Sequence record: SRR22947725_5541
Reading direction: 5' to 3' (one strand)
Length of the DNA: 56,283 bases
Shown: positions 1 through 56,283 of the stretch, in pieces
Position numbering within the stretch: position 1 is the stretch's first letter
Layout: each line of letters starts with the position of its first letter
The notes under the pieces: generated by a model
The model's input: only the letters and a program-made list of their open reading frames with translations
What the model was told of the DNA's origin: nothing
Database searches by the model: none
Translations under genes and position numbers: made by a program

Positions 1-195
1 CAATTCACGGAAATAGGATTCTCCATGCGAATCAAAGATCTCTGAAATGGTGGTTTTGTTCCTTTCTTCAATGATCTCATCCGTATCCTTGAACTGGAAA
101 CTCAGGTAATCGGCAAGATGACGTCCCACCGTGGATTTACCCACTCCCATGAAACCAGTCAGTGCCAGATTATTGATGTTGCGCTCGAGAAACAC
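1..195 (-). CDS. aroK: Shikimate kinase, N-terminal part (runs off window start)
   Basis: Manual translation from GTG at 195: MFLERNINNLALTGFMGVGKSTVGRHLADYLSFQFKDTDEIIEERNKTTISEIFDSHGESYFREL. It shows the P-loop GFMGVGKST plus DTD and GESYFR motifs. Not in the ORF track. Confidence 0.93.
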   Translation of the reverse strand, partial: MFLERNINNLALTGFMGVGKSTVGRHLADYLSFQFKDTDEIIEERNKTTISEIFDSHGESYFREL

Positions 196-292
196 TTAAT
201 CTGGTTACCCTAGTTTGGCGCAGGAACCAAGATGTAAATTAAGTCATTCTGCCGGGAGTCAAGGGTTTTTAAGGCTAAAGTGTAAAAGGGTG

Positions 293-356
293 AAGAGTGA
301 CCGAGTTAAGCTTCATGTGCACCCCACCTGAAGCATAGTTGAACCCGATCACTCTT
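293..356 (-). other. Long imperfect RNA hairpin in the aroK/gntP divergent intergenic region (unidentified)
   Basis: Pairs 293-307 with 342-356, 310-315 with 329-334 and 317-319 with 325-327. Two A/C mismatches become G-U pairs only on the minus strand. Confidence 0.5.
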
Positions 357-699
357 GTGCCTGATAACGGTGAGTGGATCACCTTACATAAAACTATAAA
401 GTTTTAAATAGTTGGTCAACAATAAATTAAAACAATTATAAAATATAAAAAACGTGTAATGAATGTTCGTTATTATGGGGTAAATATCGTGAATTTGTAT
501 TAGATGTCGCATTTTAAGCATAATGATTACGTCTGTTTCATGGGACTGAAATGAAGGGTTTATCACAAGATTGCGAATTTAGGTTGAGTGTTGTTTTTTT
601 GATCTAAAAGCGACGCCTGAGCTCCCGAACCATCCACAAGAACTCTTGACCCTTGCAGTAATTTATGCGGTATTTATCCAAATACCATCTGGAGCAACT

Positions 700-2208
700 A
701 TGATACCCTTACTAGCACAAGCAAGCGCAGAGGCTTCCATTTCAATGTGGCCATTTGCAATTTTGTCCATTTGCGTGGTCTTCATCGTCGTCGCCATTAC
801 CATGCTGCGAGTTCACGCATTTCTAGCATTGATCCTTGCGGCTATCCTTGCAGGAATTTTGACTGGCGATCTACCTAATCTGAACGACTTGAACAAGGGG
901 CTTTTTGATTCCAGAGTGGCACTGGATATGACAGATCTTAAAGGGAATAACCTGATAAAATCCGTCAAATGGTCGCTCAAAGGCTTTGGAAATACTGCCG
1001 GTGGGATTGGATTGGTCATCGCGCTGGCTGCCATCATTGGAACGTGTCTCATGGGAAGCGGGGCTGCAGATCGAATTGTCAGATCCCTGCTCAAGGTGTG
1101 TGGAGAAAAACGAGCTGGAATGGTGCTGCTCATGAGTGGGTTTCTCCTGTCGATCCCCGTGTTCTTTGATACGGTATTTTTTCTGCTCATACCGCTTGCG
1201 CGTGCCTTGAGTCTTCGCACGGGCAAGAGCTACACGATGTATGTCATTGCCATGGCTGGTGCGGGCGCCATTACCCATTCCATGGTGCCACCTACGCCTG
1301 GACCGCTGATGATCGCGAATACACTGAAAATAGATCTTGGGGTTGCCATCATGGCAGGGTTGGCAGCCAGCATACTCCCTGCATGGTTGGTGCTCGTGAT
1401 GGCCAAGAGGTTTGATGATAAACTGAATATTCCCATGCGCGATGTACCTGGCACCTCAGCTCAAGATTTAAAATCCATTGTCGATAAAAAAGACAGTGAA
1501 CTGCCGGGATTGTTTGTGTCATCCATTCCAGTTGCATTTCCAGTTGTTGCTATTTCTTTGGTGTCCGTGCTGGACATGCTGGGTAAGGATCAAGGTAAAT
1601 TATACCCTTACCTTCAGTTTATCGGGCATTCCAATATTGCCATGCTGATTGCCGCCGCTTTTGCTGTCGCAACTTACGCTGCTCAGCTCATCAAAAACAA
1701 CCCGTCCCTCAAAGGGAATCTCTCAAAGACCTTGAGTGAAAAATTGGATGCTCCCCTGCACATGGCTGGCGTCATCATTCTGATCACAGGTGCGGGTGGT
1801 GCATTTGGTGGGATGATCCGTCTGGCTGGAGTTGGAGAAACCATTCAGGCACTTGCCGACAAATTCAATATTTCCTATATCCTGCTCGCCTGGCTGGCGA
1901 CAGCAATCGTACGCATTGCTCAAGGCTCTGCGACAGTTGCCATGATCACCGGTGTGGGCTTGATGGCAGCAGTCATAGGGGATGGGGCGGGCCTGACTTA
2001 TCACCCCTTGTATATCTTCCTTGCCGTAGGATTCGGAAGTATCACTCTTTCTTGGATGAATGACAGTGGATTCTGGGTCGTGCAGCGTCTCAGCGGCTTT
2101 ACCGAAAAGGAAACACTCCGCACATGGAGCGTGCTTTTGACTGCGATTTCGCTGTTAGGTTTGGTGGAGATTCTTGTGTTCTCCCGGATTCTTCCATTTG
2201 CCGGTTAG
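700..2208 (+). CDS. GntP-family (gluconate/sugar-acid:H+ symporter) permease
   Basis: Motifs SIPVFFDTVFFLLIPLA, HSMVPPTPGP, ILITGAGGAFG, RIAQGSATVA and SWMNDSGFW. ATG at 700 is preceded by GGAG. Confidence 0.9.
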   Translation: MIPLLAQASAEASISMWPFAILSICVVFIVVAITMLRVHAFLALILAAILAGILTGDLPNLNDLNKGLFDSRVALDMTDLKGNNLIKSVKWSLKGFGNTAGGIGLVIALAAIIGTCLMGSGAADRIVRSLLKVCGEKRAGMVLLMSGFLLSIPVFFDTVFFLLIPLARALSLRTGKSYTMYVIAMAGAGAITHSMVPPTPGPLMIANTLKIDLGVAIMAGLAASILPAWLVLVMAKRFDDKLNIPMRDVPGTSAQDLKSIVDKKDSELPGLFVSSIPVAFPVVAISLVSVLDMLGKDQGKLYPYLQFIGHSNIAMLIAAAFAVATYAAQLIKNNPSLKGNLSKTLSEKLDAPLHMAGVIILITGAGGAFGGMIRLAGVGETIQALADKFNISYILLAWLATAIVRIAQGSATVAMITGVGLMAAVIGDGAGLTYHPLYIFLAVGFGSITLSWMNDSGFWVVQRLSGFTEKETLRTWSVLLTAISLLGLVEILVFSRILPFAG

Positions 2209-2261
2209 GTCTGCAGGTCAACTGAGTCAATGGTGGCGCCGAAGGATTCTGAATAATTCTC

Positions 2262-3071
2262 ATGCTCATTGATGCACATCTACATCTACAGGACGTTCGG
2301 CTTGATGGAGTTCGTCCGCAGATGGCGAAGCTCATTGAATCTGAAAATATCCGTCAATTAGTCGTCAATGGCACGAAGGAAGGGGATTGGGGGAAGGTAA
2401 TTGATTGTGCAGATTCGTTCTCACAAGTGATACCTTCCTTCGGGTTGCATCCCTGGTGGTTGAACGAACGTTCCTCGAATTGGTTGCATCATCTCGAGGA
2501 ACATTTAACGGCTTTTCCAGCGGCTGTGGGTGAAATTGGTCTTGATCGCTGGTTTCGCAAGGACAATATCGAGGAACAGGAAGAGGTGTTCCTTCTGCAA
2601 TGGGAGTTGGCCAACCGCCTGGGCTTGCCTGTCAGTGTGCATTGTTTGAAAGCCTGGGGGCGGCTTCTGGATCTGGTGAGACGCGTCCCTCATGTGGGGC
2701 CGGGTTTCCTTCTGCATTCATACAGCGGTCCGGTTGAAATGATTCAGGAATGGGTTGCGATGGGGGCTCGTTTTTCGATTTCCGGTTATTTTGCGCATCC
2801 GAGAAAAGCGTCCAGAAAGAAAGTTTTTGAGCAAATTCCATTTGACCGTTTACTCATCGAAACGGACGCGCCGGATATGCATCTTCCTGAACTTTTGCAA
2901 ACACATCATGGAGGGGTGGATCACAAAAATGCGCCTGTCAATCATCCCGGTAATCTGCGCTCTGTCTACCGGTTTGTTTCAGGTTGGCTGGGGTGTCCTA
3001 TGGATGAACTGGAAGCTCAAACTGAATCCAATTATGACCGTATGTTTCATGGAGCCTCGGGAGCAGTCTGA
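2262..3071 (+). CDS. tatD: TatD-family metallo-hydrolase/DNase
   Basis: Motifs IDAHLH, GLHPW, VGEIGLD, SVH, LHSY and LLIETDAP. Confidence 0.92.
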   Translation: MLIDAHLHLQDVRLDGVRPQMAKLIESENIRQLVVNGTKEGDWGKVIDCADSFSQVIPSFGLHPWWLNERSSNWLHHLEEHLTAFPAAVGEIGLDRWFRKDNIEEQEEVFLLQWELANRLGLPVSVHCLKAWGRLLDLVRRVPHVGPGFLLHSYSGPVEMIQEWVAMGARFSISGYFAHPRKASRKKVFEQIPFDRLLIETDAPDMHLPELLQTHHGGVDHKNAPVNHPGNLRSVYRFVSGWLGCPMDELEAQTESNYDRMFHGASGAV

Positions 3072-3300
3072 ACATCGAGGGTGAACTCATGATCCATCGA
3101 CAGTTCTCGGACTATCCAAATTGAATTGCGCATGCTGTTCCAGCTCGATATCAATGTCTCATCAGGAATCATCCAAATGAACCTGGCTCAGTGCGCTGCG
3201 GACTCTTACCTTGGTTTTCTCCCCGCTCAGCATGACGTGCGTTTGACACGGATTGTCTCATCGTCAGGTATCTCTCGCTGCTCATGGCAGGCGACTTGAA

Positions 3301-5496
3301 TTAACTTTTTCCAGAAGCTTTGTCGAGGGCCTCGAGGACGATGCCGGGTGTGAGTAATTCGGGAAGGAGGATGGGTGGCTCTGCGCCGGGGGCATAGACC
3401 AGCACCAGAGGCACCCCGCTGCGCCCAAACTTCTGGAGTTGTGCTGTGATCCTTGAATCGTAAAAGGTGTAGTCGCCTTTGAAGGTGACACCGCTGATGC
3501 TCTCGAGTTTTTGACGTACTTTATCGATTTCGATGCTGGTTTTCTTGTTGATCTGGCAGTTAGCGCACCACTTAGCAGTGAAATCTACGAGGACGACCTT
3601 ACCCTCTGCACGCGCTGTGGCCACGGCTTCCTCGGACCATGGTTGCCAGAGTATCCCATTTTTACCTTTGCTTACGTTTCCTGCATTTGTTGTTACAGGG
3701 CCAACAGGATCACGCCAGTTAAGTTCTTTTTCAAGAATCCACCCATAGGCAAACAAAAGGCATGCCGCGCTGACTCCCAGGGCCAGTCCTTTGCGTGAGC
3801 TTCCTCGTTGCACAAATTCTCCATAGACCCATGCAGCCATGGCCACGAACACAAGCAATAACCCCATCCAGAGATCCCCTTTTTCTCCGAAATGCAAGCG
3901 GGCAATGGTATAGAGCCAGATGGCGGTGCCTATCATGGGGAAACCCATGAAGACTTTAAAACGTTCCATCCATGCGCCTGGTTTGGGGAGGATGCCGAGC
4001 CAGGCCGGGTTCCAGCTTAACAAGATATAAGGAAACGCCAAACCCATGGCGACGGCTGTGAACAAGATCACGATGCCGACTGGGGGTTGTGTGAATGCAA
4101 ATCCCAGGGCTGTGCCTAAGAATGGTGCGGTGCAAGGCGTTGCCAGCACAGTTGCCAGTATGCCGTTGAAAAACGCTCCCATGTTTCCATTGCGTGAGGC
4201 TGCATTTGAGGCTGCGCTGGTCAAACGCCCGCCTGTAATTTCAAAGACACCGAAAAAATTAAGTGCGACCAGTGTGACCAGAAGAGTCATGAGGACAAGG
4301 AATTGAGGGTTTTGGAATTGCATGCCCCAGTTCGCCAGGTTACCCGCCGATTGTACGCCGATCACCAACCCTGCGAGGATCCAAAAAGAGAATAGTACTC
4401 CTACGCCGTAAAGCAGTCCGAGTTGAAAGATGCGTCTGGGTTGTTCTTTGCTTTGATGCACGAACCCCAGGATCTTCAGGGAAATAACCGGTAGTACGCA
4501 TGGCATGAAGTTCAAGATGAAACCACCCACAAAAGCGAACAACAGCATCAGGGGCCATCCCCCACTTGATTCCTCGACAGGGGTCGCTTCCGCTCCTTCC
4601 GTAGCTGCGTTCCCGGATGCGGGTATTTTCAATGCAGTGCTTGCCTTTTCAGTCTCAAAACCTTCTCCCAAAGTCACTGAAATTTCATAAGCCTGGGTGT
4701 TATCTCCGGTCTGCTTTGCCAGCACGGCAACACCACTTATTTTATCAGGCCATGTTTCTCCCCAATTGAGGAATATTTTGGACAGCGACAAAGATTTGCC
4801 CTCGGCCTGTCCAAAAGTTGTTTTTCCTCCGATTTCGTAATCCTCGTTTTCAAAGGGATAGAAATCTTTGAAATAGAAGCCTTGGTTCTCAGCTAGCTCG
4901 ATGGTCAGTTGACGTTCATCATCGGCTATACTTTTCGACCAATCAGCCTTGAATTTCAAGTCAACAGCTGGTGGAGGGACTTTACTGTTCCATGCGGCCA
5001 ATGAAGGGGCTTCGGGTGACGATTTGTCCGTCGTCCCAATCTTGAGTGTGCGGCTGACTGTTCCATTGCGAGGTATGCAGGATTCTTTGCATTCCAGCCA
5101 GAAGACTTCCGCATTCAGCTTGACAGACCCCGTTTTGAGGTCAGAGCCTATCGTCAAGGGAACGAGCAGTACAATATCGTCGTGATAGGCATAGGAATAG
5201 AGACCAGAGCTTTCTTCTTTTACAGGAAGAGGCCAGCGAATACTGCCCGCAGTGATTCCGGGTGGTAACTTCCAGGTAATTTTGGGCGGTTGGGCTGCAT
5301 CACCCCCGTAGCGCCAGTAAGTGTGCCAGCCTTCCTTGAGCTCAAAGCGAATTCCGGCAAGAACAGTTTCGCCTGGAGTGGCCTCTGTCTTGTTCAGCAG
5401 AAAGGAAAGTTTTGTTTCTGCTGCCTGTGTCAGATTTGCTCCCAAACCGATCAAAATCAGCCAGGTCGAAACGAATCCTGCAATACGATACCTCAT
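3301..5496 (-). CDS. dsbD: Protein-disulfide reductase DsbD-like (N-terminal domain, CcdA-type membrane domain, C-terminal thioredoxin)
   Basis: Signal peptide from M at 5496, GWHTYW and LECKESCIP in the N domain, LNFMPCVLPV and ATPCTAP in the membrane domain, DFTAKWCANC in the thioredoxin domain. Confidence 0.9.
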   Translation of the reverse strand: MRYRIAGFVSTWLILIGLGANLTQAAETKLSFLLNKTEATPGETVLAGIRFELKEGWHTYWRYGGDAAQPPKITWKLPPGITAGSIRWPLPVKEESSGLYSYAYHDDIVLLVPLTIGSDLKTGSVKLNAEVFWLECKESCIPRNGTVSRTLKIGTTDKSSPEAPSLAAWNSKVPPPAVDLKFKADWSKSIADDERQLTIELAENQGFYFKDFYPFENEDYEIGGKTTFGQAEGKSLSLSKIFLNWGETWPDKISGVAVLAKQTGDNTQAYEISVTLGEGFETEKASTALKIPASGNAATEGAEATPVEESSGGWPLMLLFAFVGGFILNFMPCVLPVISLKILGFVHQSKEQPRRIFQLGLLYGVGVLFSFWILAGLVIGVQSAGNLANWGMQFQNPQFLVLMTLLVTLVALNFFGVFEITGGRLTSAASNAASRNGNMGAFFNGILATVLATPCTAPFLGTALGFAFTQPPVGIVILFTAVAMGLAFPYILLSWNPAWLGILPKPGAWMERFKVFMGFPMIGTAIWLYTIARLHFGEKGDLWMGLLLVFVAMAAWVYGEFVQRGSSRKGLALGVSAACLLFAYGWILEKELNWRDPVGPVTTNAGNVSKGKNGILWQPWSEEAVATARAEGKVVLVDFTAKWCANCQINKKTSIEIDKVRQKLESISGVTFKGDYTFYDSRITAQLQKFGRSGVPLVLVYAPGAEPPILLPELLTPGIVLEALDKASGKS

Positions 5497-6029
5497 ACTT
5501 TCTTCAGGGTGATAACTCGGTATATTGTTTAATGACATCTCCGTTATTTTTCCGCTCGCTGAATAAAACCGCTCAGAATGTTGATTCAACCATCAAACGA
5601 TAATCCCATTTCTCTGAAGGGGGCATCCTGCAACCTTTTCACTAAATCATGTTTTATCTTACTTGCTTCCGGGCCTGCTGTTTTCAGAGCCTGATGCATG
5701 AGACGCCGGGCATTGCCACGGTTCTCGGCTTTTCTAATTGCTCTGGGTTTTACAGGGAAAAGGATTGGGCTTGGTTGGGACTGTGGGGTGAAAGAAATGC
5801 TCCCATTGCCAAGCCTCAGTGTTTTGAGAGTTTTCTGACCAATACTTTCAATGAATAACTTTGTTCCTTCCTCAGGAACGAGCTTTGTCTTGATCAAATA
5901 TTCATCGAAAGGGCCAATCGTTTCGTTAATGGAATGCTCCTTTTGAGGCCGTGTCGATACAATGACTACGAAGCTGAGAGTTTTCTGTATCTTCCTGCAT
6001 CTCATGGCTTGCATTATGTCAGGCAGGTT

Positions 6030-6539
6030 TCAGCTGTCTTCGGTGGGTAGCAGGACCACCTTCAATCCCTTGCCACCTTTCCCCGAAGCATGCATCGTGT
6101 CGAGAAGGCTTTGGCTATTGTTTGTCTTCGCCGGCTCAAGACTGGAAGAAGTGCAGGATTTTCCTTCATGCGACTCTATCGCGCTCCTGATAGCGTCTTC
6201 CACTAGCGTCGTACAATGAATTTTTGTTGGCGGAAGAGGTCCCAGATCGGCGGCTAACTCTGCCCCAGACATTCGAACGGCTTCTTCGGTCGTTTTCCCT
6301 TTCAGCATTTCCGTCGCCATACTGGCGGCGGCAATGGCAGTCTCGCATCCGAAGGATTGAAATGATGCTTTATCGATGACCTTCTTGCCGTCCTTATCTT
6401 CAAATTTGAGCCACATGCGCAGCATGTCTCCACAACCCGCGCCACCTACCGTACCGATGGTGTCTGCATCTTCCATCTCCCCGAGATTCTTGGGGTTGCG
6501 CATGGCTTCTTCTACTTTTTGTTGAAAGGCATCTGTCAT
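6030..6539 (-). CDS. iscU: IscU/NifU-N type Fe-S scaffold protein
   Basis: NPKN, GCGD, FQSFGC and LPPTKIHC motifs give the three conserved Cys. Confidence 0.88.
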   Translation of the reverse strand: MTDAFQQKVEEAMRNPKNLGEMEDADTIGTVGGAGCGDMLRMWLKFEDKDGKKVIDKASFQSFGCETAIAAASMATEMLKGKTTEEAVRMSGAELAADLGPLPPTKIHCTTLVEDAIRSAIESHEGKSCTSSSLEPAKTNNSQSLLDTMHASGKGGKGLKVVLLPTEDS

Positions 6540-6577
6540 ATAGCTCCTAACCCAACCTATGAGTTTTCAGGCTTAAA

Positions 6578-7138
6578 TCAACCCTCTACTGGTTCAAGTC
6601 GATATCTTGGGACGTCCTTGTCGACTTCGCGAGCCCAGGCGTCGATCCCTCCGTCCATGCAGCGAACATTCTTGAATCCCTGGCCTTGAAAATAGGTTGC
6701 AGCGTCAAGACTGCTTCTGCCGGTATGATCGTAGATGACAAGCAAATCTTCGCGAGGCCATTGGGCAAGGATATCCTGCATGGATTCCTGAGACATATGT
6801 ATGGCTTCAACCAGTTTGACTGCCTCCCATTCTTCACTGGTCCGTATATCGACCAGACGACAGGGTTCATTGGACTGGAGAGCTTCAAAAACAGCGGTCG
6901 ACTTCATCAACACTTTCTGATCTTCATCATGGCTTTGTTGGACCTTTGTGATGAGTTCATTGGGATCAATATTCTCATTACGTTTGCATAAGTCTTCCAC
7001 AGTTTCATCCTCCTGAAAAGCACAGCTGCTGCATCCACCAATATGGTAATGGCGGAAGAGAGCACGTTGAGCCCATGGGTAGGTCTCCAAAAGCTCATGC
7101 ATGGTGGACTTTGGTGTAATGCTGGATGGGTTGCTCAT
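6578..7138 (-). CDS. DUF1858-like CxxC domain fused to a rhodanese-fold domain (catalytic Cys replaced by Asp)
   Basis: N-terminal ITPKSTMHELLETYP...GGCSSCA...ETVEDLC. C-terminal LVDIR..EEW, IYDHTGRSS and MDGGIDAW. Confidence 0.75.
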   Translation of the reverse strand: MSNPSSITPKSTMHELLETYPWAQRALFRHYHIGGCSSCAFQEDETVEDLCKRNENIDPNELITKVQQSHDEDQKVLMKSTAVFEALQSNEPCRLVDIRTSEEWEAVKLVEAIHMSQESMQDILAQWPREDLLVIYDHTGRSSLDAATYFQGQGFKNVRCMDGGIDAWAREVDKDVPRYRLEPVEG

Positions 7139-7197
7139 ATAGGTAAATCAGTTTTGGGCCTGAACTTCGTGCTCTCTGTGTGGTTACCAAAGCTCCT

Positions 7198-8460
7198 TCA
7201 GTCTCCGAAGCGCTTCTGTATATGTGCCAGGACCTCCAGACTTCGGTCGATTTCCTGGCGGTTGTTATAGAAATAAAAACTCGCGCGTGCCGTTCCTGTG
7301 ATTCCAAATTTCTTCATCAGGGGCTGCGTGCAATGATGTCCTCCTCTGAGCGCTATTCCCTTTTGGTCAGCCAGAGTCACCACATCGTGAGAGTGCATTC
7401 CACCAAGTAAAAAGCTTACCAGACCAGCACGATTTTGCTCGGGGCCATACACCTGAGTTCCGGGAATCGATTTGACTTCCCTGTAAAAATATTCAGCCAA
7501 AGAGCGATCGTGTTCAAAGATTTCCTTACGTCCGATGGCATCAATGTAATCCATGGCTGCAGCCAAACCAACTGCTCCTGACATATTAGGTGTTCCTGCT
7601 TCGAATTTATGAGGAGCTTCCTTGAAGCTTGGGCCATCATAACTAACCTCAGAAATCATTTCACCACCGCCCTGATATGGAGGCAATTGTTCGAGAATGT
7701 TTCTTTTGCCATAGAGTACTCCAATACCTGTTGGCCCAACGATCTTGTGACCGGAAAAGGCGTAGAAATCACAATCGATATCCTGAACATCCACGGGATA
7801 ATGACCCGCACTCTGAGCTCCATCAACAAATGTCAATGCTCCCACCGACCTGGCTTTTGCGCACAGTTGTTTGACCGGATTGATAGTGCCGAGGCTATTC
7901 GAAATATGGACGCAGCTAAAGATTTTAACATCAGGTGTCATCCACTTGTCCAAATGCTCCAGGTCCAAAGCACCCTGAGTATCCTTGACCGGTAGGTATT
8001 TCAGTGAGGCCCCTGTTCGCTCGGCGACCATTTGCCACGGCACCATATTGCTGTGGTGCTCCATTTCGGTAATCAATATCGTATCACCAGGCTTCAGGAC
8101 TAACTGACTCAGAGATGATGCGAGCAGGTTTACGGCCTCAGTTGTTCCCCTCGTAAAAATAATCTCCCGGGCACTGTTTGCATTGATGAATTCAGCTGTT
8201 CTCTCGCGTGCGGACTCATAGCCAAGTGTAGCACGATTGCTGAGTTCATGGATACCTCGATGCACGTTCGCATTATCATGTTGATAGTAATGCTGAATGG
8301 CATCCAGAACCTGAGATGGTTTCTGGCTTGTGGCAGCGTTATCAAAGTATATCAATTGATGACCATTGATTTCCTGATGCAGGACAGGAAAGTCTTTTCG
8401 CGTTTCCAGGCTCAGTGTGTCGCCTGCAGATGTGGAAACAGTTTGGTCCACGGTATTCAT
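7198..8460 (-). CDS. sufS: Cysteine desulfurase SufS (group II)
   Basis: YFDNAATSQKP, NVHRG, EHHSN, FSGHK (PLP Lys) and RGGHHCTQP. Start moved to ATG at 8460, just after the sufT stop. Confidence 0.95.
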   Translation of the reverse strand: MNTVDQTVSTSAGDTLSLETRKDFPVLHQEINGHQLIYFDNAATSQKPSQVLDAIQHYYQHDNANVHRGIHELSNRATLGYESARERTAEFINANSAREIIFTRGTTEAVNLLASSLSQLVLKPGDTILITEMEHHSNMVPWQMVAERTGASLKYLPVKDTQGALDLEHLDKWMTPDVKIFSCVHISNSLGTINPVKQLCAKARSVGALTFVDGAQSAGHYPVDVQDIDCDFYAFSGHKIVGPTGIGVLYGKRNILEQLPPYQGGGEMISEVSYDGPSFKEAPHKFEAGTPNMSGAVGLAAAMDYIDAIGRKEIFEHDRSLAEYFYREVKSIPGTQVYGPEQNRAGLVSFLLGGMHSHDVVTLADQKGIALRGGHHCTQPLMKKFGITGTARASFYFYNNRQEIDRSLEVLAHIQKRFGD

Positions 8461-8462
8461 TG

Positions 8463-9023
8463 TCACATCAAACCCAGTTGTAATTTGGCGGCTTCGGTCA
8501 TCATGCCTTGATTCCATTGTGGCTCCCAGACCAATTCGACAACAGCTTCGGACACATCTTCAATGCACATGACCTTATTTTGAACGTCTTGCTGAATGAC
8601 CGGACCCATTCCACAGCCGGGCGCAGTCAACGTCATTTTGACCAGTATATGATAACTGTTTTTTTCCTTCACGGGCGTTACCACGCAGTCATAAATCAAG
8701 CCCAGATCAACCACGTTGACTGGTATCTCAGGATCGAAGCACGTTTTCATCTGCTCCCATACATGAGCCTCCACTTCCTCAGGAGTCGCAACATCTCCCT
8801 CTATGGCTGCCTTGATGCGGCTTTCCGTGACCTCGCGTCCCAGTGCATCGGCGTCTTTGCCCTGTATGCGAAACATGTTACCGTTGACCAAAACGGTGAA
8901 GGAGCCTCCCAGCTCTTGCGTAATCTGGGCTGTTTCGCCCTTGATCAGAGTGACTTGATCTCCGGCTGGAACAATGGCGGCTTCAACGTCGCGTGTTAGT
9001 TCGATGGATTCCTGATTCTGCAT
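8463..9023 (-). CDS. sufT: Fe-S assembly protein SufT (DUF59 with N-terminal extension)
   Basis: FDPEIPVNVVDLGLIY, MTLTAPGCGMG, VWEPQW and N-terminal ITQELGGSFTV...DADALG. Confidence 0.9.
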   Translation of the reverse strand: MQNQESIELTRDVEAAIVPAGDQVTLIKGETAQITQELGGSFTVLVNGNMFRIQGKDADALGREVTESRIKAAIEGDVATPEEVEAHVWEQMKTCFDPEIPVNVVDLGLIYDCVVTPVKEKNSYHILVKMTLTAPGCGMGPVIQQDVQNKVMCIEDVSEAVVELVWEPQWNQGMMTEAAKLQLGLM

Positions 9024-9042
9024 TGGATGCGTCGTGTTTGAA

Positions 9043-10395
9043 TTATGTCGTTGTGACGTTTTGAAAGTGAGCGAATTTTTCCAGGCGGTTCCAAACCATC
9101 TCATCCAGTTCTTCTCGAATAACGTTGTGATGGATCCGATCGATTATTTCACCCGCAAAAGCATGAACAAGCATTCGTTGAGCTACCGCCTTGGTTACTC
9201 CTCTTGTCCTCAGATAATAAATGGCTTCGTCATCGAGTTGCCCAATGGTTGCGCCATGGGTACATTTGACATCGTCCGCATAAATTTCAAGTTGAGGTTT
9301 GGTGTCGGCAGTCGCGTCATCGGAGAGTAACAGGTTTTTGTTCGTCTGTTTAGCATCTGTCTTCTGAGCGATTTGTTGCACGAGGATACGTCCATGGAAA
9401 ACACCGCGCGCTTTATCGTCCAGAATGCCGTTGAAATATTCGTGACTATCACAATGAGGCTTGGAATGGTCCACGATCATGTGATTGTCTGACAACTGAT
9501 CACCATCAGCAAGGTATAGTCCGTTCAGCACGCACTCAAGACCCTCTCCATTCAGTTTGGTGCGGATATTGTTTCGGCTGATACGGCCTCCCATATCCAG
9601 GTAATGAGAACGGAACTGAGCAGCCCTTCCAACCTGAGCGTAAACACTGGCAATATGAAATGCCTGCTTGGATTCATCCTGGATTTTGATGTGTTCAATA
9701 TTCGCTTCATTCTCCACAACAAATTCAGTAGTGGGAGCGTTCAGGTAAATCCCCTCACTGAGCGCATGGTGGGATTCAAGAATGGTACATTTTGAAAATT
9801 CCCCGGCGCGAATAAAGAATCTGGCAAAGGATGCTTGAGCATCGTTGCCACTCGAAAGATGGATGATATGCAACGGTGTTTCTATCTGCAGGTTTTTTGG
9901 TATGTTCAGATAAAAGCCGTCCTGAAAGAAGGCCGCATTCAGCGCTGCAAATGGGTTGTCATGGTGATAGGTATATTGTCCCAGGTGCTGATCCAATCTC
10001 AAGTCCTCCCTGGCCACTGCGTCTCTCATGGAGATAGATGTGACGTTTTGGGGAAGTTTGCTCATATCAGATAAGTCCTTCTGAAAATGGCCGTCGAGGA
10101 ATACAAGTCTTGCAGCATTCCCAGTTTTGAAAGGGTAGGGAATGCCATCAAGCACGGCTGCTTCCAAGATGGCTGGAGCGAACGTGGGCCTGAAGGCTGT
10201 CTTGCGAATTGGATCGATATTCGTAAATCTCCAATCCTCATCACGCAGAGTGGGCAATCCGGTCTTGGCGTATTGCGCCAGTCCGGCCTTCCTGAAAGGG
10301 ATCAGCCAGGTTGGAGAATCCTTCTCGGCATGCTCCAGAGCTTCGAAAGCTTCCAGCCATGAATCACTCTCCTCTATTTGAACAGTTTCGGTCAT
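9043..10395 (-). CDS. sufD: Fe-S assembly protein SufD
   Basis: EDWRFT, NKNLLLS, KPQLEIYADDVKCTHGATIG and YYLRTRG. Confidence 0.95.
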   Translation of the reverse strand: MTETVQIEESDSWLEAFEALEHAEKDSPTWLIPFRKAGLAQYAKTGLPTLRDEDWRFTNIDPIRKTAFRPTFAPAILEAAVLDGIPYPFKTGNAARLVFLDGHFQKDLSDMSKLPQNVTSISMRDAVAREDLRLDQHLGQYTYHHDNPFAALNAAFFQDGFYLNIPKNLQIETPLHIIHLSSGNDAQASFARFFIRAGEFSKCTILESHHALSEGIYLNAPTTEFVVENEANIEHIKIQDESKQAFHIASVYAQVGRAAQFRSHYLDMGGRISRNNIRTKLNGEGLECVLNGLYLADGDQLSDNHMIVDHSKPHCDSHEYFNGILDDKARGVFHGRILVQQIAQKTDAKQTNKNLLLSDDATADTKPQLEIYADDVKCTHGATIGQLDDEAIYYLRTRGVTKAVAQRMLVHAFAGEIIDRIHHNVIREELDEMVWNRLEKFAHFQNVTTT

Positions 10396-10422
10396 GATAG
10401 TGTTGAAAGGATGATGAAATGA

Positions 10423-11196
10423 TTACGCTGGTTGCTCAGCTTCTTTGATGACCCAATCGTAGCCCTTGTCCTCCAGTTCATGAGCTAGTTCCTTGGGACC
10501 CGTTTTGATAATGCGTCCGTCATGCAGAACATGCACCACATCCGGCACAATATAATCCAGCAGACGTTGATAATGTGTGATGACCAGCTGCGCAGATTCA
10601 GGACCGCGTAATTGGTTTACTCCGTTGGCGACCACTTTGAGCGCGTCGATGTCCAGACCCGAATCGGTTTCGTCCAACACGGCCATGACAGGTTCAAGGG
10701 CGGCCATCTGGAAAATTTCATTGCGTTTCTTTTCGCCTCCTGAAAACCCTACGTTCAATGACCGTTTCAAGAAATCTTCAGGTAGATCCAGCAGCTTTGC
10801 CTTGGATTTTATGAATTTGAGGAACTCAACTGCATCCAGCTCCTTTTCACCCCTGGCCTTGCGCGTTTCGTTGATCGCTGACTTCAGGAAGTAGGTAGTG
10901 TTTACTCCAGGAATTTCCACAGGATACTGAAAAGCGAGGAAGAGACCCAGGTGAGCGCGCTCGTCTGCTTCCATATCCATGAGATCTTCGCCCCTGAACT
11001 CAATTTCGCCACCCAGGATTTCGTATCCTTCACGCCCGGCAATCACTGATGCCAAGGTGCTTTTTCCGCTGCCGTTAGGGCCCATGATGGCATGGACCTC
11101 TCCGGCATTGATTTCGAGGTTGATTCCTTTGAGAATAGCGCGCCCCTCCACGCCAGCCTGCAGATTGTTGATTCGTAACAGTGATTTATTCGACAT
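10423..11196 (-). CDS. sufC: Fe-S assembly ATPase SufC
   Basis: GPNGSGKST, AFQYPVEIPGV, GFSGGEKKRNE, LDETDSGLDID and THYQRLL. Confidence 0.97.
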   Translation of the reverse strand: MSNKSLLRINNLQAGVEGRAILKGINLEINAGEVHAIMGPNGSGKSTLASVIAGREGYEILGGEIEFRGEDLMDMEADERAHLGLFLAFQYPVEIPGVNTTYFLKSAINETRKARGEKELDAVEFLKFIKSKAKLLDLPEDFLKRSLNVGFSGGEKKRNEIFQMAALEPVMAVLDETDSGLDIDALKVVANGVNQLRGPESAQLVITHYQRLLDYIVPDVVHVLHDGRIIKTGPKELAHELEDKGYDWVIKEAEQPA

Positions 11197-11241
11197 AAAA
11201 ATGAAATTATACTTAAAAATTATTCAATGATTGGAGGAGGT

Positions 11242-12690
11242 TTAACCGACGCTACCTTCAAGGCTGACGCCGAGTAGTTTTTGAGCTTCGACCGCGAACT
11301 CCATTGGGAGCTCGCGGAAGACCTCTTTGCAAAAACCGTTGACGATCATGTTGACGGCATCCTGTGTGGATATGCCGCGCTGGTTACAATAGAAGATCTG
11401 ATCCTCCCCGATCTTGCTGGTGGTTGCCTCATGTTCCACGCTTGCAGTCGTGTTTTTAACTTCAATATAAGGAAACGTGTGGGCGCCACATTGATCACCA
11501 ATCAGTAGGGAGTCGCACTGTGAAAAGTTCCTTGCTTGCTCGGCTGACTTACGTGCTTGCACAAGGCCTCGGTAACTATTCTGCCCTTTGCCTGCAGAAA
11601 TTCCTTTGGAGATGATGGTACTGCGTGTGTTTTTACCGATATGCACCATCTTGGTACCTGTGTCAGCCTGCTGACGGTTGTTCGTCAGCGCGACAGAGTA
11701 GAATTCACCCACGCTGTTTTCTCCCAGAAGTACGCAACTGGGATATTTCCATGTGATGGCGGATCCGGTTTCAACCTGAGTCCAGGAAATCTTTGAGTTG
11801 CGCCCCTTGCAAAGTCCCCTCTTCGTCACGAAATTGTAAATGCCACCCTTGCCGTTTTCATCACCAGGATACCAGTTCTGGACTGTGGAGTATTTGATTT
11901 CAGCGTCATCAAGAACGACCAATTCGACCACCGCCGCATGCAATTGATTTTCATCACGCATAGGTGCGGTGCATCCTTCTAGATAACTCACGTAGCTACT
12001 TTCCTCAGCTACAATCAGTGTTCGTTCGAATTGTCCCGATTTTGCAGCATTAATGCGGAAATAGGTGGATAAATCCATCGGGCATCGCACCCCTTTGGGT
12101 ATGTATACGAATGAACCATCACTGAAGACAGCGGAGTTCAATGCTGCGTAAAAGTTGTCAGTGTAGGGAACCACACTGCCTAAATATTTTTCTATAAGCT
12201 CCGGGTGCTTCTGGACGGCTTCCGACATCGGACAGAAGATAATGCCTTTTTCAGCCAGAGCTTCCTGATAGGTGGTCCCCACGGAGACACTGTCAAACAC
12301 CGCATCCACTGCAACGCCGGCCAGGCGGGCTCGCTCATGCAAAGGAATGCCCAGCTTTTCGTATGTTTCCAGAAGTTTTGGGTCGACTTCATCCAGACTT
12401 TTTGGGCCATCAGTGTTTTTTTTGGGAGCGGAATAATAAATAATATCCTGAAAATCAATCGGTGGATAATCCGCTTTGGGCCAAGTCGGATTGGACATTT
12501 TCAACCAATGCCGGTAAGCCTTCAACCGCCACTCCAGCATGAACTCGGGCTCGTTTTTCTTGGCCGAAATGAATCGGACAATTTCTTCACTCAGTCCGGG
12601 AGGAGCTGATTCGGCTTCAATATCAGTGATGAATCCATATTTGTATTCACTCTTTACAAATCCTTCAATGGTCTCTGTTGCGCTACTCAT
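11242..12690 (-). CDS. sufB: Fe-S assembly protein SufB
   Basis: [36 protein letters not shown] and VEHEAT. Confidence 0.97.
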
Positions 12691-12780
12691 GGTAAAAAAG
12701 TTTGTTTGGTTGAAAATGCTGCGAAAGACCTTAAAACTCGATCTTTCAATTCGTTAAGTTATTGATGATCCAGCAATCGC

Positions 12781-13230
12781 TCAGTTTTCAGCGCGATTGG
12801 GACAGTTGACTGGGTTGCTGCAATGCCCGCGTATCGAAATATCTACTTGAGTTGGGATCAGATGTTTGGGGATTCTTAAAGGAAGCGCCCCCTTGTCTTT
12901 CTTGAAATTCACGTCATGAATATTGCCGCATTCTTCACAGAAAAAATGGCAATGCTCCTTGAGATTCGAGCAATAACGCGTCGCTGATCGCTCAACATTG
13001 ACTTGTTTGATGAGTCCGCACTTCACGAGAGCATCCAGCGTATTGTAAACGGTGGCCATGGATATTTCAGGCATGTCGGCCTTGGCGCGAAGATATACGT
13101 CATCTGCTGATGGGTGGTCTGTCTGCTCAAGTAACGTATTGTACACATGCTCTCTTTGTGTAGTCATACGCAGACCGCTGTCTGCCAGCTTGCGGGCCAG
13201 GCCCTTGTTTTCTGATGTTGCCGTTTTCAT
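12781..13230 (-). CDS. Fur/PerR-family transcriptional regulator, first gene of the suf operon
   Basis: GLRMTTQR, HPSADDVY, SMATVYNTL, HCHFFCEECG and a C-terminal GHC. Confidence 0.9.
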   Translation of the reverse strand: MKTATSENKGLARKLADSGLRMTTQREHVYNTLLEQTDHPSADDVYLRAKADMPEISMATVYNTLDALVKCGLIKQVNVERSATRYCSNLKEHCHFFCEECGNIHDVNFKKDKGALPLRIPKHLIPTQVDISIRGHCSNPVNCPNRAEN

Positions 13231-13243
13231 TTTCGTCTACTCA

Positions 13244-13271
13244 AAAATAACTCGGCTATTAATTGTGTCAA
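13244..13271 (-). promoter_or_regulatory. Putative sigma70 promoter of the fur-suf operon
   Basis: Minus strand TTGACA (13271-13266), 16 nt spacer, TATTTT (13249-13244), 13 nt before the ATG. Confidence 0.55.
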
Positions 13272-13274
13272 TAC

Positions 13275-13289
13275 TTAGAATGATTCTAA
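13275..13289. promoter_or_regulatory. 7-1-7 palindromic operator TTAGAAT-G-ATTCTAA (Fur-family PerR/Irr-type box)
   Basis: Perfect inverted repeat 3 nt from the -35 element. It resembles the Per box TTATAATnATTATAA and the Irr ICE motif TTTAGAA-N3-TTCTAAA. Confidence 0.75.
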
Positions 13290-13430
13290 ATAAAGAAAAT
13301 GGGTTTCCTGCTTGAAATACTCCTGCTCTGAGGTGTCCAGAAAAGTTATTTTCACTTTTGAGTGGCCTGTTAAAGGCCAGTTGGACACTGGATTTTCATG
13401 AAGAGGGCCCACGAAGCGGTTTAATAATTG

Positions 13431-16400
13431 TCACTGATCACGCAAGGAATCCAAAAATTGTCCCTTCAATGCGGATTGGGTGGCAAAAAGTATCCAGATG
13501 AAGCCCGTGCCGAAAATGGTAAAGAGCGTCAAGGCCAGGGAGGCGTAAGGAATGTCGGCACCGGGTGATTGAAGGCTTGGAAAGACAGCTATCAAGGCAC
13601 TCAAGCTTCCCGTGAACAATCCTGCACTCAGCAACCCGAAATGCTCTAGCAAGACCAGCTTCCTGATGCGATTGCGGGTGAATCCGACTGCGGCCAATAG
13701 CCCCAATTCAGTCCTGCGATCGAGAAGATTCCTCAATACGACCACTCCCAGGCCGAAGCTGCCAAGCACCATGCCAAGGCCCCCAAGTAACTGAAATGTT
13801 GACAAATAAGTGTTTTGAACAGCATTGAATGCTTGCATGCGTTCAATGGTATCTGAGAGGGAAAGGCCATCATCTTCCATGGCTCGGGTCAAAGTAATTG
13901 CAACGCTTTCCTTCTGCTCGGCAGGTGCATCGAGGAGGAATGTTTTGTAACCGGGTTCGTTGGGGTAATGTTGCAGAAATGCCGATTCAGAAATAATCAC
14001 ATTTCCCTGCAGGATAGAATTGGCCACTGCGGCAACCAGTCTTACTCTGAATGTTTCTCCTTGTGTGTTCTGGAATTCAAGAATATCGCCAACATTTTTC
14101 CCCATTGCCCACATGATTGAATTAATATCAGCGATACCAGGAACTGTTCCGTCGGGTGCATTTTTTGAAAGTAAATTCCATGCCGACGAATCCTCTGGAA
14201 TCTCTGCGCTGACTTGCGCAAATGTGAACGCATTGCGGGAAGCAAGTGCCTCAGGATCGACTCCCAGTAGCTGTGGTCGCTGTGCTCGATTTAGATTCAG
14301 GCAACTGGCTTGTTCGCCGTCACGGCGCCTGAATGGCACAAAACGGACGCCTTCGAGTTCATCCTGGAACAATCCGTATGCTTCCGCTCCTTCCGCTGTG
14401 TTCAGATTTCTGACCACAGGAGCCGTTGATTCCCCCCAGAAAGCGAATCCGCCGGTTCCAGAAGAACGTTTTTCGGCGTCACGCAAAGCGTTCAGTTTGT
14501 TGGCTCCCACGGCGATGACCAGAAAGGATCCGAAAGCCAGCATGCTGATGGTAGCCAAACTCCGCTTTCTGCGGCGCGAAGCATTTCTAATTCCCCACTG
14601 GAAAAGTGAGGGCGGTTTTGATGATCCTTGATCAGCGGCCTTGCGCAAGTAGGCGGATGCCAGGTTCAAACCTGCGATCAATAACAGGGAACCAGCTCCG
14701 AAGAAAGCGCCTGTTGCTTTGCTTGGATTACCCTCCATACCCATAGCTGCGATTCCCAGAGCTGCAAACCCGCAAACGATACCCACCACGAATCTTCGAT
14801 TGGCTCCCTTAGGCGCTTGCTCCACTGCTTGACCCTCCACCTGACTTTCGGTCAAAAGGACGTGCGCAGGTTTCTGAATCTGCTTTCGAAGCCCCCACCA
14901 AAGCGTCATTCCGGTCAACGCTATCGACCCGACTGCAGCTCCGGAAATGGTAGCAGGATTAAAGTGGAACTGAAGTGATGACGTGCCCACGGCATCACTC
15001 CAAATGGTGGATAAGCCATAGAGCATTCCCTTGGCATAAAGAATGGCAAAAACCACCCCGGCGACGTGTCCCAGCAAGCTGATGAGCATTCCTTCTCGCA
15101 GTAAAAACTGCTTCAAGCGCTTTGGAGTCATGCCTATCGCCAGTAATATGCCCGACTCCTGAGTGCGTTGCTCCACAACAAATTGAAAAAGCAGATTCAT
15201 CAAAATCAGAGCTGCGATGATAAGAAAGAAACTGAACCCAATGAACAGACCTCCGAAATCCTGGGACTGAAGCACCGAATTCCATGCCTGCATTTTCACT
15301 GGAATGCTCATGATACCGAGCGTGGATGGTTTCAGGTTTCTCAGGATCGCTGATTCGAGTGCCTCCTTTTGAGTGGAAGTTGTGATTTCTGGATATCTTA
15401 CAGCCGTCAGAGCCCCGAATCTGTTCTCCCAGATTTCTCTTCCTTTGCTGAGCGAAATAAACGCCTTGGGCGTGCCTTTGTGTGCTTCCCAGTAGGCGTT
15501 GTCCTGGTCGCGAATCAGGTCGAGATCAATTGGGAAACCGGTATCCCAATCCCGGCAATTATCCGCTTCCTTCAGCCCGGGGAAATCAGGCATCAGATCC
15601 GGGTCATCGTAAGGGGCTTGCATTGGGACAATCGCCCTCACTGTAAACGCGGTCGTGGCCTCTTTGAGATCACGACCCAGCCCGACTTCGAAATAGGTCA
15701 TTTTTACCGAGTCACCCGGCTTGGCATCCAGATCGTCAGCTAACCACTGATTGAGGATGATTTCACTCTCCTGAAGATCTTCCGGTACATACGGCGCTTC
15801 AATCGCGGTGACCATTGAGTAGGGAGTCATTCGATCGTCTTTCGTGATCGCATTGACAAAATAGGTCAAAAGCCCGGTCGATTCCTTCCCTGTTTTCCCA
15901 GCTGCTTCTGCTGAATAATGATCCATGAAGACGCGCTCGGTTCTCAACTCAAGTCCTCGGCCTTCTTTTTTACTGAGGTCAATCCATTCGAGCTGACTGT
16001 CCTCCATGGTCCAGTGTTCATTCAATATTTCCAGAGCAGTGGATCCATCCGAGGCGGGGGCTGACGTATCTGCCGCTTGAGCGCACAGCAGGAGATTGGC
16101 TTTACCTGGGATTTCCAGCTCTGATTGAAGAAACTTCAGGTCAACGAACGCATTGAGAGCAGGCAGTTGGCTGGCTTTGAGGCTGAATCTGCCCATCGAT
16201 GTATCCTCGACGATATGCGCCACTTTAAGCCTCAGGGCTGCAGAGTTATTTTCATCGGGAGCCAGCGGAGCGTCTGGTGAAATGCGTGAAGGCTTTTGGA
16301 TGCGCAGGATGATCGTGTCTCCCTCGCTAACTTGTAACTGCCTGGCAAGTGCCTGACTCAGGGTTGCCTCATCAGCTCCCGGGTGGACGTTTGGATTTAC

Positions 16401-16763
16401 TGTGAGTCCCAGATTCCAGAATTTGCTTGTCACGCCAATGATCTGAGTTTGATTGGCACGTGTCGATCCGCCGGACGCGGAGGCGACAGCGGGGAGTTGG
16501 ATGGCAGGCATTACATCATCAAAAACTTCTCCCTGCATTTCGTCGGCGAGTTTATCACGAAACAACCGATCATTACCCGTGATGACGGTATCAATGCGCC
16601 CTAGTCGGGACATGGCCAATTCAAACAGGCTGCCTTTTACTGAATCCCCAACTACAAGGGCTCCAATCAAAACCGCGGAAGCGACTGTTGCACCCAGGAA
16701 CGCACCTGCATGAGATCGTGCATAATAACGCAGGCTTTGTATGAGGAATCTCCAGGCCGTCAT
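13431..16763 (-). CDS. Large FtsX/MacB-like (type VII) ABC transporter permease with duplicated architecture
   Basis: Two repeats of a TM helix, a large periplasmic domain and three TM helices. QRTQESGILLAIG and RRTELGLLAAVGF are FtsX-type motifs. ATGA overlap with the ATPase gene. Confidence 0.85.
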   Translation of the reverse strand: MTAWRFLIQSLRYYARSHAGAFLGATVASAVLIGALVVGDSVKGSLFELAMSRLGRIDTVITGNDRLFRDKLADEMQGEVFDDVMPAIQLPAVASASGGSTRANQTQIIGVTSKFWNLGLTVNPNVHPGADEATLSQALARQLQVSEGDTIILRIQKPSRISPDAPLAPDENNSAALRLKVAHIVEDTSMGRFSLKASQLPALNAFVDLKFLQSELEIPGKANLLLCAQAADTSAPASDGSTALEILNEHWTMEDSQLEWIDLSKKEGRGLELRTERVFMDHYSAEAAGKTGKESTGLLTYFVNAITKDDRMTPYSMVTAIEAPYVPEDLQESEIILNQWLADDLDAKPGDSVKMTYFEVGLGRDLKEATTAFTVRAIVPMQAPYDDPDLMPDFPGLKEADNCRDWDTGFPIDLDLIRDQDNAYWEAHKGTPKAFISLSKGREIWENRFGALTAVRYPEITTSTQKEALESAILRNLKPSTLGIMSIPVKMQAWNSVLQSQDFGGLFIGFSFFLIIAALILMNLLFQFVVEQRTQESGILLAIGMTPKRLKQFLLREGMLISLLGHVAGVVFAILYAKGMLYGLSTIWSDAVGTSSLQFHFNPATISGAAVGSIALTGMTLWWGLRKQIQKPAHVLLTESQVEGQAVEQAPKGANRRFVVGIVCGFAALGIAAMGMEGNPSKATGAFFGAGSLLLIAGLNLASAYLRKAADQGSSKPPSLFQWGIRNASRRRKRSLATISMLAFGSFLVIAVGANKLNALRDAEKRSSGTGGFAFWGESTAPVVRNLNTAEGAEAYGLFQDELEGVRFVPFRRRDGEQASCLNLNRAQRPQLLGVDPEALASRNAFTFAQVSAEIPEDSSAWNLLSKNAPDGTVPGIADINSIMWAMGKNVGDILEFQNTQGETFRVRLVAAVANSILQGNVIISESAFLQHYPNEPGYKTFLLDAPAEQKESVAITLTRAMEDDGLSLSDTIERMQAFNAVQNTYLSTFQLLGGLGMVLGSFGLGVVVLRNLLDRRTELGLLAAVGFTRNRIRKLVLLEHFGLLSAGLFTGSLSALIAVFPSLQSPGADIPYASLALTLFTIFGTGFIWILFATQSALKGQFLDSLRDQ

Positions 16764-17467
16764 GACGCTCTGTTTGTCTGTAAATGTCCGTCTTCAAGTT
16801 CCAGGACAGTGCCTGTCAAGCGGGCCAGCTCCATTGAATGAGTTACGGTCATCAAGGTAAGGCCTTCCTCGTGATTGAGTTCCATTAACAACTGAGCAAG
16901 ATTCTCAGATGACTTGCGATCTAGTGCCCCTGTAGGTTCATCGGCGAGAAGTATGCGAGGTTTGCAGATGAGGGCGCGTACGACTGCAACGCGTTGTTTC
17001 TCTCCGCCGGAAAGTTGTCCCGGTTTGTGATCAAGGCGGTGGTCAAGTCCAACACGTTTCAGTAGCACACGCCCGCGCTCCTCAGCCTCCAACATGCCTT
17101 TGGGCTGTGGTTCTGCCAGGAGTGGAACAAGCACATTTTCCATGACAGAAAGCTGGGGTAGGAGATGATGTGCCTGAAAGATAAATCCCACCGTGCGCCG
17201 GCGGAATTCTGCTAATTCATTTTCACCTGCTTCGTTCAGATGTCTACCTGCGATGCAAACAGATCCATCGGAGGCGGTGTCCAGCGCACCCATGATGTTA
17301 AGTAGCGTGCTTTTTCCTGAGCCGGAGGGACCAATAATAGCCATGGATTCACCCTCATAGACCTCAAGATCCACCTTCGTCAGGACGTTGGTCGTACTTT
17401 TGGAATTGGATGATCCATAACGCTTGGAAACCTTCTCCAGCAGAATGATGGGTTCCTTTGCAGACAT
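16760..17467 (-). CDS. ABC transporter ATP-binding protein (LolD/MacB-like)
   Basis: GPSGSGKST, GFIFQ, LSGGEKQR, LADEPTGALD and VTH. Start moved to MSAKEP. Confidence 0.92.
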   Translation of the reverse strand: MSAKEPIILLEKVSKRYGSSNSKSTTNVLTKVDLEVYEGESMAIIGPSGSGKSTLLNIMGALDTASDGSVCIAGRHLNEAGENELAEFRRRTVGFIFQAHHLLPQLSVMENVLVPLLAEPQPKGMLEAEERGRVLLKRVGLDHRLDHKPGQLSGGEKQRVAVVRALICKPRILLADEPTGALDRKSSENLAQLLMELNHEEGLTLMTVTHSMELARLTGTVLELEDGHLQTNRAS

Positions 17468-17686
17468 GCATTCAATAAACCTCAAAACCCAAGGATTAGC
17501 AAAGGAATTTGGAACTCCAAAAAGGTTGGTACACGGCTTTGCTAATTCGCTGGGCAACACTCCACTTCTCAGAATGAGAGCTGTGGATTTGCCTTGATTG
17601 AGGCCGATAAGCCGTTGAGTGCAAGCGGCTCGAAGCGATGTTCGTTGCAAGGGCAGGCGAATTTATTATCTATGACTGCCCTGAAT

Positions 17687-18481
17687 TCAACTTGCAAATG
17701 AGTTTACAGCGAGTGTTTGCTCAGGCTTGTTGATCGACTCCAATACGCCATCCCATAACTCAAGCCTCGCAGAAATTGCCAGTTTTGCGGCGTCAATGGC
17801 CTCTCTTACCTTCGTTTCATCATGATCGCACAACCCGTTAAGCAATCTGAGTGACAAAGGCGCGTGCGAACCCTCATCGAGGTCGACATGCCTGTTGAGA
17901 TAGAAATGAAAGATGGGTGCTTGGCTATCGGAGACGCCGGTTTCGTCGAGAATCGAGCGAAACATACAGGGTATGATGTGTTCTCTACCCAAAGCAAAAG
18001 CGGCGGCCACCTTATGTGGCTTACCTTCTTTTATCAGTTGAAAAGTCGCCGATGTAAAACGAGCTGAAGGAGGGGGGACACATGGTAGTTTCAAAGCGAC
18101 CTCAACACCCTGAGTTTCCGCCTTGCTCACAAAATTAGCAATGGGATCAGTGTCAGCACCAATTTCCAACATGGATCGCTGATACAGCTCAAAATGGCTG
18201 GAGAATTCTCCCTCAACATGAGTTTGATCTGATTCCTCCTCCAGGACCAGTTCATTGATAAAACGTCTGACACTTGCATCACCCATCGGAACCCAAGGGT
18301 ATTGTGCCGGAGCAATAACGGATTGAAGATATTTGAGCAGCGACATGAAATCCCAGACCGAATAGACGTGGTGTTCCATGAAGCACCTCAAATCCCTAGA
18401 GGACTCGACAGCTTTGTAGACAGGGTGATCTTCAAGCTTCTTTCTGTATGGAAGAAGCGTATCAACAGTGATTTCTTTCAA
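17687..18481 (-). CDS. DUF3050 family, heme-oxygenase-like fold protein
   Basis: FMEHHVYSVWDFMSLLK, INELVLEEESD, SHFELY, GREHIIPCMF and YLNRHVDLDEGSH. TTG start. Confidence 0.85.
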   Translation of the reverse strand: MKEITVDTLLPYRKKLEDHPVYKAVESSRDLRCFMEHHVYSVWDFMSLLKYLQSVIAPAQYPWVPMGDASVRRFINELVLEEESDQTHVEGEFSSHFELYQRSMLEIGADTDPIANFVSKAETQGVEVALKLPCVPPPSARFTSATFQLIKEGKPHKVAAAFALGREHIIPCMFRSILDETGVSDSQAPIFHFYLNRHVDLDEGSHAPLSLRLLNGLCDHDETKVREAIDAAKLAISARLELWDGVLESINKPEQTLAVNSFAS

Positions 18482-18928
18482 GATAATATTTGCGTTTCTA
18501 TTTTTACCTTACTTCCTCGGCTGTTCGGAATAGGGGGCGGTGAGTAAGTAATTCTCGAGACACAGGGCAGATTGCGCGCATCGCACGCCCTGAATGTTGC
18601 TCGATAACCGTTTTCATTAATTCTTCGGATACACTAACAAGAGTCATGATATCGGCGCACGTCATTCCTTTTTCCTATCCATTTCTTGAGGGATTCAACT
18701 TCTCTATTCTTAATGCCTAACATGAATGTTATTAATGATTTAATAGATAAAAAGAAGTTCTATCTCAATCCCTTATTCAAAAATATTCCCTATAAAAATC
18801 AACTTGCAACGGGTTAATCCTTTTTATGCACACCTCCGGTCTATTTCAGGGAATAAGGTTTCAGGTTTTCATTGCCGGAGTGAGTCCATCGCGCGCAGTG
18901 CATTTAAAGATGGTTAAGGTTTCAAGTC

Positions 18929-19402
18929 TTACCTCGCCCATTCTTTGAAAGGATATTTGGCGAGCATGGCGTTGAAGTAGCGGGGGTCGCCGGAAACTTC
19001 CTTTGTAACCCATTCGGGCAGGGAGATTTGTTGATCGACTGTTTCCAATTCCACTTCGGCCAGGATAAGACCTTTGTTGTCGCCTTCAAATGCATCAATT
19101 TCCCAAAGCATGCCCTGGTAGCGAACGTAATGCCGGATTTTCTTGACGATACTCGAGTCACAATAATGACTGAGCATGTGATGAGCATCTGCTAACGGGA
19201 TTTCATATTCAAATTCATCGCGTTGGATGCCTTCGCGTTTGGTCTTCATGGTCAGGAATCCTTTTTCCCCCATGAGACGTACCCTTACCGAACAAGCCGA
19301 TTGGGTGGAAATATAACCCTGCTGGCACACCAGGCTTTTGCCTGATTGTCGCCATGCTCCCTTGGGGTCCACGAGGAATTTGCGTTCGATTTCTATGCCC
19401 AT
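18929..19402 (-). CDS. CYTH-domain (triphosphate tunnel metalloenzyme) protein
   Basis: EIERKFLV, QGY, VRVR, EFEYEIP, WEIDAF and AEVEL. Confidence 0.9.
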   Translation of the reverse strand: MGIEIERKFLVDPKGAWRQSGKSLVCQQGYISTQSACSVRVRLMGEKGFLTMKTKREGIQRDEFEYEIPLADAHHMLSHYCDSSIVKKIRHYVRYQGMLWEIDAFEGDNKGLILAEVELETVDQQISLPEWVTKEVSGDPRYFNAMLAKYPFKEWAR

Positions 19403-19733
19403 TTTAAAATGACGTTTCAGGGGAGTGAATGGAAGTCGATAACTGATGTTTTGAAAAGTATTTGCCCTTCATGCGCTGCAAAGCCTCAGTCGATAAGTGC
19501 AGCGCTGAATCATGCAAAGCCTGACACCAGGAGTTGTAGTTTGATCTCGATTTTCCCACGGCTATTGTCAACGTATCCTGATAAATACTTAATGTGCTTG
19601 CCTGAGCAAATCGAGCGCAGAATTGTTACAAAATTTGGCTTGGGTTCAGCATTCGTGGTGATTCTCCCTGAAACAGGCTAGTTCTTGCCTGTTTCCTCTT
19701 GCTGAAATGAAAGACGTTCTTCAACCTTTGCTC

Positions 19734-20021
19734 ATGTCGAAGACGGATTTTGATATTCATTATGTGGCCAAGTTAGCTCGTTTGGAATTGACCGAGGAGG
19801 AAGAGGGAACTTTTGGACGCCAAATTGGCAAGGTCATTGACTACATTGAACAATTACAGCAATTGGACGTGACCAATGTGGAGCCTACCGCTCACCCTGT
19901 CCCTCTGACTAATGTGACACGGCCTGATGAGGTAAGAAAATCCCTGACCAATGACGAGGCATTGATGAACGCGCCCGCCAAAGGGAACGGGTTATTCATG
20001 GTGCCCAAAATTGTTGAGTAA
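19734..20021 (+). CDS. gatC: Asp/Glu-tRNA amidotransferase subunit C
   Basis: YVAKLARL, LDVTNVEPT, RPD and FMVPKIVE. Lies directly before gatA. Confidence 0.93.
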   Translation: MSKTDFDIHYVAKLARLELTEEEEGTFGRQIGKVIDYIEQLQQLDVTNVEPTAHPVPLTNVTRPDEVRKSLTNDEALMNAPAKGNGLFMVPKIVE

Positions 20022-20051
20022 ACCGACCACAGACCTATTTCCAAAAACAAC

Positions 20052-21512
20052 ATGGATACCCACGAATCGATTTCTTCCCTTCAAGCCCGCCTCCAGCAAG
20101 GAGAAACCACCTCCCGTGATATTGTTTCTACTTACTTAAACCGTATTGAAGCATCCAACTCGGAGCTCAACGCACTCATCCATGTGGACACGGATGGAGC
20201 CCTAGCTCAGGCGGATGCGGCTGATAAAGCCCTGGCAGCCAATCCAAAAACCACTGACAAACCCTTGATTGGTTTGCCGGTGGCCATCAAAGCCAACATT
20301 GCCGAGAAGGGGCAGCCATTGACATGTGCTTCCAAGATGCTGGAGAACTTTGTAGCACCTTATGACGCCACGGTAGTCAGCAAGCTGAAGGATGCTGGTG
20401 CGGTTATCATCGGGCGGGCTAATCTGGACGAGTTTGCCATGGGAAGTTCGACAGAGAATTCGAGCAGCGGTGTGACTCGGAATCCTTGGAGCAAAGAGCA
20501 CATTCCTGGTGGATCATCGGGCGGATCAGCCGCGGCGGTATCTGCAGGTTACTGCGCGGGGTCATTGGGGTCTGATACAGGGGGATCCATCAGGCAGCCA
20601 GCTTCGTTTTGTGGTTGCGTTGGAATGAAGCCCAGCTACGGGAGGGTTTCACGTTTTGGATTAACCGCGTTTGCCTCGTCGCTGGATCAAATTGGCCCAC
20701 TCACTTTGGGGGTTCGAGACGCAGCCACCATGCTCAACGTCATTGCTGGCCATGATGAACTTGACTCCACCAGTGTGCCTCAGGATGTTGAAGATTTCAC
20801 TCAAACTCTGGGGGAGGACATCAAAGGTTTGAAGGTAGGTTTACCGAAGGAATATTTTGTTGATGGAATGGATCCGCAGGTTAAGTCCGCAGTGGATGCA
20901 GCCATAGTTCAATACAGCAAACTGGGGGCTGAGATTGAAGAAGTTTCTCTCCCTCACACTGATTATGCCATCGCCACTTATTACATCATCTGTACTGCCG
21001 AGGCCAGTGCCAACCTCGCCCGTTTTGATGGTATTCGCTATGGGGCGAGGGTTGACGGGAAAGATCCAGTTGAATTGTATTCCAAGACGCGTGGAGCCGG
21101 ATTTGGATCAGAGGTTAAGCGTCGTATTATGCTCGGAACGTATGTTTTAAGCAGTGGTTATTATGATGCTTACTACTTGCGTGCTCAAAAGGTACGAACG
21201 CTGATTCGACAAGATTTTCAAAAAGCATTTGAAAAAGTTGATATACTGCTCACGCCAACAGTCCCAACACCCGCTTTCAAAATAGGTGAGAAATCCATGG
21301 ACCCGTTGCAGATGTACCTGACTGATATCTTTACGATTTCCTCCAACCTGGTTGGCAACTGTGGGATCAGTCTACCCTGTGGGTTTTCGGAAAACCCCGA
21401 ATTGCCCATTGGCTTGCAGCTCATGGGCAAATCCTTTGAAGAATCCAAATTGCTGAAGTCAGCTTACGCCTTCGAGCAAAGCACTGACTGGCATCAGGCC
21501 TCTCCCAGATAA
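20052..21512 (+). CDS. gatA: Asp/Glu-tRNA amidotransferase subunit A
   Basis: Amidase signature [10 protein letters not shown] and [12 protein letters not shown], plus [11 protein letters not shown] and [22 protein letters not shown]. Confidence 0.96.
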
Positions 21513-21583
21513 CGGCAATTGTTTACGATGTCTGATGCCAGCGAACTGATCGGAGTCGAGGGTAATACAAAACGCTGGCTGAG

Positions 21584-22486
21584 CTACTCCTTTGGCCGGG
21601 TGACATGGGATCCGCTCCAATGCATTTTCTGTCGAAGGGTGTTGAAAAAGGAATTTTCGGGTAAGTTGAGTATTTGAACCTGATCGGGAATGGCGTGGAT
21701 GCGCACCTGGTCATTTGGGGCGAGTTCAATTTGTTTTTGGCCATCTGCTGTCAAAACAGTTTCGACTCTGGTGCTTAATATGCGAACTTCAATGGTTGAT
21801 TGCATACCCACAATGACGGATCGATTTGAGAGGGTGTGAGGGCAGATCGGCGTCAGTGTGAACACATTGGCGCCAGGGGATACAACGGCTCCGCCAGCGG
21901 AGAGGGAATATGCGGTTGAGCCTGTGGGAGTGCTTATGATGAATCCATCGCATCTGTATTGGGTCAGCAATTGACCATCAACAATGACTTCAAGTTCAAT
22001 CATGCGGGAAGCCATGCCTCGACTGATCACGAAATCATTGACTGCTGTCAGATCATTTGTGCTTTCGTTTTCACCTGTTAAATGAGATCGGATGTATGGT
22101 CGTTTATCCAAACTGAGTTGACCTTTCCAAACCTTCTGAAGCGTGGCTTCCAAGTCTTCGACAGGGGCCGCGGTCAAGAAACCAAGCCCTCCAGTGTTGA
22201 TCCCCAGAAGTGGGGTCGGAGTGCCTTGTAAGGATCTTGCAGCATGTAACATTGTGCCATCACCGCCAAACACGATCAAGACGTCGGATCGCTCAGCGGT
22301 TTCCCTGATCACCTCCATACCCTCGGTTTGAAAGGCATCAACCGACAAGAGATGGTCTTCATAAACGACTTCTCTGCCGGAAGCCTGGATGAGACGGCGA
22401 GCTTGCTCAATGGCCTGCTTCCATACGGGCTTTCCTGGATTTGCGACCAATCCAATCCGCTCTGTTTTGAATTCAGTATTTTTCAA
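21584..22486 (-). CDS. nadK: NAD kinase
   Basis: GGDGTML, GINTGGLGFL, ND, DG, STPTGSTAYSLSAGG and PICPHTL. Confidence 0.95.
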   Translation of the reverse strand: MKNTEFKTERIGLVANPGKPVWKQAIEQARRLIQASGREVVYEDHLLSVDAFQTEGMEVIRETAERSDVLIVFGGDGTMLHAARSLQGTPTPLLGINTGGLGFLTAAPVEDLEATLQKVWKGQLSLDKRPYIRSHLTGENESTNDLTAVNDFVISRGMASRMIELEVIVDGQLLTQYRCDGFIISTPTGSTAYSLSAGGAVVSPGANVFTLTPICPHTLSNRSVIVGMQSTIEVRILSTRVETVLTADGQKQIELAPNDQVRIHAIPDQVQILNLPENSFFNTLRQKMHWSGSHVTRPKE

Positions 22487-23216
22487 GCCAGACTAAAAAT
22501 TCTTTGTTACCTGCGGGGCCAAGTATCGGTGATTCGACGATTCCCTTCCAATTCAAACCCAGCTCTTCTGTGGTAAACTGATGAAGTGAGTGAATGATTT
22601 GATCATGTATATTTGGATCTCTAATCACGCCACGTCCCTTGTCCGCTTCCTCTTTACCTGCTTCAAATTGGGGTTTGATCAATGCGACGACATTACCATC
22701 ACGCTCCAGCAATGCAACTGCTGGTGGAAGAATGTGCTTGAGTGAAATAAACGAGCAGTCCACCACAATCAGGTCGATCTCACCGGGTAAATGTTTTTTA
22801 TTCAGGTGCCGGGCATTGGTTTTTTCCATCACCACCACGCGATTATCTGTTCTCAATTTCCAAGCTAATTGTCCCTGACCAACATCTATGGCGAATACTT
22901 TGGAGACGCCGCGCTGCAGTAAACAATCGGTGAATCCACCTGTGGATGCGCCAAGGTCGGCTGCCATTGCGTCTTGAACATTCAGTTTAAAGTGCTCGAG
23001 TGCATGATCCAGCTTGAGACCGCCTCTGGAAACAAACGGATCTTGTTCTTTTAACTTTAAATTCGCATCAGGGCGTACTTGTTGCCCCGGTTTGGTTGCG
23101 GGTTGATCTTCAACCATCACCTGCCCAGCCATAACGGCGCGCTTGGCGCGTTCGCGGCTTCCAAAGAAACCTCGATCCACCAAAATCTGATCCAGTCTTT
23201 TGCGGTGACCATTCAC
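22473..23216 (-). CDS. tlyA: TlyA-family RNA methyltransferase (S4 plus FtsJ-like domains)
   Basis: [30 protein letters not shown] and [13 protein letters not shown]. Likely GTG start at 23216. Confidence 0.92.
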
Positions 23217-23316
23217 GACGAAACAACTTAAAGGTTCTCGGGCGCCTGTGCAATGTATCCGCGGAATATGTTCTTTCACATGGATCATCCGTTGTGCCAT
23301 ATTCTTCTTCAAACCC

Positions 23317-24738
23317 ATGAAGATATTGAACAAACCCATCAGCATTCTGGCTCTGATATGCATTTCTTTTAGTGGAGTGAAGGCAGGTTCCCGCCCGAAC
23401 GTTCTTCTCATCTGTGTTGATGACCTGCGCCCTGAATTAAATTGTTTTGGTAAGTCCTATATCCATTCCCCCAACATTGACCGGCTGGCATCTCAAGGGA
23501 GAGCATTCCTGAGTCACTATGTGCAAGCACCTACATGCGGCGCATCGAGGAATACCCTGTTAACCGGACGATATGGCTGGCCAGGAAATGATGCATTGTT
23601 TCGTCGTGCAAAAAAACTCAAGGATCAGCCGAGTTCGATTCATCCAACCATGCCTGCCTGGTTTCGCATGAATGGTTACACGTCTGTTTCTGTTGGTAAA
23701 GTTTCACATCATCCCGGAGGCCTGGGTGGTGCGGATTGGGATGATCCTGATCTACTCGAAATGCCGGATTCATGGGACCGTCATTTATTACCAGCCGGAC
23801 CATGGCTGCATCCAAGAGGTTGGATGCACGGATTGGCAAAGGGTGAAATACGAGTGAAAGCTCAAGACATGGATGTTTTCCAATCTACAGAAGGAGATGA
23901 CACCATCTATCCAGACGGAATTTCAGTGGATGAATCCTTGAGGCAAATAGAAGAACTTGCTTCGAATCCGTCCAAACCTTTTTTTCTGGCGGTGGGCATC
24001 CTGCGTCCTCATCTTCCGTTCGGAGCGCCGGCTAAGTATCTAGCGCCTTATGAAAATGTTGAATTACCTCCCACACCTCACCCCGAGAAACCAAGCGGCA
24101 AAACAACTTGGCATGGGTCAGGTGAGTTCATGAAATACAATCGATGGGGGCGAAACCCCAACAAGGATGTTGATTTTGCGATGGAGGTCAGGAAGCATTA
24201 TGCTGCCTGTGTGACCTATGCCGATGCGCAGGTGGGACGTCTCCTGAATCAGCTTGAAAAGAGCAGCGTATCTCAAAACACCATCGTCATACTATGGGGC
24301 GATCATGGGTGGCATCTTGGAGAACATTCAATTTGGGGGAAGCATGCTCTGTTTGAAGAATCCCTCAGGTCGCCATTGATCGTGTCCTATCCGGGCATCA
24401 ACCAGCCTGGTGAAGTAACTCAATCCATGGTAGAAACACTGGACCTTTTCCCGACATTGTGCGAATTAACGGATCTGCCGATGCCTGATTTTGCCAATGG
24501 AGTCTCATTAAAACCACAATTGGAGGATCCAAATGCTCCCGGTCATCCAGCCGTTGCTTACACCAGAAAGGCCAGGACAATTCGTCATGGCTCGCATCGA
24601 ATGATCCTCCACAAGGATGGTTTCGTGGAATTGTATGATCATTCAAGTGCTGAAAAAGAAACCAGAAATATTGCATCTGGAAATGAAGCGCTCGTGACTC
24701 GTCTCTCGATGAGATTATCGCAGAGATTGCAAGAATGA
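23317..24738 (+). CDS. Secreted formylglycine-dependent sulfatase (iduronate-2-sulfatase/choline sulfatase-like)
   Basis: Signal peptide, [44 protein letters not shown] and WGKH. Confidence 0.9.
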
Positions 24739-24774
24739 TTCTTGCGGCCGAGTTTCAATCAATCTGCTCAATAT

Positions 24775-26220
24775 CTAAAATTTCAAAGATTCCACAGCAG
24801 CAGTCGCAGCCTGCATCAATCTTTCAGGCATGATTCCTAGATAGATGATCACGACACTACACACCCAAAGAGCGGCGTTGGAAGCAGGGGAAATCTGGAT
24901 ATCTTCTGGAATCATTTGTTGTTTTCCCCAGTAGATCGTCCGAATGACGCCAAAGTAATAATACAAAGAAATCACCACTCCGACGATGGCTACGGCGGCC
25001 AGTAAATAATAACTTGATTGTGCAGAAGCTTGTTCGATCACTGCTTCAAACAATAAGAATTTGCCGAAGAAACCTGCCAGTGGGGGAATGCCCGCCAAAG
25101 AAACCATTGAAAGGGTCATGACGCCAGCCAGACCCGGTGCACGTTCGTGTAGCTTGGCGAGGTGAACAATGTCCTCAGCGCCTGTGTGCTTCATGACCAG
25201 AATAATGATCAGGAATGCAGCAATAACCGTGAACATATAGCTATACAGATAATACAGGATGGCGGTTGAACCAGAGGCGCTCATGGCTGCTATCCCCATC
25301 ATCAAGTAACCAGCATTTGCGATGCTTGAGTAACCCAGTAAACGCTTTAAATTACGCTGGGGAAGGGCGCAGAGGTTGCCATACAGGATAGTGATTCCCG
25401 CAATGACCATCAACAGTTTCTCCCATTGCAAGGTGATGTCAGGAACTGCCACAAAAAGTAGACGCATCAGAAGAGCAAATCCGGCGGCTTTTGAGCCGAC
25501 AGCGAGAAATGCAGTCGTTGATGAAGGCGACCCCTGGTAAACATCAGGCGCCCAAAATTGAAAAGGGAAGGCAGCAATCTTGAATCCAAGACCACCGATG
25601 ATCATCAGCAGTCCCACAAGCAGGAGTGGATTATCGGTCATGAGAGCTGATTTTTCCCTCAAAGTGGCAAAATCCATCGTGCTGGTTGTCCCATAAACCA
25701 GCGCGATTCCGTAAACAAGGAATCCCGATGAAAGTGCTCCCAGGATGAGGTATTTGATACCGGCTTCAAGCGAGAGTATCTGGTTGCGAAGGAAGCTCGT
25801 CAGGACATAAAAGGTGATGGTCATTAACTCCATGGAGACAAATAACAGAGCAAAATGATTTGCAGAGGCCGAAAACATCATACCGGCCAACGCAAAGAGC
25901 ACGAGCGTGAAGTACTCTCCCTTGCCTGTCTGGAACTTAGGGGAATATTCGATCGATACAATCATCACCAGGATGGCAGCTATCAGGAAGAAGCGCTTAA
26001 AGAAAAGCGCGAAAGCGTCAAGGATGTACATGTCGCCAAAAGCCAAAGTGGCCGGATTCCCGGACATGCTGAAACTGCCAAACAGAATCAAAGTAAGACC
26101 TGCGGCTGCGGCATATCCGAGCCAGATCTTTTTTTCTCGAGGTAACCAGAGATCAGCGAGCATGACAGCGATGCCCAGTCCGATCACGGCTATTTCTAAT
26201 ATGGATGCTGCGATATTCAT
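24775..26220 (-). CDS. nuoN: NADH-quinone oxidoreductase subunit N
   Basis: EAGIKYLILGA, FKIAAFPFQFWAPDVYQG, KRLLGYSSI and GIPPLAGFFGK. Confidence 0.95.
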   Translation of the reverse strand: MNIAASILEIAVIGLGIAVMLADLWLPREKKIWLGYAAAAGLTLILFGSFSMSGNPATLAFGDMYILDAFALFFKRFFLIAAILVMIVSIEYSPKFQTGKGEYFTLVLFALAGMMFSASANHFALLFVSMELMTITFYVLTSFLRNQILSLEAGIKYLILGALSSGFLVYGIALVYGTTSTMDFATLREKSALMTDNPLLLVGLLMIIGGLGFKIAAFPFQFWAPDVYQGSPSSTTAFLAVGSKAAGFALLMRLLFVAVPDITLQWEKLLMVIAGITILYGNLCALPQRNLKRLLGYSSIANAGYLMMGIAAMSASGSTAILYYLYSYMFTVIAAFLIIILVMKHTGAEDIVHLAKLHERAPGLAGVMTLSMVSLAGIPPLAGFFGKFLLFEAVIEQASAQSSYYLLAAVAIVGVVISLYYYFGVIRTIYWGKQQMIPEDIQISPASNAALWVCSVVIIYLGIMPERLMQAATAAVESLKF

Positions 26221-26247
26221 CGAAAAAAATGGATACAATCTAAAGTT

Positions 26248-27813
26248 TTAATCCTGCCCGGCCAATTGGATATCCAATCCTGTTTTAACAGATTCTTCAG
26301 CAAGATTGGTTTGTTGATCTTGAGTGCCAGCTTCTATTGACTTCACCACCTCCGCTACGGAAGTGCGAATTTTATCTGTCAAGAGGCTAGGGAAAATTCC
26401 AAACAATAACAGTGAAGCCACCAGAAGAACATAGGGAAGTTTGATCCAGTAATTTGCGGCATCTTGCAAAGGTAGCGTGTCGTTTGCTACAGGGCCGTGC
26501 AACATTTTCCTCACTGCTCTGAGTGCATATACAGCACCAATGATCAAAGCTCCCCAGGCGGTGCCGGTTACGAACCATGGTAGAGATTTCCAGGCACCAA
26601 AGAGAACGGTGATTTCTCCTGCAAAGTTTGCGAAACCGGGTAACCCGCAGCCAGCCATCATGGCCATGACAAGTAAACTGCCCATGAACGGCATCTGCCT
26701 GAGAGCACCACCGTATTGATCCATATCCAAGGTTTTCTTCTGGTCGTAAAGGTATCCGCTCAGTCCAAAAGAGAGTGCGGCGAGAAAACCATGCGCGATC
26801 ATGACGAGTACTGCACCGCTGATGCCAATCAAGTTCATGCTTGCAATGCCAAGAAAGACAAAACCCATGTGAGCCACGCTGGAATTACCAATGAGCTTGT
26901 TCAGATTTTTCTGGCGCATGGCGACCCAACCACAATAAAGAATATTGCCCATGCACAACCATGCGAGTACTTCCAGCCAGGCCTGCGCACCCTGAGGCAC
27001 GAGAGGAAGGGCTATTCTGATCAGTCCATAAATACCAAATTTCTTAAGAACACCCGCGTGCAACATGGCCGTTGCGGTTGGCGCCGCACCATAACCAACA
27101 GGTGCCCAGGTGTGAAAAGGCCAGAGTGAAACCAGGATGCCAAAGCCAAACAAAAGGAACCCGAAAATGGTTGTTTGAGCATCTGCTGAAATCGGGTTGT
27201 TGCGCAGTTGCTCCTGAAGAGCGATCAAGTCAAAGGTTTTCGCACCCGACTGAACGTATAACAACACCAAGCCAACCAGAGCTACCAAGGCACCCAGAGT
27301 CAGGTAAAGCGTCATTTTGTAGGTGGCATAATCCTTGTTCTTACCACGGCCCCAGACACCAATCATGATGAAGGTGGGAACCAGTGCTAGCTCATGGAAA
27401 AAGTAGAAGAAGAAAATGTCGATGGACATGAAGGTGCCCATGATACCCGCGATCATGATGAGCATGAGGAAATGAAATTCCTTTGTACGATCCTGAATAC
27501 TTCGAGAAACGCAAACTGCTGCAAAGCTGACAATGGAACCCATGAGGATCAAACCGATATTGATGCCATCCGCACCGACCTGATAATTGATATCCAACGC
27601 CGTGACCCAGGCCACCTTTTGATAAAACTTGTAACCGCCAGGGCCTGCTTCAGCACCGTTGAACGATAAAAATGCGAGGATGGCACAGAGCAAGGGTAAC
27701 GCCGTCGATGCAAGCGCAACCGCACGGATGAGTCCTTTTGCAGATTTAGGGAGCAAGGCAACCAGTCCGGCGCCGAACAGGGGTAAAAACAGGATGAAGG
27801 TTAAAATAGACAT
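26248..27813 (-). CDS. nuoM: NADH-quinone oxidoreductase subunit M
   Basis: GADG, FFYFFHELALVP, PFHTW, SSVAHMG, AHG and GLPGFANFAGE. Start moved to MSILTF. Confidence 0.93.
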   Translation of the reverse strand: MSILTFILFLPLFGAGLVALLPKSAKGLIRAVALASTALPLLCAILAFLSFNGAEAGPGGYKFYQKVAWVTALDINYQVGADGINIGLILMGSIVSFAAVCVSRSIQDRTKEFHFLMLIMIAGIMGTFMSIDIFFFYFFHELALVPTFIMIGVWGRGKNKDYATYKMTLYLTLGALVALVGLVLLYVQSGAKTFDLIALQEQLRNNPISADAQTTIFGFLLFGFGILVSLWPFHTWAPVGYGAAPTATAMLHAGVLKKFGIYGLIRIALPLVPQGAQAWLEVLAWLCMGNILYCGWVAMRQKNLNKLIGNSSVAHMGFVFLGIASMNLIGISGAVLVMIAHGFLAALSFGLSGYLYDQKKTLDMDQYGGALRQMPFMGSLLVMAMMAGCGLPGFANFAGEITVLFGAWKSLPWFVTGTAWGALIIGAVYALRAVRKMLHGPVANDTLPLQDAANYWIKLPYVLLVASLLLFGIFPSLLTDKIRTSVAEVVKSIEAGTQDQQTNLAEESVKTGLDIQLAGQD

Positions 27814-27818
27814 GAGTG

Positions 27819-29669
27819 TTACAGAACTCCTCCCATCACAAAAAACATCACCAGAGCGATGCCTACCACGAACAGGAATGCGTAAGTGTGAATGCTCCCA
27901 GTTTGGAACAATCGAAGACCTCGACCAAAGACATCCACTACGTTTGACAAGCCTTTGACGATGAAGCTGCTCAAAAGGATTCGATCCACCCATTCAGCAA
28001 GCTTGGAAACAGCTTCGTGAGTGACATAGATCAAGCCGTTGAATATTTCATCGAAATAAAGTCTGTTCTTCAAAGCAGTGGACAAGCCATGCAGACGATT
28101 TGCAATCGGATCAGACTCAGCCTTCGAATAAAGCGACCAAGCAACACTTCCGCCGATGAGCAAAGCCAGAACGCTGAAGGCCATTGCGAGAGGCGCCTGA
28201 GTGTGTCCCCCTGCATGATTCAAACCGGCTACATGGTTCACTGCAGACTCAATCGGTAGAAAACCGGCAAACAATGTAGGAATGACCAGGATCCAGAGGG
28301 GGCCGGTCATCACCGAGGGAGATTCATGTGAGTGATCGGCAGCCTCGGAACGGTGTTTGCCGTGAAATGCGACGAGGACCAGGCGCGCCATGTAAAGCGT
28401 TGTCAAAACTGCCGCCAGCACACCAATGGCAAAAAGAAACATACTGCCATGATGCCTGAAGTCTGCCGCAGCAGCCAGGATGCCGTCTTTGCTGAAGAAA
28501 CCACTCAAAGGAGGTACTCCGCAAAGTGCGAGAGTGCCGATCAGGAATGTCTTGTAGGTTGCTGGCATCTTTTCCTTCAATCCACCCATTTTCCAGATAT
28601 CCTGTTCATGGTGCAGAGCATGGATCACGGATCCCGCTCCGAGGAAAAGCATAGCTTTGAAAAAGGCATGCGTCGTCAAGTGAAACATTGCAGCGCCAGG
28701 CGCATGCACTCCAACCGCCATGACCATGTATCCCAGCTGAGAAAGCGTCGAATAGGCAAGGATGCGTTTGATGTCATTCTGCTGGAGTGCGATCACGGCC
28801 GCCATCAGTGCTGTAATACCACCTGTCCAAGCGATGACTTGCAGGGCGTCAGGACTCAGTAAAAAGAAGATCCGGCAAAGCATGAAAACTCCTGCTGCAA
28901 CCATCGTCGCGGCATGGATCAAAGCACTAACCGGGGTAGGGCCCTCCATGGCGTCTGGAAGCCAGACATGCAATGGAAACTGTGCGGACTTGCCGACTGC
29001 TCCACAGAATAAAAGCACGCCCACAATGCCTGCCGTTGCTCCAAGGATTTCAGGATTGGCTTCGAAAACACCCTTCAGTTCAGCAAAGTTCAAAGAGCCT
29101 GTTGCTGCCCAAACCATAATGATACCAAGGATGAATCCGAAATCACCAATGCGATTGGTCAGGAAAGCTTTCTTGGAGGCATCCGCAGCAGCCGGGCGTT
29201 CATACCAAAATCCAATCAGCAAGTAGCTTGAAACACCCACTAATTCCCAGAAGATGAACATCTGCATGAAGTTGGAAGCCAATACGATACCCAGCATCGA
29301 AAATGTAAACAAACTCAGACTGGCAAAATAGCGGCTGTAAGAGCGGTCCCCTCGCATGTATCCCTGGGAATACCAGTGGATCAATGAACCCACTCCGGTA
29401 ACAATCAATAGCATCAGTGCACTCAGGTTATCCAGTTTGACCCCCAAGGTGGCTTGGAAGTTTCCGATTGATATCCAGGTGATGTTGGATTCTCCCGCCT
29501 CTCTTGCGCTCAGGAAAATGAGTAGGCTCATTACGAATCCCGCCAGCACGGCTCCAATGGAAATCCTCGCGCTGAGCTTGTCATTCTTGAGGGTAAAGCA
29601 TGAAATTAGCACGGTTGATACCAGAGGTAACAACAGAACCATCCAAGCCAGAATAAATGCTCCACTCAT
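27819..29669 (-). CDS. nuoL: NADH-quinone oxidoreductase subunit L
   Basis: WELVGVSSYLLIGFW, GKSAQFPLHVWLPDAMEGPTPVSALIHAATMV and THAFFKA. Confidence 0.96.
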   Translation of the reverse strand: MSGAFILAWMVLLLPLVSTVLISCFTLKNDKLSARISIGAVLAGFVMSLLIFLSAREAGESNITWISIGNFQATLGVKLDNLSALMLLIVTGVGSLIHWYSQGYMRGDRSYSRYFASLSLFTFSMLGIVLASNFMQMFIFWELVGVSSYLLIGFWYERPAAADASKKAFLTNRIGDFGFILGIIMVWAATGSLNFAELKGVFEANPEILGATAGIVGVLLFCGAVGKSAQFPLHVWLPDAMEGPTPVSALIHAATMVAAGVFMLCRIFFLLSPDALQVIAWTGGITALMAAVIALQQNDIKRILAYSTLSQLGYMVMAVGVHAPGAAMFHLTTHAFFKAMLFLGAGSVIHALHHEQDIWKMGGLKEKMPATYKTFLIGTLALCGVPPLSGFFSKDGILAAAADFRHHGSMFLFAIGVLAAVLTTLYMARLVLVAFHGKHRSEAADHSHESPSVMTGPLWILVIPTLFAGFLPIESAVNHVAGLNHAGGHTQAPLAMAFSVLALLIGGSVAWSLYSKAESDPIANRLHGLSTALKNRLYFDEIFNGLIYVTHEAVSKLAEWVDRILLSSFIVKGLSNVVDVFGRGLRLFQTGSIHTYAFLFVVGIALVMFFVMGGVL

Positions 29670-29688
29670 TTCTTGATCGATCAAATTT

Positions 29689-29991
29689 TTAAAGTTTCAA
29701 GGAGGTCAGTTCATCGACTTCCGATATTTGCCGCTTGCGGTAAAGAGCTACGATCAACGCCAAACCGACTGCGACTTCTGCTGCTGCCACCGTGATCACG
29801 AAAAAAACCATGACCTGTCCATCCACGGTGTTTGTAAATCGGGAGAAGGAAACCAGCGCCAGATTTGCCGCGTTCAGCATGAGTTCCAAACTCATGTAAA
29901 TTACGATCAGGTTGCTTCGCATCACGACTCCCATCAGCCCGAGGCCAAAGAGGATCGCACTTACGATCAGGTAATGTTCTAGTCCGATCAT
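29689..29991 (-). CDS. nuoK: NADH-quinone oxidoreductase subunit K
   Basis: ELMLNAANL and [11 protein letters not shown]. Confidence 0.95.
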
Positions 29992-29997
29992 ATCTTC

Positions 29998-30498
29998 CTA
30001 TCTCAAAGTTTTTTTACTTAATAAAATGACACCGATCATGCCCACAAGCAGCAGCACACCCATGATTTCAAAGGGTAACACATAATCGGTAAACAAACTT
30101 AAACCCAATTTTTTGGTCGAGCCCACCGTCACGGCCTCCAGACCATCCCCAACGCCGGAGGTGACGATGGCTTTTATCAAAACGCCACCAATGCTGAGCA
30201 ATGCCAACATACCCACCGTAATACTGAAGTAATTCACGGGTCGTTTCTCCACTTCATGAATGTCCAACAGCATGATGACGAACAGAAACAGAACAATCAC
30301 TGCTCCGGCATAAACCATGATCTGCACCGCTGCCAAAAAGAAGGCGTTCAATAGAACAAACAGCCCAGCCATGGAAATAATGGTTAGCACCAGGAACATG
30401 GCACTCGTCACCGGATTCCGCGTAAAGGGATTTGCCACGACCAAAAAGCCGCAGACCAGCGTCAGAGCAGAAAATATATAAAACAACAATGCTTCCAT
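29998..30498 (-). CDS. nuoJ: NADH-quinone oxidoreductase subunit J
   Basis: NPVTSAMFL, QIMVYAGAVIVLFLFVIMLL and YVLPFE. Confidence 0.95.
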   Translation of the reverse strand: MEALLFYIFSALTLVCGFLVVANPFTRNPVTSAMFLVLTIISMAGLFVLLNAFFLAAVQIMVYAGAVIVLFLFVIMLLDIHEVEKRPVNYFSITVGMLALLSIGGVLIKAIVTSGVGDGLEAVTVGSTKKLGLSLFTDYVLPFEIMGVLLLVGMIGVILLSKKTLR

Positions 30499-30592
30499 GG
30501 ATTTAAATCATTCTTTGCAGCTCGTTTGTCCCTTACTGCTTTTGTTGCTTGTCGTGACCATTGTGCTCATTGAATCTATGGGGCAGGTTAAT

Positions 30593-31123
30593 TTAGTGTG
30601 ATTGTTGAGCCTTGGCATTCGCTGCCTTTTTGTCCCACTTTTTGATACTACTTTCTTTCACACCGCCAAGTTCAAGAAGCGTGGTCTTGTCGTAAATCAT
30701 CTCTTCTCTTGATTCACCTGTGAGTGAATAATCCTTTTGAAGAAAAATAGCTTCTTCAGGGCAGACCTCCTGACAGTAACCGCAGAAAATGCAGCGGAGC
30801 ATGTTGATATCAAACTGTTCAGGCTCTTTTTCGATGTTGCCGCGCTCTGCGTTCACTTCCGGCCCCGGAGGGGTGATTTTAATCGCTTTGGGTGGACATA
30901 CAAACTCACACAGTTGACACGACACGCATTTGGTCCGGTCTTTTTCATCTTTGACCAAATACGGAGCGCCTCGATATCCCTCCGGCACTGTCCACTTTTC
31001 TTCAGGATACTGCATGGTCACCTTCTTCTTGAAGAAATGAGAGAGGGTGACCTTGAATCCGCCTATGAGGGCGGGGATATAAAGTTTTTCAAACCAGGTG
31101 AGGGGATTGCGTTTAATGATCAT
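30593..31123 (-). CDS. nuoI: NADH-quinone oxidoreductase subunit I
   Basis: TMQYPEE plus two ferredoxin motifs, CVSCQLCEFVCP and CIFCGYCQEVCP. Confidence 0.95.
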   Translation of the reverse strand: MIIKRNPLTWFEKLYIPALIGGFKVTLSHFFKKKVTMQYPEEKWTVPEGYRGAPYLVKDEKDRTKCVSCQLCEFVCPPKAIKITPPGPEVNAERGNIEKEPEQFDINMLRCIFCGYCQEVCPEEAIFLQKDYSLTGESREEMIYDKTTLLELGGVKESSIKKWDKKAANAKAQQSH

Positions 31124-31142
31124 GCGTGTGTTCTCCTCTCGA

Positions 31143-32228
31143 TTAAAGGTGTTTTATCCACAATATGGTGGCTGTAATGATGATGTTTGCTAGAGCTAGC
31201 GGTAAAAATGTTTTCCACCCAAGGTCCATCAATTGATCGTATCGAAATCGTGGAAGCATCCATCGAATCCATATGAACAATCCCATGAAGACTGCCACTT
31301 TGGCGAGAAAAACCAGAATGTGAATCAGCCCCCCCCCGAACGTGCTGGCAGTTTCATTCAGTCCGAAGAAAGGTAACGTCCAGCCACCAAAGAAAAGCAC
31401 TACCATCAGGGCTGAAACTGAAATCATCGCCGCATACTCACCCATGAAGAAGAGAGCAAACTTCATTGAACTATATTCTGTATTGTAACCGGATACGAGT
31501 TCCGTCTCGGATTCAGGCATGTCGAAAGGCAGCCTGTTGGTTTCAGCAAAAGCAGAGACCAGAAAGATGACGAAAGCAATGGGTTGTTTGAAAATCAGCC
31601 AGGCTCCATTTGCCTGGTACTCGATCACTTTGCCAAGATTCAGTTCTCCCACCAGCATGAACACCGGAACTGCCGCCATTCCCATCGCAATCTCATAGGA
31701 AATCATCTGTGCACTTGCTCGAACGCCACCGAAGAATGGGTATTTGGAGTTGGAAGCGTAACCTGCGATGACAATGCCATAAACCCCCAGAGACACCACG
31801 CTGAAGGTATAAAGAATACCCACGTTCAAATCGGCGATCACCATGGATTGGTTGCCGAGTTTGGATCCGAACGGAATCACGGCAATGGTCAGAAAAGCCG
31901 GTATCACACTTAGTGCCGGAGCGAGTATGAAATAAGCCTTTCGAACATGCAATGGAGTGAAGTCTTCCTTCAGTATCGACTTCAATCCGTCAGCCATAGG
32001 CTGGAGTAATCCGAAGGGGCCCACACGATTCGGCCCCACGCGATCCTGAATCGCGGCACTGACACGCCTTTCCAGCATGACCGAGTATGCGATCATTGGC
32101 AGAAGTATCCCTATGGCCATGACGACCTTCAGGGCGCTGAACATCAGAAACGGGCCCCAGGGACCCAATAGCGAGTTCTGCACTGTATCGTGCATGACGG
32201 CGGCTATTGTTGGATCGTGAAATACCAT
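31143..32228 (-). CDS. nuoH: NADH-quinone oxidoreductase subunit H
   Basis: QDRVGPNRVGPFGLLQPMADGLK, AQMISYE, AETNRLPFD and PRFRYDQLM. Confidence 0.96.
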   Translation of the reverse strand: MVFHDPTIAAVMHDTVQNSLLGPWGPFLMFSALKVVMAIGILLPMIAYSVMLERRVSAAIQDRVGPNRVGPFGLLQPMADGLKSILKEDFTPLHVRKAYFILAPALSVIPAFLTIAVIPFGSKLGNQSMVIADLNVGILYTFSVVSLGVYGIVIAGYASNSKYPFFGGVRASAQMISYEIAMGMAAVPVFMLVGELNLGKVIEYQANGAWLIFKQPIAFVIFLVSAFAETNRLPFDMPESETELVSGYNTEYSSMKFALFFMGEYAAMISVSALMVVLFFGGWTLPFFGLNETASTFGGGLIHILVFLAKVAVFMGLFIWIRWMLPRFRYDQLMDLGWKTFLPLALANIIITATILWIKHL

Positions 32229-32248
32229 GTTTTGTCTTCGCTCTTCCC

Positions 32249-33964
32249 TTAAATTTTAATATCCGCACCCAGACTTCCCAGGTCCTTCCATTGGATGCCG
32301 CCAAAGGCAGAATTGTTTGCGCTCATTTCGTTAAACAAGCCTGGTAGCGTATCCGCTGGTTTTTCGTTTGTGACATGAACTACCAATTCACGCAACCATT
32401 CCCAGTCCGGCCTAGCTTTACCCGGAGCTTCTATGGCTTTCATGAATTTTTGCACACGGCCTTTTCCATTGACGAATGAACCGCGTTTCTCGAGATGAGC
32501 ACATCCCGGTAACAGGAAGTCAGCCTTATCTGCTGCATGGCTGCCAAGGATGTCGCTGACGACCAGTAGATCCAGCTTGGCGAGCAATTCGTCATTCATC
32601 CCGACGCGAGTGATGTTTTCACCAAAAGACAATAAGGTCTTGATGCGTCCTTCTGAAATACCTTCGTCGATTTCCGGGATCTGAATGCCCATTTCACTGA
32701 AAGCAATTCCCATTGCACGAGCACCATTGCTGTTCGGGTTTTTATCCGATTGCACAAGGAAATCATCGCCCTCACCCTTACGGGGAACGCAATCGGTGAT
32801 CGCGTCAAAATGATTTGCCAGTAATTTGATGAGGTAAAGCTCTTCGTTGCTCGCGCGGGCTGATGCGATAATGGCGACTGATCCTTTTTCGCATTTGGAA
32901 AGTCTTTCGGACAGTTCCTGAATGATAGTGACCCATTCGACAGAGCGTGATTCTGAGTTGCGGTTCCTGATGAGGCATTCCTTGAGCCGGTCTTCACGAT
33001 GAACCCACTTATAATTCAACCGACCTTCATCACACATCCAGGACGCATTGACCGCATCGTTGTCGCGGGGCTCATAACGGTAAACTTTGTTTTCACGAGA
33101 ACCGACCTTGATATTACACCCAGTAGAGCAGCTTGTGCAGATCGATTCGGTCTCTTTCATAAACCAAACTCTCATCTGGAAGCGGAAATCTTTCGATGTC
33201 AGCGCGCCTACTGGGCAAAGGTCGACCGTATTTAAAGTATAATTATTATCGAACTTTGAGCCAGGGTATGAGGCGATGGTATTATAGCTGCCGCGATTGA
33301 CAATACCCAGAGCATCATCATGTGCCACATCCCGGGTGAAACGAATGCAGCGTGTGCACAAAACACATCGTTCGTCATCCAGCATGATACGCGGTCCCAG
33401 ATCAACTTGCTTGGGCTTGCTGACTTTATTTTCTACGAACTGGCTCTTGGCCTGACCGTGCTCCATGGAATACTCCTGAAGCTTGCATTCACCTGCCTGA
33501 TCACAAATGGAACAATCCAAAGGGTGATTTATCAGGAGAGACTCCAGTATACCCTCACGCATCATCTTCGTATTATCCGAATCGGTGTGGATTTCCATAT
33601 TGGGAGCGACTGGAGTCGCACAAGCGATGGCACCCCGCGGCAATGATGGGTCATAGGGAAGAACACCTTTCTGAATCTTGGGTGTTCCATCCTGGTTTAA
33701 AATGGGTTTGCGATCCCTGCCCATGGCTGGCATTCCGATTTCAACCAGGCACATGCGACAATTACCAGCTACCGGGAGCTTGGGGTGGTAGCAGTAATGT
33801 GGGATTTCTTTCCCCACTATCTTGCAGGCCTGCAAAATAGTGGTTGGTATTGGGTTTCCCTGCCAGTCTGGTGTCGTCTTTGGGACCTCCACGGTTCTGC
33901 CATCCACTTTTACAGTGACAGTTTCGACAGGTTTGATTTCAGCTTTGGTCGTTTCGTTAGCCAT
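32249..33964 (-). CDS. nuoG: NADH-quinone oxidoreductase subunit G (short, 571 aa)
   Basis: CYHP..AGNCRMC (N1b), NHPLDCSICDQAGEC (N5), CVLCTRC..CPVGAL (N4) and CTSCSTGC..MCDEGR (N7). Confidence 0.93.
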   Translation of the reverse strand: MANETTKAEIKPVETVTVKVDGRTVEVPKTTPDWQGNPIPTTILQACKIVGKEIPHYCYHPKLPVAGNCRMCLVEIGMPAMGRDRKPILNQDGTPKIQKGVLPYDPSLPRGAIACATPVAPNMEIHTDSDNTKMMREGILESLLINHPLDCSICDQAGECKLQEYSMEHGQAKSQFVENKVSKPKQVDLGPRIMLDDERCVLCTRCIRFTRDVAHDDALGIVNRGSYNTIASYPGSKFDNNYTLNTVDLCPVGALTSKDFRFQMRVWFMKETESICTSCSTGCNIKVGSRENKVYRYEPRDNDAVNASWMCDEGRLNYKWVHREDRLKECLIRNRNSESRSVEWVTIIQELSERLSKCEKGSVAIIASARASNEELYLIKLLANHFDAITDCVPRKGEGDDFLVQSDKNPNSNGARAMGIAFSEMGIQIPEIDEGISEGRIKTLLSFGENITRVGMNDELLAKLDLLVVSDILGSHAADKADFLLPGCAHLEKRGSFVNGKGRVQKFMKAIEAPGKARPDWEWLRELVVHVTNEKPADTLPGLFNEMSANNSAFGGIQWKDLGSLGADIKI

Positions 33965-33970
33965 GTGGAG

Positions 33971-35386
33971 TTAATTCGCTGAGTTTACTGTACCTTTTTG
34001 GTTGGACTCCAGTTGCGCTGCTTCATCTGCAGCACCTCTAGCCTCGAATTCGTCTTTGAATTTTTTGACAAAACTAAGCACAGGCCATGAACAAGCCTCG
34101 CCAAAAGCGCATATTGTGCGGCCTTGAATGTTCGTCGCAATGTGTGTCAGATAATCTGCATCCTCTTTTCTCCCTTTGCCGCTTGTCATGCGATTCAATG
34201 CCTTGCTCATCCAGAGAGAGCCCTCTCTGCATGGCGTGCACTGGCCGCAGCTTTCATGCGCGTAGAAGGCTGAGACATTTGCCAGCGCTTCCACGATGTC
34301 CACGCTGTCATCCATCACGATAATCGCACTGGATCCCGACATGGTTCCTGCGGCCATGAGCGAATCAAAATCATAAGGTAGATCCAGTAAATCCACCTCT
34401 ACGGATTCCAGTTCTCCGTCCTTGTTGGGGCGTTTCATCTGGAATTTTTCTCCTGCTTTCAGGACTTTCGCAGATGAGCCTCCTGGAATGATCGCTTTCA
34501 AAGTTCTGCCCTCGAGCAAACCGCCACCGAAAGCGTCATCAAAAATCAACTCACCAATCGTTGCCTTGCCTACTTCGATTTCGTAATAACCCGGCTTCTT
34601 CACCATGCCGCTCAAGCTCACGATACGAGTGCCCGTATTCCGGGGAGTTCCTAACTTCGCATACTCAGAGCCACCCATGTTCATGATATGGCCCACGGCG
34701 CAAAGTGTTTCGACGTTGTTCACGATTGTTGGACACATGTAAAGCCCCAAAACCGCCGGGAAATAGGGAGGTTTGATGCGGGGATAGGCTCTTTTTCCCT
34801 CCAGAGATTCGATCAGTCCTGTCTCCTCACCGCAGATGTAAGCGCCTGCTCCGCGATGCACATGGATCTCCAGATCGTATCCGGTTCCCAGGACATTCTT
34901 GCCGAGGAATCCTTTTTCTCGAGCCTCATCTAGCGCCTTGTTCAGAATGCGTGCACCTTCAGGAAACTCTCCGCGGATATAGATGTAGGCAAGATGCACG
35001 TCATTTGCAAATGCACTGATGATCATGCCCTCAACTAACTGGTGAGGATCTTTATGGATGATCTGCCTGTCCTTGAAAGTACCCGGCTCAGATTCATCTG
35101 CATTACAAATCATGTAAATGGGCTTACCGCTCCGACGGTCCACAAACGACCATTTGAGACCGCAAGAAAATCCTGCCCCACCACGCCCTCGGAGCCCACT
35201 GGACATGACCTCGTCTCGGATTTGTTCCTGAGGGGTTTTTGTTTTACCGTCGTCGGTCTCTTTGGCCTTCAGCGCGATGGATTTTTTTAACGCTTCGTAG
35301 CCGCCGTTAGTCATATAGCAGTCAATGTCCGGAGTGTATCCGGGCTTGTCTGCATTCTTCAATATGAGTCGAAATTCTTTAGGCAT
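33971..35386 (-). CDS. nuoF: NADH-quinone oxidoreductase subunit F
   Basis: GRGGAGF, NADESEPGTFKDR, GAYICGEE, SCGQCTPCREG and TICAFG. Start moved to MPKEFR because the track start overlaps a tRNA. Confidence 0.96.
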   Translation of the reverse strand: MPKEFRLILKNADKPGYTPDIDCYMTNGGYEALKKSIALKAKETDDGKTKTPQEQIRDEVMSSGLRGRGGAGFSCGLKWSFVDRRSGKPIYMICNADESEPGTFKDRQIIHKDPHQLVEGMIISAFANDVHLAYIYIRGEFPEGARILNKALDEAREKGFLGKNVLGTGYDLEIHVHRGAGAYICGEETGLIESLEGKRAYPRIKPPYFPAVLGLYMCPTIVNNVETLCAVGHIMNMGGSEYAKLGTPRNTGTRIVSLSGMVKKPGYYEIEVGKATIGELIFDDAFGGGLLEGRTLKAIIPGGSSAKVLKAGEKFQMKRPNKDGELESVEVDLLDLPYDFDSLMAAGTMSGSSAIIVMDDSVDIVEALANVSAFYAHESCGQCTPCREGSLWMSKALNRMTSGKGRKEDADYLTHIATNIQGRTICAFGEACSWPVLSFVKKFKDEFEARGAADEAAQLESNQKGTVNSAN

Positions 35387-35405
35387 TGAAATCCATTCTG
35401 GTTGC

Positions 35406-35433
35406 TTGACTCCAAAAATCGTTTTGCTATGTT
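35406..35433 (+). promoter_or_regulatory. Putative promoter of tRNA-Gln
   Basis: TTGACT (35406-35411), 16 nt spacer, extended TGc-TATGTT (35428-35433), 18 nt before the tRNA. Confidence 0.6.
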
Positions 35434-35451
35434 TTCGCGTCTTAAGTTTTT

Positions 35452-35525
35452 TGCCGGATGGTGTAATGGTAGCACAGCAGTCTCTGAATCTGCTTGTCAT
35501 GGTTCAAATCCGTGTCCGGCAGCCA
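35452..35525 (+). tRNA. tRNA-Gln (anticodon CTG)
   Basis: Acceptor TGCCGGA/TCCGGCA-G-CCA, D arm GTGT-AATGGTA-GCAC, anticodon loop CT-CTG-AA, T loop GTTCAAATC, encoded CCA, 74 nt. Confidence 0.93.
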
Positions 35526-35557
35526 CCCCGTCTACAAACGATAGTTTCTTCTTTTGA

Positions 35558-36043
35558 TTATGGGCATTGATTGATGATCGTGTCTGCTTTCTCCTGACTG
35601 ACACCTTCGTGAAATTCATTATTGCACATTATGACAGGGGCTGTGCCACAACTAGCCAGGCACTCCACGAACTCCACTGAAAATTTGCCGTCTTCCGATG
35701 TCTGAAGCCCATGATTATCGGCATCCAAACCCAATTTGGAGCATACATGCTTATGGAGTTTTCCCGAGCCACCCAATGCGCAGCTCAATGTACGGCAAAC
35801 CTTTAGCACGTATTTACCTGCCGGCTCCTGCCTGAACATTGGGTAGAAAGTAACAAGCTCGTGAACATTGATTGGTTTTAGCTCAAGCTTCTTTGCAATC
35901 CATTCGATGCTTTCCTTGGAAACATGACCAAAGTGTTCCTGCAATGCGTGCAGAAGCATCATCGAAGCACTTCGCTTTTCTGGATAATGAGTGATCAGTT
36001 CTTCGATCTCGCTCTCCAGCTTTTGAGGTATGTTCAGACTCAT
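35558..36043 (-). CDS. nuoE: NADH-quinone oxidoreductase subunit E
   Basis: VTFYPMF, VCRTLSC and ECLASCGTAP (2Fe-2S ligands). Confidence 0.94.
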   Translation of the reverse strand: MSLNIPQKLESEIEELITHYPEKRSASMMLLHALQEHFGHVSKESIEWIAKKLELKPINVHELVTFYPMFRQEPAGKYVLKVCRTLSCALGGSGKLHKHVCSKLGLDADNHGLQTSEDGKFSVEFVECLASCGTAPVIMCNNEFHEGVSQEKADTIINQCP

Positions 36044-37308
36044 CTGTCGCTTTCTCCCATTACAAAATCGATTGAACCCAAAATCGCCACGACATCACTC
36101 ATCATTTCTCCCTTCAACAAGTAAGGAAGCACACTAAGATTCACGAACGACGGGGCACGGATTTTCATGCGGTTCGGTGTTCCTCCACCAATACTGTGTA
36201 TGTAAAATCCAAGTTCCCCTTTTGGGTTTTCAGCACCAAAATAAACTTCCCCGGAAGGGACGTTGACTCCCTGAGTCACCAACATGAATTGATGAATCAA
36301 TTCTTCCATGCTACTGAGCACTTTATCCTTGGCAGGAAGAACTGTCTTCCCATCGTCTATGCTAACAGGGCCTCCTGGAAGTTTGTCCAGACATTGACGT
36401 ATGATTTTGGCGCTTTGACGCATTTCTTCCATACGCACAAGGTATCTGTCATAGGAATCGCCCTTGGTCCCGACTGGAACCTCAAAATCCAATTCAGGAT
36501 AAACGAGGTAGGGGTTGCTTTTTCTCAAATCGTGTTCCACGCCGGATCCCCTCAGATTTGGGCCGGTGATTCCGTAATCAATAGCAATGTCTCTTGGCAA
36601 TACTCCGACCCCCTGCGTGCGGTCTACAAAAATTCTATTTCGAGTCAGGAGTGTTTCAGTCTCATCGAAATTGAATTCCACTTCTTCCAGGAATTTTCGA
36701 CATTGATCTACCCAACCATCCGGAAGGTCACGTGCAATACCTCCAATCCTCGTAAAGGAAGTAGTGAATCTGGCTCCTGTCAGTGATTCACACAGATTGT
36801 AAATTTTTTCACGTTCGGTAAACGTATGAAGAAATACAGTCAATGCTCCCACGTCCATTGCAAAGGCTCCAAGTCCCAGCAGATGAGCGGAAATACGTGC
36901 TAACTCGCAGCAGATAACACGTATGTATTGGCCTCTCTCAGGCAGCTGTTTGTCGATCCCCATCAGTTTTTCAACCGCAAGGGCATAGGCGACGTTGTTG
37001 GCTAGTGGTGCGAGGTAGTCCAGTCTGTCTGTATAGGGAACAAACTGGTTGTAAGTCATGCTTTCGGCAATTTTCTCATCGCCTCGGTGTAGATAACCCA
37101 CATCCGGACTGGCCTTGGTGATGATTTCACCATCAAGCTCCAAGATAATGCGTAGCACGCCATGGGTCGAAGGGTGAGAAGGGCCCATGTTGAGGATGAG
37201 TTTTTCGCCCATCATCTCCTCCTGACCCTGCACCTCAGCGGACTCGATACCATCCAGCGTTCTGCCGGCGGCGTCCTTTATCTCCAGGTCTTTGATTTCT
37301 GGTGCCAT
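36040..37308 (-). CDS. nuoD: NADH-quinone oxidoreductase subunit D
   Basis: NMGPSHPSTHGVLR, GYLHRG, DRLDY, ENPKGELG and D.VMGESDR. Confidence 0.97.
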   Translation of the reverse strand: MAPEIKDLEIKDAAGRTLDGIESAEVQGQEEMMGEKLILNMGPSHPSTHGVLRIILELDGEIITKASPDVGYLHRGDEKIAESMTYNQFVPYTDRLDYLAPLANNVAYALAVEKLMGIDKQLPERGQYIRVICCELARISAHLLGLGAFAMDVGALTVFLHTFTEREKIYNLCESLTGARFTTSFTRIGGIARDLPDGWVDQCRKFLEEVEFNFDETETLLTRNRIFVDRTQGVGVLPRDIAIDYGITGPNLRGSGVEHDLRKSNPYLVYPELDFEVPVGTKGDSYDRYLVRMEEMRQSAKIIRQCLDKLPGGPVSIDDGKTVLPAKDKVLSSMEELIHQFMLVTQGVNVPSGEVYFGAENPKGELGFYIHSIGGGTPNRMKIRAPSFVNLSVLPYLLKGEMMSDVVAILGSIDFVMGESDR

Positions 37309-37410
37309 GCTAATCTTCTTTTAAAATGTTACTTCTGCTAGTTTTCCCGGTCCTGACCCTCGAAATGGGCATGTAGTATCTTGTTTCCGAGCAAACGATA
37401 TTTTCAGTTG

Positions 37411-38004
37411 TTAATCTACTGTGCGCGCCCTTGGTTCACGTAAAGTAGTATGTGGTTGTCCTGGAGAAGTTACAAAAGGTCCACCTTCCATAGGTGCCTT
37501 TTCAGTGAATGCAACATCTGGCAGCTCGGTTTCTTTGCCCTCCAGAGGAAAATCCTTCCTCAATGGAAAGTAAGGATAGCCTTCCCACATGAGGATACGT
37601 CTTAGATCCGGGTGGTTCGTGAAGCGAATACCCATCATGTCGTATGTTTCGCGTTCATGCCAATCAGCCGTTTTCCAAACTTTTTCTACAGAAGGCACTT
37701 CACAATTCTCCTCTTCAACAAACACTTTCAAACGTAGATAAGTCTTGTTGGTCATACCGTAAAGCTCGTAGACCACGGAAAACCGAGGTTCTTCGCCCAG
37801 ATGATCCACTCCTGATAGATCCGTCAGGCAATCGAAACCAAGTTCATTTTTTGCGTAATTGCAGATCTCAGCGATTTTCGTCTTGTCATTGACCACAAGC
37901 GTGCATTCGCCCCTGAACTCGTAGATTTCCGAAAGCAAATCACCGAACTTGGCTTTCAAGTCGTTCGCCAGTTTTGCAGTTTTTTCGATGCTTGCGTCGC
38001 TCAT
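37411..38004 (-). CDS. nuoC: NADH-quinone oxidoreductase subunit C
   Basis: ADWHERETYDMMGIRF.NHPDLRRILMWE and PLRKDFPL. Start moved to MSDASI. Confidence 0.94.
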   Translation of the reverse strand: MSDASIEKTAKLANDLKAKFGDLLSEIYEFRGECTLVVNDKTKIAEICNYAKNELGFDCLTDLSGVDHLGEEPRFSVVYELYGMTNKTYLRLKVFVEEENCEVPSVEKVWKTADWHERETYDMMGIRFTNHPDLRRILMWEGYPYFPLRKDFPLEGKETELPDVAFTEKAPMEGGPFVTSPGQPHTTLREPRARTVD

Positions 38005-38032
38005 ATTTTTTATAAATGAATACTTGTTTAAG

Positions 38033-38575
38033 TCACTTGACGTGAGCACCTGCGAGAGCATCCGGTTTAGGTGCCTTGTGTGTCCTTATCAAAGGCTCTT
38101 TTGCGACCTGCTTCTGCAGTTTCATCAACGCATCCAGCAAAGCCTCCGGTCGGGGAGGGCATCCTGCCACATAGACATTCACTGGCACAATCTTGTCCAC
38201 ACCCTGCAAAACGGAGTAACTGCGATACATACCTCCAGTGGAGGCGCATGCTCCCATGGCAATCACCCACTTGGGTTCTGCCATCTGATCGTAGATGCGC
38301 CTCAGCGCCAGGGCCATCTTGTAGGTCACAGTGCCTGCTACTATCATAAGATCAGACTGACGTGGTGAAAAACGCATCACTTCCGAGCCGAATCTTGAAA
38401 TATCGAACCTACTGGATCCCGCTGCCATCAATTCGATGGCGCAGCAAGCCAATCCCATCGGCATCGGCCACAGGGAATTCTTCCTAAACCAATTCAGCAC
38501 GGCATCGACCTGAGTGACTATCACGTCTCCTTCGACTTTAGTGTTGTATCCTATTTCTTTTTGTGATGGATTCAT
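38033..38575 (-). CDS. nuoB: NADH-quinone oxidoreductase subunit B
   Basis: [25 protein letters not shown] and GCPPRPE. Confidence 0.96.
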
Positions 38576-38610
38576 TGTGATCTAATCAGAAAGCCCCTCC
38601 AGTTTCTTGC

Positions 38611-38639
38611 AAGCTACCGAGAGCTTAAAAGTGGTGCAA
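38611..38639 (-). promoter_or_regulatory. Putative promoter of the nuoB-N operon
   Basis: Minus strand TTGCAC (38639-38634), 17 nt spacer, TAGCTT (38616-38611). Confidence 0.45.
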
Positions 38640-38645
38640 GTGAAT

Positions 38646-38663
38646 TTGTGATTTTTTTCACAA
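38646..38663. promoter_or_regulatory. Palindrome TTGTGA-N6-TCACAA (Rex operator-like or CRP-family site)
   Basis: TTGTGATTTTTTTCACAA contains an exact TGTGA-N6-TCACA and matches 13 of the 14 defined positions of the Rex consensus TTGTGAAnnnnTTCACAA. Confidence 0.7.
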
Positions 38664-38782
38664 GCGTTATTGACGAGTCTAGATGGGTTCTGATAATCAT
38701 ATTTCCAGCATTAATAATGTGTTGCGTTAATTTGGGGCGTTTGAGCATGCAAACTGCTGAAAAACAGCAGTTTAAAAGTTTA

Positions 38783-38857
38783 GGCGGAGTAGCCAAGTGG
38801 TAAGGCAGGGCTCTGCAAAAGCTCTATGCGTCGGTTCGATTCCGACCTCCGCCTCCA
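38783..38857 (+). tRNA. tRNA-Cys (anticodon GCA)
   Basis: Acceptor GGCGGAG/CTCCGCC-T-CCA, anticodon loop CT-GCA-AA, T arm GTCGG-TTCGATT-CCGAC. Confidence 0.96.
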
Positions 38858-39093
38858 TCCCTTAATGCTTAATGAGTGGTTTTTCTCAGGGTAGTGCCTG
38901 CAGGTTTTGGTTTTGAAAAGAGTTTTTGTTTCTTTCCTTGCCTTGCTTGCGGCTAATCCTAAAGTGGTGCCGCTTTTTCTGTGAAATAAGTGGTTTTTCT
39001 ATTGGGGCCGCTCGTTTCGATGAAATGAGCGGCATTGGTGAACAACAGTTTTGTTCCGCTTTTATTAACTTAATATTAACTATAGATATCTGA

Positions 39094-39762
39094 ATGTCGG
39101 ACGTTTTTCCAAAATGGACGAATAAACTGCCTATCCGCGTTATCGTCGGACTCATCCTTCTGGGGGGAGCAACGGTGGTTGGCTTGACCTATTATGCGAC
39201 ACCTAAATACACGCGGGTGGGTTACCAACCCGTCCAACCCGTGGCTTTTTCGCATGCCATCCATGCAGATCAGCTTGGTCTCGACTGCCGTTATTGTCAC
39301 AACGGAGTGGAATCCTCCTGGTTCAGCAACGTTCCTGCAGCCTCGGTTTGTATGAATTGTCACAATCAGGTCAAAAAGGACGATCCTAAACTGGCCATGG
39401 TCAGAGAGAGCTACGACTCGGGTGAGCCCATCCCTTGGGTGCAGATACATAAAGTTCCAGACTATGTTTATTTCAACCATTCGGTGCACGTGAATCGCGG
39501 ATTTTCCTGCGTTGAATGCCACGGCCCTGTCAACAAAATGGATGAGGTATATCATGCGAAACCATTCGGTATGAGTTTTTGTCTCGAATGCCACCGAAAT
39601 CCTGCTGCCAAAATCCGGCCTCTGGACAAGATTACCGACTTGGATTGGAAATGGGATGAGGATCCCCAGAAGGCTTCCGAATTACAACAAACCCATGGAG
39701 ACCAAATGGTCCATGATTGGAAAGTTGAATCCCTTGTAAACTGTTCTGCGTGTCATCGATGA
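39094..39762 (+). CDS. actA: Alternative complex III subunit ActA (pentaheme cytochrome c)
   Basis: N-terminal TM helix, QPVQPVAFSH..H, and five CxxCH motifs (CRYCH, CMNCH, CVECH, CLECH, CSACH). Confidence 0.93.
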   Translation: MSDVFPKWTNKLPIRVIVGLILLGGATVVGLTYYATPKYTRVGYQPVQPVAFSHAIHADQLGLDCRYCHNGVESSWFSNVPAASVCMNCHNQVKKDDPKLAMVRESYDSGEPIPWVQIHKVPDYVYFNHSVHVNRGFSCVECHGPVNKMDEVYHAKPFGMSFCLECHRNPAAKIRPLDKITDLDWKWDEDPQKASELQQTHGDQMVHDWKVESLVNCSACHR

Positions 39763-42700
39763 AAGACCTAACGTATTCCCCAAAAACATCTGGACCTGCT
39801 TACTGGCGCAGTCTGGACGAGCTGACGGAGACTCCTGAGTTTCGTCAATGGGTGGAAAAAGAATTCCCCGAAAGCACTTTGGAAGCTCCCAGTGGTCAGT
39901 CTCGTCGCGATTTCGTCAAAATCATGGGAGCCTCTTTTCTTCTTGGAGGGATGGGCCTGACGGGTTGTCGGCGTCCGGAGGAAACGATTGTGCCGTTTTC
40001 CAAGATGCCTCAAAATTACGTGCACGGTGTGCCGCAATATTTTGCAACTTCCATGCCCACACGTGACTCCGCCGTACCTTTATTGGCCAAGTCCAGCGAT
40101 GGGAGGCCTACCAAAGTTGAAGGCAATCCCGATCTGTCATTTGGCAAGGGAGGCACGGATGCTTTCGCGCAAGCTTCATTGCTGAATCTCTACGATCCGG
40201 ATCGCTCCAAAAAATTTCTCAAAGAAGGGAACGCCTCGAGCCGTTCAGCTGCCCTCGGTGGGTTGAAAGCTATCAGTGGCAAGTTTCAAGGAAACAAGGG
40301 AAAAGGACTTCATTTCCTTGTCCAGCCGACAAGCTCGCCTTCTCGTAATCGTCTTGAAATGATGATTCGCGAACAACTCCCTGAAGCCAAATGGCACGGA
40401 CATGAGCCGGTTGATTTCAGAAATGCTTCCAAGGCTTCCGTGAAGTCTTTCGGAAAGGCATTGCGCCCAATGCCTCATTTCGACAAAGCCAAGGTGATCT
40501 TCTCCCTGGACAATGACTTCCTTGGAGCTGAGCAGGAATCTTATTCCCACATACGTGGTTATGCTGATGGTCGTCGATTGAAAGAGACAGAGGATCATCA
40601 TTCAACGATGAATCGACTTTACGCAGTCGAAAGCCTAATGACACTGACTGGCTCAAATGCTGACCATCGTCTGCGAGTCACTTCTGGTCAGGTTTTCAGC
40701 GTTGCAGCTGCAATGGTCGAAGAAATTTTCAATCAGATCGGAAATAGTGATGACGATGCAGGCAGTCCCATCACCGCCTTGCGAAGTTCGCTTCGTGAAA
40801 AAGCCAAAGCAGTTGCTGTCGATCCCAAATGGATCACGGAATCGGTGAAAGATCTGGTTGCTCACCAAGGCGAATGTCTCGTAGTTGCTGGATACCGCCA
40901 GCCTGAATCTGTTCACCAGCTGGCCACTGCACTCAACGTTCTGCTCGGTAACCTCGGGGAAACAGTGTCTTATGTCTCGGATAACTCTATCTCCTACGAC
41001 TCTCTCGAGGCGTTAAAGGGGGAATGTGATGCGGGTAGTGTGGACACACTCGTTGTTTTAGGTGGAAATCCAGTTTATGACGCCCCTGCTGACTTCGATT
41101 GGAAAATCACTCAGCGCAAGGCCAAAACTGTGGTGCGTCTGGGTTATTACGACGATGAAACTTCCGATGGTTGTGACTGGCACTTGCCAATGGCTCATTA
41201 TCTCGAGTCCTGGGGTGATGCGCGGTCAGGTGATGGAAGCTACCTCCCCGTCCAGCCATTAATGGCTCCTCTTTTCGATGGTCTGACTGATCTGGAGGTA
41301 ATTGCCCGTATTGCTGGCAATGATGAAATCAAGCCTTACGATATCGTCAGAACAACCCTCAGAGGAGTTGTAGGGGAAGCTGGTTTTGAAGGTCAATGGA
41401 AACAGTTTCTGCATGATGGTTATCTGGAATCTCTCAAGCCAGAAAATGTGGATATAAAAGCGGACACTTTCGATTGGTCAGCTGTGACTCGTGAAGTGAG
41501 TCAGGCGATCACCGAAGCAGATCAATCCTCAGCGGCATCCAAAGATTCTCTCGAAGTCGTCTTTCACCGTGATTCCAGCATGGATGACGGCCGTTTCAAC
41601 AACAACGGTTGGATGCAGGAGATGCCCGATCCAATGACCAAGATTACTTGGGATAATGTGGTGTTGATGAGCCGACGTACTGCGGCCGAGCTGGGGGGGA
41701 TCAAGAACAAGGAGATGGTAGAAATCGTCCTTGACGGTCGCAAAGTTCAGGGGCCTGTCTGGATCCAGCCTGGTTTTGCAGATTTTTCTCTGGGGCTTGC
41801 CCTCGGTTATGGGCGTACTCACAGCGGTCGTGTTGGTGGGATCGAATCTGAATCGGTCGGCTTCAACGCGTATGCCATCCGTGCATCCAAAAACAGCAAC
41901 TTTGGAACTGGGGCCAAGCTCAACCGCTTGAACCGTATCTTCGATATTTCATGCACTCAGGACCATTGGTCGATGGAAGGACGTGCGATTGTTCGTGAGG
42001 CAAACCTCGAGCAATTTGAAGAAAAACATGATTTTGCCCAGAACATGGATCTGGAGGCGCATACAAGCCATATCCCTCACGATGATGAAGGGAATCCAGC
42101 AGAAATCTACGAGCATCCATACAAGGCCCGCCCCTCCACGAGCAGCGACATTCATCAGTGGGGAATGGCTATCGATCTGCAGACCTGCGTGGGTTGTTCT
42201 TCCTGTGTGGTTGCTTGCCAGAGCGAAAACAACATTCCAATTGTTGGCAAGGAGCAAGTAGCCAACAGTCGTGAAATGCACTGGATGCGTATTGACAGGT
42301 ATTACAGCGGTAATCCTGAAACACGCGGTAATGCAAGCAATCTGATCATGGATGATGAGCAGCCTTATCAGGAATGGATTGATGATCCTCAAGTCGTCAA
42401 TCAACCGATGATTTGTCAGCACTGCGAAAGTGCTCCTTGCGAAAGTGTTTGCCCAGTGAATGCGACGGTTCATGATCACGAAGGACTCAATGTCATGGCT
42501 TACAACCGTTGTGTCGGAACCCGCTATTGCTCCAATAACTGTGCATGGAAAGTGCGTCGTTTTAACTATTTTGACTACAACAAGCGTCCCATCGACCAGC
42601 TTTATGAAGGACCGCTTGCCTCTCGGCCTGAAGAGGACATCGATCTCATAGAAATGGCCAAAAACCCTGATGTCACTGTTCGCATGCGTGGCGTCATGGA

Positions 42701-43127
42701 AAAATGCACCTTTTGTACTCAGCGTATTGAGCAAGCCAAAATTGCCAAAAAGGTTGCTGCCAGAGATTCAGGAGACATTGAAGTGCCTGACGGGACCATC
42801 AAAACCGCCTGCCAACAGGCTTGTCCGGCAGATGCGATTGCATTCGGTAATTTACTAGACCCTGAAAGCAAGGTATCCAAACTCAAGAAGAGCCCGCGTA
42901 ACTACGCCGTACTTGGATTTCTGGATACCAGGCCACGCACGACTTATCTGGCAAAGATTCGTAATCCGAACAAAAACATGCCCGACTATCATACCATGCC
43001 ATTGAGCACTTTGGAGTATACAGAGAACATGGGAAGTCCGTTTGAGGAACATGGCTCATCCCACGGAGGGGAAGCCCACGAGAGTGGACATGCGGTTGAA
43101 ACTCACTCAGAAGGAGGGCAACACTGA
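39759..43127 (+). CDS. actB: Alternative complex III subunit ActB (Tat-exported molybdopterin-oxidoreductase-like domain plus Fe-S domain)
   Basis: YWRSLDEL, Tat motif SRRDFVK, lipobox LTGC, four C-terminal Fe-S motifs including [11 protein letters not shown], and [16 protein letters not shown] overlap with actA. Confidence 0.94.
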
Positions 43128-44554
43128 TGTCATCGCCTGGCACACATCATTCAGTTGAAATTGCACCTCCGCCTCGAGAAATCGAGCGCGAACCATTGGT
43201 CCTGAACAATCGGTCCCTCGCTTGGATCTCTGACCAAATCGCCGGTATCATTGAAGGTAAAACACCAAGGTGGTGGTGGGTGATGATGGCCTGCAGTCTC
43301 CCATTGATGCTCATGTGCTTTGCCATGATCGGGTATCTGATCTCTACAGGTGTCGGAGTCTGGGGTTTGAACCATCCGATCGCATGGGGCTGGGCCATTG
43401 TGAATTTCGTGTTCTGGATTGGTATTGGTCATGCTGGAACTTTGATTTCAGCGGTACTTTTTCTATTGAGGCAGAAATGGAGGACATCGATCAACAGGGC
43501 AGCTGAGGCGATGACAATTTTTGCAGTGATGTGTGCGGGGATTTTTCCAGGCATCCACGTGGGACGTATCTGGTTTGCCTGGTGGTTGTTTCCTCTCCCA
43601 AACGCAAATGGACCCATATGGCCGCAGTTTAGATCTCCTCTCTTGTGGGACGTATTCGCGGTATCCACTTATTTCACCGTCTCATTTCTCTTCTGGTATA
43701 TGGGATTGATTCCTGATTTAGCAACCATCCGAGACCGTTGCAAAGGGTTCATTCGAAAATTCGCCTACGGTTTATTCTCATTAGGATGGACAGGATCCAA
43801 CCGTCATTGGAGCAATTATGAAAAGGCTTATCTCCTTTTGGCTGGCCTATCCACACCGCTCGTTTTGTCGGTGCACAGTATCGTTTCATTTGATTTCGCG
43901 GTATCGCAGTTGCCGGGTTGGCACACTACTATCTTCCCGCCTTATTTCGTGGCGGGAGCCATTTTCTCAGGTTTCGGTATGGTGCTGACTTTAATGATTC
44001 CCTTGCGTTCGATTTTCAAGCTAGAAGACTTGCTGACGATCCGACACATCGAATTGATGTGTAAGGTGACCTTAGCCACCGGCACCATTGTAGGATACGC
44101 CTATGGCATGGAATTTTTCATTGCCTGGTATGGCGGTAACCCTTACGAAGCTTATGCTTTCCAGAATCGTGCCTTCGGCCCTTACTGGTGGGCTTATTGG
44201 ATCATGATTTCGTGCAATGTGATCACCCCTCAGTTTTTCTGGTTCAAGAAACTGCGAACGAACGTTGTGGTCGTTTGGGTGTTATCCATTTTTGTGAATA
44301 TTGGCATGTGGTTTGAGCGGTTTGTGATTGTTGTCACTTCGCTGCACCGAGACTACCTGCCGGCTAACTGGGGATATTATTCTCCAACCAAAGTAGATGT
44401 GTTGACCTTCATCGGTACATTTGGATTGTTCATGGTTCTGTTTCTCTTGTTCATCAGATTCCTGCCATTGATCGCCATTTCTGAAGTGAAGGGAGTCACC
44501 AATCAGGCAGATCCACATCATCCGCTGGGTGGTGCGAAAGGAGGTCACCACTAA
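43127..44554 (+). CDS. actC: Alternative complex III subunit ActC (NrfD family, quinol-binding)
   Basis: [42 protein letters not shown] and [12 protein letters not shown]. Confidence 0.95.
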
Positions 44555-45093
44555 TGAGTGATAATTCTCAAGCATACGGCCTTTTGGCTGAATTTACGAC
44601 GCCTGCGGATGCCATGCATGCCGCGGAGAAAATCAGGGATGCTGGGTATTCTCGATGGGATGTTCACACTCCATTTCCCATTCATGGAATGGATGATGCG
44701 ATGGGGCTAAAAGACTCCAAAGTGGGTTGGTTCTCTTTCTGTGGTGGAGCGACAGGTTTCACCGCAGGTTACTTAATGGTTTGGTTCATGAATAGCGTCA
44801 ACTACCCAATCGTTGTGGGAGGTAAGCCACTGTTTAGTCCAATGTTTCCCTTTCCGGTTGTCTATGAAATGACCATTCTACTCTCCGCTTTTGGAGCGTT
44901 GTTTGGAATGTTAATTCTGAATCGGTTGCCTAAACTACATCATCCTTTGCTAAAGAACCGTCGTTTCAAGGGGGCGACCCATGACAAATTTTACGTGATT
45001 ATTGAAACGTCGGATCCCCGTTACATCGAATCGGAGACACGCGAACTGCTTGAATCGACTGGCTGTAAACACATGGAAATGGTGGAGGACTGA
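44554..45093 (+). CDS. actD: Alternative complex III subunit ActD (DUF3341)
   Basis: LAEF, TPFPIHGMDDAMG, VGGKP and YEMTIL. Confidence 0.92.
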   Translation: MSDNSQAYGLLAEFTTPADAMHAAEKIRDAGYSRWDVHTPFPIHGMDDAMGLKDSKVGWFSFCGGATGFTAGYLMVWFMNSVNYPIVVGGKPLFSPMFPFPVVYEMTILLSAFGALFGMLILNRLPKLHHPLLKNRRFKGATHDKFYVIIETSDPRYIESETRELLESTGCKHMEMVED

Positions 45094-45094
45094 G

Positions 45095-45709
45095 ATGCGA
45101 TATTTTATAACCCTTTACATATTATTAATCGTGGCCTTCGTAGGTGTGGCCGGATTTCGTGGCACCATTTCACGTAAACCTCCCATCGAGGTGTTCCCGG
45201 ACATGGATCGGCAAATGAAGTTGCGTCCGCAGGAGCCAAATCGTTTCTTTGGGAACCGAAGAAGCTCTCAACCATTCGTACCAGGCACGATTGCTCGTGG
45301 AATGCCTTACAAGGATATCCCTCTGAACACAGGTCGAATAACAGGTTCAACCAACTGGGTTGAAATCAGCCCGGTTGAAATTACTGAAGCTGTCATGGAG
45401 CGTGGACACCAGCGCTACGATATTTATTGCACACCCTGTCATGGTGCGGCTGGTGATGGCAAGGGGATCACTGGCAAATATGGGATGGTAGCCGTGGCCA
45501 ATTTTCACGATCCGCGTCTGGTATCCATGACCGATGGGGAAATATTCAATACCATTACCCACGGTAAGAATCTGATGGGCCCTTATGGTGCCAATATCAA
45601 AATCGAAGATCGTTGGTCTATCATCGCTTATCTTCGTGCGCTCCAGCGCAGTCGGTTGTCCACAATGGACGATGTGCCCGAACCACAAAAAGCAGCTCTT
45701 CAAAATTAA
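45095..45709 (+). CDS. actE: Alternative complex III subunit ActE (monoheme cytochrome c)
   Basis: PDMDRQ, GTIARG, CTPCHG, IFNTITHG..LMGPY and DRW.IIAY.RALQ. ATG at 45095. Confidence 0.9.
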   Translation: MRYFITLYILLIVAFVGVAGFRGTISRKPPIEVFPDMDRQMKLRPQEPNRFFGNRRSSQPFVPGTIARGMPYKDIPLNTGRITGSTNWVEISPVEITEAVMERGHQRYDIYCTPCHGAAGDGKGITGKYGMVAVANFHDPRLVSMTDGEIFNTITHGKNLMGPYGANIKIEDRWSIIAYLRALQRSRLSTMDDVPEPQKAALQN

Positions 45710-45715
45710 CGACCT

Positions 45716-46963
45716 ATGAGTTCTGAAACATCCAATGCATCTGAACCCAAGCTGGATCTGGCCAAATGGGCCAAGCTTCCAAACCAACTTATGTTGGGTG
45801 GTGGCATCTTATTGTTGATCGGTTTCCTGTTTCCTGGTTGGCGCGATCAGTTTTACTATAGCTATCTGACCGGTTTCATGTGCTTTTTGAGCCTGACGCT
45901 TGGGTCACTATTTCTGGTTCTCCTGCACCATTTGTTTGATGCCTACTGGTTGGTGCCTGTTCGCAGGTTTCTCGAACATATTGCATGTCTTGCACCCACG
46001 ATGGGATTTTTGTTTCTACCCATCCTGATTTTCTCATCACAAATATATCCATGGATGTCGATTGATCCGAATATTGATCATGCCTTGCATGTAAAAGTGG
46101 CACTCTTCAACAAGAAGGCCTTCTGGATCACCTCAATCGTGCTGTTTGTTATTTGGACGTGGTTGAGCAAAAGTTTACGCAAGCATTCATTGGCCCAAGA
46201 TGAAACGGGGGCAGCTACGCATACACATTCACTGCGCAAATTGGCGGCACCAGGGGTAATCATTTTTGCCTTCACACTCACACTTGGTGTCATTTTCTGG
46301 ATGAAATCGCTGGAGCATCAGTGGTTCTCTACCATGTATGGTGTCTATTACTTTGCCGGCAGCGTCTGGTTGACCCTGGCCACAACTTACTTGCTCACCG
46401 CCATCCTGCAGCGAACAGGGCATCTCGCTCCTGTCGTCACAGACAATACCTACAAAGACATCGGGACATTGTTTTTTGCTTTCACTGTCTTTTATGCCTA
46501 TATCCATTTTTCTCAGTATTTCTTGATATGGAATGCAGCTATTCCCGAAGAAACTTTCTGGTACGTCAAACGTGAGAATGGTATTTGGGAGAGCATCGGT
46601 TATCTGATCATTTTCGGACATTTCTTTGTTCCTTTCCTGGCGATGCTTCGCATAGACGTTAAGAAATCGCTCATCATCATGGGGCCACTTGCCATCTGGG
46701 CCTGGTTGATGCACTACGCAGACATGACTTACAACATCAAACCAGTGCTGGACCCAGAAGGCGGTAGCATCACTCTGAGTGGATTTGTCCAAAGTATTGC
46801 AGCCTTGGCTTTCATGGGCGGTGTTTTATCCAAAGGCTTTTTAAAATCATTTATCAGTCATCCTCCTTTCCCTCAGAAGGACCCTCGCATCGCTGAGGCC
46901 ATGGGAGTTTATGTAGAATTGGAATCCGAGGCGGCTAATAAGACTAAATCTGCGGACGCATGA
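45716..46963 (+). CDS. actF: Alternative complex III subunit ActF
   Basis: Polytopic membrane protein with VRRFLE, WMKSLE..WFSTMYG, Y.HFSQYFLIW and PEET.WY..R. Confidence 0.9.
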   Translation: MSSETSNASEPKLDLAKWAKLPNQLMLGGGILLLIGFLFPGWRDQFYYSYLTGFMCFLSLTLGSLFLVLLHHLFDAYWLVPVRRFLEHIACLAPTMGFLFLPILIFSSQIYPWMSIDPNIDHALHVKVALFNKKAFWITSIVLFVIWTWLSKSLRKHSLAQDETGAATHTHSLRKLAAPGVIIFAFTLTLGVIFWMKSLEHQWFSTMYGVYYFAGSVWLTLATTYLLTAILQRTGHLAPVVTDNTYKDIGTLFFAFTVFYAYIHFSQYFLIWNAAIPEETFWYVKRENGIWESIGYLIIFGHFFVPFLAMLRIDVKKSLIIMGPLAIWAWLMHYADMTYNIKPVLDPEGGSITLSGFVQSIAALAFMGGVLSKGFLKSFISHPPFPQKDPRIAEAMGVYVELESEAANKTKSADA

Positions 46964-47003
46964 TTTTCATAGGATGACACAAATCCAGAATATTTCCTGA
47001 TTA

Positions 47004-47390
47004 ATGAGAACAAGCATCAGTAATAAACAGAATATGCGAGGCGTTGCCTTCGTTTATTTCGTGGGGATCATGGCCACGTTTTTCATCATGGCCTTTCTTA
47101 TTTGGGTGACCAAGGAATTCACAGAGCCCAGAGCAATCGCTGCAAATCGCGCGAATGAGCGTGCAGAAAATTTGCAAACTGTCAACGAAGCAGTAGCTCC
47201 CTTGTTGAATGAATACGGTTGGCAAGATCAGGAAAAAGGTTTTGTAAGGGTGCCCATCAAACGCGCGATGGAACTCACGGTGAAAGAGTGGCAAAATCCT
47301 GCCAAAGCCAGATTGGAGTTAATATCCAGAATGGAAAAGGCAACTGCGCTCCCACCACCGCCACCCGAAGAACCCAGTGCTTTTGAATAA
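47004..47390 (+). CDS. Small single-TM protein following actF (ActG-like)
   Basis: One TM helix and the motif LNEYGWQD..KGFVRVPIKRAMEL, which I recognise from small proteins downstream of actF. Alternative start at 47034. Confidence 0.65.
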   Translation: MRTSISNKQNMRGVAFVYFVGIMATFFIMAFLIWVTKEFTEPRAIAANRANERAENLQTVNEAVAPLLNEYGWQDQEKGFVRVPIKRAMELTVKEWQNPAKARLELISRMEKATALPPPPPEEPSAFE

Positions 47391-47438
47391 TAAGCCGGTC
47401 AATATTAAATCAATGACGTTGCTGAACAAGTAAACGGT

Positions 47439-48911
47439 ATGGACGTTACTCAATCATCTAAATCACCATCTGACTGGACGGAAATCGATTCATCTTATCG
47501 TTTTCCAACACTCTTCCTTGCATCTAAAGCAGTAGGTTGGCTTTTGTTAGGAAGTATTTTTTCTCTCATTGCATCCATTAAGATGCACTCACCAAGTTTT
47601 CTGGCAAGCTGCCCATGGGTAACCTACGGGGTCATGATTCCGGCTGCCTTGAACGCGGTCGTTTATGGATTTGCTCTTCAAGGTGCATTTGCCGCCTTAC
47701 TCTGGATCACCATGCGATTGGGGCAAGTCAAGTTGGTTGGGCCTGGTTACCTTTTCATTGGATCCGCGCTTTGGAACGTCGGTGTACTTCTGGGGGTCAT
47801 CGGTATCATGGCAGGGCATAGTTCGGGCCACACTTATCTGGAAATGCCCGGGTTCGTTTCGCCCATCTTATTTGCTGCCTACACGCTCATTGGAGGAATG
47901 GCGCTGGTGACCTTTCACAAACGACAAGTCCGCGAGCTTTACCCATCCCAGTGGTTTATTTTTGCCGCCCTCTATTGGTTTCCATGGATATTGACTGCTG
48001 GCAGTTACTTGCTCGTTATCTCCCCTGTCAGGGGAGTGACTCAAATGATCATTGGTGGTTGGTATGCATCCGGATTGAATGTCATCGTACTCGGTTTTGT
48101 CGGCATTGCCATCATTCAATACATGTTGCCCAAGTTAACCAAGCGCGACTTACACAATGGTTATCTTTCATTGTTTTCCTTCTGGATCATTATGCTTTTT
48201 GGTGGATTCACTGGTCTGTTTCCCGGTCAATCACTTCCATCCTGGGTGGGATCGCTCAGCGCTGTATGCAGTGTCTTCGTTGCATTTGCCTGGTTGGTTC
48301 TCGCCTACAACATCTATCGAACCATTGGAGGCGCTTCCGGTAAATCGGGTGGTCTTTCCTACAAATTCATTTATTTCTCCGCTGCTGCGGGGCTGCTATC
48401 CGCCGTGTTGACCGCCTGGGCTTCCCGAGCCTCTGCTGCAGATGTCGTTCAGTTTACTTTATTCCTTCCTGGCCTGAAATGGTTGCATCTTTACGGGTTT
48501 GTTGGAATGGGATTACTCGGGTGCATTCACTATTTTCTTCCAAAAGTTACCGGAACCGAATGGTCGAGACCGGGGCAATGGACTGCTATTTTCTGGACTT
48601 ATGCCATTGGGACAAGTGGGGTGGCAATCGCCTTTCTGGTTGGGGGATGGAAGCACGGTAAAGGTTTAATTGACCCAGAAACTCCTTTCATGGACGTGGT
48701 CCGTGAAGGTATTGCCCCTTTCGTGCGAATCAGCACCGTCGGTGAATTGCTAGTTTTCGTAGCAGCCGCCTTACTCTGCTGGAACGTCATAACCTTGTTT
48801 TGTAGAACCTACTGCTCCTGCTTTTGTTTGGGAGGCCTTTCACAGGACAAGGCTGGAACTTCCAGTGAAACAAAGAAATCTCAACCCAAAAAAAGTTCGA
48901 AAAACAAATAA
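47439..48911 (+). CDS. cbb3-type oxidase subunit I (CcoN) homolog apparently lacking heme/CuB histidine ligands
   Basis: About 12 TM helices with CcoN-like landmarks (TYG..P...NA..YGF, YLE, LY.S.W, WY, Y.LPK, SFW, LP.W, FT, YGF, Y.LP). It is followed by a ccoO-like gene. Confidence 0.82.
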   Translation: MDVTQSSKSPSDWTEIDSSYRFPTLFLASKAVGWLLLGSIFSLIASIKMHSPSFLASCPWVTYGVMIPAALNAVVYGFALQGAFAALLWITMRLGQVKLVGPGYLFIGSALWNVGVLLGVIGIMAGHSSGHTYLEMPGFVSPILFAAYTLIGGMALVTFHKRQVRELYPSQWFIFAALYWFPWILTAGSYLLVISPVRGVTQMIIGGWYASGLNVIVLGFVGIAIIQYMLPKLTKRDLHNGYLSLFSFWIIMLFGGFTGLFPGQSLPSWVGSLSAVCSVFVAFAWLVLAYNIYRTIGGASGKSGGLSYKFIYFSAAAGLLSAVLTAWASRASAADVVQFTLFLPGLKWLHLYGFVGMGLLGCIHYFLPKVTGTEWSRPGQWTAIFWTYAIGTSGVAIAFLVGGWKHGKGLIDPETPFMDVVREGIAPFVRISTVGELLVFVAAALLCWNVITLFCRTYCSCFCLGGLSQDKAGTSSETKKSQPKKSSKNK

Positions 48912-49801
48912 TGAATCAGGGCCCCTTACTTTTTTTAAGCGTGCTTTGCGCCATGGCTGCCTCTTGGATGGGCTTCGTGCTGATGCCTCAGGTTCAGCTC
49001 GGTAACCAGTCCACACGACTCGTCAAAGAAATTGGCAGGCATTATCCTGCTGAGCGTGGAGGCATAGCGGTTAAAGGTCACGATGTTTACCGCGCTGCGG
49101 GCTGTGTGTCTTGTCACACCCAACAGGTCCGACAAACCGGTTTCATCTTCGATATCGTGTTGACTGATGCTGGCGATTTCACCGACTTGGTTACCTCACT
49201 CGTTCAACAAGCCAATGGTGATCTGTCCGATCAACAGGCCGCAGATATTGTTGCTAATGCACCGAAGACAATCCTGGAGGGTGTGTCGAAACAAACGGTG
49301 GACAGTATCGCTTTTTTGTTCAAAGACAGCGGTGGCAAAGTTGCTGCGAACATCCGACCCATTGGACCGGATATTGATCGTGGATGGGGACCTCGCCAGA
49401 CCGTTGGACTGGATTATTTGTTTGATGAACCCGTATTAATGGGCAGCCAACGTATTGGTCCTGATCTGGCAGATGTTGGCTCTCGTCTGGCAGATAGAAA
49501 TTGGCATTTACTGCATCTTTACCACCCTCGCACGGTTGTTGAAAAGTCGATCATGCCCGCTTATCCCTATCTATTTGAAACACGTGAAATCGGCGATTCA
49601 CCTTCTCCAGACGCCTTGGCGCTGAAAGGTGAGTTTGCCCCTGAAGAGGGCATGGAAGTAATACCCACCTCGGAAGCAAACGCTTTGGTTGAATACCTGC
49701 TTAGCCTCCGAATCTTTCACCCCGTTTTTGAAGCCCCCTACATATTTACCCAAGCTGAACCCAGTGAAAACATCGATTCGGAAATGGAGCCGGCTGAATG
49801 A
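48911..49801 (+). CDS. cbb3-type subunit II (CcoO/FixO)-like monoheme cytochrome with a ~70-aa insertion
   Basis: TM anchor, GHDVY...GCVSCHTQQVR, GSQRIGPDLA, WHLLHLYHPR, SIMPAY (axial Met) and ALVEYLLSL. TAATG overlap with the upstream gene. Confidence 0.88.
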   Translation: MNQGPLLFLSVLCAMAASWMGFVLMPQVQLGNQSTRLVKEIGRHYPAERGGIAVKGHDVYRAAGCVSCHTQQVRQTGFIFDIVLTDAGDFTDLVTSLVQQANGDLSDQQAADIVANAPKTILEGVSKQTVDSIAFLFKDSGGKVAANIRPIGPDIDRGWGPRQTVGLDYLFDEPVLMGSQRIGPDLADVGSRLADRNWHLLHLYHPRTVVEKSIMPAYPYLFETREIGDSPSPDALALKGEFAPEEGMEVIPTSEANALVEYLLSLRIFHPVFEAPYIFTQAEPSENIDSEMEPAE

Positions 49802-50424
49802 GTGCAAAGCCTAAGAAAACTGTCCACAAGAAAAAGCACGCAGATGAACGTGAACCTGGGGTACATCAGGAACCAGTTCCCGTCCTGTTATTTGTCATTT
49901 TGCTGCTTCTTGCCTTTTGGGGAATGATGTATCTGCACACCAATGCAGGTGGTTTCAATCGCTATGTTTATGGCCCATTTGAGTCATATGCCATGGTTTC
50001 CGACGTCCAGCCGGGTAGTTCGGATGACCCAATGAAGCGTGGTGCTGATGTTTACAAAAGCATTTGCCTCCCCTGTCACCAAGCATCAGGTTTGGGAGCT
50101 CCCGGGCAATTTCCTCCTCTTGCTGGTTCCGATTGGGTGAATGTAGAAGGCCCCAACCGCATGCTTCGTATCGTAATCAACGGTCTGAGCGGTCCTGTTG
50201 AAGTCAACGGGCAAAGTTGGTCTGGTGCCATGCCCGGGTTTGGCGATGTGATTGCTTCTGACGAAGACCTGGCTGCTGTGATCACGTATGTCCGTAATTC
50301 ATGGGGTAACGAGGCGAGTGTTTGCACTCCTGAGGAGGCAGCATTAGTGCGATCAGAATCAGCGGATCGTGGTCGCCCATGGTCCAGCCCTGAATTACTC
50401 AACCTCTCTGTTGAAGTCCAGTAG
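49798..50424 (+). CDS. Membrane-anchored class I monoheme cytochrome c
   Basis: TM helix, CLPCHQ, FPPLAGS, GL.GPVEVNG, AMP and AAVITYVRNSWGN. ATGA overlap. Confidence 0.9.
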   Translation: MSAKPKKTVHKKKHADEREPGVHQEPVPVLLFVILLLLAFWGMMYLHTNAGGFNRYVYGPFESYAMVSDVQPGSSDDPMKRGADVYKSICLPCHQASGLGAPGQFPPLAGSDWVNVEGPNRMLRIVINGLSGPVEVNGQSWSGAMPGFGDVIASDEDLAAVITYVRNSWGNEASVCTPEEAALVRSESADRGRPWSSPELLNLSVEVQ

Positions 50425-50499
50425 CCAACACTGAGTCATCTAGCTCAAGTTAGAATCGCTAGTTTACATCACGGGCTTCTTACGCCATCAATAATATCC

Positions 50500-50982
50500 A
50501 TGTCTCATGTTGGTATAGGTTATGACGTTCATCGTCTCAAGGAAGGGCGCAAGCTTGTCCTTGGCGGTGTAGAAATTCCGCACGATAAGGGATTGGACGG
50601 TCATTCCGATGCTGATGTAGTCCTACACGCTTTATGCGATGCAATTTTCGGAGCACTTGGAGAGCAAGACATTGGTCAGTTTTTCTCCAATACTGATCCT
50701 AGATGGAAAGACGCTCCCAGTAGCCTGTTTCTGGATGAAGCGGGCAAGCACATCAAACTTCGTGAGGGTAATTTGATCAATGTAGATATTACTGTGATTG
50801 CGGAAGAACCCAAAATAAATCCCCACGTCAATGCAATGAAATTGATCATCGCAGAATGCCTCGATATCAATCCTCGCAAGGTATGTGTCAAAGCCACTAC
50901 CAACGAGCGCATCGGTTTCATTGGGCGAGGTGAGGGTATGGCTGCCATGGCTGTCGTCAGTATCAAGCTTCCTGAGGCTTAA
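50500..50982 (+). CDS. ispF: 2-C-methyl-D-erythritol 2,4-cyclodiphosphate synthase
   Basis: GIGYDVH, GHSDADVVLHA, DIG and KATTNE.IGF.GRGEG. Confidence 0.96.
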   Translation: MSHVGIGYDVHRLKEGRKLVLGGVEIPHDKGLDGHSDADVVLHALCDAIFGALGEQDIGQFFSNTDPRWKDAPSSLFLDEAGKHIKLREGNLINVDITVIAEEPKINPHVNAMKLIIAECLDINPRKVCVKATTNERIGFIGRGEGMAAMAVVSIKLPEA

Positions 50983-51153
50983 GACCGCCCTGGTATATAC
51001 CTGAGCGTTTACTCCAGAACTTCACGCCTGCGCTGAATGTTGCATTACACGAGGTATTGATGTTTTATTCAGCTCTGCCAGAATGGATTGTTCCCTTCTT
51101 GAAGCGGGTCTTCGTAGTGTTACAAAGCCTTCAATTCTCAGACCTGACCGCTT

Positions 51154-51894
51154 TTATCGGTAAGGTTGATTAAGTTCAACCTTAGGTTGTTTTCGTCGGG
51201 CACGTAGCTTCATATTGATTATTTCAACCGCGAGTGAAAAGGCCATGGCAAAATAGATGTAGCCTTTTTCTACTTTTACATGGAATCCCTCCAGAGTAAG
51301 GATAAAACCGATCAGAATCAGGAAACTGAGTGCAAGGACTTTCAGGCTAGGGTGCTTGTCGATGAACCTACTCACGGTGTTAACGAAAATGAGCATGACG
51401 ATCATCGCAATAACGACGGCGGTGATCATTACTGGCACCTCATCCACCATACCGACCGCCGTGATAACGGAATCCAGAGAAAATACGACATCCAGGAGCA
51501 TGATTTGGAATAAGACACTACCCATGGTTGCAGTCATTCCGCTGGTCTTGTGTCCATCTTCTCCTTCGAGCTTATCGTGGATTTCATGAGTGGCCTTGCC
51601 AATCAGAAACAACCCGCCAAAAAGCAGAATCAGGTCGCGACCTCCAAAAGTTTTGCCAAGTATGGTAAACAATGGTGTGGTTAGCTTGGCCATCCAGGCG
51701 ATTCCCATCAGTAATATGATTCTGGAGATAAGAGCCAGTGCCAGTCCAATTTTGCGCGCTTTGTCTTGTTCTTCTTTGGGAAGTTTACTTGCAAGAATTG
51801 AGATGAAGACGATGTTGTCAATCCCTAGCACAATTTCCAACAATGTCAGTGTCAGCAAGCTGACCCAAATCTCTGGTGATGTAATCCACTCCAT
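51154..51894 (-). CDS. TerC-family membrane protein
   Basis: LEIVLGIDNIVFI, GGLFLI.KAT.EIH, DVVFSLDSVITAVGM and KGYIYFAMAFS. Confidence 0.92.
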   Translation of the reverse strand: MEWITSPEIWVSLLTLTLLEIVLGIDNIVFISILASKLPKEEQDKARKIGLALALISRIILLMGIAWMAKLTTPLFTILGKTFGGRDLILLFGGLFLIGKATHEIHDKLEGEDGHKTSGMTATMGSVLFQIMLLDVVFSLDSVITAVGMVDEVPVMITAVVIAMIVMLIFVNTVSRFIDKHPSLKVLALSFLILIGFILTLEGFHVKVEKGYIYFAMAFSLAVEIINMKLRARRKQPKVELNQPYR

Positions 51895-51949
51895 ATTATA
51901 TCCAGACGCCAACTTATGGTTTTTTCAGAAAAAATCAAACTATCAAAAA

Positions 51950-52972
51950 CTAGAATAAATTCCCAACAGCCATTCCGATCACACTCATTGGTCCTTGATC
52001 TTCGAGGCTCTCAGTTGCTTTGTTGACCTTTTGAAGGGTGGTAGTTGCATTGTTCAGCAGTGAAGGGTCGTTGATCAACATGCCGATGCTGCCTTGTCCT
52101 TGATTTAATTTAACAAGAATCTCTTTCAGGTTGTTCATGGCAAGAGTGGATTCTTTGTAAAGTGTATCATCGGTTGTGAGTTTCCCCAAAGTTCCAACAC
52201 CTTTATTCAGCTTGGTTACAATATTTCTTGCATCCTTAACTGCCAGATTAATTTCATTTGTGGTTTGCTCAAGCTTGTTGACCGTTGCTGTTGCGGATTG
52301 GTAAAACTCTGGGTCAGAAATGAGTTTTCCGATGGTTCCTTCCCCTTTGGCAATTTCGTGTGAAACTTTTTCAAAATTAGAAAGCATGGCGGTAAGCTTG
52401 TCTTTATTTTCTTTAATCAAATCTCCGAGAGGGCCCAGTATATCGCCGAAGGTATCTCCGGAAAATGAGGTGCTCATGTTTTCCACACCATCAGCTACAC
52501 CCTCGAGCTTGGCCATCAACGTGCTTAGATCGGGTTGCTCTCGTGTTGTCAGCACCGTACCATTTTCAATAGGGAATCCTGAGTCACCGAACTTGATTGC
52601 TACATAGTGTTGGCCCATCAACCCTTCAAATTGAATCGACGCCTCACTGTCTGTGCGAATCGCCGCCTGCTTGTCCTGGTCAATCTCCAGCTTCACCAGA
52701 ACTTTATTGGAATCAAAGGCGATTGTCGCGACACGCCCCACCTTAACTCCCGCCACTTTTACTGGATCTCCAGTCTTAAGATCCTTGATGTTTTCAAAGC
52801 GGGTATCAACCGCAATTCTGTCAGAAAAAAGACGCACAGATCCTGCCACTTCCATTAGTAGGAATGCAGCGATCAGTGTAAAAATGACAAATAAGCCTAC
52901 TTGAGCTTCAGATGACCTGTTCGATTCGTTCGTTTTTTCTTTGGATGCTTGTTGTTTTGTATCTGCACTCAT
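51950..52972 (-). CDS. mlaD: MlaD/MCE-domain protein with helical C-terminal extension
   Basis: TM helix, L..GDPV..AGV.VGRV, GLMG..YV and repeated GEGTIGKL/GVGTLGKL/GQGSIGML helical units. Confidence 0.88.
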   Translation of the reverse strand: MSADTKQQASKEKTNESNRSSEAQVGLFVIFTLIAAFLLMEVAGSVRLFSDRIAVDTRFENIKDLKTGDPVKVAGVKVGRVATIAFDSNKVLVKLEIDQDKQAAIRTDSEASIQFEGLMGQHYVAIKFGDSGFPIENGTVLTTREQPDLSTLMAKLEGVADGVENMSTSFSGDTFGDILGPLGDLIKENKDKLTAMLSNFEKVSHEIAKGEGTIGKLISDPEFYQSATATVNKLEQTTNEINLAVKDARNIVTKLNKGVGTLGKLTTDDTLYKESTLAMNNLKEILVKLNQGQGSIGMLINDPSLLNNATTTLQKVNKATESLEDQGPMSVIGMAVGNLF

Positions 52973-52976
52973 AGTC

Positions 52977-53762
52977 TTAAACTGTCGGATGTGTTGCTTC
53001 AGATTGGTAGTCTTCAAATTTTCCGGCATTCAAAAAGCGCTGAATATCCTCGTCTGCCTTCTCCAGAAGTTCATCGGGCGTTTCTGGCTTGGAAAGTTTT
53101 CCTTCCTGCATGATGGCAATCTTGTGCCCGATGCCAAAAGCCAGGTCCCTATCGTGTGTGACGATGATCGAAGTGGTTCCGAACTCCTGATTGAGATGAA
53201 GGATTTGTTTGCCTACGGTGACTGCGCTGAGCGGATCCAATTCACTTGTAGGTTCATCGTAGAAAATCATCTGTGGATTGATTGCCAATGCCCGGGCGAT
53301 GGCGACCCTTTTTTTCATTCCTCCTGATAGGGTGCTGGGCATTTTGTATTTGTCATGTTCGATGCTCAGGCCCACTTTTCTAAGAGAATCATCAACGATA
53401 ATCTCTATTTCATGGGCAGGCATTCGTTTGTATTCTTTCAAATACAATCCAACATTTTCTCCTACTGAGATTGAGTTAAGGAGTCCTCCAGATTGAAAAA
53501 CGATAGCTAATTCAAGCTCTTCACGAACGACTGGGTCATTGATGGAACCATTGTTCAAAAGCACCTTGCCTTCGTCGGGTACTTCAAGACCGATCAGATG
53601 GCGCAGCAAGACACTCTTACCACTTCCACTGGGCCCCATTATAACAAAGATACTATGTGCATCGACCTCAAAATGAATACCATTCAATACAGGGCTTCCA
53701 TCATAGGATTTTTTAAGCCCGGTTACTTTAAGATTAATACTTTTTGCCTGGTTTGAGGTCAT
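52977..53762 (-). CDS. mlaF: MlaF-like ABC ATPase
   Basis: GPSGSGKS, LSGGMKKRVAIARA, YDEPTSELDP and VTHD. Confidence 0.9.
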   Translation of the reverse strand: MTSNQAKSINLKVTGLKKSYDGSPVLNGIHFEVDAHSIFVIMGPSGSGKSVLLRHLIGLEVPDEGKVLLNNGSINDPVVREELELAIVFQSGGLLNSISVGENVGLYLKEYKRMPAHEIEIIVDDSLRKVGLSIEHDKYKMPSTLSGGMKKRVAIARALAINPQMIFYDEPTSELDPLSAVTVGKQILHLNQEFGTTSIIVTHDRDLAFGIGHKIAIMQEGKLSKPETPDELLEKADEDIQRFLNAGKFEDYQSEATHPTV

Positions 53763-54502
53763 TCTATAAAAATAAACAGTCTAGTAACAAAATAATCCAG
53801 AATGAGTATGAATACGATGGACTTGACGACGGATTGAGTAACAGCCTGCCCAATGGCCCTGGGGCCCCCGGATGTTTGCAATCCCTCATAACAACTAACC
53901 AATCCTATGACGATTGCAAAGACCATGCTTTTTGAGATTCCATGTGCCAAGTCCGGCCACTCGACAGCGATTCTCAAATTATTCATATAGTTCTGATAAC
54001 TGATTGCTATCTCACTATTGGTCATAGATACCAGCCCACCTCCGAGCCAGCCTACTAGAATGGAAAAGATGACCAGCATGGGTAAGGCGAAAGTAATGGC
54101 AATCATGCGAGGCAAGACCAGATAATGAATGGGATTTATTTTCATGGTTTTCAACGCATCGATTTCCTGATAAACGCGCATGGATCCCAGTTCAGCTGTC
54201 ATGGCCGATCCCACTCGTCCGGCAATGAGTATGGCCATCATGACGGGGCCAAGCTCTTTGCACATGGAAAGTCCGACGAGTTGGCCAATCACAAACGGTA
54301 AGCCACGTTCTACAAGTACCGGCCCGGATTGCAGAGCCAGTACACCTCCAATAAACATCGACAAGATACAGCTCATCAACAATGAGGAGTTCCCGATTTC
54401 AAAAAATGCGGCGAGGACTTTCTCCCGTTCACGCCAGGTGTAAGGCAACGCTCGCAGGGTATCGATACCCAGCATGATCATGGCTCCAATGGATCGGATC
54501 AT
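53759..54502 (-). CDS. mlaE: MlaE-family ABC permease
   Basis: KELGPV, AGRVGSAMTAELGSM..YQEIDAL and YLVLPR. Confidence 0.92.
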   Translation of the reverse strand: MIRSIGAMIMLGIDTLRALPYTWREREKVLAAFFEIGNSSLLMSCILSMFIGGVLALQSGPVLVERGLPFVIGQLVGLSMCKELGPVMMAILIAGRVGSAMTAELGSMRVYQEIDALKTMKINPIHYLVLPRMIAITFALPMLVIFSILVGWLGGGLVSMTNSEIAISYQNYMNNLRIAVEWPDLAHGISKSMVFAIVIGLVSCYEGLQTSGGPRAIGQAVTQSVVKSIVFILILDYFVTRLFIFIE

Positions 54503-54557
54503 TTGAAAAAAATCAGTAATTCAATCATCCTGAGTTAAGCATGATATTCTCAGTGAA

Positions 54558-55982
54558 TCAAGATGTTGGCTTGTTGGTTTTGAAGGGGATGAAAAAGATT
54601 CGATAGCGACGATTGGCTTCTTTTCTTTCGTATTGGAAAAGCCCGAAGAGGAATGAAACCCTTCGGTTTGTCTCGGTTTTTTCTGAACGATATAGATTCC
54701 AGAATAAGGATTGACTTGATTTGCCGGTGCTTCCATTTGTCTCTGATCTCCAAATAGACCAGGCGTGTGAATAGTTACGTTCTACACTTTCGTTCCCCGG
54801 TAGGATAGGTTCAAGAATTGCAAGTGCCTGGAAACGTTGATCGCCTTTGTTATTTTTATATTTTGAAAAAAAAGGCCAGAAATTCCATTGCTCAAATGTT
54901 GTTTCAAGGTTGGAAAGATTCCGTTCCTCAATATGACTGTAAAGATAGGCCAGTATCTGATGTCGCCTTCGAGTTGAGACCTTGTTTGTTCTTTCCCTGT
55001 AACGATACAAGGGCCACAAGAAAAAATCACTTCTCAAACTGGCATTATGGCTCACCCCGAACAGTGGCCATAATCTTCGAGTGTGTTTTCCTTTTCCCTC
55101 TGCCCAAACAATGACAGGCCAGGGTGCTCCATATTCTCTGTATTGTTTGACTCGATCATGGGTCATGGTCAGTCCCAATGGCCAGGGGATAGTCGTGGAA
55201 TCCCGATTTACTGATCTTTCAAAGCTGTAGAATGGGATGAAAGATCCCTTATATTTTGGATTTGAGGTGCCAATTTGTTCTTTGTGCTGGAAGAAAAACG
55301 GCCAAAATAGCATCAACTTTTGATGGCCTCCTACGATTTCTTCACCTTCGCTCAGTAACTTGCGTGCTGTGATGCCTTTTGTTTCCCATCCTGCGATAGG
55401 CCAGAGTTGCCATCCTTTGAGTGAATCACCGGTCCTGTAGTGAACAAGTGGGGCGATGTAGTTCTCAGTGATGATGTCGTTTTTTCGGGTTTTTACATAG
55501 AGTGGCCACAGGATGAAATCGATCTCATCTCGGAGGAATCGATCCTTCATGTGCCCATAGAATGGCAGGAAGGCAGTGTAGTTCTTTTCTGGATGATTGC
55601 TGCGTTGGTGGTAGTAAAATGGAAAAATAGCCAGACGGTCAGCGTCTGAATCCAAATCTTTCTGTCCACCATGTGCACTGATGAATTGGAATAATTGAAT
55701 GCGGTATTCTTCTCCTACCCGATCGTAGCCCAATACGGGATACATCAAGTCCCACTCATCAGCATCGATGGTTTTATCCTGAAGGCGGGAGAAGAGGAAA
55801 GGAATGCTCCATGTCCGTTTGGATTCATAAGATTCTTGGTAAAGCAATGGACCAAAGAATTCCTGACGCAGGCCCTGATTTAAGGTGGACTCAAACGACT
55901 GAGCCAGGGGGCCCAAAGCCAATTCAGCGCTCGCTTTCAATGTGATGCGCGCCCACAGAAAGGCCGTGATCACATAGGGCAT
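54558..55982 (-). CDS. Hypothetical exported protein built of about 20 aromatic-Pro-aromatic (WPF/FPF) repeats
   Basis: Long ORF co-oriented with and 55 nt upstream of mlaE. Signal-peptide-like N-terminus from M at 55982, though the start is uncertain. Confidence 0.75.
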   Translation of the reverse strand: MPYVITAFLWARITLKASAELALGPLAQSFESTLNQGLRQEFFGPLLYQESYESKRTWSIPFLFSRLQDKTIDADEWDLMYPVLGYDRVGEEYRIQLFQFISAHGGQKDLDSDADRLAIFPFYYHQRSNHPEKNYTAFLPFYGHMKDRFLRDEIDFILWPLYVKTRKNDIITENYIAPLVHYRTGDSLKGWQLWPIAGWETKGITARKLLSEGEEIVGGHQKLMLFWPFFFQHKEQIGTSNPKYKGSFIPFYSFERSVNRDSTTIPWPLGLTMTHDRVKQYREYGAPWPVIVWAEGKGKHTRRLWPLFGVSHNASLRSDFFLWPLYRYRERTNKVSTRRRHQILAYLYSHIEERNLSNLETTFEQWNFWPFFSKYKNNKGDQRFQALAILEPILPGNESVERNYSHAWSIWRSETNGSTGKSSQSLFWNLYRSEKTETNRRVSFLFGLFQYERKEANRRYRIFFIPFKTNKPTS

Positions 55983-56135
55983 TCGAAACATGTTGTTGAT
56001 TCTTTTCAAGATCGAACACATTCAACTCACATGGCTCCAGAGTAGCCGGCTATAAAAACAAAGATTCAAGCCAAACATCCCGCAGGTTGTTGAGCCTGAA
56101 TCTTGTATCGAAGCAGGATATTTTAAAATGAAAAA

Positions 56136-56283
56136 CTATTCGCTATCTGCGACGGGATCTTTCTTCTCCGTTGCTTCTGCTGATACAATTTCCTGGGGAC
56201 TGTTTGAAGTTTCCTCCACTTGCTTTTCCCCTTTCTCATCAACGCGCTCATCAACGTGCTCATCCACGTGCTCATCCACGTGC
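56136..56283 (-). CDS. C-terminal acidic tail of a gene entering from beyond the window
   Basis: Open frame ...HVDEHVDEHVDERVDEKGEKQVEETSNSPQEIVSAEATEKKDPVADSE* ending in TAG at 56136. Confidence 0.55.
   Translation of the reverse strand, partial: HVDEHVDEHVDERVDEKGEKQVEETSNSPQEIVSAEATEKKDPVADSE
56235..56283. repeat. 12-bp tandem repeat CTCATCMACGYG, at least 4 copies, truncated by the window edge
   Basis: ctcatcaacgcg ctcatcaacgtg ctcatccacgtg ctcatccacgtg c. Confidence 0.9.

Follow-up and report, generated by a model that had tools for sequence, protein, structure and literature searches.

In R. marinus and F. johnsoniae, alternative complex III (ACIII) forms supercomplexes with a caa3 and an aa3 oxidase, respectively, in which c-hemes link ACIII to the oxidase, as described in passages of PMC5928083 and PMC8552683. 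C-type oxidase genes occur with ACIII in Opitutaceae and methanotrophs as well (Refojo et al. 2010, as cited in a passage of PMC8498564), and the "cbb3-type oxidase" of Methylacidiphilum is treated as a high-affinity terminal oxidase in papers that include this review. The window analyzed here, the whole 56,283-nt stretch of sequence record SRR22947725_5541, carries ten plus-strand genes at positions 39094-50424, which open reading frames (ORFs) and Pfam/NCBIfam scans identify as actABCDEF, an ActG-like gene, psN, psO and a gene for an anchored cytochrome c (Table 1). An earlier note, made from the letters alone, had described ten co-oriented genes with overlaps or gaps under 50 nt and then ispF, and ORFs and profile scans confirm this layout: within the run, neighboring genes either overlap by 1-13 nt or are 1, 6, 40 and 48 nt apart, and ispF (50500-50982) comes next after the cytochrome c gene, at a distance of 75 nt. 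A Pfam scan of the window's remaining 41 ORFs also bears out that note in finding no cox, sco, ccoGHIS or second ccoN, nor ccoQ. As in the R. marinus and F. johnsoniae clusters (passages of PMC5928083 and PMC8552683), actABCDEF(G) is followed on the same strand by genes of heme-copper-oxidase type; unlike in those clusters, subunit I in the window belongs to the C-family and lacks all of its cofactor ligands, and in the window's genus the genes for the catalytic oxidase lie at another place in the genome.

Table 1. Features of the ACIII operon in the window, with the evidence for each assignment
Feature	Coordinates	Strand	Evidence
ActA, pentaheme cytochrome c, N-terminal TM helix	39094..39762	+	cytochrome c7/c3 Pfam and QrcA-like NCBIfam matches
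ActB, fused molybdopterin-oxidoreductase-like (B1) and 4Fe-4S (B2) protein	39750..43127	+	TIGR04519 TAT-variant signal; QrcB-/QrcC-like; Fer4
ActC, NrfD-like membrane subunit	43127..44554	+	PF03916, 83 bits
ActD	44554..45093	+	PF11821 ActD, 215 bits
ActE, monoheme cytochrome c	45095..45709	+	PF13442/PF00034; one CXXCH
ActF, second NrfD-like membrane subunit	45716..46963	+	position and tblastn conservation
ActG-like single-TM protein, 128 aa	47004..47390	+	position, predicted TM helix, weak ActG match
psN, CcoN-fold membrane protein	47439..48911	+	PF00115 and TIGR00780 scores, AF2, Foldseek
psO, TM-anchored CcoO-like monoheme cytochrome c	48911..49801	+	FixO; PDB CcoO matches, 1e-19
bL12 C-terminal-domain-like insertion in psO	49139..49363	+	residues ~77-151, immediately past CXXCH
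Membrane-anchored monoheme cytochrome c, weakly CcoP-like	49798..50424	+	PF13442/PF00034; CLPCH

The set actABCDEF encodes an ACIII, with ActF assigned by position and conservation. The translation of ActA contains five CXXCH motifs and is 70-89% identical to that of five relatives, ActB has a TAT-type, MoCo-like N terminus, and ActC shares 81-94% identity with relatives, at a dN/dS of 0.009-0.031. The listed ORF of ActE opens at TTG 45002, and its start is most likely the ATG at 45095, 1 nt past the actD stop. ActF gave no match in the Pfam scan, and its name relies on its place in the operon and on conservation: it occupies the same position in five relatives at 53-79% identity, and in other loci it is weakly cross-matched by an ActC query. 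The small gene that follows has neither a Pfam nor an NCBIfam match; its product aligns weakly with the ActG chain 8k9e_G (E 0.16 over 36 residues, motif YG..G.V.IPI.RAM.L), and in other loci, too, actF and psN are separated by a homolog of it.

psN exceeds the family cut-off of PF00115 (82.1 bits, cut-off 34.8) and falls short of the TIGR00780 equivalog (64.9 bits, cut-off 583.15). Reading its ligand positions from pairwise alignment to 3mk7_A and 9g6b_A, together with family alignments, we found none of the six canonical His ligands (two for heme b, one for heme b3 and three for CuB); in P. stutzeri numbering the substitutions are H60 to A, H207 to S, H257/258 to F/P or a gap, H345 to L and H347 to W. 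The description of this protein as a "His-less CcoN" in the earlier note holds for the ligands and not for the protein as a whole, which has 8 His, all outside the six canonical positions. The ligand set is incomplete in most of the family: in an alignment of 87 proteins (the window psN plus 86 of 89 homologs, excluding two shorter than 440 aa and P0093, at 23% identity), all six His are kept in only 3. For the most divergent members, among them Methylacidiphilum, the ligand positions were read from alignments with 22-26% identity. The replacements are variable, reading A/S/F/P/L/W in the window and ANAQRD, QHPNQN, SESHFV and others in other lineages. Sequence alone leaves room for heme or metal binding by non-canonical residues of psN.

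The loss extends well beyond the ligands. In 33 ligand-complete ACIII-linked proteins, 183 columns reach a conservation of at least 90%; a group of 107 ligand-poor proteins keeps 55 of these columns, and Y251, R57, R437 and E122 (P. stutzeri numbering) are among those lost. Position 251, the place of the active-site Tyr that is cross-linked to a CuB His, is Tyr in all 33 ligand-complete proteins (100%) and Gly in the window psN as well as in 71% of the 107 ligand-poor proteins. The heme-propionate Arg residues are absent from psN, and the columns of Y223, S240, Y317, T215 and H337, presumably residues of the cbb3 proton pathway, are not kept in the ligand-poor group. H50, on the other hand, is conserved in both groups (97% of ligand-complete and 76% of ligand-poor proteins), and the 55 shared columns include WFPW, a motif at residues 180-183 of the window psN that the canonical CcoN of the same genus lacks. 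Newly conserved in the ligand-poor group are only 4 trivial columns (P, Y, L and G). Despite these losses, the AlphaFold2 (AF2) model of psN (pLDDT 91.3, pTM 0.90) predicts that the 12-helix fold of heme-copper-oxidase (HCO) subunit I is retained: its top Foldseek matches are CcoN chains (9g6b_A and 3mk7; TM 0.83-0.89, rmsd 2.2-2.4 Å), with TM 0.85/0.89, rmsd 2.2 Å and 20% identity against 9g6b_A.

The two partner proteins of psN keep their heme-c sites. psO retains CVSCH and MPAYP and reaches 88.1 bits with FixO (PF02433; cut-off 29.6), which places it among CcoO/FixO proteins, and scores only 80.2 bits with TIGR00781 (cut-off 200.65), a profile match that is split by an insertion. The earlier note had called this insertion foreign, and it is indeed present, with the predicted fold of a ribosomal bL12 C-terminal domain (CTD). 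It matches the Ribosomal_L12 CTD profile PF00542 (E 5e-5) with 23.9 bits, slightly below the cut-off of 25.9, as well as bL12 chains in the PDB; its AF2 model, at pLDDT 89-96, has the order beta-alpha-alpha-beta-alpha-beta and superimposes on 8yeq with a TMt of 0.93, an rmsd of 1.0 Å and 31% identity (Foldseek). Of 32 relatives, 21 match PF00542 at E <= 0.1, 6 of these above the cut-off. Unlike the ribosomal domain, the copy in the window lies inside a periplasmic, membrane-anchored cytochrome, right after the CXXCH. The anchored cytochrome c carries a single CXXCH and reaches 30.5 bits with TIGR00782 (cut-off 179.95), so that it does not qualify as a diheme CcoP. CXXCH is retained in 151/153 psO ORFs and 140/140 ORFs of the anchored cytochrome. 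The trio resembles cbb3 CcoNOP (P. stutzeri 3MK7) in the fold of psN, the heme-c site of psO and an anchored cytochrome at the position of ccoP, and differs from it in lacking the His ligands and the cross-link Tyr, in having one heme rather than two in the third protein, in the 70-aa bL12-like insertion of psO, and in that ccoQ and ccoGHIS were not found in the window.

The genes of the trio are under purifying selection. Compared with three relatives, each 95-97% identical, psN has dN/dS values of 0.076, 0.123 and 0.176, while the same comparison gives 0.058-0.116 for ActF and 0.099-0.185 for ispF; the lowest values in the trio belong to the two partner cytochromes (psO, 0.03-0.05; anchored cytochrome c, 0.012-0.025). 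Homologs of psN with open frames, at 28-97% identity, are present in 37/41 related genomes. The sequence of psN changes more quickly than the Act core: against four genomes of the same family its identity is 33-46%, and that of ActC 81-88%. A survey of gene neighborhoods, which the earlier note had proposed, placed ActF and/or the small gene immediately upstream of psN in 80/80 related loci on genome contigs; 43 of these contain the full set of ten, the remainder being cut by contig ends, and 79 are collinear, the single exception being a paralog cross-match. Assembled contigs from marine metatranscriptomes (four runs from four studies, at least 95% identity) cover the operon and bridge ActF, the small gene, psN and psO (45938-49439) as well as psN, psO and the cytochrome c gene (47975-50481), with the proviso that RNA libraries may contain DNA and that a two-gene contig does not prove a single transcript.

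In other families of the class, sister proteins that share 30-38% identity with psN have all six His and the Tyr, and they sit in the same ActF-small-N-O-c context in 30/30 loci. These ligand-complete modules resemble the window in gene order and clade, and differ from it in their ligands and in the psO insertion, which is absent in 32/32 cases. The ACIII-linked N proteins form one clade apart from canonical CcoN (support 100), on which the IQ-TREE tree requires 3 changes of ligand state. Since sisters with six His occupy this ACIII context elsewhere in the Verrucomicrobiota, the His ligands were lost within the operon, and on this one tree they were lost at least three times. The ligand-poor clade also contains the published "cbb3 oxidase" of M. 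kamchatkense Kam1 (P0094, 100% identical to an ORF in locus L163), which keeps 1/6 His (its six positions read S,E,S,H,F,V) and has further His residues 4 residues past the H207 position and a few residues ahead of the H345 position. In Methylacidiphilum (Kam1, SolV and IT6) the "cbb3" adjoins ACIII, and the Kam1 protein has the same operon context as psN in the window; Kam1 has a single-strand cluster, actABCDEF-small-psN-psO-cytc-coxI-coxIII-coxIV-...-coxII, which differs from the window in the one His kept, in a psO without the insertion and in an aa3 oxidase directly downstream.

In the window's order, coxI does not lie downstream of the operon in any of 54 loci (L015-L097) with at least 2.5 kb of downstream sequence. 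Real oxidases are encoded elsewhere: a genome-wide inventory in five same-genus genomes found A-type CoxI in 5/5, a fused CcoNO in 2/5 and bd oxidase in 0/5. The fused CcoNO is canonical, with all ligands present, and CoxII of these genomes (256-262 aa) lacks a cytochrome c domain.

Based on these results, we propose, with a probability of about 0.6, that the psN trio acts as a scaffold without catalytic activity, which keeps two c-hemes at the exit of ACIII and feeds a terminal oxidase encoded elsewhere. According to this model, the ACIII operon would carry a degenerate C-family heme-copper-oxidase module, in which psN, kept as a structural membrane subunit, would hold the single-helix-anchored psO and the CcoP-like cytochrome c beside the heme wire that ACIII forms from ActA to ActE. 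Electrons would leave ACIII via the c-hemes of psO and the anchored cytochrome c toward the real terminal oxidase, most likely the aa3-type enzyme, in which subunit II is devoid of a cytochrome c domain; alternative acceptors may be periplasmic reductases or the fused CcoNO cbb3. Of the c-heme wire on a scaffold that the earlier note had suggested, the parts that can be read from sequence hold, namely ligand loss, selection and heme-c motifs; that the trio is attached to ACIII and works as a scaffold is what we infer, as are the direction and path that electrons take and the acceptor that receives them.

All of the evidence for the scaffold (selection, column loss, fold and heme-c motifs) would also fit a membrane cytochrome c complex that stands by itself, is co-expressed with ACIII and serves it as electron acceptor or distribution hub without being one of its subunits; psN would then do no more than anchor psO and the cytochrome c. 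Canonical cbb3 stands alone as a complex, and strict synteny speaks for co-function, not for contact; yet an operon unbroken in 80/80 loci, across the order and in other orders, is more typical of the subunits of one assembly, and ACIII-oxidase supercomplexes are documented in R. marinus and F. johnsoniae (passages of PMC5928083 and PMC8552683), so that we regard this arrangement as possible but somewhat doubtful. We consider it improbable that psN has acquired an activity free of heme and copper, such as ACIII-coupled ion or proton conduction, quinone binding or sensing: purifying selection on the whole protein and the 55 columns common to both groups, WFPW among them, would suit such a role, whereas the ligand-poor group gained no conserved polar or charged residue and the residues of the cbb3 proton pathway are among the columns not kept.

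It is very unlikely that psN is still a heme-copper enzyme reducing O2 or NO with cofactors on other residues. The label of cbb3 subunit I in public sources and several papers, like the passing of the Pfam COX1 threshold, would speak for it, but other residues stand in place of all six ligands, of the cross-link Tyr and of the two propionate-binding Arg, and these replacements vary by lineage, unlike a conserved alternative site. A recent inactivation, with psN on its way to being lost and retained either fortuitously or through polar effects on the cytochrome genes that follow it, is scarcely credible: the gene does evolve faster than its neighbors, but the decaying remnant that the earlier note had envisaged, with dN/dS near 1, is contradicted by the values of 0.076-0.176 and by the frames open in most related genomes, and the ligand-poor state is common to lineages as far apart as Methylacidiphilum.

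That ACIII and "cbb3" genes lie side by side in Verrucomicrobia has already been published (PMC8498564), and in this one respect the earlier note's "new respiratory module" goes too far; the unpublished part, as far as our literature searches could find, is the ligand loss, as they returned no paper noting that CcoN in most of these ACIII operons lacks its ligands. Judged from its residues, psN has probably lost the ability to bind heme b, heme b3 and CuB and would thus reduce neither O2 nor NO. The "cbb3 oxidase" of many Verrucomicrobia, cultured methanotrophs included, is therefore probably unable to reduce oxygen.

Ten ORFs, all on the + strand, were called at 39094-50424 and identified by Pfam and NCBIfam scans (see table), confirming the earlier note's observation that co-oriented act and oxidase-type genes lie together at this locus. 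Neighbouring ORFs overlap by 1-13 nt or are separated by 1, 6, 40 or 48 nt, and ispF follows 75 nt downstream. Because the match of the small protein to ActG (chain 8k9e_G of the solved structures of alternative complex III, ACIII) is weak (E 0.16), though over a shared motif, ActG-like is no more than a plausible name for it. No cox gene, sco, ccoGHIS or second ccoN was detected among the 41 other window ORFs scanned, in line with the earlier note. Promoter-like sites (7, with 15.5 expected) and terminator-like sites (18, with 13.6 expected) are uninformative on the operon ends.

Genes of the ACIII operon at 39094-50424
Gene product	Position	Strand	Features
ActA		+	multiheme; five CXXCH in the translation
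ActB		+	TAT-variant MoCo-like N-terminus, 4Fe-4S domains
ActC		+	NrfD
ActD		+	PF11821, 215 bits
ActE	likely ATG start 45095, 1 nt past the actD stop	+	one heme c
ActF		+	without Pfam match; named from position and conservation
Small protein		+	128 aa, single TM
psN		+	COX1/CcoN homolog
psO		+	FixO/CcoO homolog
Cyt c		+	TM-anchored, monoheme

Divergent from actA, on the - strand, lies a complex I operon, nuoB-nuoN (24775-38575), with Pfam matches to the 20K, 30K, 49K, 24K and 51K subunits and to NuoG, H, I, J, K, L and N. A break in nuoM was suspected and ruled out by a 581-codon open frame at 26248-27993, and the 518 nt between nuoB and actA hold no recognisable nuoA ORF. The window also carries, at 6030-13230 on the - strand, a SUF Fe-S assembly cluster (SufB/D, a SufC-like ABC protein, cysteine desulfurase, a NifU-like protein and a rhodanese) accompanied by a Fur-family regulator, and, at 3301-5589, a DsbD-type thiol:disulfide protein, relevant to cytochrome c maturation.

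The CcoN homolog had been described as His-less, which holds for its ligands: psN contains eight His, none of them at the six canonical positions. Compared with P. stutzeri and related CcoN, H60 is replaced by A, H207 by S, H345 by L and H347 by W, while H257/H258 fall in a gap of the pairwise alignment and correspond to F/P in the family alignment. In that alignment of 87 proteins (the window's and 86 of its 89 matches, omitting P0093, at 23% identity, and two of less than 440 aa), just three have all six His, and the replacements vary between lineages. We then compared 33 ACIII-linked proteins that keep all six ligands (ligand-complete) with 107 in which His are replaced (ligand-poor). The ligand-complete set has 183 columns with a conservation of 90% or higher, and the ligand-poor set still keeps 55 of these; the six His, Tyr251 (which we take to be the position of the cross-link Tyr), Arg57, Arg437 and Glu122 are among those lost. 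New conservation appears in just four columns of the ligand-poor proteins (P, Y, L, G), so nothing points to an acquired catalytic or binding site. The fold is retained in the AF2 model of psN (pLDDT 91.3, pTM 0.90), which superposes on CcoN chains with TM 0.83-0.89 and rmsd 2.0-2.4 A at 18-20% identity. A WFPW motif (residues 180-183 of psN) and H50 are common to ligand-complete and ligand-poor ACIII-linked proteins and absent from same-genus canonical CcoN; they are candidates for a contact surface specific to the ACIII-linked clade.

The genome-neighbourhood survey that the earlier note had proposed found the act-psN linkage conserved. A scan of one genome per species yielded at least 572 confirmed stretches, and gene order was read in the best 80, almost all of which are from Verrucomicrobiota, many labelled Limisphaerales or Pedosphaera. 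In all of these 80 loci ActF and/or the small gene lies directly upstream of psN, and psO comes next in 76, the remaining four stopping at a contig edge. The complete ten-gene set is present in 43, and 79 are collinear on one strand, the exception being a cross-match of ActC on ActF. Downstream, ispF is kept in five of five whole-genome relatives, directly after the cyt c gene in four. Ten loci with Verrucomicrobia-type act-psN operons (L031, L043, L059, L067, L071, L072, L091, L092, L094 and L097) carry the titles of Haliangiales, Binatia, Acidoferrum, Methylomirabilota or Bifidobacteriaceae MAGs; the tree puts them within the Verrucomicrobiota rows, and they are therefore probably mis-binned or mislabelled contigs. 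A variant order was seen in L142 (genome G122), with a cyt c-like match between ActF and N and not after psO. Loci L026, L048, L053 and L072 were left out of alignments A3 and A4 because the coordinates used for them overran a stop codon, which has no bearing on the genes themselves.

A recent decaying remnant, as considered earlier, should show a dN/dS near 1. The results show instead that psN is maintained, with dN/dS of 0.076, 0.123 and 0.176 against three relatives of 95-97% amino-acid identity, a comparison in which several genes of locus L019 hold N. The same comparison gave 0.058-0.116 for ActF and 0.099-0.185 for ispF, and stronger constraint than on psN for psO (0.032-0.046) and cyt c (0.012-0.025); relatives at 69-75% identity were left out, their synonymous sites being saturated (dS >2 or undefined). 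Of 41 related genomes, 37 carry a psN homolog with an open frame, and for the 27 with a completeness of 90% or more the figure is 24; the nearest genome, G001 (79% complete), gave neither a PF00115 nor a psN match. In a second genus of the family, four genomes (L015-L018) have psN at 33-46% identity and ActC at 81-88%; psN is thus held less tightly than the Act core but is clearly under constraint.

Searching 301 genomes of the phylum with P0053, one of the three ligand-complete proteins and 38% identical to psN, gave matches at E <= 1e-30 in 91. The best 30 loci, which belong to other families of that class, all have HHHHHH at the ligand positions and the order ActF-(small)-N-O-c. Weaker same-class matches (L130-L155) are ligand-poor and lie beside ACIII; ActF or the small gene is upstream in 26 of the 27 loci L129-L155, and the sole exception, the ligand-complete L129, ends at a contig edge. 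In a FastTree phylogeny of 159 rows, with the ligand columns removed and the root on canonical fused CcoNO, a single clade (support 100) unites all the ACIII-linked proteins; the ligand-complete ones are basal in it and 115 ligand-poor rows group together (SH-like 96). An IQ-TREE analysis of 74 rows placed two ligand-poor proteins of family f23 (L132, L134) inside the ligand-complete members of that family with support 99, and needs three changes of ligand state. From these sequence comparisons we conclude that an ACIII-linked C-type oxidase, presumably active, was the ancestral state and that loss of the His ligands happened more than once. The alternative of one origin for the ligand-poor proteins was also considered: the one-clade tree is 61 lnL worse (p-AU 0.033), a weak rejection because the group under test was defined with the tree already in view.

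Several loci show other combinations. In two ACIII-linked loci (L130 and L131, genomes G089 and G341) the pattern is HNQRYH, with just two heme-b ligands left and those of heme b3 and CuB gone; these N proteins may represent a heme-b-only intermediate. Three genomes (G101, G230, G299; L165-L167) carry both a ligand-poor ACIII-linked N and a protein of a separate ligand-complete N clade, the latter beside CcoO-like and cyt c genes, with no ACIII and with 44 residues between CXXCH and GPDL in its CcoO-like protein. Another ligand-complete CcoN-like clade of the same phylum (family f59, L156-L160; 462-546 aa) stands apart: within 2.5 kb of it, the queries used found neither a CcoO-like nor a cyt c gene.

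The partner cytochromes keep their heme motifs: of 153 psO ORFs 151 contain CXXCH, as do all 140 cyt c ORFs. In psO, CXXCH and the conserved GPDL motif lie 36-44 residues apart in canonical and ligand-complete ACIII-linked proteins and 82-194 apart in those bearing an insertion. This insertion was found in 68 of the 80 ligand-poor loci of L001-L098, in none of 28 ligand-poor loci of other orders and in none of 32 ligand-complete ACIII-linked loci, a distribution that places its origin after the ligand loss. It matches the C-terminal domain (CTD) of Ribosomal_L12 at E 5e-5 in the window and at E <= 0.1 in 21 of 32 relatives, six of these above the Pfam cut-off. The AF2 model shows a beta-alpha-alpha-beta-alpha-beta unit (pLDDT 89-96), while the psO heme domain is poor in this heme-free modelling, and the top Foldseek matches of the insertion are bL12 CTDs (8yeq, TMt 0.93, rmsd 1.0 A, 31% identity; 1ctf, TMt 0.91). 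A ribosomal bL12 domain within a periplasmic cytochrome is unusual in itself, and our guess is that it serves as a docking surface.

The inventory of heme-copper and bd oxidases proposed earlier was made in same-genus genomes and places real oxidases elsewhere: among five genomes, 75-95% complete, A-type CoxI was found in all five, fused CcoNO in two and bd oxidase in none. The CcoNO of genome G006 has all six ligands. Across the order, 57 of 61 genomes have heme-copper oxidase matches, most with an A-type at ~440 bits and many with a fused CcoNO at ~410 bits, plus a weaker psN-type match. Two same-genus genomes have an aa3 locus ordered ctaA-ctaB-coxI-coxIII-(coxIV)-coxII-SCO1-DUF420, whose CoxII (256-262 aa) holds a cupredoxin domain only. 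Lacking a built-in cytochrome c domain, such an aa3 oxidase depends on a c-type donor. In the accessible text of PMC5928083, the donor domain is part of caa3 subunit II in R. marinus and of ActA in F. johnsoniae. Five loci of L129-L168 have an A-type coxI right after the cyt c gene; among L015-L097, 54 loci extend 2.5 kb or more downstream, and not one of them shows coxI there. In Methylacidiphilum kamchatkense Kam1, coxI-coxIII-coxIV-...-coxII directly follow the cyt c gene on the same strand.

Marine metatranscriptome contigs from four runs of four studies, at >=95% identity, cover 30, 30, 29 and 29 of 30 bins over 38600-51200. Single contigs bridge ActF-small-psN-psO (X2, 45938-49439), psN-psO-cyt c (X5, 47975-50481), ActF-small-psN (X1, 46774-48088) and cyt c-ispF (X1, X4). 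RNA libraries may hold DNA and a contig spanning several genes is not proof of one transcript, so these data are at most consistent with expression.

The ligand-poor family extends to cultured methanotrophs. The ligand-poor ORF of L163 is 100% identical to 'cytochrome oxidase [Methylacidiphilum kamchatkense Kam1]' and 72% identical to the M. infernorum 'cbb3-type cytochrome c oxidase subunit I', the label that source databases give the family. Aligned pairwise with P0053, the Kam1 protein has S, E, S, H, F and V at the six positions, keeping one His of six; further His lie 4 residues past the H207 position and a few residues ahead of that of H345. A PF00115 search of the Kam1 genome gave two A-type proteins, one B-type, one 472-aa match (198 bits; probably NorB) and the ligand-poor protein (50.9 bits), and no other C-type subunit I. 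In L164 (G173, of the same genus) no ActF, ActE or ActD match lies within ~2.1 kb upstream of the small gene, unlike in the other three genomes of the genus, where the upstream act genes are present; a study of strain IT6 describes a nos cluster inserted in the ACIII cluster of one Methylacidiphilum strain, and the L164 gap may be the same situation. Kam1 actC (L171, 7829-9267) appears in a crude ORF call as two overlapping ORFs (7829-8965 and 8953-9267), which may reflect a frameshift, a start-codon artefact or a real split.

The earlier note had proposed a new module. Adjacency of ACIII and 'cbb3' genes is already known: in their accessible parts, the Kam1 genome paper reports ACIII genes co-located with a cbb3-type oxidase (PMC6688271), and a review ascribes cbb3, aa3 and ba3 oxidases to verrucomicrobial methanotrophs and, citing Refojo et al. 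2010, C-type oxidases adjoining ACIII to methanotrophs and Opitutaceae (PMC8498564). Likewise, the consulted parts of Methylacidiphilum (bioRxiv 10.1101/2024.01.15.574570; PMC10205796) and Limisphaera physiology papers class the protein as a high-affinity terminal oxidase, the Limisphaera paper listing a cbb3 oxidase, and the available portion of the IT6 study gives similar 'cbb3' transcript levels under oxic and anoxic N2O conditions. No statement of ligand absence in ACIII-linked CcoN was found in the literature searched, including the accessible text of a paper on heme-copper oxidase diversity (PMC11214002); subscription journals and supplements were beyond its coverage. Within that literature, neither the pseudo-enzyme state, nor how widely it occurs (cultured methanotrophs among the carriers), nor the bL12 insertion has been described.

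Taken together, ligand loss, the retained fold, selection and synteny make the scaffold proposed earlier, an oxidase chassis kept without cofactors to hold c-hemes at the ACIII exit, the best-supported explanation, with protein contacts unproven; a complex prediction for ActC and psN scored 0.00 with alignments unused and controls not folded, and speaks neither for nor against contact. In such a scaffold psN would hold psO and the anchored cyt c, which would then serve as the c-type donor to the aa3 oxidase. A fuller reading, to which we give a probability of roughly 0.35, is that the heme-copper oxidase core became, several times independently, a cofactor-free adaptor that, with two c-type cytochromes, wires ACIII to an aa3 oxidase lacking its own cytochrome c domain in a three-part ACIII/pseudo-cbb3/aa3 assembly, a recruited bL12 domain providing a docking surface in Limisphaerales.

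According to the accessible part of PMC8552683, the route by which electrons pass from ACIII to its acceptors remains a matter of debate, and the ACIII-psN-psO-cyt c module is a candidate built-in exit wire. Here a respiratory catalytic core is retained as a pseudo-enzyme, ligand-complete and ligand-poor sisters share their operon context, and the loss is repeated, a series that offers a natural route to what a cofactor-free oxidase scaffold contributes. Cultured carriers exist, among them Methylacidiphilum fumariolicum and M. kamchatkense, Limisphaera and Pedosphaera parvula, and the question, of high interest for bioenergetics and for Verrucomicrobiota annotation, is therefore directly testable. 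If the three-part assembly is real, verrucomicrobial methanotrophs would be without any cbb3 oxidase, and their reported high oxygen affinity would come from another enzyme. If the psN family binds neither heme b nor copper, oxidase inventories and low-oxygen interpretations would have to be corrected for a large part of the Verrucomicrobiota.

Follow-up and report, generated by a model that had tools for sequence, protein, structure and literature searches.

Genes for cbb3 oxidases are a widely used genomic marker of high-affinity, microaerobic respiration. In heme-copper oxidases the ligand histidines bind three cofactors. An axial pair from helices II and X holds low-spin heme b, a further His of helix X is the proximal ligand of high-spin heme b3, and CuB is bound by one His of helix VI and the His-His pair of helix VII. 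These residues are invariant in active heme-copper oxidases and NO reductases. A classifier of heme-copper oxidases dropped sequences without six His (PMC3084760).

Heme-copper oxidase genes follow those of alternative complex III (ACIII) in the case of the ACIII-aa3/caa3 supercomplexes of Flavobacterium johnsoniae and Rhodothermus marinus. According to the available parts of the two reports, the heme wire of ACIII passes electrons straight to the adjoining complex with no soluble carrier (PMC5928083, PMC8498564). For Methylacidiphilum, the available sections of three papers count three terminal oxidases, among them a cbb3 oxidase (PMC6688271, PMC8498564, PMC10205796). We found no description of a CcoN without these histidines, or of a pseudo CcoN, in searches of the open literature; Ducluzeau 2008 and Refojo 2010 may carry a remark on these genes. 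The lone match to 'lack the histidine' concerns the His-Tyr cross-link of NO reductases. A paper on acidobacterial cbb3 (PMC8407424) was set aside as it deals with other operons.

A CcoN-like gene within an ACIII operon

The window analysed here is a stretch of 56,283 nucleotides (sequence record SRR22947725_5541). It carries, all on the + strand, an ACIII operon that includes a gene for a CcoN-like protein, termed pN. The first gene of the operon is ActA (39094..39762), the penta-heme cytochrome c of ACIII (222 aa, five CxxCH), whose top NCBIfam match is a QrcA-type multiheme cytochrome with 83 bits, under its cut-off. It is followed by ActB (39750..43127), the large Fe-S subunit of 1125 aa with 4Fe-4S dicluster domains (Fer4_7 57.7 bits, and others), ActC (43127..44554), the NrfD-like membrane subunit (Pfam NrfD 83.1 bits), ActD (44554..45093; Pfam ActD, PF11821, 215.4 bits) and ActE (45002..45709), a mono-heme cytochrome c (Cytochrome_CBB3 43.5 bits) conserved in operon position. 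The ActE frame as listed starts with TTG at 45002, and dN/dS was computed from the ATG at 45086. The sixth gene (45716..46963) encodes a 415-aa membrane protein with no match in Pfam or NCBIfam; the order ActA-ActB-ActC-ActD-ActE-ActF of an ACIII operon is therefore present with ActF named by position only.

Between ActF and pN lies sm128 (47004..47390), a conserved single-helix protein that also has no match in Pfam or NCBIfam and whose neighbours in the atlas are, without exception, Verrucomicrobiota clusters labelled 'hypothetical protein'. pN occupies 47439..48911 and is, as described in the initial annotation, an uninterrupted frame of 490 aa. The coupling to ccoO claimed there is borne out by a TAA stop that overlaps the ATG of the CcoO-like pO (48911..49801) by one base (TAATG). 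The stop of pO in turn overlaps the start of a 208-aa cytochrome c (49798..50424) in ATGA.

The order ActB-C-D-E-F, sm128, pN, pO and cytochrome c is kept in 80/80 related loci, within the reach of each contig. ActB is found upstream of pN in every locus long enough to include its position, and 79 of the 80 have ActF immediately ahead of sm128 and pN. pO was detected in 76/80 and the cytochrome c in 65/80, with 13 of the 15 misses of the latter located at contig ends. ActC identity among the loci ranges from 54 to 100%, two weak ActF-region matches (L045 and L069) being excluded. pN never adjoins a fused CcoNO; within the ACIII operon it is always accompanied by a CcoO-like protein and a cytochrome c of its own. 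It is this gene order that suggests an association of the pN module with ACIII. Contigs from four of four marine metatranscriptome runs span all 30 bins of 45716-50424; the runs belong to four studies, one of them DNase-treated, and such contigs may include DNA, fall short of proving transcription and carry no information on level, strand or a single transcript.

Pfam COX1 matches residues 31-437 of pN with 82.1 bits (cut-off 34.8), and the closest solved structures are the cbb3 CcoN chains 9g6b_A (E 1e-12) and 3mk7_A (E 5.8e-11). Against the NCBIfam ccoN equivalog TIGR00780 pN scores 64.9 bits, under a cut-off of 583.15. COX1 scores fall from 412 bits for fused CcoNO to 259 for a His-complete, ACIII-linked CcoN (L052), 82 for pN and 51 for a Methylacidiphilum protein discussed below. 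In records of JGI, NCBI and UniRef the pN family goes by the cbb3 name. Source names of its degenerate members include 27 'cbb3-type subunit I/1' and one 'Cytochrome-c oxidase', just the misannotation that had been anticipated for automated pipelines. Databases and papers that call this family a high-affinity oxidase are probably wrong.

Ligand columns, fold and conservation of pN

pN was aligned with His-complete CcoNs in four MAFFT alignments, which agree with the HMMER alignment to 3mk7_A. All of them confirm the replacement of the six ligand histidines that had first been noticed by eye. The helix II column is A70 (in GVMIPAALNA) and the CuB column of helix VI is S211 (in GWYASGL). The His-His columns of helix VII are F261/P262, or a 2-residue gap, and the His-x-His columns of helix X are L346 and W348. 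pN consequently has A70 and W348 in place of the axial pair of low-spin heme b, L346 in place of the proximal His of heme b3, and S211 with F261/P262 or the gap in place of the three CuB histidines. The column of the cross-link Tyr is G255; it is Tyr in 11/11 His-complete rows and Gly in 62/88 degenerate rows. The eight His of pN (50, 127, 131, 160, 239, 350, 364, 406) are all outside the ligand columns, and H350, noted before as an off-register His of helix X, indeed stands two residues past the last of them.

Alternative ligands were considered as well. No conserved His, Met, Cys or Lys occurs in the ligand columns of 88 degenerate relatives, which vary between A/Q/G/S, N/A/S, P/L, Q/L/R and Q/W/H. 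Gln is the commonest residue in both helix X columns (34/88 and 39/88), and the heme b3 proximal column is His in one row (P0087). L058, whose extracted sequence is broken and whose branch is 3.37 long, was excluded from these counts as well as from those of conservation by region and of interface enrichment. Among 69 pN proteins of at least 430 aa from the 80 loci, 56 have none of the six ligand His, which argues that the loss is not a chance event. A single one is kept in 10/69 and two in one protein, while L053 has all three CuB His.

The AlphaFold2 model of pN has a mean pLDDT of 90.2 and a pTM of 0.89. Superposed on 3mk7_A, as had been proposed as a check, and on 9g6b_A, it reaches a TM of 0.84-0.89 with an rmsd of 2.4 A over ~460 columns. 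COX1 score and model superposition both assign pN a CcoN-type 12-helix COX1 fold.

All 88 degenerate rows form a single clade (SH-aLRT 98), with the His-complete ACIII-linked CcoNs L052, P0049, P0051 and P0086 as basal branches of the tree. The median root-to-tip distance is 1.8 for degenerate sequences (n=88) versus 0.80 for the His-complete sisters (n=4), i.e. evolution is ~2.2x faster. Relatives of pN are encoded by at least 578 genome stretches. The family profile is matched by 121/401 sampled Verrucomicrobiota genomes, about 90 of them at pN-type scores, and the pN clade is retained in many families of the class Verrucomicrobiae. Labels of some loci as Bifidobacterium, Haliangiales, Binatia, Acidoferrum or Methylomirabilota would imply a wider range. 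These loci carry the same verrucomicrobial gene order, and we take the labels as binning or labelling noise. The best explanation for the origin of pN is that its ancestor was the catalytic subunit of a cbb3 oxidase coupled to ACIII, and that both hemes and CuB were then lost.

Comparison of orthologs, another check proposed at the outset, results in dN/dS values for pN of 0.176, 0.076 and 0.123 versus the close relatives L001, L002 and L003, respectively. The operon neighbours show 0.058-0.116 (ActF), 0.009-0.031 (ActC) and 0.17-0.21 (sm128). Judged from these ratios, pN is under purifying selection. Its identity among the loci is 36-45%, far under that of ActC. Across 50 sequences, the invariant positions number 11 and the nearly invariant ones about 40. 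Positions conserved to at least 85% account for 14/60 in the periplasmic loops, 5/77 on the cytoplasmic side and 51/353 in the helices; in-helix examples are Y76-G77-F78, W89, G115 to I123 and the W180-F181-P182-W183 motif.

Partner cytochromes and oxidases of pN genomes

pO, encoded next to pN, is a CcoO-like cytochrome c with one heme (Pfam FixO 88.1 bits). An alignment of 37 sequences shows no variation in C65, C68 and H69 of the CxxCH motif or in M215. Residues 77-151 (49139..49363, + strand) form an insert with the fold of the ribosomal L7/L12 C-terminal domain. Its match to Pfam Ribosomal_L12 (E 5.3e-5, 23.9 bits) is slightly below the cut-off of 25.9. The insert is modelled with pLDDT 86-92 at residues 81-140 and a beta-alpha-alpha-beta-alpha-beta topology. 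Foldseek returns 8yeq as best match (TM 0.93 on target, rmsd 1.1 A, 31% identity), and 1ctf is also a top match (TM 0.90, 32% identity). Such an insert was found in 57 of the 68 pO sequences measured. Recruitment of a ribosomal L7/L12 C-terminal domain into a periplasmic cytochrome is an observation in its own right. The 208-aa protein downstream is a membrane-anchored, CcoP-like mono-heme cytochrome c (Cytochrome_CBB3 44.4 bits), and its orthologues contain one CxxCH in 65/65 extracted sequences.

The model of the pN-pO complex has an ipSAE of 0.83, with 0.00 for the best of three controls. Contact agreement between runs is at least 96% and partner pLDDT at least 79. The ipSAE mark behind this call is passed by 51/78 solved complexes and by 2/108 mismatched pairs. 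Binding of pO by pN is supported by the prediction, which may itself derive from solved CcoN-CcoO structures that the model has memorised. Within the predicted interface 19/81 positions are conserved versus 50/380 elsewhere (odds ratio 2.0, one-sided Fisher p = 0.017), a modest enrichment.

Oxidases were surveyed in complete genomes that encode relatives of pN. All five that contain pN encode an A-type COX1 (434-439 bits). A fused CcoNO with six His is present in two of them, and the other three show no other C-family match. CcoS and CcoH were above cut-off only in the two genomes with fused CcoNO, to which CcoS adjoins, and were not found in the three pN-only genomes; this contrast comprises five genomes, and the three lacking both factors are close kin (L016, L018 and L038, a tight clade). 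Among the genomes searched, the one closest to the window (G001, 79% complete) is without this region, and neither PF00115 nor pN found a match in it. Of 95 profile-matching genomes of the same class, 65 have at least two matches, and the five second matches examined (G357, G183, G105, G060 and G066) all have six His and the Tyr. An ORF located 5' of COX1 in L081/L082 was rejected as subunit II, being a UbiA-type heme O synthase.

Possible functions and comparison with known systems

The initial annotation regarded pN as a pseudoenzyme. The parts of this claim that can be read from sequence stand: the six ligands and the Tyr are gone, no conserved substitute is found, and selection is purifying. 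Given the missing ligands and the established chemistry of heme-copper oxidases, pN would reduce neither O2 nor NO. Three roles had been offered, of which the scaffold is now best supported because the heme site of pO is kept, the complex model supports binding and residues at the periplasmic face are the most conserved. The ion conduit and the heterodimer partner of a true CcoN have both lost ground.

We lean towards pN being a membrane platform, itself redox-dead, on which c-type cytochromes are held at ACIII. It would keep the hemes of pO and of the 208-aa cytochrome beside ACIII. Electrons from quinol could then travel through the ActA/ActE heme wire to both cytochromes and on to a separate terminal oxidase, either of A-type or, in two genomes, the fused CcoNO cbb3; another periplasmic acceptor is also conceivable. 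The route of the canonical enzyme, down to heme b and heme b3-CuB, would be bypassed. The L7/L12-like domain of pO is predicted to face away from pN and may dock the next partner. What counts against the platform is that a passive anchor has no obvious need for 51 well-conserved in-helix positions. A farther-reaching proposal, which we consider possible but put forward only tentatively, is that in a large clade of Verrucomicrobiae the gutted module is an obligate part of a new ACIII supercomplex. Beyond anchoring, pN would serve either as a multi-acceptor hand-off platform, with a periplasmic, L7/L12-derived docking domain on its CcoO, or as a proton mover driven conformationally by ACIII.

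The same in-helix positions are an argument for pN as an ion- or proton-conducting or coupling subunit, driven conformationally by ACIII in the manner of cofactor-free antiporter-like or NrfD-like subunits. The whole 12-helix fold is kept at pLDDT 90, the dN/dS of pN and ActF is equally low, and polar positions in common with true CcoNs remain (R162, E135, Y228, T295, N291, T340). We nevertheless deem a conduit unlikely. It is weakened because residues that are invariantly Tyr or Ser in 11 His-complete rows, and which we take to be perhaps proton-path residues of cbb3, are mostly Phe or Ala in the pN clade: among 88 degenerate rows, Tyr is changed to Phe at 227 (64/88) and 318 (51/88) and Ser to Ala at 244 (68/88). 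Moreover no charged in-helix residue is conserved to 85% or more, and conservation peaks in the periplasmic loops rather than the membrane core. Still less probable is a role of pN as a partner in the regulation or assembly of a true cbb3 oxidase, e.g. in a heterodimer with, or as decoy for, fused CcoNO. The frequent second, His-complete match in genomes of the class would fit such a role, which is weakened because three of the five complete pN genomes are without a true C-family CcoN; the genome of L097 has the degenerate copy only, and pN resides in the ACIII operon with its own partners, never beside fused CcoNO.

Binding of heme or metal by non-histidine ligands, with some redox reaction, appears very improbable. 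The His retained by some members, up to the three CuB ligands of L053, and the preference for Gln in helix X speak for it. Against it, the columns of the window protein hold Ala, Ser, Gly, Phe, Pro, Leu and Trp, none a metal ligand; they vary freely within the clade, just one row of 88 has His as proximal ligand of the catalytic heme, and CcoS and CcoH were not found in pN-only genomes. That pN might be a functionless, decaying pseudogene riding along with the operon is scarcely credible and already contradicted by our data, even though it evolves ~2.2x faster than its sisters and is far less conserved than ActC. Low dN/dS (0.08-0.18), operon retention in 80 loci and a single degenerate clade, kept in many families of the class, imply that the gene is not decaying; every locus of sufficient length has an intact ORF, the predicted fold is confident, and invariant or nearly invariant positions are numerous.

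The cbb3 marker fails here: a conserved, cbb3-named family without cofactor-binding residues is present in a large share of sampled Verrucomicrobiota. It may have escaped notice by design, owing to the six-His filter of the classifier (PMC3084760). pN represents a natural experiment on what the heme-copper subunit I scaffold does without metals, and it points to a putative ACIII-associated complex.

Like CcoN of cbb3 (3mk7/5djq, 9g6b, 8smr), pN has a 12-helix fold and is partnered by a one-heme-c CcoO followed by a CcoP-like cytochrome. Both have W34, P52, G64, R162, W172, G199, Y228, P231, F248, W249, P267, W269, T295 and G403 in common. In contrast to cbb3 CcoN, pN is without ligands for heme b, heme b3 and CuB or the cross-link Tyr, is only ~20% identical and under the ccoN equivalog cut-off, and sits within an ACIII operon instead of ccoNOQP. 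Closer are the His-complete ACIII-linked CcoNs of other Verrucomicrobiota (L052, P0093, P0049, P0051), which occupy the same operon slot (ActF, small protein, CcoN, CcoO), share the N-terminal motif EIDASCR-P and 38% identity with pN and are its sisters in the tree. Unlike pN they have six His and the Tyr (COX1 259 bits) and are presumably working oxidases; the CcoO beside them is without the L7/L12-like insert.

The family also reaches cultured model organisms. The ORF of L097 is identical letter for letter to P0090, NCBI 'cytochrome oxidase [Methylacidiphilum kamchatkense Kam1]'. By its sequence, the Methylacidiphilum 'cbb3 oxidase' of the papers cited above, as far as their available sections describe it, belongs to the pN family. 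The Kam1 protein has the same operon order and falls inside the degenerate clade; it retains 1/6 ligand His, is 23% identical to pN of the window, and its pO, unlike that of the window, is without the L7/L12-like insert. If the farther-reaching proposal above is true, a large clade of Verrucomicrobiae including the cultured Methylacidiphilum methanotrophs would be without the cbb3 oxidase credited to it, and high O2 affinity would have to come from other enzymes.

Finally, in ACIII-aa3/caa3 supercomplexes the neighbour of ACIII is an active A-type oxidase, whereas here its neighbour by gene order is a C-family module whose catalytic subunit is without cofactor sites.

Fold and ligand positions of pN

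The CcoN-fold protein pN is encoded by an uninterrupted ORF of 490 aa (47439-48911, plus strand). Pfam COX1 matches residues 31-437 with 82.1 bits, and the closest solved structures are the cbb3 CcoN chains 9g6b_A (E 1e-12) and 3mk7_A (E 5.8e-11). An AlphaFold2 model based on an alignment of 50 sequences (pLDDT 90.2, pTM 0.89) was superposed on both chains, a comparison with 3MK7 having been proposed in the initial annotation. It shows the same fold (TM 0.84-0.89, rmsd 2.4 A). pN has the full-length fold of a heme-copper oxidase subunit I.

The ligand columns were read from a HMMER alignment to 3mk7_A and from MAFFT alignments with His-complete CcoNs, and both methods were concordant. The helix II His (heme b) corresponds to A70, the helix VI His (CuB) to S211, the cross-link Tyr to G255 and the helix VII His-His pair (CuB) to F261/P262 or, alternatively, to a 2-residue gap. 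In helix X the His of heme b3 and of heme b are represented by L346 and W348. None of the eight His of pN (50, 127, 131, 160, 239, 350, 364, 406) is found in a ligand column. The initial annotation had described an intact, full-length CcoN homolog of 490 aa with all six ligand His replaced, a helix X His two residues off register and coupling to ccoO. This observation holds in full detail: the displaced His is H350, and the stop codon of pN overlaps the start codon of the next gene, pO (48911-49801, plus strand), in TAATG. The interpretation of pN as a pseudoenzyme is supported at the sequence level. The alignments show that neither heme b nor heme b3 nor CuB has a ligand in pN, and no substitute ligand is conserved in the alignment columns of the degenerate relatives, i.e. 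those lacking the full set of ligand His.

An operon shared with alternative complex III

pN is gene 8 of a ten-gene operon on the plus strand. Genes 1 to 6 encode alternative complex III (ACIII): ActA with five CxxCH motifs, ActB, ActC (NrfD-like), ActD (PF11821, 215 bits) and ActE as genes 2-5, and ActF, a membrane protein named by its position. Between ActF and pN lies sm128 (47004-47390, plus strand), a single-helix protein of 128 aa which matched no known family. pO (gene 9) is a CcoO-like mono-heme cytochrome c (FixO, 88 bits), whose gene overlaps by ATGA with gene 10, coding for a membrane-anchored mono-heme cytochrome c of 208 aa. Further oxidase genes were not found in the window. The complex I (nuo) operon (24775-38575, minus strand) is located upstream in divergent orientation. 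Both operons are arranged head to head, such that a common intergenic region (38576-39093) serves two respiratory complexes. The C-terminus of ActB (43040-43127) forms a tail rich in His, Gly and Glu, a possible metal-binding site.

Part of the region 45716-50424 is present in 12 runs recorded as RNA. In all four runs compared, from four studies including a DNase-treated one, marine metatranscriptome contigs cover 30/30 bins, and a single RNA-library contig of 3502 nt extends from ActF through pO. This coverage fits transcription but falls short of proof.

Protein searches with pN returned 89 clusters, and at least 578 genome stretches were confirmed as relatives. In the best 80 of these, labelled nearly exclusively as Verrucomicrobiota, Limisphaerales or Pedosphaera, the order ActB-C-D-E-F, sm128, pN, pO, cytochrome c is unchanged as far as the contigs extend. 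sm128 is present in 79/80 loci, pO in 76/80 (all four misses are contig ends) and the 208-aa type cytochrome in 65/80. Contig ends account for 13 of these 15 misses; in L028 and L032 the contigs run on without a match. A family profile matches 121 of 401 genomes evenly sampled from the phylum (E <= 1e-10). Of these 121, 95 belong to the order or class of the window, and about 90 of the 121 score E <= 1e-108. These sequences show pN to be a member of a conserved family and no accident. Nine contigs (L014, L025, L041, L050, L054, L057, L074, L075, L076) exhibit the verrucomicrobial ACIII-pN gene order although their MAGs are assigned to other phyla (Haliangiales, Binatia, Acidoferrum, Bifidobacterium, Methylomirabilota), apparently through mistakes in binning or labelling.

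Of the 69 pN proteins with 430 aa or more in the best 80 loci, 56 keep none of the six ligand His, ten keep one, one keeps two and one (L053) three, while only L052 retains all six together with the Tyr. In L053 (about 4464-5849) the three CuB His are present and the heme ligands are missing (0/3). L053 may be midway in the loss of its cofactors, or it may hold a site for copper alone. sm128 also occurs in the operon of L052 and could be a so far overlooked subunit, belonging either to ACIII or to the CcoN module. Close to the N-terminus of pN (47490-47510, residues about 17-23) lies a motif which reads E-I-D-A-S-C-R-x-P in the relatives, with S19, R21 and P23 conserved to at least 89%. It is common to ACIII-linked CcoNs with or without ligands, including L052 and P0093, and was not found in the other canonical CcoNs aligned. 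Located on the cytoplasmic side, it could be a contact to ACIII.

Partner cytochromes and the putative role of pN

C65, C68, H69 and M215 (S-x-M-P motif) of pO are invariant in 37 aligned sequences. A single CxxCH is found in 70/75 extracted pO proteins, the other five including truncated or mis-framed extractions, and in 65/65 orthologues of the 208-aa cytochrome. Directly after its CxxCH, about 75 residues are inserted in pO (residues 77-151, window 49139-49363), modelled as beta-alpha-alpha-beta-alpha-beta (pLDDT 86-92 for residues 81-140). Foldseek matches this insert to C-terminal domains of ribosomal protein L7/L12 (8yeq, TM 0.93, rmsd 1.1 A, 31% identity; 1ctf, TM 0.90), and its Pfam score is slightly below threshold. 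According to the model, a ribosomal L7/L12 C-terminal-domain fold is thus inserted into a periplasmic CcoO-like cytochrome. The insert occurs in 57/68 pO sequences measured and lies outside the predicted pN interface. L097, L099, the His-complete L052 and canonical CcoOs do not have it.

Complex prediction for pN and pO yielded 0.83 (runs 0.82, 0.83, 0.83; best of three controls 0.00) with at least 96% contact agreement and a partner pLDDT of at least 79, a mark reached by 51/78 solved complexes and 2/108 mismatched pairs. Since CcoN-CcoO complexes are already solved, this may reflect likeness to known complexes rather than prove binding by this copy. Conservation in the degenerate clade peaks on the periplasmic face: positions conserved to at least 85% amount to 14/60 in periplasmic loops, 5/77 on the cytoplasmic side and 51/353 in helices. 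The predicted pO interface is modestly enriched (19/81 vs 50/380 elsewhere; odds ratio 2.0, p = 0.017) and includes the clade-specifically conserved H50, W180, W183, R198 and Q202.

The initial annotation had also suggested dN/dS among orthologs. Nei-Gojobori comparison with three close relatives (dS 0.12-0.23) gave 0.176, 0.076 and 0.123 for pN, indicating purifying selection; ActF shows 0.058-0.116 and ActC, below pN, 0.009-0.031. pN is shown to be under purifying selection, with fixed operon membership and heme-competent partners. We slightly favor pN as scaffold and relay. It would have lost O2 or NO turnover and act as a membrane platform that positions pO and the 208-aa cytochrome beside ACIII. 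The c hemes of both cytochromes would receive electrons from the ActA/ActE heme wire and hand them on; the recipient would be a separate terminal oxidase or else a different acceptor in the periplasm. Such a role leaves many conserved intramembrane positions unaccounted for. Alternatively, pN could be a proton or ion conduit. However, positions 227, 244 and 318, which we take to correspond to residues of the cbb3 proton path, are invariant Tyr/Ser in His-complete proteins but mostly Phe/Ala in the degenerate clade.

As for separate oxidases, all five complete genomes with pN (G002-G006) encode an A-type COX1 (434-439 bits), adjoined in L081 and L082 by heme O synthase and COX3. G002 and G003 additionally encode a fused CcoN-CcoO (714-722 aa) with six His and Tyr all present. 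Only in these two of the five were the cbb3 assembly factors CcoS, which directly adjoins the fused gene, and CcoH found above cut-off. Their absence above cut-off from G004-G006 counts as about one independent case, because these genomes are close kin. In the phylum sample at least two family matches occur in 65 of the 95 same-class matching genomes, and the second matches examined are His-complete in 5/5 (G357, G183, G105, G060, G066).

Published cbb3 assignments and origin of the family

The ACIII-linked ORF L097:6084-7529 (plus strand) is identical to P0090, labelled at NCBI as 'cytochrome oxidase [Methylacidiphilum kamchatkense Kam1]'. For a 72% relative the label reads 'cbb3-type cytochrome c oxidase subunit I [Candidatus Methylacidiphilum infernorum]'. 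Both keep 1/6 ligand His and have no His before about residue 187, and therefore no helix II His. By its sequence, the Kam1 'cbb3 oxidase subunit I' groups as a member of the degenerate clade, and a family profile search found no other C-family CcoN in the L097 genome. According to published accounts, the ACIII genes of these methanotrophs adjoin a cbb3-type oxidase counted among three terminal oxidases (PMC6688271, PMC8498564, PMC10205796). Transcripts of what a preprint names 'cbb3' in strain IT6 reportedly show no difference between O2-replete and anoxic N2O growth (10.1101/2024.01.15.574570), and a 2026 Limisphaera species description lists, by its own naming, a cbb3-type oxidase (PMC13608581). 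A description of a His-less CcoN was not found in the open literature, the scope of our search, including Methylacidiphilum expression studies. A heme-copper oxidase classifier is described as discarding sequences without six His (PMC3084760), and the pN family would therefore drop out of that survey. Taken together, pN represents a cofactor-less branch of C-family subunit I that is conserved and linked to ACIII. This directly affects the reading of cbb3 genes in Verrucomicrobiota.

A quick IQ-TREE phylogeny (LG+G4, 100 rows, seven canonical CcoNs as root) places all 88 degenerate rows in one clade (SH-aLRT 98), so that the six ligands may have been lost as a set in one event. Isolated single ligand His are scattered within this clade. 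Placement of long-branched rows (L058, L097, P0076, L099 and others) is unsure. Degenerate rows lie about 2.2x as far from the common node as His-complete rows (median 1.8, n=88, vs 0.80, n=4). The His-complete P0086, L052 and P0049/P0051 are basal on the pN side, ACIII linkage being established for L052. In the simplest history suggested by the tree, the ancestor would have been a working ACIII-coupled cbb3 oxidase whose cofactors were lost once and whose protein was then kept. L052 resembles such an ancestor as an ACIII-linked CcoN which, unlike pN, possesses all six His and the Tyr.

Follow-up and report, generated by a model that had tools for sequence, protein, structure and literature searches.

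A bL12-like domain inserted beside the haem site of a CcoO-type cytochrome in an alternative complex III-linked module of a marine member of the Verrucomicrobiota

What could a domain resembling the factor-binding head of a ribosomal protein be doing inside a respiratory cytochrome? This question is raised by a stretch of 56,283 nucleotides (sequence record SRR22947725_5541; hereafter, the window) from a marine member of the Verrucomicrobiota. A preliminary description, made from the sequence without database searches, had read part of a CcoO cytochrome gene as an L7/L12 C-terminal-like domain that aligns to its ribosomal counterpart almost without gaps. The open reading frame reads as quoted there, and the domain is confirmed by the analyses that follow. 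The features under discussion are listed in Table 1.

Table 1. Features of the window, with coordinates counted from its first nucleotide.
Feature	Position	Strand	Basis
Alternative complex III (ACIII) genes ActA–ActF, directly upstream	39094..46963	+	Pfam; ActF by position and conservation
Small conserved ORF of 128 aa, separating ActF from the CcoN-like gene	47004..47390	+	tblastn matches in the equivalent place of most related loci
CcoN-like subunit I homologue	47439..48911	+	Pfam COX1 E 5e-23; PDB CcoN E 1e-12
CcoO/FixO-like monohaem cytochrome c subunit with insert	48911..49801	+	ORF, 296 aa; Pfam FixO
N-terminal membrane anchor helix, residues 4–24	48920..48982	+	full-length AlphaFold2 model, predicted
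CxxCH haem c attachment motif (C65, C68, H69)	49103..49117	+	invariant in 50/50 aligned homologues
Inserted segment, residues 75–149	49133..49357	+	alignment to solved CcoO
Core of insert, bL12 C-terminal-domain-like fold, residues 79–147	49145-49354	+	sequence, profile, model
Met215, putative sixth haem ligand, S-x-M-P motif	49553..49555	+	alignment
Membrane-anchored monohaem cytochrome c, 208 aa, CcoP-like	49798..50424	+	Pfam Cytochrome_CBB3 E 2.2e-11

The host protein has the marks of the CcoO/FixO family, being a membrane-anchored monohaem cytochrome c with a CxxCH motif and a Met ligand, and scores below the equivalog level for ccoO. Over its whole length, it matches Pfam FixO at E 7.7e-25 and the CcoO chains of the PDB at E 1e-19, and its scores against NCBIfam ccoO TIGR00781 (80.2 bits, cut-off 200.65) and PRK14487 (90.7 bits, cut-off 218) stay below the thresholds. 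CxxCH is found in all 113 CcoO-like proteins examined, and an [STN]xMP motif in 110 of them. The Met215 motif, in which S213, M215 and P216 are invariant in 50/50 aligned homologues, aligns with PESKMP of solved CcoO. The part of the protein beyond the anchor helix is probably periplasmic, because it is homologous to CcoO and the attachment of haem c needs the periplasm.

The insert interrupts this cytochrome at a sharply defined point. In alignments to 8smr_F and 3mk7_B, canonical CcoO residue 75 pairs with query residue 75, and residue 76 with query residue ~150. The insertion starts about six residues beyond the CxxCH histidine, close behind the haem-binding motif; the preliminary description had put the domain next to the haem. 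Its core is flanked by CVSCHTQQVRQTG and GPDIDRGWG, and orthologues without the insert read CH.QQVRP.G.G.D..RGWG, with the insertion gap closed exactly.

Several comparisons identify the inserted segment. A Pfam scan of the whole protein finds Ribosomal_L12 (PF00542) at residues 80–145 (profile positions 1–65 of 67; E 5.3e-5) with 23.9 bits against a cut-off of 25.9, and the excised insert (76 aa) rises above this cut-off with 27.9 bits (E 2.9e-6). When the insert is searched against PDB sequences with phmmer, bL12 chains are recovered at E 7e-5 to 6e-4 (1ctf_A at 2.3e-4), with alignments that are ungapped over the full domain. A profile built from 44 homologous inserts finds 1ctf_A at E 2.8e-14 (56.7 bits); 37 of these 44, taken singly, match PF00542 at E<=0.01 (2.5e-11 for the best), and the insert of a complete relative (G002) scores 43.3 bits. 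The L12 model TIGR00855 of NCBIfam yields 21–23 bits (cut-off 84.4), with profile positions 50–123 covered by the whole protein and 59–123 by the insert alone. The AlphaFold2 model of the insert (pLDDT 90.8) has a predicted b-a-a-b-a-b topology, and bL12 C-terminal domains are its best Foldseek matches in the PDB (8yeq, TM 0.89/0.94; 1ctf, TM 0.82/0.90; both with an rmsd of 1.1 Å). The insert is almost certainly homologous to the factor-binding, C-terminal domain of bL12.

The first reading had spoken of a ribosomal/ClpS-fold domain; in sequence and structure, the insert is closer to bL12 than to ClpS. Chains of the ClpS adaptor family appear only from Foldseek rank 12 (E 1e-2 to 1e-1, 7–18% identity, rmsd 2.6–3.5 Å), those at E ~1e-2 having 9–18% identity, and Pfam returns no ClpS match in the window protein. 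Nor is the segment the ribosomal stalk protein bL12 itself: only the C-terminal domain is matched, the basic residues of its factor-binding surface are gone, and relatives encode the true rplL at another site. The insert profile points to no particular donor, as it gives the lineage's own bL12 (~50 bits, range 49–51) no better a score than bL12 of E. coli (56.7 bits). A protein atlas search with residues 76–150 gave no usable match.

The cytochrome belongs to a cbb3-derived three-gene module (CcoN-like, CcoO-like, monohaem cytochrome c) fused to the end of an ACIII operon. Pfam recognises a multihaem c protein (ActA), Fer4 clusters (the 1125-aa ActB), NrfD (ActC), PF11821 at E 5e-64 (ActD) and a monohaem c protein (ActE), and ActF is assigned by its position and its conservation across loci; the 128-aa ORF has no Pfam match. 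The CcoN-like stop codon and the CcoO start share one nucleotide, and the start of the downstream cytochrome c gene overlaps the CcoO stop by 4 nt. ActC–F, CcoN and CcoO lie on one strand in all 57 insert-type loci that have at least 8.5 kb upstream. The downstream cytochrome c gene is present in 70 of 80 insert-type loci, with C90, C93 and H94 invariant. Judged by their sequences, both c-type cytochromes of the module retain their haem motifs.

At the six haem/CuB ligand columns, where the canonical fused CcoNO of relatives has H throughout, the CcoN-like partner shows A, S, F, P, L and W. In the 75 insert-bearing loci that could be assessed (the window is one of them), the number of ligand histidines is zero in 63, one in eight, two in two, three in two and more in none; of all histidines in these proteins, only H50 is conserved (74/75). 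The six ligating histidines in subunit I that define a cbb3-type (C-family) haem-copper oxygen reductase are missing from the CcoN-like protein of the window, which rules the module out as an oxygen reductase. The complete relative G002 encodes two strong A-type COX1 genes in addition to the ligand-less CcoN-like one. In the nearest genome (G001, 79% complete), the locus is absent, with no COX1 match and a FixO match of just 16.6 bits; comparisons of the locus were therefore made with G002 and with loci from other assemblies.

The insert is confined to the His-poor part of the family and is patchy there. The tips of a CcoN tree include 79 His-poor loci with the insert, 15 His-poor loci without it, 10 loci with six histidines and no insert, and none with both. 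The proposed link between the insertion and a His-less CcoN thus stands in one direction, as all insert-bearing loci are His-poor, and fails in the other, as 15 His-poor loci lack the insert. On this tree (109 CcoN-type proteins, with canonical fused CcoNO as the root), loss of the full set of histidines occurs once and the presence of the insert changes 10 times (Fitch). Both counts are rough, because FastTree alone was used for the tree, hand-picking decided its tips (the best 80 matches plus 32 picked loci), the gene is the neighbouring CcoN-like one, and several deep nodes have a support of 0.5–0.6. The evolutionary picture, in which the insert comes and goes after CcoN has lost its ligands, is likely. 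The fold of the insert is kept in at least 50 of 151 genomes in an order-level sample. No insert-bearing form was found in a phylum-level sample of 301 genomes, in which genomes of the same class are 98–100% complete; this sample is suspected to under-represent the MAG-rich order that carries the insert.

The insert diverges at roughly double the pace of the cytochrome core (mean pairwise identity 32% versus 64–68%), yet it is under purifying selection. In six unsaturated close pairs, its dN/dS is 0.045–0.50, and in five of the six it is as low as in the cytochrome core (0.045–0.2); two pairs of the window with a relative are saturated at synonymous sites and gave no value for the insert. Insert lengths are 57, 68–77, 79–86 and 100 aa, and the variants include a tandem pair, a nested insertion and partial forms cut to ~54 aa. 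One locus (L098) carries a low-complexity Ala/Pro/Ser insertion in a different loop. The most conserved columns of the insert are G77, L84, G88, T89, N90, P118, A130, G141 and A142, and L84, G88, P118 and G141 are common to the insert family and native bL12. From this pattern, the positions that are kept appear to be mainly fold-determining.

The best explanation as a whole, held with moderate confidence, is that the insert is an optional bL12-derived accessory domain beside the CcoO haem in an ACIII-linked module whose CcoN-like subunit lacks its metal ligands. Exported along with the haem domain, it would take up its fold in the periplasm, on a haem-proximal loop that may have become free to vary after CcoN ceased to hold cofactors. 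Because the insert is under purifying selection, it should have some use, and because its distribution is patchy, that use should not be essential. As to what the use might be, only a tentative answer can be offered, namely a steric accessory domain. The insert would most likely govern how the CcoO haem c is reached, as a cap, a spacer or a contact surface of low specificity; alternatively, it might pack against subunits that adjoin it in the ACIII-linked complex. It would be neither a catalytic part nor a conserved charged docking site. In some lineages, it may have a specific partner. The orientation of the insert cannot be read from the full-length AlphaFold2 model of CcoO, because the linkers (66–76 and 152–191) and likewise the haem region have a pLDDT <50 and the pTM is 0.46. 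A complex prediction that combined CcoO residues 36–296, two haems and residues 52–208 of the downstream cytochrome c scored 0.08 (mark 0.32), with no contacts given, and weighs neither way.

It could be argued that the domain is a neutral passenger, tolerated in a permissive surface loop and making no contribution, with selection acting only against misfolding. The ten changes in presence on the tree would be expected of such a passenger, as would the truncated, duplicated and interrupted forms, the fast divergence (32% pairwise identity) and the tolerance of insertions that the Ala/Pro/Ser segment of L098 displays. This reading is rather unlikely, however, given the core-like dN/dS in five of six close pairs and the retention of the fold in hundreds of protein clusters as well as in the order-level genomes; the two-copy duplication, moreover, suggests added value.

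A more ambitious proposal is that the module has been repurposed. The metal-less scaffold with its two c-type haems would then serve as an electron-exit adaptor of ACIII, and the bL12-like head as a partner-selecting dock or gate beside the CcoO haem, directing electrons towards a new acceptor, for example an aa3-type oxidase or a reductase of the periplasm. If true, a ribosomal factor-recruiting domain would have been exapted for the recruitment of redox partners in the periplasm. It is an unlikely scenario.

The preliminary description had favoured an acidic docking module next to the haem, taken here as a conserved one that would bring a basic redox partner to CcoO. Within the window this has some appeal, since the insert has a net charge of -6, basic residues of bL12 have given way to acidic or neutral ones, the insert begins a few residues from a haem ligand, and the insert is under purifying selection. 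Across the family, acidity does not persist: net charge ranges from -6 to +3 in 79 insert-bearing homologues, with a median of -1 and positive values in 22, so that the insert of the window is the extreme of its family. Acidity is also not special to the insert, as the remaining periplasmic part of the window protein has a charge of -11. Furthermore, the best-conserved columns are mostly Gly, Pro, Ala and Leu, four of them common with bL12, and 15 His-poor relatives with the same operon do without the insert. Consequently, a conserved acidic docking module is unlikely and not supported as originally stated, although docking of some other kind may occur.

The factor-binding surface of bL12 consists of conserved basic and hydrophobic residues on helices 4 and 5. 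As the inserted fold is the factor-binding head of bL12, and as other non-ribosomal proteins have true L12 domains fused to EF-Tu domains or dynamin-like GTPases, a retained translation-linked role might be envisaged, that is, GTPase binding, for example in co-translational membrane insertion. Such a role is highly improbable. On helices 4 and 5, native bL12 of the nearest genomes (G001 and G002) retains K/R residues whose places are taken in the window by F, T, S, Q, A and D, as the initial reading had noted for the basic GTPase-binding residues; these K/R residues are replaced in the family consensus too, and are not conserved in the family. In addition, the domain lies between two parts of a periplasmic haem c protein, and export, as deduced from CcoO topology, would take it away from cytoplasmic GTPases.

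The sequence itself is genuine. A DNA contig from another study covers 48887–49404 and a 3.5-kb contig from a metatranscriptome library covers 47400–49439, and neither joints nor indels were seen over the insert region in the other-study DNA and RNA-library contigs. RNA-library contigs attest presence in such libraries, into which DNA may be carried along, and do not by themselves prove transcription. In one RNA run (X14), cover has gaps at 49236–49439. An artefact, either the assembly chimera (of an rplL-like gene and ccoO) that was named at the outset as fatal to the claim or a chance likeness to a small alpha/beta (ClpS-like) fold without bL12 homology, is already refuted and keeps a negligible probability: the whole-protein Pfam score falls slightly under the curated cut-off, but the same architecture recurs in the best 120 of 674 clusters of homologous proteins, in 80 loci of separate genome assemblies and, all told, in hundreds of assemblies, the other-study DNA and RNA-library contigs bridge both junctions, the profile match to 1CTF comes with ~30% identity across the full domain and ClpS is far weaker, and native rplL is located elsewhere in relatives.

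An optional accessory domain of ribosomal ancestry in this module has implications for both annotation and evolution. Genes of the window type are annotated as cbb3 oxidase subunits, and Verrucomicrobiota genome papers take cbb3 genes, whether or not of this type, as evidence of high-affinity oxygen respiration; in the window's lineage, the module cannot reduce oxygen. The insert would be a clear case of a ribosomal protein domain that is exported and reused within a periplasmic respiratory protein, and the time of its gain can be placed with respect to another event, the disappearance of every metal ligand from the partner oxidase subunit. A natural series within one order (no insert, one copy, truncated, two copies, interrupted) provides ready-made controls. 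Searches of openly available full texts found no paper on an L7/L12–CcoO fusion, of which the preliminary description knew none either, or on a ligand-less C-family oxidase subunit. Databases do show traces of the fusion: precomputed Pfam already pairs PF02433 with PF00542, and one NCBI record names a homologue ‘ribosomal protein L7/L12’.

How, then, does this locus compare with known systems? The insert shares with the bL12 C-terminal domain (PF00542; 1CTF of E. coli and 8YEQ of M. tuberculosis) its fold, the order of its elements and ~30% identity over the full domain, including the landmarks FD.vL, AG, AP..L.EGV.K and GA.v. In contrast to bL12, it lacks the N-terminal dimerisation/uL10-binding domain and the hinge, is embedded in a cytochrome, and has replaced the basic residues that are conserved in native bL12 (GDKKIPVIKAVREV, GLGLADAKKLVE). 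The window protein resembles CcoO (FixO) of cbb3 oxidase (P. stutzeri 3MK7/5DJQ chain B; P. aeruginosa 8SMR chain F) in its N-terminal anchor, CxxCH, GPDL and S-x-M-P, and the gene order CcoN–CcoO–cytochrome c is that of cbb3 operons. Unlike solved CcoO, it has a 75-residue insertion between canonical residues 75 and 76, and unlike cbb3 CcoO, it has a CcoN partner without metal ligands and genes fused to an ACIII operon.

Closer at hand are the insert-less, ACIII-linked CcoNO(P)-like modules of other Verrucomicrobiae families. These have the same ten-gene cluster (ActA–F, orf128, CcoN, CcoO, cytochrome c) in 11 of 12 loci and the same CcoO subfamily, with 130–174 bits to the A1 model outside the insert. 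They differ from the window in that nine of the 12 loci have all six CcoN histidines, as does one of the 13 loci that lack the insert within the order of the window; going by these ligands, the CcoN of insert-less loci with six histidines may be a working oxidase.

The nearest parallel for the domain itself comes from phages, in which Mizuno et al. 2019 (PMC6375957) describe proteins with embedded bL12 C-terminal domains and infer repeated acquisition; the word ‘cytochrome’ has no occurrence in the main text of that paper. The phage proteins, like the present one, carry the domain at variable positions in larger non-ribosomal proteins and have homologues that specifically lack it. According to that paper, the phage domains keep the residues that contact uL11, EF-G and EF-Tu, which are lost in the window insert, and the host protein of the window is instead a bacterial periplasmic cytochrome.

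A segment embedded in the CcoO-like cytochrome resembles the C-terminal domain of ribosomal protein bL12 beyond chance. In a Pfam scan of the whole protein, Ribosomal_L12 (PF00542; C-terminal domain) matches residues 80-145 over profile positions 1-65 of 67, slightly below the cut-off of 25.9 bits (23.9 bits, E 5.3e-5), and the insert alone (76 residues) scores above it (27.9 bits, E 2.9e-6). NCBIfam points to L12 as well, but its score of 21-23 bits is far below the equivalog cut-off of 84.4. A PDB sequence search with the single insert returns bL12 chains at E 7e-5 to 6e-4, in full-domain alignments without gaps.

Eighty related loci were gathered, the insert was located in each, and 44 standard-length inserts were aligned via DNA references. 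The resulting profile matches 1ctf_A at E 2.8e-14 (56.7 bits), and a further 17 bL12 or mitochondrial L12 sequences rank above the first unrelated protein (E 0.23). Taken singly, 37 of the 44 inserts match PF00542 at E<=0.01. An AlphaFold2 model built from this alignment (pLDDT 90.8) has the b-a-a-b-a-b topology of bL12, and its top Foldseek matches in the PDB are bL12 C-terminal domains at ~30% identity (8yeq, TM 0.89/0.94; 1ctf, TM 0.82/0.90; rmsd 1.1 A for both). ClpS, the other family of the fold class, trails bL12 (E ~1e-2, identity 7-18%). The Pfam, profile and structural comparisons thus all agree with the homology proposed in the preliminary description. Its remark that the basic residues of bL12 have been lost also holds, with GDKKIPVIKAVREVKAGLGLADAKKLVE in the native bL12 of the nearest genomes and GDFTDLVTSLVQQANGDLSDQQAADIVA in the window, at an overall identity of 29-32%.

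The fusion is not an assembly artefact. Of 674 homologous protein clusters, the best 120 were inspected; all that have both landmarks show the architecture, and in 116 of the 120 the CxxCH-to-GPDL spacing is ~114-126 residues. The stretch was found in 19 sequencing runs from 10 studies, every one labelled marine. One DNA contig, which may be the window's own source, covers 47400-50450 whole; a DNA contig from another study covers 48887-49404, comprising the full insert and both junctions; and a metatranscriptome library supplies a 3.5-kb contig covering 47400-49439. Neither joints nor indels were seen in the covering contigs. A chimera, the caveat originally attached to the observation, is therefore ruled out by the recurrent architecture together with contigs bridging both junctions. 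For transcription, the RNA-library contigs give no more than a hint.

Features of the operon around the L12-like insert
Feature	Position	Strand	Context	Length, matches and motifs
ActA			upstream of CcoN-like gene	multihaem c
ActB			upstream of CcoN-like gene	1125 aa, Fe-S
ActC			upstream of CcoN-like gene	NrfD
ActD			upstream of CcoN-like gene	PF11821, E 5e-64
ActE			upstream of CcoN-like gene	monohaem c
ActF			upstream; last Act gene before 128-aa ORF	
Conserved 128-aa ORF	47004-47390		between ActF and CcoN-like gene	N-terminal hydrophobic stretch
CcoN-like protein	47439-48911		stop overlaps CcoO start	490 aa; COX1, E 5e-23
CcoO/FixO-like cytochrome c	48911..49801	+		ORF, 296 aa; Pfam FixO/CcoO, E 7.7e-25
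L12-like core	49145-49354 (residues 79-147)	+	within CcoO-like protein	flanked by CVSCHTQQVRQTG and GPDIDRGWG
Monohaem cytochrome c			directly after CcoO; start overlaps CcoO stop	208 aa

The protein sequence first quoted is indeed the translation of the CcoO-like ORF. Its FixO/CcoO match comes in two stretches, and its NCBIfam ccoO score (80.2 bits) is far below the equivalog cut-off of 200.65. In the solved CcoO chains 8smr_F and 3mk7_B, chain residues 49-75 align with query residues 49-75, and the alignment picks up again where query 149-151 equals chain 74-76. Because the alignment breaks and resumes there, the inserted segment is taken as residues 75-149. It starts six residues past His69 of CxxCH, at a point where insert-less orthologues read CH.QQVRP.G.G.D..RGWG. 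CxxCH, S213, M215 and P216 do not vary in any of 50 homologues; CxxCH is present in all 113 CcoO-like proteins inspected, and the [STN]xMP motif in 110. With both motifs retained, the host is still a haem c protein.

The surrounding operon is conserved. ActA to ActF together make up alternative complex III (ACIII), and ActC-F, CcoN and CcoO are co-stranded in all 57 insert-type loci having at least 8.5 kb upstream. The downstream cytochrome c occurs in 70 of 80 loci, its CxxCH invariant. The 128-aa ORF has no Pfam family match and is kept in most related loci, with or without the insert.

The CcoN-like partner, by its sequence, is a dead oxidase subunit. It scores 64.9 bits against NCBIfam ccoN (cut-off 583), and compared with solved CcoN (9g6b_A) it has different residues at every ligand motif. 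The six haem b, haem b3 and CuB ligand columns were read in all loci against the canonical fused CcoNO genes of three relatives (RPLHTN, YGHNA, GPHH, GHVHAG). The window has A,S,F,P,L,W at these columns. In 63 of the 75 insert-bearing loci that could be assessed, no histidine stands there; eight loci have one, two have two and two have three. The sole conserved histidine, H50 (74/75), lies outside the canonical ligand positions. Decay of the gene can be dismissed: it is intact and conserved, and dN/dS values of 0.04-0.39 across six close pairs place it under purifying selection. In the complete genome of a relative (G002), PF00115 matches only two strong COX1 genes of the A type (439 and 412 bits) and, at 92 bits, the CcoN-like gene without ligands. 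Aerobic respiration in this relative is probably based on aa3-type oxidases. PF00542 matches nothing in the genome except rplL (94 bits) and the insert in CcoO (43 bits). A CcoN-like family without any active-site histidine is unusual, since a 2024 superfamily survey describes gNOR as the first family in which even a single one is replaced (PMC11214002).

The insert itself is plastic. Segment lengths, counted with flanks (76 aa in the window), are 57 aa in 17 of 80 loci, 68-77 in 49, 79-80 in three, 82-86 in nine and 100 in two. The 57-aa form (e.g. L046:9001-9801 (+)) lacks the helix 2 region and is grouped in one part of the tree. In two loci of the order sample (L117:1035-2216 (-) and L118), the same site is occupied by two L12-like domains in tandem, and L121 and L122 (order sample) have partial forms. 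In L119:3516-4949 (+) and L120, the domain is interrupted after strand 1 by a nested insertion of ~150 residues, giving an insertion within an insertion; Ala, Leu and Gly are abundant in the nested part, which has ALAGD-like repeats. Separately, the CcoO of an insert-less locus with an incomplete histidine set (L098:9172-10119 (+)) has a ~97-residue low-complexity Ala/Pro/Ser-rich insertion in a different loop, between window residues 192 and 198.

Mean pairwise identity over 50 standard-length loci is 32% for the insert versus 64-68% for the cytochrome core. The most conserved insert columns are G77, L84, G88, T89, N90, P118, A130, G141 and A142, of which L84, G88, P118 and G141 remain invariant with native bL12 in the alignment. 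Of six unsaturated close pairs, five give an insert dN/dS of 0.045-0.20 and the sixth gives 0.50; that the segment is a pure passenger is unlikely. The preliminary description had read it as an acidic docking module. Acidity is no family trait: net charge across 79 inserts runs from -6 to +3 (median -1), the window being the extreme, and the rest of the window protein's periplasmic part carries -11. A specific docking function is quite improbable.

A sample of the phylum (301 genomes, biased by quality) yielded no insert-bearing form. In many genomes of other families in this sample, the orthologue matches a full-length model of CcoO-like proteins as two pieces that abut (model positions 1 to ~80 and 151 to ~285), and it therefore lacks the insert. 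Twelve such loci were fetched; 11 have the Act-CcoN-CcoO-cytochrome c cluster, and nine have all six histidines in CcoN. A second sample, drawn from the window's own order, comprised 151 genomes. Of these, 128 gave a match, at least 50 of them unbroken over the insert, and many others are insert-less. Fourteen insert-less loci of this order were fetched; of 13 with assessable CcoN, one has six histidines and 12 have 0-2.

A FastTree phylogeny of 109 CcoN-type proteins, with the canonical fused form as root, was used to count changes by Fitch; its tips are hand-picked, it follows the neighbouring gene rather than CcoO, and support at several deep nodes is 0.5-0.6. The complete histidine set is lost in one change, and insert presence takes ten. 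The suggested correlation with histidine-less CcoN holds in one direction only: the insert occurs with 79 histidine-poor tips and never with six histidines, whereas 15 histidine-poor tips lack it (ten have six histidines and no insert). On our reading, ligand loss probably came first, with the insert gained later and then repeatedly lost or moved. Fourteen of the 80 related loci lie in MAGs titled as other phyla (e.g. Bifidobacteriaceae, Acidoferrum, Bordetella, Haliangiales) and two in MAGs titled simply 'bacterium'; mis-binning or mislabelling seems likely, as gene content agrees with the verrucomicrobial cluster.

The insert would be exported unfolded together with the haem domain and would fold in the periplasm, on the loop leaving the haem proximal side. 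According to the cbb3 structure papers, this loop continues towards CcoN in canonical enzymes. Loss of the CcoN cofactors may have relaxed the constraint on the loop, making it an insertion hot spot, where an L12-like fold, selected yet optional, could act as a steric cap, spacer or low-specificity contact surface by the CcoO haem. The setting would be a scaffold attached to ACIII, with two c-haems that still carry electrons. This whole picture of export, loop relaxation and steric accessory is tentative, possible rather than probable. Linkers in the full-length CcoO model are unreliable, so the placement of the domain is not readable from it.

The observation is consequently confirmed and its original interpretation partly supported; the dead-oxidase context and the natural series of insert states raise its significance. 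As first stated, no description of the fusion was found in the literature searched, nor was any copy of the domain in a periplasmic cytochrome without factor-binding residues, although the fusion is visible in automatic annotation. One 296-aa CcoO-like homologue (P0006) is named 'ribosomal protein L7/L12' by NCBI, an annotation error due to the insert.

The fusion combines known kinds, bL12 domain shuffling and CcoO. A profile search of 1.84 billion representatives gave 4761 proteins at E<=1e-3. The top matches (P0121-P0137) are cellular proteins in which 3-8 high-scoring bL12 C-terminal domains follow one another in tandem; some of these proteins also contain a dynamin-like GTPase, PASTA, or domains 2 and 3 of EF-Tu as fusion partners. 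One such protein, from Nannocystis pusilla (593 aa), is named 'ribosomal protein L7/L12'. Phage non-ribosomal proteins also carry bL12 C-terminal domains, and homologues without the domain exist (Mizuno et al. 2019, PMC6375957). Together, these cases indicate that the domain is mobile in general. The phage domains are reported to keep the factor-contact residues; in the window insert, by contrast, the factor-binding residues are gone and the host is a periplasmic cytochrome.
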